Shown here: positions 1-54,355 of the stretch, one piece after another | Layout: the number at the start of each line of letters is the position of its first letter | Numbering within the stretch: the first letter of the stretch is position 1 | From: Tubiluchus corallicola | Lineage: Eukaryota; Animalia; Priapulida | NCBI GenBank assembly: GCA_030141605.1 | Contig: JAQGDQ010001221.1 | Span: forward strand, 1 to 54,355 | Direction of reading: 5' to 3' | DNA length: 54,355 nucleotides | Translations under genes and position numbers: made by a program | The notes under the pieces: model-generated | Told to the model about the DNA's origin: nothing | What the model saw: only the letters and a program-made list of their open reading frames with translations | Databases searched by the model: none

Positions 1-342
1 CACAATTCTGCAATTTCGCGCCTAAATAACTCGTTTAATTTACGTATTGGTTCATCTCACAATACCAGCTATTCAGACGCAGTTAAGAAACCTGGTCTTC
101 TCTCAACGCCAGTAATTAACGACCCACAGCGAACCTACTCCGTTTCGAACCGGAGAGAGCCATCTGAACGAAGCAGTTTGTACTACACAGAATCGGCTAA
201 AGCTCATTATCCTAATAAATGTTCTACAACACTGCCAAGCCAAAATGAACCGCTGCTGTTAACTCAGGAACCAGTTCTAAAATCCGAGATTGAAAACATA
301 CTAACCAAAGCCTTTAAAGAGCTTATCTCCAAGTTCATATAG
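1..342 (+). CDS. C-terminal end of LINE #1 ORF1 (5'-partial)
   Basis: Frame 1 is open from base 1 to TAG 340-342 (HNSAISRLNN...SYSDAVKKP...ELISKFI*). SYxDAVK-type motif and position directly before ORF2 fit an ORF1 tail. Confidence 0.6.
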   Translation, partial: HNSAISRLNNSFNLRIGSSHNTSYSDAVKKPGLLSTPVINDPQRTYSVSNRREPSERSSLYYTESAKAHYPNKCSTTLPSQNEPLLLTQEPVLKSEIENILTKAFKELISKFI

Positions 343-359
343 GCCTAGTATCGTTTAGC

Positions 360-2432
360 TTGGTTTTAGACATTACTCTGAACTTTAAAGCTAGTCTGCG
401 TAAACCTGTTATAAAACTCTTTTTTTACTATTCTATTATGATTTTAATGATGACACTGAATAACAGAAAATTTTTAGCACTGCTGCTAGTGAATTTTTAC
501 ATAATATGGCAAAATAGGCCAATCCATCCTAACTCGTGTAAAGATTATAACGTAACAATTGTGTATACTAGTATTATAATAACAATTATCTCACCCACGT
601 TATTACATAATAGGAAATATTTACTTCTTATAGTACTGTATTCTATACAAGCCCTTTTACTCACAACCGATATTAGTATCCTTATGATCGTTCTAAAATT
701 AATTTACCACGCATGTGTAACGTTTTACTGTGTAAGCTTGATACTATGCTGCTGTATTACTGCAAAAAAACTGCAAGTTAAAGTTATTTTATTTGTGTTA
801 ATAGGTACATTTTGGAAACCATACGAATTTACTTCTTGTATCATAGTTGATATTTCTAACGTATCTTATCATAAAATTACCAAATTTATTTGTGATTATG
901 GGAGCCTTTGTATATTTAACGCCAAATATCAAACAGTTAAGTTCTTTTATTGTAACTATGCTTACGTCTTAGTTATACTACGTACATTACTATACATACT
1001 AAAACTGAAAATGATCTACGTAACAGTAATTTGTAATGTAATGACTAAAGGTAATTTAAACAACTTTTTCATTGCTTTTCCTGTAAATAGCTATAGAATA
1101 AGACACTCTATGCAATTTATTTTAAAAAGATTTGTATCCATCTTAAAAGTTGTGTACCTCAGTGCTATAAGACAAATGCGTCATGTCAATCTAAAATACG
1201 TAGCTCTAAAAAAATTGGAAAAATTACAGATTTCATCTAAATTTGAAAGCACTCTATACTCATGTTCTGAACTGGCTTACATTTTAACCATAATTCGTTT
1301 ACTACTTATACTTGGTGGTATCGAAACTAACCCTGGACCCATTTTGCCAAATAATAATAATAACACCAACAATAATAATACCAGTGATGAGCTAAAAAAA
1401 TTCATGATTACTTATAAAAAGAACATCAAATTTCTAAATATAAATATTCAAAGTCTCGTCAAAAAACACTGGCTGCTGAAAGATACAATTCACGCCACCG
1501 AAAATCTGATTGTTGGCATAACAGAAACTTGGCTACATAAACAAATACTTAGCAACACTATAGAATTACCTAATCACACATTAATAAGAAGAGATAGATG
1601 TAAAAATAAGAAAGGTGGAGGGGTTGCAATGTATATACCTTCACACCTGAGACCACAAGAAATGAAAGGCATCAGAACCGGCAAGATTGAATCTGTTTGG
1701 TGCAGCATTGAGAACTATGTAATAGGAACCATATATAGACCACCCAATCTCAAACACAAAACATTTTTCAAATATTTTAGTGAAGAACTAGAACGCAGTG
1801 TTTTCGAAAATAAAAAAGTTCTTATAATGGGCGATTTCAACCTTGATATTTTAGCTACTAACACACTGGCATACAAAACATACACAGAGCTCTTAAAACA
1901 ATATAATGTCCACATACTTAACAACAATAAACCTACTCGAATTTCTAAAACATCAGCCACAGTAATCGACCATTTCATTTCGAATAGTAACAATAATTTC
2001 GTAGCATATGATACTTTCCCGTGTGATTATTCAGATCATCATTTCACAATATTAGTAGATAAAATGACCCCACAGCATAATAATAACCAAAATTCAGTCT
2101 GGCATTTAATGAGAGACTACGCCCAATACAACAAACATTCATACTTAATCGACTTAGCAAAAATGAACTGGACCTCCATATATATAACTGATAAAATAGA
2201 TACACAAGTTAATATTCTGACATATAATGTCGAATATTGCCTTAATGTACATGCACCATATAAAAACGTAAAGCAAATCCCACAACAAAGCAAACTCAAT
2301 AACGAAAGTACCTGGACAACACCTGAACTTGACAAACTAAGAATAGCGAAAAACAGAATGTATAATATATGGGAAAAGAACAAAACTAAAAACAATCATA
2401 ACAATTATAAAAAAAAAGAGAAATCAATTTAA
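360..2432 (+). CDS. LINE #1 ORF2 part 1: hydrophobic N-terminal region, 2A-like peptide, APE endonuclease (first ATG 438)
   Basis: GGIETNPGP at 1314-1340; APE motifs LNINIQSL, GITETWL, RRDR..GGGVAMY, TIYRPP, MGDFN, PTR, IDHF, SDH; frameshift in A-run ~2409-2417. Confidence 0.9.
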   Translation: MVLDITLNFKASLRKPVIKLFFYYSIMILMMTLNNRKFLALLLVNFYIIWQNRPIHPNSCKDYNVTIVYTSIIITIISPTLLHNRKYLLLIVLYSIQALLLTTDISILMIVLKLIYHACVTFYCVSLILCCCITAKKLQVKVILFVLIGTFWKPYEFTSCIIVDISNVSYHKITKFICDYGSLCIFNAKYQTVKFFYCNYAYVLVILRTLLYILKLKMIYVTVICNVMTKGNLNNFFIAFPVNSYRIRHSMQFILKRFVSILKVVYLSAIRQMRHVNLKYVALKKLEKLQISSKFESTLYSCSELAYILTIIRLLLILGGIETNPGPILPNNNNNTNNNNTSDELKKFMITYKKNIKFLNINIQSLVKKHWLLKDTIHATENLIVGITETWLHKQILSNTIELPNHTLIRRDRCKNKKGGGVAMYIPSHLRPQEMKGIRTGKIESVWCSIENYVIGTIYRPPNLKHKTFFKYFSEELERSVFENKKVLIMGDFNLDILATNTLAYKTYTELLKQYNVHILNNNKPTRISKTSATVIDHFISNSNNNFVAYDTFPCDYSDHHFTILVDKMTPQHNNNQNSVWHLMRDYAQYNKHSYLIDLAKMNWTSIYITDKIDTQVNILTYNVEYCLNVHAPYKNVKQIPQQSKLNNESTWTTPELDKLRIAKNRMYNIWEKNKTKNNHNNYKKKEKSI
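1281..1340 (+). other. 2A-like (StopGo ribosomal skip) peptide ILTIIRLLLILGGIETNPG|P
   Basis: Matches (D)(V/I)ExNPGP with G replacing D, preceded by a Leu-rich tract, immediately upstream of the APE domain. Confidence 0.75.
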
Positions 2433-2448
2433 TAATCTTAATAAATGC

Positions 2449-3555
2449 TTGAAAAATAAACATATACGACAACAATGTAAAAACGCAACAAATACCAAAG
2501 AAAAATGGAAAATTATTAACAATGTAATAAATAAATGCCGTAACAAACTAACGCGTGTTGATGAAATTAAGATCAACAACACTGTTATTACAAAACCCAA
2601 AGATATTGCCAACGCGCTAAATGCAATATTCCTGAATCTTGGAAATTTTAAGGGAGTGGCTTCTCATATTAGCAATAATATAATTAATAAATTAAAAAAC
2701 AAATCGTCTAACACAGTATTCTCATTCAAAAGCGTCACAGTAGGAGAAATCAACGACATATTAAATAACCTAAGTTCCAACAAAGGGAGTGGACCATCAG
2801 ATATTCCTATCAAAATTCTAAAAGATAGCGCATCTGTAATAGCCCCGCATATGACTTACATTGCTAATCAGATAATTATGAGAGGCGAATTTCCAACGGT
2901 ATGTAAAATGGCAAACGTGACTTCAATCCATAAAAAAGATCCAAAATGTGATCCCATGAATTATCGCCCAATTTCCGTAATCCATTGTTTCGGCAAAGTT
3001 TGGGAAAGGGTAATTTATGATCAGATAAATTCATATGTAAATAAACATGAACTTTTATCAAAACATCAGTTTGGCTTCCGTAAACACCATTCAACCATTG
3101 ACGCCCTAATACACACAACAGAAAATTGGAGACATAGTTTAGACAACAAGCAATACATTTTAGCAGCATTTTTTGATTTAAGTAAAGCTTTCGATAGCAT
3201 TAATCACGAACTACTTTACGATAATTTAAAACAAATCGGATTAGATTCGATATCGTTAAAACTGATACAAAATTATCTCAAAGATAGACAACAACGAGTA
3301 AAGTTAGATACAACCAACTTTTCTGACTGGGCCACGTTAAACAGAGGTATACCGCAAGGAACACTACTAGGTCCGTTATTATTTTGCCTGTATATAAACA
3401 ACATATCCAGTGTATTAAAACACTCACAAATAACGCAATACGCTGATGACACTACAATCTACATAGCCCATGAAAATGTCCAAACTGCAAAAAATTATTT
3501 AGAAGAAGATATAAAAAATATAAATATGGCATTTAGTCATTACAAGCTAAAATGA
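2449..3555 (+). CDS. LINE #1 ORF2 part 2: reverse transcriptase
   Basis: NYRPIS, QFGFR, DLSKAFD, GIPQGTLLGPLLF, QYADDT motifs. Confidence 0.92.
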   Translation: MKNKHIRQQCKNATNTKEKWKIINNVINKCRNKLTRVDEIKINNTVITKPKDIANALNAIFLNLGNFKGVASHISNNIINKLKNKSSNTVFSFKSVTVGEINDILNNLSSNKGSGPSDIPIKILKDSASVIAPHMTYIANQIIMRGEFPTVCKMANVTSIHKKDPKCDPMNYRPISVIHCFGKVWERVIYDQINSYVNKHELLSKHQFGFRKHHSTIDALIHTTENWRHSLDNKQYILAAFFDLSKAFDSINHELLYDNLKQIGLDSISLKLIQNYLKDRQQRVKLDTTNFSDWATLNRGIPQGTLLGPLLFCLYINNISSVLKHSQITQYADDTTIYIAHENVQTAKNYLEEDIKNINMAFSHYKLK

Positions 3556-4355
3556 ATAATGACAAAACAGAATTCATGATACTGTCACCCTCATTAAATA
3601 CTAATGATGCATCATCAACCACTTTTACAATAGATAATGCTGTAATCAAACAAACTAACAATGTTAAATTCCTGGGCATACAAGTAGACAATAATCTTTC
3701 ATGGGATGATCACTTTAATAACATATACACAAAAATGGCATCTAGCACATCATATCTCCGACAAGTTAAAGGGCAACTAACAAAGGAAACTAAAACACTA
3801 ATATATAAAACTTTAGTTCTACCACACTTCTTATATGGATGTACGCTACTTCAAAAAACCAAAAGAGAAAGTTACTTAAAATTAAATCTCCTTCAAAACT
3901 ATGCGTTGAGATTGATAGCTGGGTACTCATACAAACACAAGGCAGGTAGACAAAAATTCAAAGCTTCAACAACTAACCTGAGAAAAACTTTAAAATTCCC
4001 AATCATTGAAGCACACAAAGAATATTTTACTCTGCTTTTTATATTTAAATACATTAACAACATCAGCAAACCATTCCAGAATAACAGATTTACCTTTTTT
4101 CCAAATCCTATCGTTAATTCCAGAACATACAATCTAAAACAAATTAGGACAAATACCCACTATGGAACGAACTCTGTAATCAAACAAGCAATTTTACTTT
4201 GGAATTCTCTACCATTACAGGTTAAACAAATCAAGTCCCTATCAGCGTTTAAAACAAAATTAAAATCACTAATATTAACCAGATATGAAATACCATCACA
4301 CCAGTACGACAACATACACACTAATTCCGAATTCATATACCCACGGCCATATTAA
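3552..4355 (+). CDS. LINE #1 ORF2 part 3: RT thumb and C-terminal domain
   Basis: NxDKTEFM, KFLGIQVDNNLSW, LIYKTLVLPHFLYG, LWNSLP; joined to part 2 by a 1-nt shift in AAAA ~3549-3552. Confidence 0.88.
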   Translation: MNNDKTEFMILSPSLNTNDASSTTFTIDNAVIKQTNNVKFLGIQVDNNLSWDDHFNNIYTKMASSTSYLRQVKGQLTKETKTLIYKTLVLPHFLYGCTLLQKTKRESYLKLNLLQNYALRLIAGYSYKHKAGRQKFKASTTNLRKTLKFPIIEAHKEYFTLLFIFKYINNISKPFQNNRFTFFPNPIVNSRTYNLKQIRTNTHYGTNSVIKQAILLWNSLPLQVKQIKSLSAFKTKLKSLILTRYEIPSHQYDNIHTNSEFIYPRPY

Positions 4356-4575
4356 TTAAATCATAGTTTTTTTTTATATTTTTTTGTGTATAGTTGTAAA
4401 TATGTTTGATTTTATTCATCATTACTGCACAGTAGTTTAGATTGCACTGACGCATTTGCCTTCAGCAGTGTAAGTTTTTATTAACTAACACTGATTGATT
4501 ATCTCTATAAAGTTTTTATCAGTGATTATCAATGTTTTTAATGGCAAATAAAGATTATTATATATATATATATAT

Positions 4576-4971
4576 CGTTGGATTACCGTCATCGAGAGTG
4601 CGTCATCATTTGCACGTGCTACCCCCACTAACACCTCCCTTCTCTATTATTAGACTAGAGAATATATTTGCTGTACTGTGATTAATTGTTATTGTTAACT
4701 ATTTCTTTTCTCCTGGTTAAAGTAGTAATCAATTAAATTTTGTTATATACAGCTTAATAGTTGGTTTGGTATTCTATCTACCATCGAATATTACTAGCTC
4801 ATTAAGACTCGTAGGCTCGGGTTCCGCGTGCCCCCGTATGAAACAACAATGCCTTAGCCCGACTCCAGGATTCTAATAGTAAATTATCTAACACTATAGA
4901 ACCCCAGAACCACGTGTTACACCTCGTTTATAGGGCGGTCGTGCCTGCTTTATTATTATATATATATATAT
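4576..4971. repeat. Unclassified ~375-bp insert flanked on both sides by TTATTA(TA)n
   Basis: Same ttattatatatatatat run at 4555-4575 and ~4953-4971; interior partly GC-richer, no informative ORF. Confidence 0.4.
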
Positions 4972-6818
4972 TCAAAGAATCATCAAAAAAACAATATTAC
5001 ACTGAAGCATTGCAAAAACACAAGAATAACATGAAAAAAACTTGGGAAACAATAAACAGTATTATAAAAACTGATCCAAAAACACGACAAACACCAAGTA
5101 AGTTAACAATAAATAATGTGGACTATACAGATACATATGATATTGCCAGTAAACTAAATGAGTTTTTTGTAAATATAGGCCCTGACATGGCTGCCAAAAT
5201 ACCTAAACCTAACGTTAATTTTACTGACTTTTTAAAAAACCCTAACCCAAATTCTTTTTTCATTAATCCTATTACTGAAAATGAAACATGCACACTTTTA
5301 AACACACTTAATTCAAACAAATCACCAGGACCACAAAATATACCAATATCTTTTTTTAAATCTGCAAGTCAAATTATTTCACCAATACTCACATTACTGT
5401 TTAATAAATCGGTTAATGCTGGAACTTTTCCAAATATATTAAAAATAGCAAAAGTTATTCCTTTATATAAAACTGGCTCTCCACATGAACCTGGCAATTA
5501 CAGACCAATATCTCTCTTATCACCAGTATCAAAAGTTTTTGAGAGGCTAATTTACAAGAGATTATACCAGTTTGTTGTGAAAAGTAATATCCTAAGTAAA
5601 TACCAGTTTGGTTTCAGAAAAAATTATTCAACTGCCCTTGCTGTATCCGAATTAATTGACACGATCTCTCTAGACACTGACAAAAAATTACTGAATTGCG
5701 GAATATTTTTAGACTTATCAAAAGCTTTTGATACCGTACAGCATAGTATACTAATAGCCAAATTAAACCATTATGGCATCAGAGGTCTACCTTTGCAACT
5801 AATTCAGTCATATCTAACTAACAGAAAACAATTCATATCTATTAACAATGTATCATCAGACTATAAACACATATCGTGTGGAGTGCCACAAGGCTCTAAT
5901 TTAGGACCTCTTCTATTCTTAATTTATATTAACGATCTTCCCACATGCAGCAACTTTCGAACCCGAATATTTGCCGATGACACTAATTTGTTCATGTCTG
6001 ACTCCAATATAAATAATTTGCAAAAATCTGTTAATGACGAAATGAAAAAAATAGACCTGTGGATGAGGGCAAACCAGCTATCAATTAACTACAAAAAAAC
6101 CAAATTTATGATAATCAACAATAAGCAAATTAACAATGCTAATAATCCAAAATTTCATATTATAATAAACAAACACAAAATTGAAGAAACAGACAACATC
6201 AAATACTTGGGCCTACTCATTGATAATAAATTAACATGGGAACCACATATAAAACACATAACATACAAATTAAGTCGAATTACTGGAATAATTTTAAAAG
6301 TAAGGCACTACGTTGACCAATATATTCTGAAACTTCTATATAATTCGTTAGTTTTCCCTTATTTACAATATTCCATCTTAACATGGGGTACGGCTTTTGC
6401 ATCAATTCAAAAATTAATACAGACACAACAAAACAAAATAGTAAAACTAATAACTTTTGCTCGCAAATATGATCATGCTACACCATCGTTCGTAAAATTA
6501 GAAATTTTAAAAGTAAGAGATATTTACAATCTTGAGTTGTTCAAATTTATGTATAAATTCAATGCTGGTTTATTACCCGAACTTTTTAGTGAATATTTCA
6601 CTAATGTTTCTGATATACATTCCTACTCCACAAGAGCTGCTTCTAATGAACAGTATTTTGTGGAGAGATTTTTTACCCGACATGGTTTCAATAGCTTAAA
6701 ATCACGAGGAGTTAAATTATGGAACTCGTTGCCAAAAGATACCTTTGGAGGTAGCTTATTTTCTGCTTCCAAAAAATACAGAAAATTCTTACTAAATGAA
6801 TATACCTGTAATACATAA
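4914..6818 (+). CDS. LINE #2 ORF2 reverse transcriptase (homologous part starts ~4972; no APE in window)
   Basis: NYRPISLL, QFGFRK, DLSKAFD, GVPQGSNLGPLLF, FADDT, KYLG, HSYSTR, LWNSLP. Confidence 0.9.
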   Translation: MLHLVYRAVVPALLLYIYIFKESSKKQYYTEALQKHKNNMKKTWETINSIIKTDPKTRQTPSKLTINNVDYTDTYDIASKLNEFFVNIGPDMAAKIPKPNVNFTDFLKNPNPNSFFINPITENETCTLLNTLNSNKSPGPQNIPISFFKSASQIISPILTLLFNKSVNAGTFPNILKIAKVIPLYKTGSPHEPGNYRPISLLSPVSKVFERLIYKRLYQFVVKSNILSKYQFGFRKNYSTALAVSELIDTISLDTDKKLLNCGIFLDLSKAFDTVQHSILIAKLNHYGIRGLPLQLIQSYLTNRKQFISINNVSSDYKHISCGVPQGSNLGPLLFLIYINDLPTCSNFRTRIFADDTNLFMSDSNINNLQKSVNDEMKKIDLWMRANQLSINYKKTKFMIINNKQINNANNPKFHIIINKHKIEETDNIKYLGLLIDNKLTWEPHIKHITYKLSRITGIILKVRHYVDQYILKLLYNSLVFPYLQYSILTWGTAFASIQKLIQTQQNKIVKLITFARKYDHATPSFVKLEILKVRDIYNLELFKFMYKFNAGLLPELFSEYFTNVSDIHSYSTRAASNEQYFVERFFTRHGFNSLKSRGVKLWNSLPKDTFGGSLFSASKKYRKFLLNEYTCNT

Positions 6819-7323
6819 CTTGTAAGACTAATAAGCAAGCTATCAAGTGTTTTTTTTTCTCATCTCCTAAGTAATTGTTGCTCTTTCTTATACTAACCTT
6901 TTCTCTTAAATTTTCTATATTACACTTTTTTGATACTTATTTTATCTCTCCATACAGTCAAAATCCCCTGTCATTAAGGCCCCTATTTGAAAATATATGT
7001 AATAATCATAATTACTTGTATTAATTGTATTGTTTTGTTTAGATTTAGGTGTCATCTAACTTTATTATTTTTTGTTTTCACTTATACTGTTTTCATTTAT
7101 ACTGTTTAATATTATTATTTCTTTCCTATTTGATTTTGTTATCCGCAGTCTCACCATTTACTTTTAATATACTAATTTAATTATAAGACAGGGCAGGAGA
7201 CTAGATGACCCTATGGTCCTTCCCTGCCCTGCTCCACTACTATAATTAAGTAATATTTAAAAAAACTTGTCATGTCAAACAAATGGAGAAAATAAATGTT
7301 CTATGTCTATGTCTATGTCTATG
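4972..7323 (+). mobile_element. LINE #2 (Crack/L2/CR1 group), 5'-truncated or interrupted
   Basis: Uninterrupted RT ORF, 3' UTR stem-loop 7189-7231, AATAAA ~7291, (CTATGT)n tail 7301-7323. Confidence 0.9.
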
Positions 7324-8885
7324 ATATTCACACTTATGAAACTCAAGCAGCAACAACAGGCCCGATATAAAACATCATTTGGCCTAAACGCACTGCAACA
7401 TAATGGAGTCAAACTCTGGAATGCCTTAGATACTTCAATAACCACCGGCACATCTTTATTACAAATAAGTGAAATGTACAAGAAGCAACTAATTGAAAAT
7501 TACATTTAGTATACTGCAGTTAAATTTAATTGAACTGGAAAATAACATAATGAATATTGTTTAAAGTTGTATTTTTGTACAGTACAAAGTGTTTGTGAGT
7601 TGGTCACTTTTTTATTTATTCTTTGTGTTGTTTAGAAGGGGATTACATCCAAAAAAATCAAGTGAACCTAAATGAATTGTCTTTGTCGAAGGCATGTAGA
7701 AATCTTTTGGACTGTAAGTACCCATATTGAAAAAGTTTTATTTATTGCATGAATATATTCGGTTACCCTGCTTTGTCTTTGGATTGAATGTTGCATCACA
7801 TAAATTCAGCTCGCCAAATTATGTATTTTGTTCTAGCCCTGTTTTGATTTATTTAGTTTCGCCTTACCTGATTTTTGTTACTGTTGCTTGATATATGTTT
7901 TGCTTCAAGCTGAATTTTGTTTTTGCTCCTGAGTTTGATTTTTGTTGCTTTTGTTTGATGTAATTTTTGCCCTAAGATGAATTCTGCTTTGCTTCGCTTG
8001 TGGTAATTTCTTTTTACTTTCAATTGAATTGCGTTTGCTTTATAAAATTTTTACTCTGAGTTTGATTTTGTTGCTTTTGTTTGATGTAATTTTTTGGTAT
8101 AAGTTAAATTCCGTTTTGCTTTGCTTGTGGTAACTTCCTTTTATTCTGAGTTGAACTGCGTTTTTGCTTTGAGTAGATTTTTGTTGCTTTGTTTGATATT
8201 ATTTTTTGCTCTACATTGAATTCCATTAATTTTTTGCTTGATGTTATGGTTTGTTTATGCTTTGAATTGCGTTTTCATTTTGAGTTGATTTTTGTTGCTT
8301 TTGCTTGATATAATTTTTTGCTTTAAGTTGAATTCTGTTTTACTTTGCTTGTGATAACTTCTTTTTACCTTGAGTTGAATTGCATTTTGCTTGATATAAT
8401 CCTTTTATCATTTGATAATTTTTGCTTGCCTTGAATAATTGTGCTTGTTTTTTGCTTTCATTTGATATGAGATATATTTATTGATTTTTTGTATTGTATC
8501 TTGACATTACTGTTTCTGTGTTACCATAAATTCATGCATATAGTATAACTATTATTATTATTCAAAATGTAACCTGGTATTCAATTCTTAAGAAATTCTC
8601 GCTTACTATTTTTCCGCCCTTTAAAAATTTGACTAGATTAAACATACATTTCTGCTACTTAGTACTTAATTTAATAACAAATCTATTTTTAATACTATAA
8701 TGTTTTTTTATAAAAACACCTAAAAAATGCACCTGTAAGTAAACTTGTATTTTTAATAAGGGGCAGCTGATCAAGTGACCAATAGATCTTTCGCTGCTCC
8801 TCTCAGTTGCAATGAAATGTAAAAATAATTATGTCGAATTTTAACTGCTATTGAGAAAATAAAGTTGAATTGAAATGAATTGAAT
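7324..8885 (+). mobile_element. LINE #3: decayed ORF2 C-terminus plus long 3' UTR
   Basis: IHTYETQ.. and YKTSFGLNALQHNGVKLWNALD remnants (7324-7509); stem-loop 8760-8800; AATAAA then (TTGAA)n-like tail 8865-8885. Confidence 0.65.
7900..8400. repeat. Imperfect T-rich minisatellite, ~110-127-bp unit, about 4 copies
   Basis: gagtt(t)gatttttgttgcttt-like anchor recurs at 7931, 8058, 8171, 8282. Confidence 0.7.
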
Positions 8886-10696
8886 AAGCTAATTCAAAAA
8901 GGAAAATTTAATACAATTATTTACTTTGGTCCATGTCAAGAATGAAATGAAAAGTCTACTGGAGTTCAGGTTCAGTGTCTGCCCCCTTTACATAGGTAGT
9001 GGTCTGTAGTTTCACACCATGCTGATGCTCAAACTGATAAAAAAGGCATAAATGAATTTAACGTTTGTAAATCATCCTCATTATCGCTAACGCTATTAAA
9101 GTTTGAAACTTTTAATTTCCTTTACAGTTACGTGACTGAACTCTTACATGCTGGTATTGTAAATGGAAAACTGGCATTTAAAAGAAAAACTCAAAAGTTC
9201 ACTGTAGCCAATATATTTCTGGAATAAGAAAAATTATCACTATGTTCTATTTAATGTAAGTGTAACCTACCATTGTCATCAGTATACACAAATAGAATGT
9301 TATAACTTATATGTAATATATGACAGCAGGATGATTATTTATGTTCCCACTACTTGTGCACATGCAGGCAACGTAAGTTTTTTTAATAATGTAATTATTT
9401 CTCTGGATGTTGTATAATTTTATTACAGCTTTGAATTATCCTTTGTCTATTACTACAACACTTAGGGAAATGCCAAGACTGTCAGGAATTTGGGTTTATT
9501 TTGATATTTCAGAAAAAAAAGTTTCAGCAATAAAACTGTGATAAGAGCCTGTGATAAACTGCAAGTGCGTGTAATTATTAAAATCAATTAATGTCGCGAT
9601 CATTTCACACTTTTGCATGCTAATTTCGAATGAGAAATGATTGTCGCTTGTGTAGTACACTTATTCCACTATTATACCACTGTATAATACTGGAGTACTG
9701 GCTTATTCCACTGTAGTACTATTATCATTTGCAAAGAATCCGGAACTTTAAAAGAGAGATTGTTAATGCTATTTTTGTGCTTTTTGATAAATCTTGTTGC
9801 CTACTATGCCATGAAAACCAGTTACTGGCGATAATATTAATAACCTCCAACTCAGTTAGTTAACCACGACAAAGTAACAGAATAACTATTTGGACAAGCT
9901 AAAACTGAACAGTATAAGCTGAGTAACCTGTCAGACACCTACTATGCTTGCTATCTCGCAGAATTCCATGCTTATCTGTAACTAGATTTTCTACAGTACT
10001 TACACATTCTGATGCATAATCCTGTGGATTAAAGCTGTGTAAGCACTTTAAAGTTGTTGCTGTTAGACCTGATGACTGATTTTTACATGACCACCGTTAA
10101 ACGCAAATATTTATTCAGCCGGAATAGCGAAACTTCTGATTGAAATATAGACGTTTTACTATGCGTGCTGTCCAACAGCTTACATAATTTTTTCAAGTGT
10201 GCCTGCAGAGGGATTTGTTTGGTGGGCGATAAGGATGACTTAAATTTCTTTTGCATTTTTTAAGCTTTTATGTACATATATTGAGTGGTAATTTCAGTAT
10301 TTTAAAATGTATTTTAAAATACAGTGAATATTGTTTTAGGGTTGGTTTTCCTTTAACACTTATAGTGTTTAAAACAAACGATAATTTTTTGTTAAAAAAT
10401 TGCGCACCAGTGGAGCACATTAACAGTATAAGTAAAATGCAATTCAAAAGAATGTATAGCATCTAACTGTACAGAATATGGTTTTCATGCAGTGCTTAGG
10501 ACTTCTTTAATAGTTATTATAATAAACAGAAACAATGTGATATCTATTTGTGTTTTAAATTGATTTTAATGCTCTTTTTGTTTGAGTAATATTAATTTTG
10601 TTTTCTTTTGCAGGGCTAGCAAGGCTACTATTGTTAAAAAACTTGTGGTTATTAAACTCTATCTTGCTATAAACAGCAGTTGTGAGCAAAAGGGTA

Positions 10697-12244
10697 ATGT
10701 TTACGTGGCAAATTTGCCGACAAAATCTAAGATTCGGCTGTAGGACGTACGTGAGAGTACGGTTTGCTCCTAGTCCAACTGGTCAAATTCATCTTGGTGG
10801 TTTACGAACAGCTTTGTATAATTATTTGTTTGCAAAGTCACAAAACGGAAAATTTATATTACGAATAGAAGATACAGACCAGACAAGGCTGGTGCCTGGT
10901 GCTATAGAAGACCTACAAGAAATGCTGTCATGGTGCGGTTTAATTCCGGACGAAGGACCGTCACATTCAGGAAAACATGGACCATATTTACAGTCGCAAA
11001 GACTACCTTTATACCAGCAAAAAGTAAAAGAACTGATAAAAAACGAAACAGCGTACTACTGTTTTTGCACAGAGCAGAGGCTTAATTTGATTCGGAAAGA
11101 GGCCCTGAAAAATCGTGAGACACCAAAGTATGACAACAAGTGCAGGAATTTGAGCAATAGAGATGTTTTGGAAAAATTATCACACGGGACACAGTACTGT
11201 GTTAGATTTAAACTTAATCACTTGGAGACATTCAATGACCTTATTCATGGCACTATAAATCATGATGTCGCTGATGTTGAGGGTGATCCAGTGATCATGA
11301 AAACTGATGGATACCCAACGTATCATTTTGCAAATGTAGTAGATGATCACTTCATGGAAATAACACATGTACTGCGTGGAATAGAATGGCAGTCATCAAC
11401 CGTGAAACATTTACTTTTGTACAGAGCATTTGGTTGGGTGCCACCTCAGTTTGCGCATTTACCATTACTACTAAACAAAGATGGTAGTAAGTTGTCCAAA
11501 CGACAGGATGATTTACATGTTCACCAATTAAAGTTAAATGGTTACTTTCCCGAGTCTATATTAAATTTCATCACTAATTCAGGAGGTGGTTTTGGTAGAA
11601 CTAGCAAAGTTGTTTATTCATTGCCAGAACTGGGCGGGCGATTTCAGCTAAGTAAAGTAAACACAAACTCTAGTCGGCTGAATTTTGATCAGCTAAAGAG
11701 ACTAAACCGTCAGTTTATTCAGCAGCAGTTACTGCGGTCAGGTGATGACCAGCAGGAATTGATCAGTTTAACAAAAAACTATGTACAAGAAAAGTTTGCT
11801 GATAGATTGCCAGAAGTTACTGAATCTCAGGCAAACACATTCACTGATGAGTATGTCGGAAGCGTTTTAGATTGCTTGTCATCAAGAATATATTCACTAA
11901 ATGATTTAGTCGAACCTCAAATGGAATTTATTTGGTTCGCTCCACAACAGATCAAGACCAAAAGCATTCAAACACCTGGCAATACCCCTAGTGAACTTCT
12001 GGGTGTTGCTGTTAAATACTGTGAATCTATGCCTAAAGAAGAATTTGTGAAAGACAACATTAACTTATCGCTTAGAAATTTTTGCAAGCAGAATCATATG
12101 CATTACAGTTCTTGTATGAAGCTTATACGTTCTGCTTTGAGTGGACTGAGTCAAGGTCCTAGTGTCGCAGAAATGCTTGAACTGCTGGGCAAAGAAAACA
12201 GCATACGAAGGTTAAAGGCGGCAGCAGAGCAGCTGCTGTGGTAA
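10697..12244 (+). CDS. EARS2: Mitochondrial glutamate--tRNA ligase, 515 aa, single coding exon
   Basis: VRVRFAPSPTG-HLGG (HIGH), LRIEDTDQ, PTYHFANVVDD, LSKR (KMSKS), anticodon-binding C-terminus. Short Arg-rich N-terminus. In-frame TAA at 10670 fixes ATG 10697; likely 5'-UTR splice acceptor ttttcttttgcag ends at 10613. Confidence 0.93.
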   Translation: MFTWQICRQNLRFGCRTYVRVRFAPSPTGQIHLGGLRTALYNYLFAKSQNGKFILRIEDTDQTRLVPGAIEDLQEMLSWCGLIPDEGPSHSGKHGPYLQSQRLPLYQQKVKELIKNETAYYCFCTEQRLNLIRKEALKNRETPKYDNKCRNLSNRDVLEKLSHGTQYCVRFKLNHLETFNDLIHGTINHDVADVEGDPVIMKTDGYPTYHFANVVDDHFMEITHVLRGIEWQSSTVKHLLLYRAFGWVPPQFAHLPLLLNKDGSKLSKRQDDLHVHQLKLNGYFPESILNFITNSGGGFGRTSKVVYSLPELGGRFQLSKVNTNSSRLNFDQLKRLNRQFIQQQLLRSGDDQQELISLTKNYVQEKFADRLPEVTESQANTFTDEYVGSVLDCLSSRIYSLNDLVEPQMEFIWFAPQQIKTKSIQTPGNTPSELLGVAVKYCESMPKEEFVKDNINLSLRNFCKQNHMHYSSCMKLIRSALSGLSQGPSVAEMLELLGKENSIRRLKAAAEQLLW

Positions 12245-13319
12245 ATGCTTTTAAGTTAATCAATAAGTTGCTTGAAAACAGTATTGTTTGTACTGTAATA
12301 TTTAGCATTGTTGTAAATGACTAAATTGATTTTAATTACAATCCATAGTTTTATTGACATCGTTTACACGTTTTACAACAGGTGATGCTACTTATGTGTT
12401 CTTTGTGCCTAAGTTACAAGTAATGTGTGAAATTCAGACATTTTATATAATTTCTATGTAATCTAATGGATACCTGCTTTTAAAAAAGTGTCAGATAAAT
12501 CTCTGCTATGTGGACTTTAACACTTTACCTAGGCATTTTATATAATAACAAGTAATACAGTAATATACCGGTACTTGTAGATTTTTTATGTATGCCTTAC
12601 AAAAGCTCATCCTAAGTACAATGGAGAAAATAATAGTCAGAGTAATGAGCAGAGAGTTGTAACTAATAAATAACTAATAAAATATTGTGTTATAAAACAT
12701 CATAATTCCTATCTCATTGTGCATCTCAAGCATGTAGGAGAGACTCTTTCACACTTCACTTAGACGGTTTGTATAACAGCTAGTCTTTATATAAAATGCA
12801 TAAAATAAACATATTTTATGTTGAATCAAACTTTACCTAAGTATTTTATATATTACCCATGCATTTTTGTAAGGAATGCATAAAACAATTTAGTCAATGT
12901 ACTAAACAGAAAAGCAAGCTGTTTAGGTAAGCAAATGAGTTAATTGTTTTATTCGCAATGGGTGCAACATCACCATCTCTAACATGGTGCCCATTAGTGC
13001 CCAATGATATGGATCTAGGAAGCATGGGGCTGAATTCTTGTGCAGCAGGGACATTCTTTAGCAGTGTGCATTGATTCATTAAGCCAGTTTATGTAAAAAG
13101 CTTAAATTTATTTGTAACTTTACGCAAAGCTTAGAGCTTGCATAAATTCAGTTTTGCTTGTTGCGCATAGTATGAATGGCTGTGATTGGTGTTGTCATGA
13201 AGATAAAGTTAAACCTTTTGCAAAGCGATTTTCAAATTTCAATTTTCAAATTGTAGCCAGCACAGCAGGCCATAAGGCTTGCATCTCTCTCTCCATGCGC
13301 ACGGCCATCTACTTTTTTT

Positions 13320-13397
13320 CTATCTGTCTGCCTATCTATCTATCTATCTATTTAGCTATCTATCTATTTATCTACTCTCTATATCTATTTATCTATC
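13320..13397. repeat. Imperfect (TCTA)n microsatellite
   Basis: Direct reading. Confidence 0.9.
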
Positions 13398-13620
13398 GAA
13401 CCTTATAGAACTTTGGATAACGGCTACGGGTATGGGAGTGAGTACGAAGTGTGAAGAACCTGTCAGCATATATATCTTCGATGGCATGAACAATCTCATA
13501 GGTTTTCAACATCTTTGCTTGTTTCCGTCCATACTGCAGGTTAGATACGGAGGCAACGAAGTCACTATTCTTATGAAAGTTTGTGCAAACCATAATGCCA
13601 TACACATATTTCGTGGCTCT
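13393..13620 (-). mobile_element. Decayed CR1-type LINE ORF2 C-terminal fragment
   Basis: LQYGRKQAKMLKTYEIVHAIEDIYADRFFTLRTHSHTR..KFYK resembles the CR1 C-terminus (LEYRRxRGDMIxxYKI..FF..TRGH..KLYK). Confidence 0.55.
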
Positions 13621-14846
13621 TCTTTGTACATTTTCGATCGCGTTTTAGAAATTGAGAAATCCAGTTTTAAAGATTTACCGCAAGAGAAAAAAATGACTCC
13701 TAGAATGTGCACTCTCTAGCTGCATTTTCAAAGGGTTGGGATTCTTTCAATGTTCATTTGTGTTTTCAATGTCTCGCCTGTTTCAGAACCTGCGACTAAG
13801 GCCCCTCCTGGATCTCTTTGCTATAACATCGGATATATTTATCAAGGTGTGATGCCGGACCTAGCTTGTTAAGGTTCAAAGTTGTGGTTGACTTTTGAAT
13901 GGACAAGACGCTGACTGCTTGTCGTCACAACGCCTGGATGCATGTCGATGCTATCGTTGGATGACTCACTTTGGCCCAAGACAAAATTCAATTCAATATG
14001 TGTCAGGTTCACACCACTTCCTTCTCTACATCTTTTGGTCTCAGAAGGAGGCGTCAACGTTGTGTGCAACTTAATTATGTCTACTTTCGAAAATGACGTC
14101 CGGCTGCTTGTACCTGAGATCGAGAGATGCATCTTATTGGCAAGGAATACCCTCGGCCGCTTGGCTTCGTCCTGATCCAGCAACCACATCTAGCTGATGA
14201 CTATATTCTGACTAGCGAACTTCGGACTTTTGTGGGTTCTACTCACGCCTGGATTCCTTCCGTTAAAACCGCCTGTGCAATATACCCGGAATCGGGATCT
14301 TGGTCACCATTGAAGACTACACCAGACGGCGCAAAACTTAACGCTAGTGATCACCGTCACGATTCAATGCAACCTGCTTCTCTTTTGCCACGGCACATCT
14401 AAATCATAAGCGATGCAAACAGAAGGAAATCGTGAATAGTGGTTACATGGTCGAAATATGAATGCAGATAAAAATAGATTTATTATAACTAATATCCTAG
14501 TGATAGAAGGTACTTTTCTTTTTGAAGCGCCCCAAGCGTATAACGTTATGGTTAACAGGGAATTTGAGGGAACTGATATTCTGGTAATGGACTCCACGAA
14601 AGAGAGCCAAAGAAAAACGTGGATTTGGATTTAACAATGAATAATGTTGTTACAAGTATAAGGAAGGAAGGGTCTGAAAGTACTTGGCACAATTTTTGTT
14701 TGGCACAAACCCGATTTCTGTGAGCGATTTTTATTCAACGCTATTGGGCGCATTGAAATTTTCTTATTTGGAGCATTTGCCCTGTCCCGATTTTGTCCGA
14801 GTTACGTAGGATTAATGTAGGCCGACAGCCCAACCCAACTAAGAAA

Positions 14847-15374
14847 ATTTTTGTTGCAATTTGCTTCAGAGCCAAGGAATTTTAATAAAAACCAGGAAGT
14901 ATGTAAGAACATTAATTCACTTCTGGACAAAGTAACCTAGGATCATTTTAGAATGTAGGCGAAAGTGTCACAGGTAAAAGTGGCACAGAAAGAAACGGAT
15001 CAGTAAAAATGGCATATTCCATTTGTGCCCTTTTTCTTGTGCCATTTTTTCTGTGCTATTTTACCGTACCATTTTGCTCCATTTTTGCCGTGTACCGCCA
15101 CCTTAACATTATTTTTGTTGCAATTTGCTTCAGAGCCAAGGAATTTTAATAAAAACCAGGAAGTATGTAAGAACATTAATTCACTTCTGGACAAAGTAAC
15201 CTAGGATCATTTTAGAATGTAGGCGAAAGTGTCACAGGTAAAAGTGGCACAGAAAGAAACGGATCAGTAAAAATGGCATATTCCATTTGTGCCCTTTTTC
15301 TTGTGCCATTTTTTCTGTGCTATTTTACCGTACCATTTTGCTCCATTTTTGCCGTGTACCGCCACCTTAACATT
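14847..15374. repeat. Apparently perfect 264-bp tandem duplication containing a palindromic MITE-like element
   Basis: 14847-15110 matches 15111-15374; each copy has aaaaatggca/tggcacag motifs facing tgccatttt/ctgtgc motifs. Confidence 0.9.
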
Positions 15375-17088
15375 GCTCAGAATATCTCTGAAACATGTTA
15401 CAAATAGAATACGTTTCAAATTTGCATGGAAAAACAGTGGGCCTAAATTAACTCAGTGTAACTTGAATTTAGCCTAGGGCATGTTCTTTAATAAAACACC
15501 TAAACATTGCAAGTACCAATGTTCGCGGTTACTGAAAGTGGTTCAGGAAGTTGAGCTTTTTTATGATGCGTTGTTAGAATTTATTCCGGTTTTTGACTTA
15601 TTCGTACCTGATAGTTGACCGCGCCTTAGAATCGATTTTCCTAACTTCTTTCCTCTTTTTCACTTGAAATGCTTTTCAAGAAATTCCCTGACCTCTGGTT
15701 ATTTCTCCTCATTTACGTTCTATACTGTAGGGAATTTTAAAAAGGTGACTGTAATTTACTCAAGTTTATTTAAAACTGCAAAAATTTGCCCACCATAAGC
15801 ACTATCGCCAACTAAACCCGGTCAAAATTATCATTAATATTAATTTATTTACTAAATTTGCTAACTATTAAAAAGTGTACATTTCACATTAAAAAGCTTT
15901 CTAAATATTAGTCACTGCGTTCGACATTGCACAAAACATGCAGAGACTGCTGCCGGAGCATTTAATTTCAGTCGGGTGAAAAAAGATGTAATCGATTGTG
16001 CCACCCTCGCTGCTAAAAAGAAAGGTTTGCAGCCGCTGATACACCAAAATCCTGTAGATACAAAATAGTTGCTAGTATTAAACCACCAGTGAAACACATT
16101 TTACCGGTAAAGTTGTACATTGCTAAAAACACTAAACGCAACTGGCATTTTCTACAAGTACAATGCAAATATTAATTTTTGTCAGCATGCCCTCTGCAGT
16201 CTCTGCTAATGGATCACACCTTTCTCGGCTTTTTGCCAAGCTTAGCCTTTGCTCGTGTTTCAGGACTTGGAAGCCTGAGAAAAAAAGAGCTTGAACAAGA
16301 TTTTAATGTAAGATTTTATCATTTGTATACATGCTATTTGTCAACTATGGATGCCTGTATAATTATGTAAACTAACAATGTTACTACTGTTATTATTATT
16401 TCAACTGTGCTGTGTCTATATATCGACAAAATATCAGCGCAGTTTGTTATTTTCACTTTTGTTTCATTTTTTCTTTTTTATTGCATTCATTTGTTCTCCT
16501 TTTTTGTTTATTTTCCTCCATTTGACACAAGCCATTATAATTGTGATTGTTATCCAATGTCTAGGATATTGTGTAGCACTACGAAGTTGAACTTTATTTG
16601 ACAGCACAGGAATAGGGAACATCTTAAGAGATCAAGATAAATTTTATTTAATGTCGATCATTTACATAAACAACATGAGTTAATCGACTTGTCTTTTGTA
16701 TACTAACCTTTAGCACCGACCTTTGGTCACTGTTGCCTCTATGTACAATAGAAATTTAAAGCGTTGAGCGGAATTACATTTACATTCAACGCTCTCTTCC
16801 ATAAAACAGCTTTTAATTATATAGGCCTATTTACAATTTACTGTTCAAATTAGAGTGCTGAATTTTGGATAACTTAAAAAAACATGACGGATTCGTGAAA
16901 GGCGACATGCGTGGTAGTGAACTGGAGTAACAACAACGTCCCAGTTGTAATTCGGCCTAGAGCAAACAAATATTAAAGTCAATCCGACTTGCTTACTTGT
17001 TTACCTGCTAGCGTCCTGTGATACTTTGAAAATGGAAACTGCTTCCTATTAATTTTGATGATTATTAAGACATCATTATTAAGCAGAC

Positions 17089-20000
17089 ATGCAAGGCGAT
17101 GACGTAATACCTGCAGAAGATGGTGGGTATGGATGGGTGTGCGTGGTTGCTGGATTCATAGCCCGATTTCTCCTTTCCGGACAGATCAGATCGTTTGGAA
17201 TTCTTTTAACGCCCTTAATGAATGCGTTTAACAGCACAGCAGCATTAACTGTGTGGATAAATGGCATCACGTTTTCGTTTTCGTTTATGTTCTGTAAGTA
17301 ACATTTTCTTTTTTATGTCCAAATTTCATAAAATAAAAAAGTGTTTTTCGTGAGGATCAGTTAAATATTGTTTTACCACTGATGTTTATTACCGTTTTTA
17401 GTTTTGAAGTTACTGTGCATTGGTGTTACACTGTTACAATTGCGTATTATGCTTCTGTTTCTTTGAAACTTCAATATAGTCAGCGTACTGTTAGCTGATT
17501 CTTTTACCTTTCTAAATTACTACAGACGTGCCTTTGTCCTTCTACTTAATTTACACTGCAAGGATCAACGTAGCGATGGTTTCGACTTCAGCAGTACTGC
17601 ACACCTGTGACATGTTTACTATTTGCACTACAAAACGCTATAATACGCACTCATACCCTTTAAATAATTGAATTAATTATTTAATTGTCACCAGTTTCGA
17701 CGCAGTCAAGGCTTAAGACCGAAAATGCATTTTACACTGCCTCTTAATTCTCAGTGTGAACCGACTTGTGCCCAAAACTGACTCAAACGTAAATCCCAGA
17801 ATGAACGCTCGGCCTTTTATATTATTCATGTATGATCATTAGTTTTTGTAAGCCCTTCTAATATTTCAGCTCCTCTTACCAGCGCCTTGGTGAACAGGTT
17901 CGGCCATTCGAAAGTAATTTGCTTGGGAGGTTTCGTTGCTGGGTGTGGCTTGACACTTTCTTACATCGTGATAGACCTTTGGTTTTTGTTCATTACGTAT
18001 GGATTTTTACTTGGTAAGTAGGCATGCAAGGCCCTATATACAAAAAGTATTTTAGAAACTTAGTTCGTAATCGTTCTAATTAGGATGCCAACAGTAGCAG
18101 TACGTGACTGCAGATTTCCAAGTAATTTTCATGCGTTAGTGCACGTGACATTGTGAAACAGAGTATAAACTAATTACAATACCGTAACAGCGATTCATTA
18201 TTCTAGGAACGTCAGACAGTGTGCAGGTTGTAATGTAAATTTAACATAGCAACATTTTATCTTATTTTGCAGGCATCGGTTGTGGTTTAACTTTCAATCC
18301 AGTCATCTCAATTATACCTCTTTACTTCAAGAAAAGATTATCATCAGCATTAGGACTATTAGCAATGGGATCAATTGCTGGTGGGGCAGCGTTTCCTTTC
18401 CTTGTGGATTATTTTTTAAATGAATTCAGCTGGAATGGATCATTGCTAATATCTGGAGGAATAATTTTCAATGTTTGTGCTATGGGACTACTGATAAAAG
18501 CACCTAAGGCTCGTAAACTAAACCCAGAAATTTACGAGATATCAAATAACAGTGAGAATGAAGTGTCAGACAAAACTAATGATAAGCAATTCAAGTTTCA
18601 CTGGGAAGTGTTTCGAGACAAAAGATTCATCACTTACATAGTGCTAATCGGTGCAAATCTTGGCTACTTTCAAGTTTTTGCATTGCTGCCCATAAAGACT
18701 GAAGAATTAGAAGATACCGCTCTCAGTGGCGCTGCTTCTGTGACTGCCCTTGCGTTTGCAGATGTTGTCACTAGAATGTTGTGGGCTTTTCTTTGGGATG
18801 TTGGTGTCATGCGTGAACACCAATTAAGACAGTTGTCAATGGCAGTGCTATGTTTAATATGTGGCGTAGTGTTGATATGTGTTGGACTAACATCAAAAGA
18901 TCTATCATTTATAATTGCAGTGTTGTTGATGGGCGTTTTGATGAGTGGTACCACTTCTTTAATATCCCCAATGCTTGCAGATCTCGTGGGTCCTGTTAAG
19001 TTTGGCAGTGCATTTGGATCTGTATTTTTCTTTCAAGCAATAGCGATGCTCATTTTGCCAGTAATTACAGGTAATAAATTAGAAGTGCACACAGTAGAGC
19101 ACAGAGCTCTGCTAAGGATTACCGAAGTATTTTGTAATAATTAAACTGCACAGCTGCTTGTTTAAATATTAAGAAGTCACTAGTAATCATTGTTCTGATG
19201 TCTTACTGCATCTAGAATGTAACCCTTTATTTAATCATGGATGCCAAAATCCACTTTTCGACCCACTAATTAGTATGGAAGCAAAAAACTTGGGTCCTTT
19301 ATCTCCTCAGGTTACTTGAGCATAACACCAAGGAAAAAAGCAAGAACAACAATTTTTCTGCAAATTGCTCAACTAAGCTGCAATTTTTATAGCTTTGTTG
19401 GATGCTATATGGCATGTTCGTACAAACATAGCGCTGCTAGTTTGTTACGCAGATGAGCAGTTGGTCTCCCCATCTAGCAGCTAAAACTCTAAACATTATT
19501 TTACTGTTACTTCGCTACACAGTTTTTTTATAAAATGATGTTATGCAATAGTCTATTAGCCTTCTAGATACTTTAGTAGTGTGTCAGTTCTTTAGGCAAT
19601 CCAGAGCAAATAAGCTTATTCCACAACCCCAGCCATCTATTATAAAACTACGTTATATTTAAAACCCTCAATTTTACTGTTTAAAGTTGGCTTAAGGAAA
19701 TTTATATATTATACCTACTTAATCAAACAACCAAATTTTGATTTAACAGTGTCAATGATAATAAAATCTTCATAATATAGCATTAAGCTGCTGCAGTTTC
19801 TATGGTGTTCATTCGACAGCAAGCTATTAGTATTTAAATGTTTCCGTGGCCAACAGCTTAGATTTCTCTTAGTCTGCCTTATGAAGAAATTGCCATAACT
19901 ATAGCACGAAAATTTATAAACTTATAAATTTATAAACTGCATTGGCAGGAACAAGAGCACACGTGATAGAAGTATTTTCATGAGTCACTCAACCAGACGT

Positions 20001-22612
20001 TGCTTCTGTTACTGGATGAAATCTTTCAAAGATACCGATTCTGTAACTCCTGATGATGTTCTTTTGATATTAATTCTTTTAAAAGGCTCTTGAGCTGTCA
20101 GTCGCAAATCAGTACATTGTTTTGTAATGGTAAAAAGTGTTCATGCAAGTTGATGGAGTTGCTATGGGTTCTCTACTTGGACCATTTCTCGACAATTTTT
20201 ATCTTTCACGTCTTGAGATAAGTATTATTTGTACCATCTTTGTGTCGTTGTTATGTTGATGACACCTTCTTAGTGCTTAAGCAAAATGAAAATATAACTC
20301 TTCTCAGGACATTTCCCAGTGTTACGTATAGAGATGTCTGACATTACTTAGTGTCATTCTAAGTTCCATGTCGGCAAATAATTTTAATACTCAGATATAA
20401 ACTCTTTGACAAGTAGAACAGTTGAGGTTTCCAGTTCCCAGAAGCTTTTATGAATGAAATTAATAAGATTCGTAATTTCTTTTCTTCTTCAAAAGTACAT
20501 GATTACCAATCCGTTAAAAGTAAAAATGTCAGTTTTCTTTGTACGACACGTTGTCGCCAACATTTTAAGCACCCTGACAAACTTACCATTAAGTATATTA
20601 TTTTTGTAAATAATCACTGTTTGTATGTGTCTTTTCTGATGAGTGAGAAAAGCGCCTGCTTTTGGTCCTGTCGTTATTATGATTATGCACAAGCAGCACA
20701 ACTTATAAATTTTCGTGCCTTAGTTGTCGCAATTCCTACTAAGGCAGACTAAGAGAAATCTAAGCGTCGGGCACTGGAACGTTATAAATGCTAATCGCTC
20801 ACTGTCGATTGTTAAAACATCGTAAAACTGCAACTCATTAATGCGATAAGAAGATTTTATTGTCAGATACACTGCTAAATCAAAGTTTGATTGTTTGCTT
20901 AAGGAGACATCTATGATAAACTTCCTTAAGGCAACTTTGAACAGTAAAATTAAAGATGATAAAAATAATGTATGGTTGAGATGGTGGGAAATACCCTAAT
21001 ATTCTGGATTGTCATTGAAGCAGTTTGTGCATTTTAGAATTCTTTTGATTTTAAAAATAATATGCATATGTGAATACCGAAACGTTACCTTTATATTTTA
21101 TACATTCCAAGCGAGAATGCTCTGAAATAGAACTATGAAATAACTCATTGTGGTTCAATCTGCTGGACATGTTAACAAAAAAGGCTTATCCTGCATTGTA
21201 GTTCAATTCCCTCTGATTCAAGAAAGGCATAAAAGTCCCTCTAAGACCAACAAATATTTTTCTACACTGGTCAGGTTTGTCAAGTTTGTTGGTTTTTCGC
21301 CACACCCTCAATTCCCTTCCTTTCCTCCTGGATGTTCCCAAAATTGCATCAAAATTGAAGGCATTCTCCCTTGCCAGATGACAAGCCACTCCACAAAATT
21401 TCGTGAAAATCGGTAGAGTAGTTATTGATTAACAACGAAACGGGTACGAAAACATAATCGCTTCCCTAAAGGGGAAGAAAGGGGGATTTCAAAGTAAATA
21501 TCAAAGAACTTTCCGAACAAGGTTATATTACCTATCGTTACGATTACCAGTTTGAAAAAGTTATGTATTTGGAAAAGAAAATTCTCAATAATTTAAAATA
21601 TTCGTTCCATCGGGTGAAACGGCAATGGAACGCCATTCCAGGGTGCACCACTGTTTCACCAAAATACACTTTATTCTTCTTACTGACAATGCTACGAATG
21701 TACTGACTGTTTTTCAAACTTTACATAATATAACCAAAAGTTGTTTCAAACGACTCACCATTAAAATGGTTGTGCCTTATGATCATCGCGGGAGTTTAAA
21801 TTTACAAGCTTTACACAACGTTACTGCTAGCGCAAGCTCTGTATGCAATAAGACAGCATGTAATCGGATACAAAATTTCGCGAAGAATCTATTTCTTAAC
21901 AGTGTTTTCTTGTGCTTTAACTTTTTACTACTACAAAACTGTTGATACTAAATTTTGTCCGTTTCTGACGAATAAGTCAAATTGCACATATTTTAAAGTA
22001 CTTGCAAATATGATACATTCCAACATTAATGCATATTTTGCCTCACTCGTTCTTCACTCATTTATTGGGGGTTGTTTGTCATTCGTTTCTTCTTTCATTC
22101 CTTTTAAAAATTGCCACGTTGTAGAACTTGTGTACATAAACCAGAGTATGAACTGTAAGAAATACTCAAGTGAATATGGTTTGGTGAATGTTTGGTGAAT
22201 TAGACTATATACTACAGTATTTTAGGTATCGCTCCAAACAACTGTTCCACGATAAGCTGCTGGGAAAGAATGCCTAGATGAATTTTCTGATTTTTTACAC
22301 TTATTGTTTCACAAAAAGTCAGTGCTTGTGTGATAATTAAGGAGCAAACTAGATTAAAATGTTTTTCGTTTGACAGGTTATCTGCTTGATGTTACTGGTA
22401 CGGCTTCTGCGTCTTTGTATTTACTGGGATCAATGTACGTAGCGGGATGTCCTATCTCCTTGTTGTTAATCTACTTTGACAAGAAGTACAAGAATCGAAC
22501 AAGCACTAAGCTGAATCAATTGGGGATAAATGGAACATCAACTGATCAGTTAAATGTTAATGTGAAAAATGAGACGCAAGTTGTCAATTCTACGTACCTC
22601 ACTCGATTTTAA
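17089..22612 (+). CDS. SLC16/monocarboxylate transporter gene A; join(17089..17293,17870..18013,18273..19070,22377..22612), 460 aa
   Basis: DGGYGWV start, SPLTSALVNRFG, YFKKR, D-x3-R in TM8, GYLLDVTG; GT-AG sites join in frame (1383 nt). Confidence 0.9.
19660..19925 (-). mobile_element. Inverted copy of the Penelope 3' (GIY-YIG) segment
   Basis: Reverse complement aligns with 20700-20955, e.g. taaggcagactaagagaaatctaagc. Confidence 0.7.
20075..21090 (+). mobile_element. Decayed Penelope-like element (RT and GIY-YIG remnants) in intron 3 of gene A; second copy at ~36525-37560
   Basis: QVDGVAMGSLLGPFL and YVDDTFLV (20147-20275); YKFSCLSC..SY..RNLSV (20700-20770). Confidence 0.7.
21340..21478 (+). 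mobile_element. HINE/DINE-like (Helentron-associated) 3' end fragment; copy at ~37810-37945
   Basis: aaatttcgtgaaaatcggt..., then aaaacataat followed by hairpin cttccc-taaag-gggaag. Confidence 0.45.
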
Positions 22613-22929
22613 GCATTTTGCGCGCACACAGTGTTCTGGACATTTAAAATCATTTTGTTTGGGCCTAAGGTCTGCACCTATTGTTTAAAGTTAGTTTATT
22701 TTCTGGTTATTTTTAAAATTAAATGTTATTTTTTAAAGTTAAAAAACAATTTTATTTTTAAAGTTAAATGCAACACACAAACTCAGATAAATTTAAACTG
22801 TATTCGATTTTGTTCACTCGGTTTGTTTCTTCCTTTCTTTTTCTTTCACTCACTCTCCTTTTTGTCTTTTCTTTTCACATTTTTTTATTTCTTTTTCTTT
22901 TCTTTTCTTTCTCCTTTTTTAACATGCTT

Positions 22930-23325
22930 TTGTGGACAATCATTGTCTCGTAAAATGTATATTAAACAAAATCTTGCTAGTGTATACAGAATACACCATG
23001 GTTTGATGTAAATATCGTGGGAAGCAGTTTCGTACGAAAAGATTTAATTGATGAGAGGCTACCAAAGGTCCAACTTGAAGAATTACAGCCGAAGCCTTTA
23101 CAATTCAAAGAACAATCATCAATCCACGTTTGTATTCTCAGCTTCGATCTAGATGAGCATCTCCAGCTTCAAGCGAAGAACAAACCCTATGCCTGAACTA
23201 CGTGCAGTTTAAAGAAGTGGCGAATAAGTTCTACTTAATCTAAAAACTTCAAGAACAAACTCCAAGAGCGTCTAGCTGCGTTGTCCAAAATTATTAGTTG
23301 CCAAAGCATTGGTTGGGAAACACTG
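22930..23325 (+). mobile_element. Possible hAT transposon remnant; absent from the duplicate copy
   Basis: Ends in ggttgggaaacactg (hAT-type TIR, reverse complement CAGTGTTTCCCAACC); weak QERLAAL-like peptide just upstream. Confidence 0.35.
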
Positions 23326-24212
23326 CGCCATTTGTGTTTAACTTCGCCATATCTCAGGCTACGGTTATGATCTGAATTTCATACATGAGTTCCCCAAGAC
23401 AGTAGCAAAACTGGATCTGTTTATAAAAAAACTAAAAGGATCGAAAGTGAAGGAAACGTGTTTATATTACAAAATACTGAGAGATACATTTTGGCGCCTG
23501 TTCAGAACTCATACATTAAAACAAGAGGGTTTGTGTTGAAAGTATTATAAACTGCTAACTGTGATGATCAAAGTAATAATGTTGATCCACATTCCTCAAT
23601 GAACGTGTAACAATGTTTTAGTAACAAATAATTTACTAACAGCAGCGTCAAGTTGCAAAAAATGACACGATAGCACATGCACAGTAAACAGTTGCATTCA
23701 AGTCTATGCTTTGAGCGAATACCTCATTTGAACTTTAAATTGTGTTCGTAGTACTTTGACATTAATAACTGTTGATCACACTCGAACGTTTCACAAAATT
23801 CGTCAAACACTGTAATCAAACGCTGTACCTGGGAAAAAAGCAAACGTGACGTTAATATCAACAAATCACAAGCTGTTATGTGTTGCATACTATGCTCATG
23901 GTTTAAAAGTGGAGCTGTATTTTATACTTCTCGTTTAAATTAACACTCAATTTGAGGCAGTGAATTTCTACAAAGGAAATGTATTCTGCAAACTAAATGC
24001 AGAATTATTTATATTGTTTATTAAAATCTTGTTATTACTATTATTTTCTTGATATTGGGAAATGCCATTTATAACTTCTATGTGTAAAATTAAAGTTCTG
24101 TTGTTGTTTTATTGTTATTGTTGCCTTTTGTTGTCACCGTCGTCGTCGATGTTGTGATTATTGTTGCTACTACTGCTATATTACTATTGTTATCACTACT
24201 GTTACTACTACA

Positions 24213-25266
24213 AGGTTGCCTCATAACATGTATCCAGTAGCGGATTGTGTCCTTAATTATTTTAATAAAAATGGGGAAACGGTCCAGTTCTGCCCTAGTC
24301 GCATATTTGCTTGATTTGTTATTGACATTCAAAAGAAATCTGCATAATATAATATTGGCCTCTTCGCTTGGCACACTGTCAAATTTAGTTTGATTATGCC
24401 GGGAATTGTTTTTAATTTTAATAATGCTAGGTCCCTATACACAAGAGCCATATAGCATGATAGGTTCTGCAGTATGTTCAAATAATTTGATAATAGTATG
24501 TGGGTTTGCCCAGTCTGAGATGTACTTTTTCATGCAGTAAAAAGCTTTTAGGCCTTTGTCTTTTAGTTTGGTACAGCTTTGCCTGAAAGCACCAGACGCA
24601 AAGAATTCGACCCGTAGGTGTTCATAGTATTGGACAATTTTCAGCTTATCAGACCCAGAGAATTCTGCCTGCTTTGTTAAAAACAATGATTTCTGTCTTT
24701 TTAGTGTTAACTTCCAGAGCCCATTCGCTATTCAGCTTATTAAGGCATTGTTGCAATCCTGGCTGGGAACAAGAAAGTAAGATCATATCATGTGCATAGA
24801 GAAGCGTTGGTTTCAAAATTGCCTAGATTGACAGAATCGCATTAATTAGATGTGAAAACTGTTGGCACGTCATTGATATACAAGGAAAAGAGAGGTGACC
24901 TCAACGTACATCCTTGCTTAACACCTAAGCAGGATGGTATATCTTCTGTTAATCCGCCAGCAAGTTTAACAGAGTAATTAGTTTTGGAGTACATCTTTTG
25001 CAAAATCTTAAGGAAATAAGTGCCTACATTATTTTTTAACAATTTATAGTACAATCCAATTCGCCAGACTGAATCAAAGGATTTGCACAAATCAACGAAA
25101 CAACAATAAAGTTTATGGTTTCATTTCAAAAATTTATCAATAAGTGTTTTTAAGGTAAACATATTATCACTAGTACAACAGCCTTTTTTTAAATCCTATT
25201 TGACTTTCATATAGAGTGTTATTATCACTCAGAAATATTTCTAACCTGTTATTCAGAATTTTCGCA

Positions 25267-25267
<1 letters not shown>
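24213..25267 (-). mobile_element. Decayed RTE-X-like LINE RT fragment; differently deleted copy at ~40173-40889
   Basis: KSFDSVWRIGLYYKLL, GVKQGC..SPLFSLYIND, LLYAHDM..GLQQCLNKL, CRFLLNVN..ATRAELDRFPI. Confidence 0.75.
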
Positions 25268-25298
<31 letters not shown>

Positions 25299-25505
25299 CT
25301 AATATTTATGTTATATAGCGTCTAAATATATGCAGACAGACAAACGACTTCATATTCATAAACTTTCCACGAAAATATCTAAAATCATATTGACAGAATT
25401 GGGAAAGTTCACAAGCTTAAATAGTAAGCCTACGAAATTTCGTTAAAAGTTACGATAACTAAATAGCCAGAAACGCATAGATTCATGAAACTGACGACAA
25501 ATCAT

Positions 25506-25800
25506 TTTAAAGATTGTATGCTATTTTAAACAAGGATTTTAATCTGTATTTTAAAGCGCTGGTGTGCGAAAGTGCATAGAGTTGGTCCTGCAACAGCAAA
25601 TGACCTATCACCCATAGTGGAACAGCGCACTCTAGCAACCGTGAGCAAAAGATTATCATTTGATCTAAGACCATACCAGTTTGATTTTGTTGGACGAACC
25701 ATACCACAAATGCAATCAGATGCCGCACTGTGAAGCACCTTTAATACAAGTAGTAGTATCTTAAATTTAATACGTTGCTCAATGCAGTCGACGAGGAATG
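25506..25800 (-). mobile_element. L2-clade LINE 3' fragment; copy at ~41166-41490
   Basis: EQRIKFKILLLV..YGLRS..GDRSFAVAGPTL; copy 2 also keeps CNCLPIHIR. Confidence 0.7.
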
Positions 25801-25976
25801 GGTATAATATGCCGAAACATGGATCAAAAAGATGTCAGAAATAAATAAAAATGCCTCTTTTCTGTTGCTGCTCCGGTCATCTAGGCTAGTATTATGAACT
25901 TACCGACTTAATATGTATGTTTATTGAGACCGATTTGTTAAACATTTCAGTGCGTTATCAATATTTAGAAGCTATC

Positions 25977-26064
25977 GGTGGGTGGGTGGGTGTTTAGGTA
26001 GGTCGGTCGGTCGGTCGGTCGGTCGGCAGGTAGGTACAGGTAGGAAGGTACGTAGGTAGTTATG

Positions 26065-26098
<34 letters not shown>

Positions 26099-26138
26099 TG
26101 TATGTATGTATGTATGTATGTATGTATGTATGTATGTA

Positions 26139-26221
<83 letters not shown>

Positions 26222-26268
26222 ATGTATGTATGTATGTATGTATGTATGTATGTATGTATGTATGTATG

Positions 26269-26300
<32 letters not shown>

Positions 26301-26422
26301 CTATGAATAGATTAGATAGATGAAGAGATGGATGGATGGATGGATGGATGGATGGATGGATGGATGGATGGATGGATGGATGGGTGGATGGATGGATATA
26401 TGGATAGATAGATAGATAGATA
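25977..26422. repeat. Compound microsatellite (GGTC/TATG/TG/GATG/GATA)
   Basis: Direct reading; accounts for the spurious MYVC/HT ORFs. Confidence 0.95.
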
Positions 26423-26519
26423 GAATCTTTATTAACGTCCTTGGCGTTTGTTGTCCACTTCACTAATCCTTGTGTTATTAGTAGCCTATTACTAGCTGTT
26501 GACTGGTTATGGTTTTAAT

Positions 26520-26690
26520 ACCATGAATTCAGTTTTCTCCTCGTTCACTGTAAGTTTATGGTAGTCAAATACTTGTTTAATACTTTTAAGTCTTTTTTAA
26601 AGTTCTCAGTGGCCAATGCATCTAAAATGTTTGATAAGGATAAACTGGTATCATCAGCATATTGCGCAATGGTTAGGTCTACGTTGCTGA
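26520..26690 (-). mobile_element. Short LINE RT fragment; copy at ~42320-42500
   Basis: IAQYADDTSL on the minus strand. Confidence 0.5.
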
Positions 26691-26899
26691 TTGACTGAAC
26701 ATGATTACTGCTCGTACATAATTATTCACCTGAGAACAGTAGGCCTACATAATAATTATATAAATAAAGCCTAAATAAAATACTATTTTACTATATTGAC
26801 TATTACTATCATGTAGCCTATTCATAGCTTATGCAGTAATGTGATTTCAGCCTTATCAAATGTTGTGATTTCAATGATTTAGTCTTTACAAAACGGATT

Positions 26900-28350
26900 G
26901 TTGAAGAACATTTAAGATATGAATTCACACCCGTGCAGGATGGGGGTACAGATGGGTGTGCGTGGCTGCTAGATTCATAATATTAGGTTTTTCTTTTCTG
27001 GGGAAATAAGATCTTTAAGAATGCTACTCCTGCCTTTAATGGACGCGTTTAACAGCGCCTCTACATTAACTGTGCGAATAAATGGTATCACATATTCATT
27101 CGTTTTCATGTGTTGTAATTGTAATTTGGTAGTATATTGCTTCATAAACAAGCGTGCTATGCCATACTCGTGCGTGCGTCATGCGGAATTGGGCCTTGAT
27201 GTCATTCCACAATTCAACAAAATTTGATGTGTCGTCTCAGATGGTTAATGTTAGATAATTAACTCATCCTAAGGGCGAAGCAACCGAGCATTGAGCAATT
27301 CTATGAAAAAAAGAAATAATCATTATATAGGTAGTTTTGTATTATTTTTAACAGCACTTCTTTTTGGTTGTAACATTCAGATACTTCACTGTGTTGACAA
27401 AATACTTTAACTGACATTTAAACTCCTCTTACCTGTGCCTTAGTGTACAGGTATGATCATTCTAATCTAAGGTAATTTCGTTGGAAGGTTTCATAGTAGG
27501 ATGTGGGCTGTCACTTTCTTATGCTGTCACCTATCTTTGGTTTTTGTTTATCACGTATGGATTTTTACTTGATATGTTTACATGTCTTCCACAGACAGGT
27601 CTAATTCCTCATGTGTTCAAGAAAAAGCGACAATAAAAATGTAAGGATGTAATAGAGCTAATATAATGTTAAACAGGTTATCCGTTTATTAATGGTTTGG
27701 TTCGAAAAACAACTACAGTGCTTTTATCTCATTTTACAGTCTTGGTTGCTGATTTGCCGTGAATCCTGATTTTACCCTTTTACTTCAAAAGTAGATTAGC
27801 ATCACCATTTGCAATGCTCGCAACGAGGTCAATTGCAGCTGCGACAGTGTTTCCTTTCTTTGTAGAATATCTGTTACTGTACACGAATTTAACTGGACCA
27901 TGTCATTGTGAATTACTGGACAGATTGTCTTTTATGTTTATGGCATTGGGCTACTACTCTAATGAAGGGAAAATAGAAGATGTTAAAGAAAATAAATGCG
28001 TGTTTCAAAGATTCATCATGTACATCTTATTAGTTAGCACACATCTTGGCTACTTACCAGCTTTTGCATTAGCTAATTTTAGTTTAGAGAGAAGAAATTG
28101 AAGACACTGTTGTGGGTGGAGCGACTGCAGTAACTGAATTAGCACTTGCGTATCTTTGTGCATGAGTTTTTGTCGGTAACGTCATTGTCTTTGATATGTG
28201 GTATAGTGGCCATCTGTGTTGGAATGACATCAGAAGATTTGCAGTTAATTATTGTTGGGTTTCTGATGGGAAGGTTAATGAGAGGAGTCGTTTCTTTGGT
28301 ACACCCTATGCTTACAGACTATGTGGTTGTTGTCAAGTTTGGAGCTTGCA
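26900..28350 (+). pseudogene. SLC16 pseudogene B (relics of exons 1-3)
   Basis: Homology to exon 1 (~26930-27113), exon 2 (~27423-27571) and exon 3 (~27740-28345), with frameshifts, stops, deletions and lost exon-2 splice sites. Confidence 0.85.
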
Positions 28351-29104
28351 AATAACAAAAATATAAATGGCATAATAATAACTAATCATCAATCGAAAAA
28401 ATATCCATGTTGGCGTACAAAACAATCAATCAGCAAAACAATAAAAAAATTAACCAATGGCTAAGATTTAACTGCCAAGAAAAACTGGAACTTAATTGTC
28501 TGGATCATGGTATCTGGAATGCCTTAAAGAGAGTGTACTATGGCTGTATAATGTTGTTTGTTACAGAATAAGTAAAGGCAGATTGGCAGAAAGGCAGACC
28601 TAGAATTTATATAAGGTGACCAATATACCAAAAATGACTCTTATTTTATCTGTTGCTGTTTCAGTCGGTAGGCCAGTATGGCAACCTTTCGGACTTAATG
28701 TGTTTGCACTAATAAATATTGCTGCACCAATTGGGGTGGATCCAATAAATATTTTAACTCACTCTCAGTAACTGAAAGCTAAAAAAGTGCAGAACAGGTT
28801 GCAGTATGCAAAAACTATAGGACCACTGCTAAGGCACAATTAATATTCTAAAAAAAGAACATAGCTCAGTGGTTTGTAAAGTTAGCTACTTTTAGACTCA
28901 TATTACATCACTCTTGAAATTAATCACCTTCTCACTTGGGCACAGTGCATATATCAATAAACGCTAAATAAGTAAGCCCAGTATTTTACTAATGCCAGTG
29001 TGATCACTACTACATCCTAGTGAATCTGCGATGCACTAAAATGTTTGTGGTAAACAGGGCTCAATGATTTTCGATAAGTTTTACAAAACGTGTGGTTGAC
29101 AAAC

Positions 29105-32100
29105 ATGCAAGATGATGATATCACAACTAGGCAGGAATGCGGGTATGGATGGGTGTGCGTCGCTGCTGGATTTATAGTTAGGTTTCTCCTTTCTGGACAG
29201 ATAAGATCGTTTGGAATTCTACTCCTGCCTTTAATGAATACGTTCAACAGCACTGCTACATTAACTGTGTGGATAAATGGTATCACACATTCAGTCGCTT
29301 TCTTGTGTTGTAAGTATAATCAAATTTTGTATTTTTCATTATAATTGTGCATAATAAAAACAGGCATGCTAGTAACAAAAAAAAACAAGTAGTTACCTTC
29401 TCGTTCTCGTTGTTGTTTACTCTATTTAGGGCACTATATTTTTGGCATTTTTGCATTCTAGTTGCTGGATCGTAAGAAGTTTTTTAAAGAATGAAATTTT
29501 TTGTAAAATCGTTGCTCTTGACTGCATTAATTTGCATACTGATATAAAGAAAATGCAGCCGTGAAATTAAGCATCCGCGATAGAGTAAAAATGTCTACAA
29601 GTTTGGCGCAAGTATCCCCCGTTCTCAGTTTTTGAAACTGCAATATTCGCACGACATTTGAAATCGATCCAATTAACGCATTTCGACTCCTACTTTAGCA
29701 GTTTGCATTTAAAGTATCAAAAAACCTAGGTGAAGCCTAATCGGCCAACAAAAATTGTACCCCATTATTCTACAAATTGGCCTCCTGACACAGATTTCTA
29801 TTGACAGACGTGCTATACTATACTTGTGCTTCACGTAGAAACAAGCCTTGGCAAAATTGATAGACTCATATGGTTGACGTTTGATAATTATCACTCATAC
29901 TTGAGCATCATGTTTAAGGAAACTTGGCTACTGTTTGCTGCAGCACAATAACAAGTTTGCTTAAAAAGAGAGCAGAAATGGGTGCTTCCAATACACCACG
30001 AAAAACCTCTGTGCTCGTTTAGCTTTTGTTACGTGATATACGGCAATAATTATTATTTAAATTTGTGCTGAAGTTATTAGTGGGATACTCCACTATACTG
30101 ACAAAAAGCTTTTATTGCGGTTTCAGCTCCTCTTGCAAGTGCTTTGGTGTACAGATATGGCCATTCTAAGATCATTTCATTAGGAGGTCTCCTAGCAGGA
30201 TGTGGACTAGCACTTTCATATGCTGCCATGGACCTTTGGTTTTTGTTTATCACGTACGGGTTTTTGCTTGGTGCGTAGCTTAATTTACTAATGTTCTAGA
30301 AACAACAGCAGTTGAAACAGAACAGCAGCACTATATATACATATACACGTACATGTATGTAAATATATAACATAATAGTACAGCATATATATATATATAT
30401 ATAATATATAAAAAATAAACCCACAAAATTAGCAAACTATTAATGTTTTATTGCTAAGCTTTCGACTAATATGTCTTCATCTGAGCAAAATAGAAAATTT
30501 ACATGAAACATCATTACAACGCCCCCCTTTATAACGCCAACCATATTTTTACAAAACAAAATGTCTATATTTGCATCGACATGACGTGTGTACATAAGTT
30601 GGCAGTCACGAAGTAGGCGGTATAAAGCAGTTAGACTGTATATATACATGCATGTTTATATAACTACAATTGAGACTGCACTAAACATGTTGTTTATCTG
30701 TAAATGCTTTTGCTAAAGGATAATTGGTAATAATTGTCTTATTTCATTTCATAGGTATTGGCAGTGGCTTTACCATAAATCCAGTCACCTCAATTGTACC
30801 CTTTTACTTCAAAAATAGATTAGCATCAGCATTTGCAGTGCTAGCTACGGGGTCAACTGCTGGTGCGGCAGTGTTTCCTTTCCTTGTAGAATATTTGTTA
30901 CACGAATTTAATTGGACCGGGTCTTTATTAATAAGTGGTGCAATTATCCTTAATATCTGTGCTATGGGGCTACTAATAAAGACACCCAAAGTGCAGAAAG
31001 CTAGTCAACAAAATCGTGTGATAACAAGCAACTCTTATGAAGGCAAACCGGAAAGTGTCAAAGAAAGTAAATTCGTGTTTCACTGGGCGGTGTTTCGTGA
31101 TCAAAGATTCATCTTGTACATTCTCTTGATTGCCGGGCATCTTGGCTACTTTCAAATCTTTGCATTGTTGCCCGTAAAGACAGAAGAAACTGAAGACACT
31201 GTTATCAGTGGAGCGACTGCAGTAACTGCATTAGCACTTGCGGACCTTGGTGCAAGACTTTTATGGGCTTTTCTTTGGGACATTGGTATCATGCGTAAAC
31301 ATATGTCGAGGCAGTTATCTATGGCGTTACTGTGTTTGGTATGTGGTATAGTGGTCATTTATGTTGGACTGGCATCAGAAGACCTGCAGTTAATTATTGC
31401 TGTATTTCTGATGGGAATGTTAATGAGTGGAGTCGCTTCTTTAGTACACCCCATGCTTACAGACATAGTGGGTCCTGCCAAGTTTGGTAGTGGAATGGGA
31501 GCACTTTTATTCTTTGAAGCAATCGCTATGCTTATCTTACCAGTTATTACAGGTAAAAAGCAGAGACCAGATAAGTTTTTATGTATTAAAAATGCCTTAC
31601 TGTTGTTCAATAGACATTCAATGTACAAACATTACTACAATCTCAAATATTTTTATTATATACACCCATGATTAATAAATAAATGTATACTGATTCGATA
31701 GCAATGACAAATCAAGAGTGTTTTTCAAAAAATGGTACAAAAATTACACACCATGGAACAACCAATAAATATTTGGAGAAAATATACCGGAATTCTGTGA
31801 ACAAAGTTTCTGCTCTTTCATGAGGCCTGGAATATCTCTGGATATAAACGGTGGAATTTAGCATTGATTCACGATTGAGCGAGTGCACCCTATTGGAAGA
31901 AATAACTGAGATGTCAGTCACTTTCTGTAATCCAAAGTACACTAGAGCGCCTACAAAAGCAAACACTTCAAAAAAACTAAGTGTTTATTTCAAGAAAATA
32001 TGGTATTCAAGTTTAAACGTTTACTGGGTAATTATAGCAGGATAAAGCTATTCCACAACCTCATTAGTTTCACTTCCGAAAACATAAACCAGCATTGATT

Positions 32101-32668
32101 TGGCACCACTAATTTGTACAAATCACTTCATAACTCTCAACATATATAGTTTAAGTTTATTAAGTCTTTGTTAGCTATTTATTAACTGGTCATTTTTTAT
32201 GTTGAATCAAATGATTTGAAAGATTGGAAAAAAGTTGTGCTTCTTATTGATTTTAGTTGAACAGACTTTTCTGACAGACCCATGTTGTAGCTTTAATTAA
32301 AGAAAACAGCTCTGAAATAATAAAAATTAATACATTTCTTAAAAGTATGACACGTGCTAAAATTCCTAAATTCGTAGTAAATGGCATCTGATTATAATAA
32401 TGACTAAATGATTTTTTTTCAATTGTCAGGTTATCTGCTTGATGTTACTGGAAGAGTGTCTGCATCATTGTATTTACTTGGATCAATGTACATCATGGGC
32501 TGTCCAGTCTCCCTGTTGTTATGCTACTTTGACAAGAAGTACCAGAATCGAGCAAAAGAAAACTTCGGTCTAAGTCAACAGGATATAAACACAGGATCAC
32601 GTAGCCAGTTAACAACTAATAGCCAAAACGAAGTGTATGCTGATTATACACAAGTCACGCGATTTTGA
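29105..32668 (+). CDS. SLC16/monocarboxylate transporter gene C; join(29105..29309,30127..30270,30755..31552,32430..32668), 461 aa
   Basis: Same exon 1-3 sizes as gene A (205/144/798), canonical GT-AG sites, open frame, MCT motifs. Confidence 0.9.
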
Positions 32669-34463
32669 CTTAACTCTCAAAAAATCATTTTACAGAATTC
32701 ATATTAGAATGAAACTGATTCTTGGAAAGAAATAAAGGCTACACAGAGATTAATAGGTCAGTAAGGAAGAGAATTTTTATACAAAAGCTTCACTTCCAAG
32801 AAGCTAGAACTCAATGCACAGCTGACGCCATTAAAGTGTGTTTTATATGTTCGTAGCACCATTATCAAACACTGACTACACATATATGTTACAGGCAACG
32901 TGTAAAATTTAGGCAGTGAATAAAATTTCATATAGCACCTATACATTTCGGGAAAAGTGTGAAATAAATCACAAGCCTATCTTTATCAACTTAATTTTGG
33001 ACATAAAGAAATAGCCCATCCCAAAAAATCACCAGATCTATATCCATGTCAAAATTAAATGGATATGACTAAAAACTTTACATACAAAGTTATATTGCTT
33101 AGTATTACACTTCCCTGCATTGCACTTATGAAATTGGAAAATAAGATTCTTAACAATTTAAAATGTTCAAGCAACCTGCCAAAACGTCACTGTTTCGCCA
33201 TCCCAGTGTGCACCACTGGTTCACCAAAAACATATTACTGATCTTACTGACAATATAAGGTAATTTATACTTTCACTAATTAGTGACGATTGTGCTACGA
33301 ATGCTCTGGTTATTTTTTAAAACTTTACGCAATGTCATCTAAACTTGTTTCAAACGACTTACCGTTAAAATGGCTGCACTTAATTGCAATCCCGGGAGTC
33401 TAAATTTACAAATTTTATACAGCGGTACTGTTAATGCAAGTTCTATATAAATACCGATAAATAGAAGACGGTACCATGATCATTAACTGCAGTATTAGTT
33501 TTTGACGTTATATGAGGTAGAGCCCATTTTCGTGACATAACGCAAACGTACTTGACGCGCAACGGAAGATGCCTGCCATTGCACAAACTGTGGTTAGTTT
33601 ATGACGTAAGCGATAGCTGTCTTCGGTTGCTGTTGATTAACTTTCTAAGCTACATGTAATTATTCAAACATAAGAAACAATTGCTAACTTTTACACGCAA
33701 GAAAAATGTATATTTTGGACAGTAAATTAAAATGAGATTGGTTCTAAATAATCGTCCGGTCTTCCTTTAGGTTTACGTGTTCGCACTATACAGCAATAAA
33801 ATGCCCGCTGTACAATAAATAAATAAGCAAATAAAAAAACAAACAAACAAACAAATAAATAAATAAATTAATTAATAAAGAAATCAAAAATCGCGAATTT
33901 CTTCACTTAGACGTTTGAAACTGTATTCTTTGATTTTCTTTAGTGTGTTGACAAACAGGGGAGGATTAACTATTAGCCTAATCAGACTTTATTTATAAAG
34001 TGCATTCTCTTGTGCTTTAATATCCTATTAAAACTGAGTGTTTCAATTACTTAACAATAGATGCTGAGCTAACGCTACTTATACAGACACTAAAATTACC
34101 CGCCGTGTATAAACCGAACAAACATTTCTGCAGTTATGAAGTTTCTGTTGACTTCGCTTGCTGGGTTTGTTGTAAAACCGCGCGCAATTAGGTTTAAATT
34201 ACAAACTGATTGTGTTTTTTGTAGTAATGCGCGCCACGTGTCAAAACCTCCTCCCTGCTGGCTTCAAGTGTAGGTAGATCTGCTGTAAACAGGCAGATGC
34301 AGGGCAGAGGGCGCTGCAAAGCAGTGGGGTTTTCCATTCGGAGTGGAGCTCAGCAGCTTTAATGTCATTATTATACTATAAAGTTATCAACACATAGGTA
34401 AATCATGTTTATTTTAAAGTACTTATACGCGTAACTATGTTTTACAGTTGTGTTTGCCTGTAT

Positions 34464-34545
34464 TATGTATGTATGTATGTATGTATGTATGTATGTATGT
34501 ATGTATGTATGTATGTATGTATGTATGTATGTATGTATGTATGTA

Positions 34546-34610
<65 letters not shown>

Positions 34611-34627
34611 ATGTATGTATGTATGTA
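34464..34627. repeat. (TATG)n(TG)n(TATG)n microsatellite
   Basis: Direct reading. Confidence 0.95.
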
Positions 34628-34900
34628 TTATGCATCAAAAACGTTTTATTGATTATATTTTAACGCCTAACACAGATTTATTGACTGAAATTCTACAAAT
34701 TGATCTTTACTTTATGTCTGATTTTACGAAATGTTTTATAATTTGTCTAATTTAGTACTTGTACCTAATTTTGTTTAATTTTTGTTCTTATTATGATTAA
34801 TTTTGCAAAGAATTTTAACTCGTTTAATTTAGTTTAATTTTTATTTTTATTATGATTAATTTTGCAAAGAATTTTAACTCTCAATTTAGTATTCTTGGTA

Positions 34901-36513
34901 TCTTAATATATATATAAGATTCGAGGCTACAGCTTCGACGAGGGCACCATTTGCGGCGATCTGTATATCAAACGAAAGGTCTTGATCTAGTGTCATCTCA
35001 TTGATGGTTTATTTTTCGAATCGGGCCCACCGGGAGGAGGGGGGGGGCGAAAAACCTCCAAAAATGGCCATTTTTCGGCCGTTTTTTGCAAAAGTTATAC
35101 GGCTGACATGTAGAGAACGGGAATGGGCCGAGCGGGGTGCTGGCTATGGATAGATAGCCCGTTCAGCGGTGGGTGTAGTAGGCATATTTAGAATTCCCGA
35201 GAGGACCACGGCGTCCCGCAACGGGCGTTTTCCCGGACCCAACTCGCGATTTTTTCGAAATTTTGACCAAACAGCCTGTGGGAAAAACGTTCTAGCGGCG
35301 CCCGGTGGGACTCTCTGAAGGAGATATATAGCTCTTTAGAAAGAGGAAGAACGGGGCTACACGATGATGTAGGTTATATTTTAGGACAGGTCCACCGAGA
35401 GGAGTATTGACGAGTTAATTAGATGTTCTATTTTTCGCAATTTTCGCTTAGAAATCTGCTGACGCAAAGCCATTGTTCTGACGTCATCCATTGTACTCTG
35501 CCTATAATCTTATAGCTTTAATTCTGTAAAAGCTGCTTTGCGTTAGATAAACAGACAAACAGTAGGCAGGATGTTACGGGCTTTGTGTTATAAATGAGGA
35601 CTAGGTAGGATGTTCGCGTATTATTGATTACACGTGGTTTTTTACGCAAAATCTTTTGCGGGGCCTTTGCTGTTTATTATATTATAGCACATAGTTTCAA
35701 CTTTGTGAAAAATGTTTGGAATGGTTTTGTTGTAATGCTGTGCTGTTGGTGCTTGTGCTATAGGTGTCGTCATCATTGCCACCATCATCATCATCATCAT
35801 CAACATCATGATCACCACGTGAGGTGGTGGATTTGATGTGGTGTGGTGGTGGTGTGCTTTGTGTGTTGTGCTATGGATGGTGAGATGGGGTGATAGGGTG
35901 TGTGGGGTGTGGTGTGGGTAGTGTGGTATGGAGTGGGTGGCGTGGTGTGTGGGTGGGTGTTGTGGTGCAGTGTGGTGTTATGGTGTGGTGTGGTGCAGTG
36001 CGGTGTGATGTGGTGGAGTATTATGGTGTGTGTGGTGTGGTGTGGTGTGTGGGTGGGTGGTGCGGTGTGGTGTGGTGTGGTGCAGTGGTATGGTGTGGTG
36101 CAGTGTGGTGTGTGGGTGGTGCGGTGTGCTGCAGTGGTATGGTGTGGTGCGGTGTGCTGCAGTGGTATTGTGTGGTGTGGTGTGGTGTGATGTGGTGGAG
36201 TGGTATGGTGTGTAGGTGGGTGGGTGGTGTGGTGCAGTGTGATGTTATGGTGTGGTGCTGTGCGGTGTGATGTGGTGGAGTATTATGGTGTGGGTGGTGT
36301 GGTGTGTGGGTGGTGCAGTGGTATGGTGTGGTTCAGTGTGGTGTGATGTGGTGCAGTGGTATGGTGTGGGTGGTGTGGTGTGTAGGTGGTATGGTGTGGT
36401 GCGGTGCAGTGTGGTGGTATTGTGTGGTGCAGTGTGGTGCGATGAGGTGGAGTGGTATGGTGTGGGTTGTGTGTTGATTTGTGCACAAAATTCTTTTTGT
36501 GGGGTTTGGCTAG
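34901..36513 (+). mobile_element. Non-autonomous Helitron-like element
   Basis: 5' A|TCTTAATATATATA; 3' hairpin CACAAAA-ttct-TTTTGTG, 8 nt, then CTAG|T; GC-richer interior with simple repeats; no TSD. Confidence 0.65.
35835..36475. repeat. Degenerate (GTGTG)n-type low-complexity tract; (CAT)n tract at 35770-35815
   Basis: Direct reading; accounts for the V/W/C/G ORFs. Confidence 0.9.
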
Positions 36514-38843
36514 TTTGATATTAATTCTTTTAAAAGGGCTCTTGAGCTGTCAGTCGCAAATCAGTACGTTGTTTTGTAATGGTAAAAAGTGTTCATGCAA
36601 GTTGATGGAGTTGCTATGGGTTCTCTACTTGGACCATTTCTCGACAATTTTTATTTTTCACGTCTTGAGATAAGTATTATTTGTACCATCTTTGTGTCAT
36701 TGTTATGTTGATGACACCTTCTTAGTGCTTAAGCAAAATGAACATATAACTCTTCTCAGGACATTTCCCAGTGTTACGTATAGAGATGTCTGACGTTACC
36801 TAGTGTCATTCTAAGTTCCATGTCTGCAAATAATTTTAATACTCAGATATAAACTCTTTGACAAGTAGAGTAGCTGAGGTTTCCAGTTCCCAGAAGCTTT
36901 TATGAATGAAATTAATAAGATTCATCATTTCTTTTCTTCTTCAAAAGTACGTAATTACCAATCCGTTAAAAGTAAAAATGTCAGTTTTCTTTGTACGACA
37001 CGTTGTCGCCAACATTTTAAGCACCCTGACAAACTTACCATTAAGTGTATTATTTTTGTGAATAATCACTGTTTGTATGTGTCTTTTCTGATGAGTGAGA
37101 AAAGCGCCTGCTTTTGGTCCTGTCGTTATTGTGATTATGCACAAGCAGCACAACTTATAAATTTTCGTGCCTTAGTTGTCGCAATTCCTACTAAGGCAGA
37201 CTAAGAGAAATCTAAGCGTCGGGCACTGGAACGTTATAAATGCTAATCGCTTGCTGTCGATTGTTAAAACATCGTAAAACTGCAACTCATTAATGCGATA
37301 AGAAGATTTTATTGTCAGATACACTGCTAAATCAAAGTTTGATTGTTTGGTTAAGGAGACATCTATGATAAACTTTCTTAAGCCAACTTTGAACAGTAAA
37401 ATTAAAGATTATAAAAATAATTTTTTTTCTTAACATGTATGGTTGAGATGGTGGGAAATGCCTGTATGTTCTAGATTGTCAATGAAGCAGTATGTGCATT
37501 TTAGAATTCTTTTGATTTTAAAAATAATATGCATATGTGAGTACCGAAACGTTACCTTTATATTTTATACATTCCAAGCGAGAATTCTCTGAAATAGAAC
37601 TATGAAATTACTCGTTGTGGTTCATTCTGCTGGACATATTAACAAAAAAGGCTTATCCTGCATTGTAGTTCAATTCCCTCTGGTTCAAGAGAGGTATAAA
37701 AGTCCCTCTAAGACCAACAAATATTTTTCTACACTAGTCAGGTTTGTCAAGTTTGTTGGTTTTTCGCCACACCCTCAATTCTCCTCCTTTCCTCCTGGAT
37801 GTTCCCACAATTGCATCAAAATTGAAAGCATTCTTCCTTGCCAGATGACAAGCCACTCCACAAAATTTCGTGAAAATCGGTAGAGTAGTTATTGATTAAG
37901 AACGAAACGGGTACGAAAACATAATTGCTTCCCTAAAGGGGAAGAAAGGGGGATTTCAAAGTAAATATCAAAGAACTTTCCGAACAAGGTAATATTACCT
38001 AGCACTACGATTACCAGTTTGAAAAACTTATGTATTTGGAAAAGAAAATTCTCAATAATTTAAAATATTCGTTCCATCTGGTGAAACGGCAATGGAACGC
38101 CATTCCAGGGTGCACCACTGTTTCACCAAAATACACTTTATTCTTCTTACTGACAATGCTACGAATGTACTGACTGTTTTTCAAACTTTACATAATATAA
38201 CCAAAAGTTGTTTCAAACGACTCACAGTTAAAATGGCTGTGCCTTACGATCATCGCGGGAGTTTAAATTTACAAGCTTTACACAACGTTACTGCTAGCGC
38301 AAGCTCTGTATGGAATAAGACAACATGTAGTCGGATACAAAATTTCGCGAAGAATCTATTTCTAAACAGTGTTTTCTTGTGCTTTAACTTTTTACTACTA
38401 CAAAACTGTTGATACTAAATTTTGTCTGTTTCTGACGAATAAGTCAAATTGCACATACTTTAAAGTACTTGCAAATACGATACATTCCAACATCAATGCA
38501 TATTTTGGCTCACTCGTTCTTCACTCATTTATTGGGGGTTGTTTGTCATTCGTTTTCTCCTTCATTCCTTTTAAAAATTGCCACCTTGTAGAACTTGTGT
38601 ACATAAACCAGAGTATGAACTGTAAGAAATACTCTAGTGAATATGGTTTGGTGAATGTTTGGTGAATTAGACTATATACTACAGTATTTTAGCTATCGCT
38701 CCAAACAACTGCTCCACGATAAGCTGCTGCGAAAGAATGCCTAGATGAATTTTCTGATTTTTTACACTTATTGTTTCACAAAAAGGCAGTGCTTGTGTGA
38801 TAATTAAGGAGCAAACTAGATTAAAATGTTTTTCGTTTGACTG

Positions 38844-39079
38844 GTTATCTGCTTGATGTTACTGGTAGGGCTTCTGCGTCTTTGTATTTACTGGGATCAA
38901 TGTACATAGCGGGATGTCCTATCTCATTCTTGTTAATCTACTTTGACAAGAAGTACAAGCATCGAACAAGCACTAAGCTGAATCAATTGGTGATAAATGG
39001 AACATCAACTGATCAGTTAAATGTTAATGTGAAAAATGAGACGCAAGTTGTCAATTCTACGTACCTCACTCGATTTTAA
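38844..39079 (+). pseudogene. Orphan duplicate of gene A exon 4
   Basis: Near-identical to 22377-22612; acceptor gacAG changed to gacTG (38842-38843); no copies of exons 1-3 upstream. Confidence 0.8.
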
Positions 39080-40889
39080 GCTTTTTGCGCACACACAGTG
39101 TTCTGGACATTTAAAATCATTTTGTTTGGGCCTAAGGTCTGCACCTATTGTTTAAAGTTAGTTTATTTTCTGGTTATTTATAAAATTAAATGTTATTTTT
39201 TTAAAGTTAAAAAACAATTTTATTTTTAAAGTTAAATGCACCACACACACTCAGATAAATTTAAACTGTATTCGATTTTGTTCACTCGGTTTGTTTCTTC
39301 CTTTCTTTTTCTTTCACTCACTCTCCTTTTTGCCTTTTCTTTTTAAATTTTCTTTATTTCTTTTTCTTTTCTTTTCTTTCTCGTTTTTTAACATGCTTCG
39401 ATCGAAAGTGAAGGAAACGTGTTTATATTACAAAATACTGAGAGATACATTTTGGCGCCTGTTCAGAACTCATACATTAAAACAAGAGGGTTTGAGCTGA
39501 AAGTATTATAAACTGCTAACTGTGATGATCAAAGTAATAATGTTGATCCACATTCCTCAATGAACGTGTAACAATGTTTTAGTAACAAATAATTTACTAA
39601 CAGCAGCGTCAAATTGCAAAAAATGACACGATAACACATGCATAGTAAACAGTTGCACTCAAGTCTATGCTTTGAGCGAATACCCCATTTGAACTTTAAA
39701 TTGTGTTCGTAGTACTTTGACATTAATAACTGTTGATCACACTCGAACGTTTCACAAAATTCGTCAAACACTGTAATCAAACGCTGTACCTGGGAAGAAA
39801 GCAAACGTGACGTTAATATCAACAAATCACAAGCTGTTATGTGTTGCATACTATGCTCATGGTTTAAAAGTGGAGCTGTATTTTATACTTCTCGTTTAAA
39901 TTAACACTCAATTTGAGGCAGTGAATTTCTACAAAGGAAATGTATTCTGCAAACTAAATGCAGAATTATTTATATTGTTTGTTAAAATCTTGTTATTACT
40001 ATTATTTTCTTGACATTGGGAAATACCATTTATAACTTCTATGTGTAAAATTAAAGTTCTGTTGTTGTTTTGTTGTTATTGTTGCCTTTTGCTGTCACCG
40101 TCGTCGTCGATGCTGTGATTATTGTTGCTACTACTGCTATATTACTATTGTTATCACTACTGTTACTACTACATCAGTGATTCTTTCAGTCAAGAATGCT
40201 TTCACTTACTGGGGGCTCTTCCATCTTTAATCAGTAACCTTGAAGCTAAGATTAGAGCTGCAACAATATGACTTAAATGATGGGCCTAATTTGTTTCACA
40301 GTCACCTTTTCTTTGCACTCAATGTGATACCAGTTATCACGTAAATCACTTTGTAAAGCTCCGGACTAGACAATGTTGTCAATTCTAGCATGTGTATAGT
40401 TGGAAATTTTAGTATTCACGCAAGATAAATAAAAGTAGTTTAACAAAACAGTTCTCAGCTAAGTTTCGGTTTTCGCTATAAGCTTGGTATACATAACTAT
40501 CAAAAGTTTGCCTCATAACATGTATCCAGTAGCGGATTGTGTCCTTAATTATTTTAATAAAAATGGGGAAACGGTCCAGTTCTGCCCTAGTCGCATATTT
40601 GCTTGATTTGTTATTGACATTCAAAAGAAATCTGCATAATATAATATTGGCCTCTTCGCTTGGCACACTGTCAAATTTAGTTTGATTATGCCGGGAATTG
40701 TTTTTAATTTTAATAATGCTAGGTCCCTATACACAAGAGGTAGCATATGGTAGAGATAGCTATGAAGAGCTATCATAGCTATATAGCATGATAGGTTCTG
40801 CAGTATGTTCAAATAATCCTATTTGACTTTCATGTAGAGTGTTATTATCACTCAGAAATATTTCTAACTTGTTATTCAGAATTTTCGCA

Positions 40890-40948
<59 letters not shown>

Positions 40949-41664
40949 CAACTAATATTTATGTTATATAGCGTCTAAATATATGCAGACAGACAAACGA
41001 CTTCATATTCATAAACTTTCCACGAAAATATCTAAAATCATATTGACAGAATTGGGAAAGTTCACAAGCTTAAATAGTAAGCCTACGAAATTTCGTTAAA
41101 AGTTACGATAACTAAATAGCCAGAAACGCATAGATTCATGAAACACAAACTGACGACAAATCATTTTAAAGATTGTATGCTAGTTTAAACAAGGATTTTA
41201 ATCTGTATTTTAAAGCGCTGGTGTGCGAAAGTGTCCTAATGTGGATGGGTAGACAATTGCATAGAGTTGGTCCTGCAACAGCAAATGACCTATCACCCAT
41301 AGTGGAACAGCGCACTCTAGCAACCGTGAGCAAAAGATTATCATTTGATTTAAGACCATACCAGTTTGATTTTGTTGGACGAACCGTACCACAAATGCAA
41401 TCAGATGCCGCGCTGTGAAGCACCTTTAATACAAGTAGTAGTATCTTAAATTTAATACGTTGCTCAATGCAGTCGACGAGGAATGGGTATAATATGCCGA
41501 AACATGGATCAAAAAGATGTCAGAAATGAATAAAAATGCCTCTTTTCTGTTGCTGCTCCGATCGTTTAGGCTAGTATTATGAACTTACCGACTTAATATG
41601 TATGTTTATTGAGACCGATTTGTTAAACATTTCAGTGCGTTATCAATATTTGGAAGCTATTGGT

Positions 41665-42210
<546 letters not shown>

Positions 42211-42706
42211 AATCTTTATTAACGTCCTTTGCGTTTGCTGTCCTTATGTTAATCCTCGTCCTTCACTAATCTAATCCTTGTGTTATTAGTAGCCTATTAC
42301 TAGCTGTTGACTGGTTATGGTTTTAATACCATGAATTCAGTTTTCTCCTCGTTCATTGTAAGTTTATGGAGTCAAATACTTGTTTAATACTTTTAAGTCT
42401 TTTTTAAAGTTCTCAGTGGTCAATGCATCTAAAGTGTTTGATAAGGATAAACTGGTATCATCAGCATATTGCGCAATGGTTAGGTCTATGTTGCTGATTG
42501 ACTGAACATGATTACTGATCGTACATAATTATTCACCTGAGAACAGTAGGCCTACATACTAATTACATCAATAAAGCCGAAATAAAATACTATTTTACTA
42601 TATTGACTATTACTATCATGTAGCCTATTCATAGCTTATGCAGTAATGTGATTTCAGCCTTATCAAATGTTGTGATTTCAATGATTTAGTCTTTACAAAA
42701 CGGATT

Positions 42707-44046
42707 GTTGAAGAACATTTAAGATATGAATTCACACCTGTGCAGGATGGGGGTACAGATGGGTGTGCGTGGCTGCTAGATTCATAATGTTAGGTTTTTC
42801 CTTTCTGGGGAAATAAGATCTTTAAGAATGCTACCCCTGCCTTTAATGGACGCGTTTAACAGCGCCTCTACATTAACTGTGCGAATAAATGGTATCACAT
42901 ATTCATTCGTTTTCATGTGTTGTAATTGTAACTTGGTAGTATATTTCTTCATAAACAAATGTGCTATGCCATACTCGTGCGTGCGTCATGCAGAATTGGG
43001 CCATGATGTCATTCCACAATTCAACAAAATTTGATGTGCCGTCTCAGATGGTTAATGTTAGATAATTAACTCATCCTAAGGGCGAAGCAACCGAGCATTG
43101 AGCAATTCTATGATAAAAAGAAATAATTATTATATAGGTATTTTTGTATTCTTTTTAACAGCACTGCTTTTTGGTTGTAACATTCAGATACTTCGCTGTG
43201 TTGACAAAATACTTTAACTGACATTTAAACTCCTCTTACCTGTGCCTTAGTGTACAGGTATGATCATTCTAATCTAAGGTAATTTCGTTGGAAGGTTTCA
43301 TAGTAGGATGTGGGCTGTCACTTTCTTATGCTGTCACCTAGCTTTGGTTTTTGTTTATCACGTATGGATTTTTACTTGATATGTTTACATGTCTTCCACA
43401 GACAGGTCTAATTCCTCATGTGTTCAAGAAAAAGCGACAATAAAAATTTAACAGCAGTAAGGATGTAATAGAGCTAATATAATGTTAAACAGGTTATCCA
43501 TTTATTAATGGTTTGGTTCGAAAAACAACTACAGTGCTTTTATCTCATTTTACAGTCTTGGTTGCTGATTTGCCGTGAATCCTGATTTTACCCTTTTACT
43601 TCAAAAGTAGATTAGCATCACCATTTGCAATGCTCGCAACGAGGTCAATTGCAGCTGCGACAGTGTTTCCTTTCTTTGTAGAATATCTGTTACTGTACAC
43701 GAATTTAACTGGACCATGTCATTGTTAATTACTGGACAGATTGTCTTTTATGTTTATGGCATTGGGCTACTGCTCTAATGAAGGGAAAATAGAAGATGTT
43801 AAAGAAAATAAATGCGTGTTTCAAAGATTCATCGTGTACATCTTATTAGTTAGCACACATCTTGGCTACTTACCAGCTTTTGCATTAGCTAATTCTAGTT
43901 TAGAGAGAAGAAACTGAAGACACTGTTGTGGGTGGAGCGACTGCAGTAACTGAATTAGCACTTGCATATCTTTGTGCATGAGTTTTGTGGGCTTTTCTTG
44001 GGACATCGATATCATGCTGAGCCATTTGTCGGTAACATCATTGTCT
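42707..44046 (+). pseudogene. SLC16 pseudogene B' (duplicate), truncated at the Gypsy junction
   Basis: Near-identical to pseudogene B up to 44046. Confidence 0.85.
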
Positions 44047-44721
44047 CTTTTGACTCTTGACTCTTTTGACTATTGGAAACTTTACAAAATTCAAATTGAA
44101 CGTTGAACTTTAAATTACAAAATGACTTTCATTACAGTTAAAAATGAATTAAGTTCTAGAAACTAAAAGTAATAGAAACTTTTTTTGCGCTTAGCGCAAA
44201 ACATTTTAAGTTAACTAATTATAATGCAGGGAAGTACACTTATTATTTTTACAACTACTTAACATAGTCAATAAGAGTACTAGGAGGCTTTGAGAGTCTT
44301 CCAGACCTGGTAAATACTGGCATTTTTTGTGCTGAAATTTGAGGACGTGGTAGGTTGTGTTTCTGGTGTTGACAGCGTGTTTGGATTAGAGGCTGTTCTG
44401 TTACTATATCATGACATTCATCTTCTAGGTAATTTTCTTGTTCAAATATATCTGTTTCTTTGGTCTTCAACAAATCACGTCTGTTTCTTCTCCATACTCT
44501 ACCTGATGGAGTAAGTACATTGTATGAACGTGGTTGAAGAGTTTGCCTATCTGGAGGAAATAAAAGTGCTGGCTGCCATTTGTCTTCATGTCTAACTCGA
44601 ACGGTATCACCATGTTTTAATGGACTAAGAGTTCTCGACCCTCTGTCAAAATAGTGTTTTGCCTTCTGTCTGTATTCATGTAGCTTTTCTTGTACATGTT
44701 CTGGCTGTTGTATTTTCGGTC

Positions 44722-45408
44722 TTAACAGTGTTGGATTTGTTGGTAATTTCGTTCGTGTTCTTCTGTTGAATATTCTTTGCGCGGTGATCCAGTTACATCA
44801 TCTCTTGGTGTATTTCTGTGATTAAGTAGCGCTAAGTACGGATCTTTTCTAGATTCGTAGCATTTAATAAGTATGTTCTTGGCTATACCAACTGATTTCT
44901 CTACTAATCCATTAGCTTGTGAGTGTCTTGGTGATATGCGGCTATGATCAAAGGCAAATTGACGTGCAAATTCAGCAAACTCATTGCTATTGAATGGAGG
45001 ACCATTGTCGGTTGTTACTCTTTTCGGTATGCCGTGAGTACAAAACCATTTTTTGAGTTGTCTTATGACCGTAGATGCTTTAGAATCTCGTTCTAATTTC
45101 TCAATCTCAAAAAATTCACTGTAGTAGTCAGTACAAATTAACCACTTGTAACCTAAGCAGTCAAACAGATCAGATGCTACATGTATCCAAGGACCTTCTG
45201 GAATTTCTGAAGGCATTAGTGGCTCTTTTTGTTGCTTCATTCTGTGTGCTTGACATGTTGCACATTTTGATACAATATCTTCTATCTGTTTGTTGATACC
45301 TGGCCAATAAACAATATCCAGTGCTAGTTGCTTACATTTAACCATACCTAGGTGGCTTTCATGAATTATATCTAGCGTTTGTTCCTGTATTGATTTTGGC
45401 ACAACCAC
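44722..45408 (-). CDS. Gypsy integrase (frameshifted fragment)
   Basis: HESHLG..YWPGI..CATC zinc finger; SDLF, TDNGPPF, NGLVEKSV (DDE). Confidence 0.9.
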   Translation of the reverse strand: MVVPKSIQEQTLDIIHESHLGMVKCKQLALDIVYWPGINKQIEDIVSKCATCQAHRMKQQKEPLMPSEIPEGPWIHVASDLFDCLGYKWLICTDYYSEFFEIEKLERDSKASTVIRQLKKWFCTHGIPKRVTTDNGPPFNSNEFAEFARQFAFDHSRISPRHSQANGLVEKSVGIAKNILIKCYESRKDPYLALLNHRNTPRDDVTGSPRKEYSTEEHERNYQQIQHC

Positions 45409-45527
45409 TCTTTCACCTTTAAAGATGATTCCATCTATGTAGCTAAGCTCTTCTTGGAAGTCAAAATATGGCCTTACAAAAGGACTAACTTGTAATCTGT
45501 GTTCAGGCCATCCTTCGGGTGAAGTAA

Positions 45528-46847
45528 TTACTTTAATTCTTGCAGTGCTTCATCTGTGACTGTTTCTCTTTTCACTTCTTCCAATCGCTTTGGATTGATG
45601 TTCGATGTGCTAACGACTTCTTCAGCAGAGATACTAAAGATGTGACTGAAATCATCTGTTAAGTTTGGACCGCTATCTGCAAGATATGCACGACTTAGTG
45701 CATCTGCAACTGGTATTTCTGTGCCTCTTTTAGCCACTAGTTTGAAGTCATATTTCTGCAATTTTAGTCGCATTCTTTGCAGTCTGAGTGGTACTTGATA
45801 TAGTGGTTTCTCTAAAATTCTGATCAAAGGCAGATGGTCGGTCTCTACTACTATGTCGCTTCTTCTGTATACAAAAGTATGGAACTTCTTCATTGCAAAT
45901 ACAATTGCCAGAAGTTCTTTCTCTATTTGTGCATAAGCGCACTCTGCATCTGTAAGTGCTTTTGAGCCATAAGCAACTGGTTGCTGATTTTGCTGTAAGA
46001 CACATCCTAGACCAGACATGCTGGCATCACAAGAGATAGTAATCGGCTCTGTTTGGCTGTAAAATTTCAAGGTTGGTGCTGTAGTCATCACTCTTTTAAT
46101 TTGAGGGACTGCTTCTATATGTACTTCATCGAAGTGCCATGAGAACTGTTTTTTGCTACTCTCTTTAATTAGCTGTCTGAGAGGCTCTGTTACAGTTGAC
46201 AAAGTGGGTAAGAATTTACATGTGTATGTAACCATTCCTAATAGCGTTTGGACTTCCTTTATGCACTTTGGCATTGGCATGTCAGTAACTGCTTTGACTT
46301 TGTCTGGATCGATCTGAACGCCTTTGCTACTGATAATATAGTCTGCATATTTAACACTTTCTTGACATGATGCTAGTTTTCTCAGTGAAAATGTGACATT
46401 ATTCTCTCTGGCTCTTTGTAATATGCATCTTAGCAACTCACAATGTTCTTTGACTGCTACTGAGTCTGCAAGTAAGTCATCAGTTATAATGTTCAATTTC
46501 TCTATGTCTCCAAAGATTTCCATCATCTTCCGTTGATATAGTTCAGGGGCGGAAGATATGCCCATTGGAAGTCTCCTGTACATGTATCGGCCAAACGGTG
46601 TGTTGAACGCTGTTAACAAGCTTGACTCTTCATCAAGTTCTAGTTGGAAATAACCAGAGTTGGCATCTAGCACTGTGAAATGTTGGCTTCCACTGACACG
46701 AGTGATTATATCATCAACAGTATTAATTGGGTAATACTCTTTAAGTAAGGCTTTGTTTAAATCTTTAGGGTCAATTATTAATCTCACATCAACATCTGGG
46801 CTTAACCCTTTCTTTTTCACAACATGTAATGAGCTGCACCAAGGTGT
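45528..46847 (-). CDS. Gypsy RT and RNase H (downstream of the BEL insertion)
   Basis: TPWCS..VKKK, LDANSGYFQ, TPFGRY..RLPMGISSAPE, ITDDLL, CDAS..GLG, YAQIEKELLAI, TDHLPL, ADALSR. Confidence 0.92.
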   Translation of the reverse strand, partial: TPWCSSLHVVKKKGLSPDVDVRLIIDPKDLNKALLKEYYPINTVDDIITRVSGSQHFTVLDANSGYFQLELDEESSLLTAFNTPFGRYMYRRLPMGISSAPELYQRKMMEIFGDIEKLNIITDDLLADSVAVKEHCELLRCILQRARENNVTFSLRKLASCQESVKYADYIISSKGVQIDPDKVKAVTDMPMPKCIKEVQTLLGMVTYTCKFLPTLSTVTEPLRQLIKESSKKQFSWHFDEVHIEAVPQIKRVMTTAPTLKFYSQTEPITISCDASMSGLGCVLQQNQQPVAYGSKALTDAECAYAQIEKELLAIVFAMKKFHTFVYRRSDIVVETDHLPLIRILEKPLYQVPLRLQRMRLKLQKYDFKLVAKRGTEIPVADALSRAYLADSGPNLTDDFSHIFSISAEEVVSTSNINPKRLEEVKRETVTDEALQELK

Positions 46848-46851
46848 GGGA

Positions 46852-47231
46852 TGATGGCTTTCTGAAGGTAAAATTGCTAAGATTTCAGCATAGGTAGAAC
46901 ACAGGTGAGTTTATTTATGCAAATCAGTAACAGCACATGTTTATTCAATGATCTCTGATAGCCAACTGCCCAGGTAAGTTTTCTATGAAGCAAGGAAGCC
47001 AGCTATGAAGCTTCTTTTCTATGAAGGTAAATGTTATGCACACTACATAGTTCAAGGATGAAAGTTTAGACTGTATATGAAGAAATAGACTTATTTTACA
47101 GCTGAAAACTTGTGTGGGATTTTTAATGTTTTAACCAGAGAATGCAATAATATGACATAATGAATAAAAAATAATGACATATGACATAATAATAAAAAAT
47201 AATGACATATGACATCGTGAGCTTCATGACA
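46852..47231 (-). repeat. BEL 3' LTR (380 bp)
   Basis: Matches 51551-51920; preceded on the minus strand by PPT-like GGTCGGAG. Confidence 0.92.
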
Positions 47232-48204
47232 CTCCGACCAGGAAGTTGGAAATAACATAAACTATTTGATACTTTAACCTTTAAAGTCATTTAACTTTTA
47301 CAAGAAATAAATTTTGTTGTCATTTCTTAATCATTTTAATAATGACATCTAACATTTTAAGTACGAGATGGCGCCACCAAGCCGTTTGGGCGCCGTGGAT
47401 TTACGAACACAACAATACGAATCACACCATTGCAAAACGGGGTATTTGGGCTATGTACAAAAGGGGTAAGTTTTTTTAAATCTAATTTAATAGTGGCATT
47501 AAATTCCAAATTAATTTCGGATATACCTGTCACGCTTCATTCGTAACAATTTTCATTACATACAACTTAACGATAAACTCAATATTTCTCTATCGAGTTT
47601 CACTACAAATAACATTCAATCTCTAGATTATAAAATCATTATGACGATTTGAGTCCAGAGTATCGATTTAGGATGCATACGATTTTATCCATTGGTAGAT
47701 TTAAATTACTAGTAGATTGCTAACCGAGGACATGCACAAGTATTACTATTAGCAAGTATAATAAGCAATGACATACAGCATTGGTTACTCTTTGTGTTTA
47801 TGATAAAGTTTGTACAGCATTTGCTTGGTTTACCTGTAGGTTATGCTGTACATGTTCTATCACACAATTAGACACAATTTATCATTAACATTTCTATCAT
47901 CCTTTTCTTTTCAGGTTTATAACAAATAGCACGTTTTGTGCACAAGGTAAGTATAAGGTAACTTAGGTAAGTAATATTTTAAAAACTTAATAAGCAGCTA
48001 TTCAAACAGTGTTAACAATGACAACAACAAGTTGATATTCAAATGATGTTAACAACAATAGCAATACTGAACAATGCAAAACTTATTTACAAAATCTCTT
48101 CTAGTTTAAGGAAGAGTTTATCCCACCTGTCAAGGAGGAGGGAGAAATTTGATAGCAATGCCTTTTGGGCGCTTTAATGTTTCTGATTTTACAGGTAGAT
48201 TTGA

Positions 48205-48950
48205 TTAAGGTGGATCTCGGGTTTCAATAGAAACAATTCGATACAAGTGGAAAGTTTTCCGACATTTGCAGGATCCACGTGGTAAGTTTGAATCAGAAAT
48301 CAGAATTACATCATTATCGTTTGACGGAATAATTACAACATTTTTCATAGAGTTTGGCTTTTTGATTTCTGTATATGTATATTGTGTCAAAGATAGCCAC
48401 ATGATTTTAAATGGAAATTTAATTCCATACATGAAAACTTTTATGGCTCTAAAAATGAATGCAATGAGAAATGAGAGCCAATCCAGAAAGGAAAAGTCAT
48501 TAATATTAATAACTTTACCAACAGCTTTATGACATGTGACAATGTCAGAAATATGACACCCACTTTCAAAGAGTACTTCCTTTTTAGGGGGTATGTCTGA
48601 CTGTATTTGGGACGTCTCTTCTGAAGCCAGTGTAGGTACTGAACTAGAAACTGGCGAAACATCTGGTCGTGTCGTCTGATAGTTATCAGTTACAGGCTCT
48701 GGACCCGTTTGGTGTATCTCAGATTTGGAGCAACTTAATGTACTACTACTATTCGGTAATGAATCCGTTAATGTGCAATCAAGCTCAGGCTGAAGACAAA
48801 ATAATGAGTTTTCTGAACAAATTGTAGATTCATTGTTTGCCAAGGTGTCTGTTTTTTCAACTACCCCTGTAAGTATATAGCCTAAAAGGCTTGCATACAG
48901 GAAGAGGCCGGGTGAAACTTCCTGCTTTTCAGCTCCTAGAATTTTGAGGT
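48205..48950 (-). CDS. BEL ORF continuation: protease C-terminus, unrelated segment with a hydrophobic stretch, integrase C-terminal (DUF5641-like) relic
   Basis: Frameshift near 48955 gives DYLKILG..SLLGYILTG; ends with DVILISDSNLPRG. Confidence 0.55.
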
Positions 48951-51308
48951 AGTCTTATCGCATCCAATTAATAACTGCACATCACCTTCAAGGTTCCCAT
49001 CAGGAAGAGAATCGGCAAGTAGGCCCTGCCATGGCTTAAGTTTTGAGTACACTTGGGCTGGAAGAGAGGGGCAACCTCTAAATTTTGCAATAAACAGGAC
49101 TACTCGAACATCGATATTAATTCTAGTAGAATTATTTTTGCCAAATAATGCAACCTTTGCTTGATGACATCGTACAGGAACATACCCTTTACAAGCGAAT
49201 GTAGAAACATTCACATAACTAGGATTTTCCAATTTCAGATTTAACTTTTTTGCTAAAGACTCTGTAATGTATGTGCCATTACTACCTGTATCCATCAAAC
49301 CTCTAACTGTAATACCTGATTTAGAATTATTAGAGACATCAGAGTGGCACATTCTCACTAAAACTGTCTGCATAAGTACAGCTTCTGTTTCTGAATTAAA
49401 CATGACTGTGTCACTAAGTAAATTTTGTTCTAATTTTGCCTTGACAATTCTGTTATTTTCAACTTTATCACAAAGTGAAACGTGATGTTTTTGGCCACAC
49501 ACAAAACATGTAAATTTGCAGTCAACCTCAGTGTGTTTACTAGAAAGACAGACTTTGCAACGTTTACGCTTTTCTACTACTTTCAGTTTTTCTGCTATGG
49601 TAAATTTTTTGCAAAAGCCTGAAGAATGGTTTCGGTTGTCACAATATAGACAAGGCATTTTAATGCGGTTATTCTGTGATCTCTTTGCCTTGTCCTTATT
49701 GTTACCATTACTAGTAACTCTTTCTGAACCTTTTGGTTTGTAACTTTTAGCATGTTTTGATTTTTCAGCTGCAGATGTAGTGAGAGACAAGTCAGAGTTA
49801 GAAACCATGTCATCATCATTGCCAACTGCATTGTATAGAGGGAATGTACTGTCGCCTGCTGTAAGTACACTTTCTTTAATCTGAACAGATGCTGGTCTGT
49901 TTCTACTAATGGGTTTCTTTGAAATTTCTTTAAGGCTTTGAAGCCCACACTCATTAGTAGAAATCTCAAAGTTGTTCACATATCGATACATAGTATCTAT
50001 TAATCTCTCTAATTGCCAATTAGAACCAGGAGTTGCATCTGGACAAAGGTTTCTAAGCTGAAAACCCATAGTTATGGGAAGTTTCTTAAGAATGCCTGAG
50101 ACAATGTATTGATCATCGACTGGACGACCAAACACTGTCAATGACCTTATAATGACCTCTATGTCATCAAGAAACCTTCGTAAATCTTTGGCGTTGTTTT
50201 TGACAGGTTCTATGTCGTCAAGTTGTTTCAGATAACTTGTCACCATGTGATCATTTCTGCCAAAGCGTTTCATCAAGTGACCAACAGCAGCAGGATAGTT
50301 ATTGGCAGTTCTACGGTATGTCTTGATTATTCTATATGCATTCCCTTTCAAGCAACCCAACAAGTAATTGAACTTTTTACTATCCGTTAAATCGGGTCTT
50401 GAGTGTATTTCATCATTAAAAACACTCCAAAATTCCTCAAAATCATCATCACCCTCCCCCGAAAAGGAAGGCAATTTAAATTTTGGCAATCTAGTATACA
50501 CAGTGCTTGCATGACTAATGTTCTAGGGATTTAGTTGCGATGTCATATTAGGCACAGCAGAAACAGGTGTGCTTGATACTACAGGTAATCTAGTATACAC
50601 AGTGCTTGCATGACTAACGTTCACAGCATTTAGCTGTGATGTCAAATTAGGCACAGCAGAAACAGGTTTGCTTGCTACTACAGGTACAGGTTCACTGACC
50701 TTCAAGTGACAGGTTTCTAATGACCTAATTCTGGCTTCAATCTTAGAACTAAGTTCAGACAAATTTCTGTTCAATGTACAATAAATATATGATAGCTTGT
50801 CATACAACTCTGTGAGCATTTCAGTTGAAAATCTCAAATCAGTAATTGCAGCATTACATCTGTCAACAAAGTTTTGATAATTAGCAATACATTTGTCAAA
50901 TTCTAAGTCCAACAATGTAGTACATGTGAAAAACACCTCACCATAGTGCTGTGAGTTTATTTTCAGGTTCTGGATCAGTATTTTCACCTCCAGCTGGTGT
51001 CCATGCAATGGATCTTTGTCTGGAACCATCTTCGGAATTGCTCCAGTTGCAGCTGTTGGGGTGGCTCCATGTACTGGGGTAGCTGGAATATGTAGTTGCT
51101 GCTCATGGTCCGGTTCCCCGTCGTCTGAGTCCATAGTAAAGTCATAGAAACTCATGGCTTTCATAGAAGAGAGCACTCCTGGCTGTGATGAGTCCTTGTT
51201 TGGTTGCATTGGCTGGAATAATTGTCCAGTCCTTAGGTCATGACCCTTGGGTTCACCCTCCCACGGCGGCGTATAAAGAATAGTTTTGTCGCTTGTGGTT
51301 GTGGCCAT
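48936..51308 (-). CDS. BEL Gag-protease (ATG 51308; in-frame TAG at 50523-50525)
   Basis: LPKFKLPSFSG..IHSRPDLTDSKKFNYL; CLYC/CKVC/CFVC knuckles; LMDTGSNGTYIT; the two track ORFs share one frame. Confidence 0.88.
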
Positions 51309-51530
51309 GTTCAAACAAGTGCAGTCGTCTGGATTCCAAATTAGAAGCACCAATACTGTCCATATATTTAGCACTCAGTGTAAACAGGAACAGAGTAACT
51401 GTATCACTTGGTTTGCAGCCTTGTAGATATCAAACTGATTTTTTTTCCTTTCAAATAAAGTCCTAGCATAATTTCCTTGGTTCTATAAACTTGTATAAAA
51501 TGAAGAATTTCGGCACCATATGAAGAATGG

Positions 51531-51548
51531 TCCCGGGTTTCGGCACCA
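51531..51548 (-). promoter_or_regulatory. BEL primer-binding site, tRNA-Phe(GAA); partial second copy at 51508-51518
   Basis: TGGTGCCGAAACCCGGGA is complementary to the metazoan tRNA-Phe 3' end, 2 nt from the LTR. Confidence 0.88.
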
Positions 51549-51550
51549 TA

Positions 51551-51920
51551 TGAAGACTTTCTGAAGGTAAAATTGCTAAGACATCAGCATAGGTAGAACA
51601 CAGGTGAGTTTATTTATACAAATGAGTAACAGCACATGTTTATTCAATGATCTCTGATAGCCAACTGCCCAGGTAAGTTTTCTATGAAGCAAGGAAGCCA
51701 GCAATTCTATGAAAGGTAAATGTTATGCATACTACATAGTTCAAGGATGAAAGTTTAGACTGTATATGAAGAAATAGACTTATTTTACAGCTGAAAACGT
51801 GTGTGGGATTTTTAATGTTTTAACCAGAGAACGCAATAATATGACATAATGAATAAAAAATAATGACATATGACATAATAATAAAAAATAATGACATATG
51901 ACATCGTGAGCTTCACGACA
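51551..51920 (-). repeat. BEL 5' LTR (370 bp)
   Basis: TGTCGTGAAG...TCTTCA; about 10 substitutions plus indels versus the 3' LTR. Confidence 0.92.
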
Positions 51921-52481
51921 GGGAGTTCCTACTGGAATTTTTTCAATAATTCCCGTTTCAACTAGTTCATCTAATTTCTTTTTTGCAGGTTCACGTAAGG
52001 CTGCTGGAATGGGCCTTGGGGGGTGAGCAACAGGTTTTACAGATTCATTATATTTTAATGAAACTTTGCCAGGCATTTTTCCAATACCCTGAAACACATC
52101 TGTATATTCATACAATAAAGCTCTAACTGCAGGATATGGGCATTTTTCAATGCTTTCATGCACTTGTGCATTTGACGTAGGCCTATGTTCAACATGATTA
52201 ACTCTTTGCAACAATTTTAGCTCAAGACAAGTTTCTAAACTAAGTACATTTGGTACACTGCCATTTACTAGCTCACATTTCAACCAATAATTTGCTCCTT
52301 TGTACACAACTGGTAATTCAACAACACCTAAAGGCTTAATGGGAGCACTACCAAAACCATAGATAACTGTATAGGATTTAGCTATTTTAGGTTTAACATA
52401 TATTGTATCATGCTGCTTTTTCGAAATTACATTTACATCTGCAGCTGAATCTATCTTAAAGCTCATTTTTGCCGCCATCAC
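51921..52481 (-). CDS. Gypsy aspartic protease and RT N-terminus (upstream of the BEL insertion)
   Basis: FKIDSAADVNVIS, DVFQGIG, PVAHPPRPIP..LDELVETGIIEKI. Confidence 0.85.
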
Positions 52482-53598
52482 GAAGTTTGAAATTCACAGT
52501 CCAGGCTTTCTTGCTGTCATCTGATCGACATGAAGCCTGATTTGTTTTGTTACAACAAATAAATGACTTATCTACACAGTTGTCATAATTATAAGTATTG
52601 CTTGAGTCATCATTTACACTTAGATTATTTACAGACCTACTCAGATCATGTTCACTATACATGCAAGCATCATTATGTGAAACATTCTGTGATTCAACAC
52701 AGTTTACTCTTTTTCTGCATACTCTTGCAAAATGATTGTATCGTTTGCAAAAATTACATTGCTACTGCCATGCTGGACATTTTCTCGGTGGATGTGAATA
52801 ACCACAGCTGTAGCATGTACTATCATGCATTCTGAAGCGTTGATTAAAACTGCGGTCACTATTCTGCATGTATTTTCCTCGCTGTGAAGTATTGCTACGC
52901 TGTTGCTGGAACACACGACGCTGCTGATTTTTGCTACTCGGCAAAACTGACTGTTGTCGGTCATTTGTTGAAAAATCATGTCGCTGAATGTTGTGGTACC
53001 TACTTCTGCTTCTTCCACGACCACGAACAGTATTTATATTCACGTGCTGGTCTCCACTATTAATTGCTGTGTACAACACACGAGACTGTTGTTGTTGCTC
53101 AAATAACTGCGCCCTTTTAATAATTTCGTCTAAGTTCAAATCTTCGCTCCACAGTTTTTCTCTTAACTTTGGGTCTCTTACACCATTGCTAATTGCAACA
53201 CACAATTGGTCATTTAATCCATCACCAAATTCGCAATTGACAGCTATGTCTTTCAATGCAGTAATAAATTCAGCAACACTCTCATACTGACCTTGTTTTC
53301 TCTGCTGAAATTGTGTAATGTACCCTTTACGTAATTTTCGTGGTTCGAAATAATTGTCAAATTTAGCAGTGACTACTGTATATTCAGACTTTTCTTCGTC
53401 TGTTAAGTCCAAGTTGTTGAAAAGTTTTTGATATTCCCTGCCGATTGTGTACAGTAACATCGCAACTTTCTGTTCGCCATTAGCATTCTGCTTACCAGCG
53501 GCTGTCATGAACACGTTGAATTCGGCTTTAAATTCTTTCCAGTCCTGGGCGAGGTTCACTTTATCCGTTGAAAATTTTGGTGGCTTTAGATTCTCCAT
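52456..53598 (-). CDS. Gypsy gag (nonsense codon at 52762-52764 between the two zinc knuckles)
   Basis: WKEFK..F, F.QRKQ..ESV..FIT.L....NCEFG, CYSCGYSH..CPA*QCNFCKRYNHFARVC. Confidence 0.88.
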
Positions 53599-53629
53599 AT
53601 TCTATTTACTTTGTTTTCACTAAATTTAT

Positions 53630-53642
53630 ACTTCTGACACCA
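53630..53642 (-). promoter_or_regulatory. Gypsy primer-binding site, tRNA-Leu
   Basis: TGGTGTCAGAAGT directly after the LTR, complementary to tRNA-Leu 3' end ACTTCTGACACCA. Confidence 0.8.
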
Positions 53643-53761
53643 TGTTTTATGTTGATGTACCTGGATTTCTATCTAGTAGAAATAGCGAAATACAGTACAC
53701 CATTATGCGTGTTACCGAACTACTTTATTTACAATGCGTTCTGACGCATTAATACATAACA
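53643..53761 (-). repeat. Gypsy 5' LTR (119 bp)
   Basis: TGTT...AACA termini, internal AATAAA, adjacent PBS; host homology resumes at 53762. Confidence 0.85.
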
Positions 53762-54064
53762 GCAGTATGCAAAAACTATAGGACCACTGCTAAGGCACAA
53801 TTAATATTCTAAAAAAAGAACATAGCTCAGTGGTTTGTAAAGTTAGCTACTTTTAGACTCATATTACATCACTCTTGAAATTAATCACCTTCTCACTTGG
53901 GCACAGTGCATATATCAATAAACGCTAAATAAGTAAGCCCAGTATTTTACTAATGCCAGTGTGATCACTACTACATCCTAGTGAATCTGCGATGCACTAA
54001 AATGTTTGTGGTAAACAGGCTCAATGATTTTTGATAAGTTTTACAAAACGTGTGGTTGACAAAC

Positions 54065-54269
54065 ATGCAAGATGATGATATCACAACTAGGCAGGAATGC
54101 GGGTATGGATGGGTGTGCGTCGCTGCTGGATTTATAGTTAGGTTTCTCCTTTCTGGACAGATAAGATCGTTTGGAATTCTACTCCTGCCTTTAATGAATA
54201 CGTTCAACAGCACTGTTACTTTAACTGTGTGGATAAATGGTATCACACATTCAGTCGCTTTCTTGTGTT
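54065..54269 (+). CDS. SLC16 gene C' exon 1 (gene continues beyond the window)
   Basis: Near-identical to 29105-29309 (one A>V change), donor GT at 54270. Confidence 0.85.
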
Positions 54270-54355
54270 GTAAGTATAATCAAGTTCTGTATTTTTTCAT
54301 TATAATTATGCATAAATGAAAAACAGGCATGCTAGTAACTAAAAGAACAAATAGC

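Follow-up and report, generated by a model that had tools for sequence, protein, structure and literature searches.

Organization of the element

The DNA analysed here, referred to as the window, is a stretch of 54,355 nt from the priapulid Tubiluchus corallicola (contig JAQGDQ010001221.1). Its first part is occupied by an APE-type non-LTR retrotransposon (LINE), with APE followed by the reverse transcriptase (RT) in ORF2 and a simple-repeat 3′ tail. The following features were recognized:

1..342, forward strand: upstream open frame of 113 aa, probably the ORF1 C-terminus, ending with TAG at 340-342; its 5′ side is cut by the window start
343..437, forward strand: spacer between the ORFs; the window copy is open here in the ORF2 frame, and no ATG precedes 438
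438..1337, forward strand: 300-codon hydrophobic ORF2 leader; starts with the ATG at 438 (or 447/450) and ends on the Gly of NPG/P
471..509, forward strand: predicted signal-peptide/signal-anchor-like h-region FLALLLVNFYIIW, with a basic n-region ahead; hydropathy peak
552..758, forward strand: three predicted candidate membrane segments (aa 39-57, 63-81 and 89-107; 19-aa Kyte-Doolittle values 1.71, 1.87 and 2.07)
966..1022, forward strand: fourth predicted candidate membrane segment (aa 177-195; 1.85 on the same scale), interrupted by R and K
1160..1199, forward strand: leader stretch complementary to the 3′ UTR of the element (partner 4432-4470)
1281..1340, forward strand: 2A-like peptide ILTIIRLLLILGGIETNPG/P with a non-canonical core and four Leu at −19 to −10; candidate activity
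1338..2432, forward strand: Asn-rich linker and APE endonuclease (PF03372/PF14529), in the leader frame
2347..4355, forward strand: linker, RT (PF00078, E 4.7e-33) and C-terminal domain, in two frames
4356..4575, forward strand: 3′ UTR; leader-complementary arm (4432-4470), AATAAA (4547-4552) and (TA)n tail

Judging by its position, the first of these frames probably belongs to ORF1; it has no match in Pfam or PHROGs, and contigs of other copies show that the element family continues upstream of the window start. The forward frame 318..2432 contains no stop codon and runs on into the APE domain (PF03372 match at ORF aa 376-574 in a Pfam search), bearing out the observation of an earlier note on this DNA that about 980 nt between the ORF1 stop and APE are stop-free and in frame with APE. 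Ahead of the Gly-Pro site (1337/1338), the frame is open for 340 codons, compared to ~25 stops expected and 19-46 stops in the other five frames. The probability of such a run, calculated from the base composition, is ~4e-12; in 3 x 2000 Markov simulations, open runs did not exceed 132 codons. Entry into the leader frame by −1 frameshifting from ORF1 was considered and rejected, as inspection of 318-342 revealed no slippery heptamer. The inter-ORF spacer is probably untranslated, because other copies show 1-nt indels in the T-run at 419-420; some coding-like periodicity is discernible within 343-437.

Downstream, the leader frame ends at 2432 through a frameshift in an A-run near 2409, where other copies have one base fewer. 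Another A-run, near 3548, also differs by one base in other copies, and it is because of the frameshifts at these two runs that the RT and the C-terminal domain of the window copy lie in two further frames. The end of the element is marked by AATAAA plus (TA)n at 4547-4575, and the summed contig depth climbs steeply toward it, that is, the coverage of the copies is 3′-biased. A depth spike in the bin 1257-1413 is probably caused by an AAT microsatellite (1350-1380), which encodes an Asn run directly after the 2A. From the resemblance of its motifs, the element presumably belongs to the CR1/L2 group; the APE tree contained only unnamed relatives.

A non-canonical 2A-like peptide closes the leader

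The leader ends with a 2A-like motif, LLLILGGIETNPG/P (1281-1340), of which NPGP (1329-1340) lies in frame and is the only one on the forward strand. Its core, GGIETNPGP, has G in place of the D of the canonical GD(V/I)ExNPGP. Where the earlier note placed a 2A skip site, a 2A-like motif is present and in frame, but its core is not canonical. According to a preprint (PMC13405545), GxExNPGP is a non-canonical yet functional core, and at least three Leu at −19 to −10 are tied to lower protein output; its four Leu in this interval put the window peptide in the output-lowering class of that study. Supplement file 3 of the same preprint includes 15 GGIE-type peptides, of which nine are skipping, two show fall-off only and four are non-skipping. 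The sole tested peptide with an identical stretch of the last ten residues was classed as non-skipping, and the one most alike upstream as fall-off with reduced output. Given these mixed classes, skipping by the window peptide is plausible but not assured; from its sequence, the motif likely either skips or stalls the ribosome. An upstream signal has been reported to be able to inhibit 2A skipping (PMC2978324).

The leader frame is maintained across copies

The window contains no second copy of the element. Copies are present in public data, namely, in four DNA runs of two studies; three of the runs represent one sample, which may be the source of the window DNA. Contigs of the main family show 0-2 differences from the leader and no gaps in both studies, and the open leader frame is common to the main family. 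Stops and frameshifts, which the earlier note had named as evidence against a coding leader, were encountered in decayed copies (a stop at 1123 in one of them, loss of 4 nt at 1197 in another), but the main family is open. In the deepest run, the indels inside the leader amount to one among the 12 listed of 30, the deletion at 1197, which occurs in one low-depth contig; the remaining listed leader indels are confined to runs X3 and X4 and are largely located in homopolymers. Homopolymer indels present in X3/X4 but not in X1, a run of the same sample, are probable library errors and were excluded as evidence.

For the analysis of selection, the best-supported 40 of 74 substitutions were considered, decayed copies included, and the one at 432 was dropped because it lies upstream of the ATG. 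The 39 remaining variants (438-1337) comprise 16 synonymous and 22 non-synonymous changes and one stop, the latter being the change at 1123, which comes from a diverged low-depth copy. With these types of change, 10.3 of the 39 variants would be expected to be synonymous, fewer than the 16 observed (p 0.027); this corresponds to an omega of ~0.5 in this small set and indicates weak purifying selection. Among variants of APE, RT and the C-terminus, 15/24 are synonymous, a difference from the leader that is not significant (p 0.12). The leader is thus kept open under weak constraint, which supports the conclusion that it is a maintained coding part of ORF2.

Hydrophobicity and predicted membrane targeting

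The four hydrophobic peptides singled out in the earlier note are all present in the leader. Without the 2A helix, its GRAVY is 0.74 versus 0.28 ± 0.19 for a stop-free null of the same composition (p 0.009), and codon position 2 carries an excess of T (122/270 versus 174/540, p 2e-4). The leader contains 32 K+R compared to 9 D+E, 12 Cys and two sequons, NVT (aa 38) and NVS (aa 141). A 13-aa putative h-region at aa 12-24 accompanies an 11-aa hydropathy peak of 2.56 within the first 45 aa. Further downstream, four 19-aa Kyte-Doolittle windows reach at least 1.6 (aa 39, 63, 89 and 177), of which the third is Cys-rich (CCC), and there are two uncharged 22-aa runs. One of the four windows is clearly favourable on a rough biological insertion scale. 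The number of windows is borderline against the nucleotide null (p 0.052), and residue shuffles of the leader yield 3.9 hydrophobic windows versus the 4 observed; hydrophobic residues are segregated no more than in the shuffles.

Both the membrane and the signal readings of the leader derive entirely from hydropathy. Of the hydrophobic, probably multi-pass module envisaged in the earlier note, the hydrophobicity beyond composition is upheld, whereas the multi-pass character comes down to four windows of moderate hydropathy. The leader is likely to be membrane-targeted and may be an ordered multi-pass protein.

The +1 frame of the leader DNA has a GRAVY of 0.67, nearly that of the leader itself, and T-rich DNA therefore explains part of the hydrophobicity. 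This is compatible with an alternative in which the leader serves as a nearly neutral spacer for read-through, open only since ribosomes have to cross it from ATG 438 to ORF2, perhaps with a role at the RNA level, and hydrophobic mainly through its T-rich DNA. The predominance of non-synonymous variants (22 of 39) and the lack of conservation beyond the family point in the same direction, as do internal Met codons at 1011, 1041 and 1110, any of which would give a leader of ordinary length. We nevertheless consider a spacer unlikely: the hydrophobicity exceeds even the stop-free null, T is concentrated at codon position 2, and synonymous changes are in excess.

Searches for homologues and folds

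No homologue of the leader was detected with phmmer among all representatives, the best 150 matches all beginning at query aa 264 or later, nor among proteins of near and longer lengths. Pfam, PHROGs and the Atlas contain no match to it, and a related-locus search of metagenomes returned no relative. The AlphaFold model of the leader, built from the single sequence, has low confidence (pLDDT 45.7) and is uninformative on the fold. Given this query, the fold search in BFVD was weak; it produced no match under E 0.001.

These searches bear on the suggestion of the earlier note that the leader might be env-like. A protein for fusion or entry, rendering the LINE infectious, would be in keeping with the hydrophobicity, the two sequons and the placement ahead of a virus-like 2A, and with nothing else that we found. 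The sequence includes no long soluble ectodomain, and neither family nor, within the weakness noted above, fold searches matched such a protein, so that an env-like leader appears highly improbable.

Leaders of related 2A-bearing LINEs

A recognizable 2A-like motif is present in 23 of 152 homologous proteins. Scanning metagenome contigs (a 4/64 sample) and genome contigs with a degenerate motif yielded 159 matches in 158 loci, 70 of them with APE downstream; in viral contigs, APE was found downstream of none of 125 matches. Among 54 stop-bounded related leaders, the median open length is 90.5 codons and a single one, of 270 codons, reaches at least 150. In the 28 leaders for which at least 300 codons of DNA were available, the largest values are 270 and 146; decay makes some of these open lengths too short. 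With 340 open codons, 300 of them from the ATG, the window leader is the longest of the set, about three times the usual length. It is better viewed as the long extreme of the general layout of 2A-bearing LINEs than as a unique module, because hydrophobic leaders are the rule among them. The premise of the earlier note that ORF2 begins at or close to the endonuclease fails for 2A-bearing LINEs, which normally carry a leader (PMC3708506).

To characterize the leaders, those having a Met 60-155 aa upstream were collected (45), and removal of similar ones left 29 non-redundant leaders. An 11-aa hydropathy peak of at least 2.0 is present in 22 of the 29 (300 shuffles: mean 10.6, maximum 17) and absent from the other seven. 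The peak lies inside the first 40% of the leader in 23/29 (shuffles: 12.0, maximum 21). Along the leaders, hydropathy drops from 0.62 to −0.48, and basic residues are concentrated in the last fifth ahead of the 2A (K+R 0.18 versus ~0.09). Most of the related leaders thus share the order of an early, signal-peptide-like hydrophobic stretch, a basic patch, the 2A and APE. In a control with the other frames, 16/56 were positive versus 17/28 in the leader frame. The recurrence of N-terminal hydrophobic peaks in unrelated leaders, far above shuffles, is a further argument against the spacer alternative.

At ~50% APE identity, most pairs of leaders have no detectable similarity. This includes the window leader and that of its nearest relative, P0003, which is the sister of the window element in a quick tree (support 98) and shares nothing with it upstream of the 2A helix, although the called start of P0003 may fall short of the real one. 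Targeting sequences would be expected to diverge this rapidly. Nine leaders (L003, L057, L113, L132, L138, L144, L148, L151 and P0153) form a subclass that starts with MxxDxxxWRxxIGxF instead of a signal-like stretch; this motif is absent from the window leader (score −1.4 bits, within shuffles).

A long hydrophobic stretch was also found in P0001, which combines, in one frame, an SGNH esterase, a Ser/Pro-rich linker, ~257 hydrophobic residues, a 2A, APE and RT. The stretch holds four Kyte-Doolittle windows of the type seen in the window leader. It was tested as kin of the latter and rejected (best E 2.6, no similarity). Given that the P0001 stretch is unrelated in sequence and that P0001 occupies a different part of the APE tree, leaders of this long hydrophobic kind seem to have originated at least twice.

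These data raise the alternative that the window leader constitutes a stable membrane protein in its own right, dedicated and multi-pass (an RNP anchor, viroporin-like or vesicle-shaping), released by the 2A in excess over APE-RT. Its 300 aa lie far beyond the median and above every stop-bounded relative, the four candidate windows, the Cys content with its CCC cluster and the two sequons would suit such a protein, and P0001 offers an unrelated LINE protein of comparable design, between an esterase and a 2A. Furthermore, the esterase ORF1p of a LINE binds lipids (PMC3905857), and Odon 2013 (PMC3708506) raised the possibility that the upstream product is required in excess. Against this stand the lack of any homologue in the protein searches and in the Atlas, the omega of ~0.5 compared to the stronger, if not significantly so, synonymous bias of APE/RT, the low-confidence model, which is uninformative in itself, with hydrophobic residues segregated no more than in shuffles, and the sister element that shares nothing of the leader. 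A dedicated membrane protein thus seems rather unlikely, and less likely than the ER-targeting leader proposed below.

Two further observations concern the leader regions and the loci. In L005, the leader region contains a tandem duplication, one way in which leaders could lengthen. For the window leader, an origin of its length by internal duplication was rejected, the protein self-alignment scoring 45 compared to 41 ± 6 in shuffles and the DNA being at chance as well. LINEs of animal type with APE downstream (among L121-L158, e.g., L134, L138, L144, L148 and L149) were encountered in contigs of bacterial and archaeal MAGs, where they most likely represent host contamination of the bins.

Complementarity between the leader and the 3′ UTR

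A stretch of ~40 nt in the leader is complementary to the 3′ UTR (1160-1199 and 4432-4470), with a core of 31 nt at 84%; the computed energy of the duplex is −37.6 kcal/mol, compared to −21 for the next best unrelated site. The score was unmatched by shuffles of the UTR (0/500; it beats 1000/1000), and with pairing-weighted scoring none of 100 half-versus-half shuffles reached it. By contrast, the match is not exceptional in a whole-element control with plain scores, where at least 4 of the 30 shuffles did equally well. The base at 1184 in two older copies would add a pair to the duplex. The possibility that the leader is an antisense copy of another part of the window was examined and rejected, the 31-nt match in the 3′ UTR being the only one found.

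Nine relatives could be extended, and the six with a findable ORF2 end were tested for the same complementarity. It is strong in L284 (0/500), with the partner 85 nt behind the stop. Two others are nominal, at 0.02 with an uncertain UTR and 0.036 with an AT-rich tail, and three are not significant (0.09, 0.11 and 0.49); control regions likewise reach p 0.02 and 0.05. The complementary stretches may form a functional duplex or stem from a captured inverted fragment, and are regarded as a lead. The significance of the match in the window element would also suit a spacer with an RNA-level role.

Proposed role of the leader

As the best explanation, we propose that a fast-evolving, ER-targeting leader and the 2A stall or skip jointly throttle and position the synthesis of ORF2p, an account that we regard as about evenly poised between right and wrong. 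In this scheme, the ribosome would re-initiate at ATG 438 after ORF1, SRP would recognize the h-region at aa 12-24, and the translating ribosome would be brought to the ER together with its RNA, where one to four further leader segments might insert into the membrane. Skipping at NPG/P would then yield APE-RT with an N-terminal Pro on the cytosolic side of the ER or of the outer nuclear membrane, close to the RNA that encodes it, whereas fall-off would give no APE-RT and read-through a membrane-bound ORF2p. Free APE-RT would be limited in amount and ORF2p kept scarce, and the released leader would be mostly a by-product. Leader sequence and length would change quickly because selection, as we propose, acts on openness and hydrophobicity, not on a fold. 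The steps of this scheme are modelled on established co-translational targeting and on PMC4981915 and PMC2978324. The ER-targeting model gives no reason for the threefold length of the window leader.

A more elaborate scenario, which we consider quite unlikely, is that many invertebrate LINEs are two-product systems, in which an ER-inserted protein is freed by StopGo from APE-RT. In the family of the window element, it would have grown into a true multi-pass protein that sets up a membrane site, or a vesicle, where RNPs assemble, and the duplex between leader and 3′ UTR, unzipped by the ribosome, would expose the RT-binding 3′ end as ORF2p is made, resulting in cis-preference.

Comparison with known systems

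2A peptides ahead of APE are known in Rex1, L2, Crack, CR1 and Ingi LINEs (Odon 2013, PMC3708506; Luke 2013, PMC3894237), and both of these papers propose that the 2A acts as a throttle of ORF2. The window element resembles these animal LINEs in carrying a 2A-like peptide toward the N-terminus of ORF2, immediately before APE. However, the 2As described in PMC3708506 usually follow the start of ORF2 at a distance of ~40-80 aa, and most of the elements lack ORF1, whereas the window leader spans 300 aa, an upstream ORF is seemingly present and the core is GGIE. In the open literature, including the accessible text of PMC3708506, PMC3894237, PMC12338488, PMC4120745 and PMC3905857, we found no statement that such leaders resemble signals or span membranes, nor does the accessible text of PMC3708506 and PMC3894237 call them hydrophobic; they may be mentioned in Repbase reports, theses, subscription papers or the Odon 2013 supplements.

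Outside LINEs, a sea-urchin NLR protein uses a signal together with a 2A to split its products between the secretory pathway and the cytosol (Roulston 2016, PMC4981915). The window element shares with it the combination of a signal-type hydrophobic sequence, here predicted, and a 2A. In the NLR, a host immune protein, the 26-aa 2A itself is the signal, whereas in the retrotransposon ORF2 the candidate h-region is separate, ~270 aa upstream. Extra N-terminal material ahead of 2A-APE and Leu-rich 2A-like peptides are also features of the DUB- or repeat-bearing ORF2p-like proteins of PMC13405545. That material consists of soluble known domains (Josephin, OTU and pentacotripeptide repeat), and the available parts of the preprint describe no membrane leader. 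Finally, a LINE-encoded membrane route for RNP assembly has also been proposed for the esterase ORF1p of ZfL2-1 and its kin (Schneider 2013, PMC3905857). There, a folded ORF1 domain binds lipids peripherally, whereas the ORF2 leader of the window is predicted to be inserted co-translationally.

Overall, the window element is a real, coding variant of the known 2A-LINE system, unusual in its length, and the broader pattern of signal-like leaders before LINE 2As is the more valuable result. The function of the sequence upstream of the 2A in LINEs has been an open question since 2006-2013. If the leaders are ER signals, the reverse transcriptase of many invertebrate LINEs would be synthesized by ribosomes attached to the ER. 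This would bear on the site of RNP assembly, the scarcity of ORF2p and cis-preference. With its extreme leader, classifiable 2A and candidate long-range RNA duplex, the element offers a direct test.

Other features in the window

A second, 5′-truncated LINE occupies 4842-6818, separated from the first by a short spacer and starting near a (TA)n run; its RT (PF00078) is 35% identical to that of the first element. At 10673-12241, there is an intronless ORF of ~515 aa for a mitochondrial glutamate-tRNA ligase (EARS2-like). Two similar long exons, at 18245-19141 and 30724-31668, presumably belong to monocarboxylate-transporter (MFS) paralogues, which they resemble. On the reverse strand, 44258-53601 contains broken frames that we take to be LTR-retroelement-like (gag-, protease-, RT- and integrase-like), apparently with one element nested in another.
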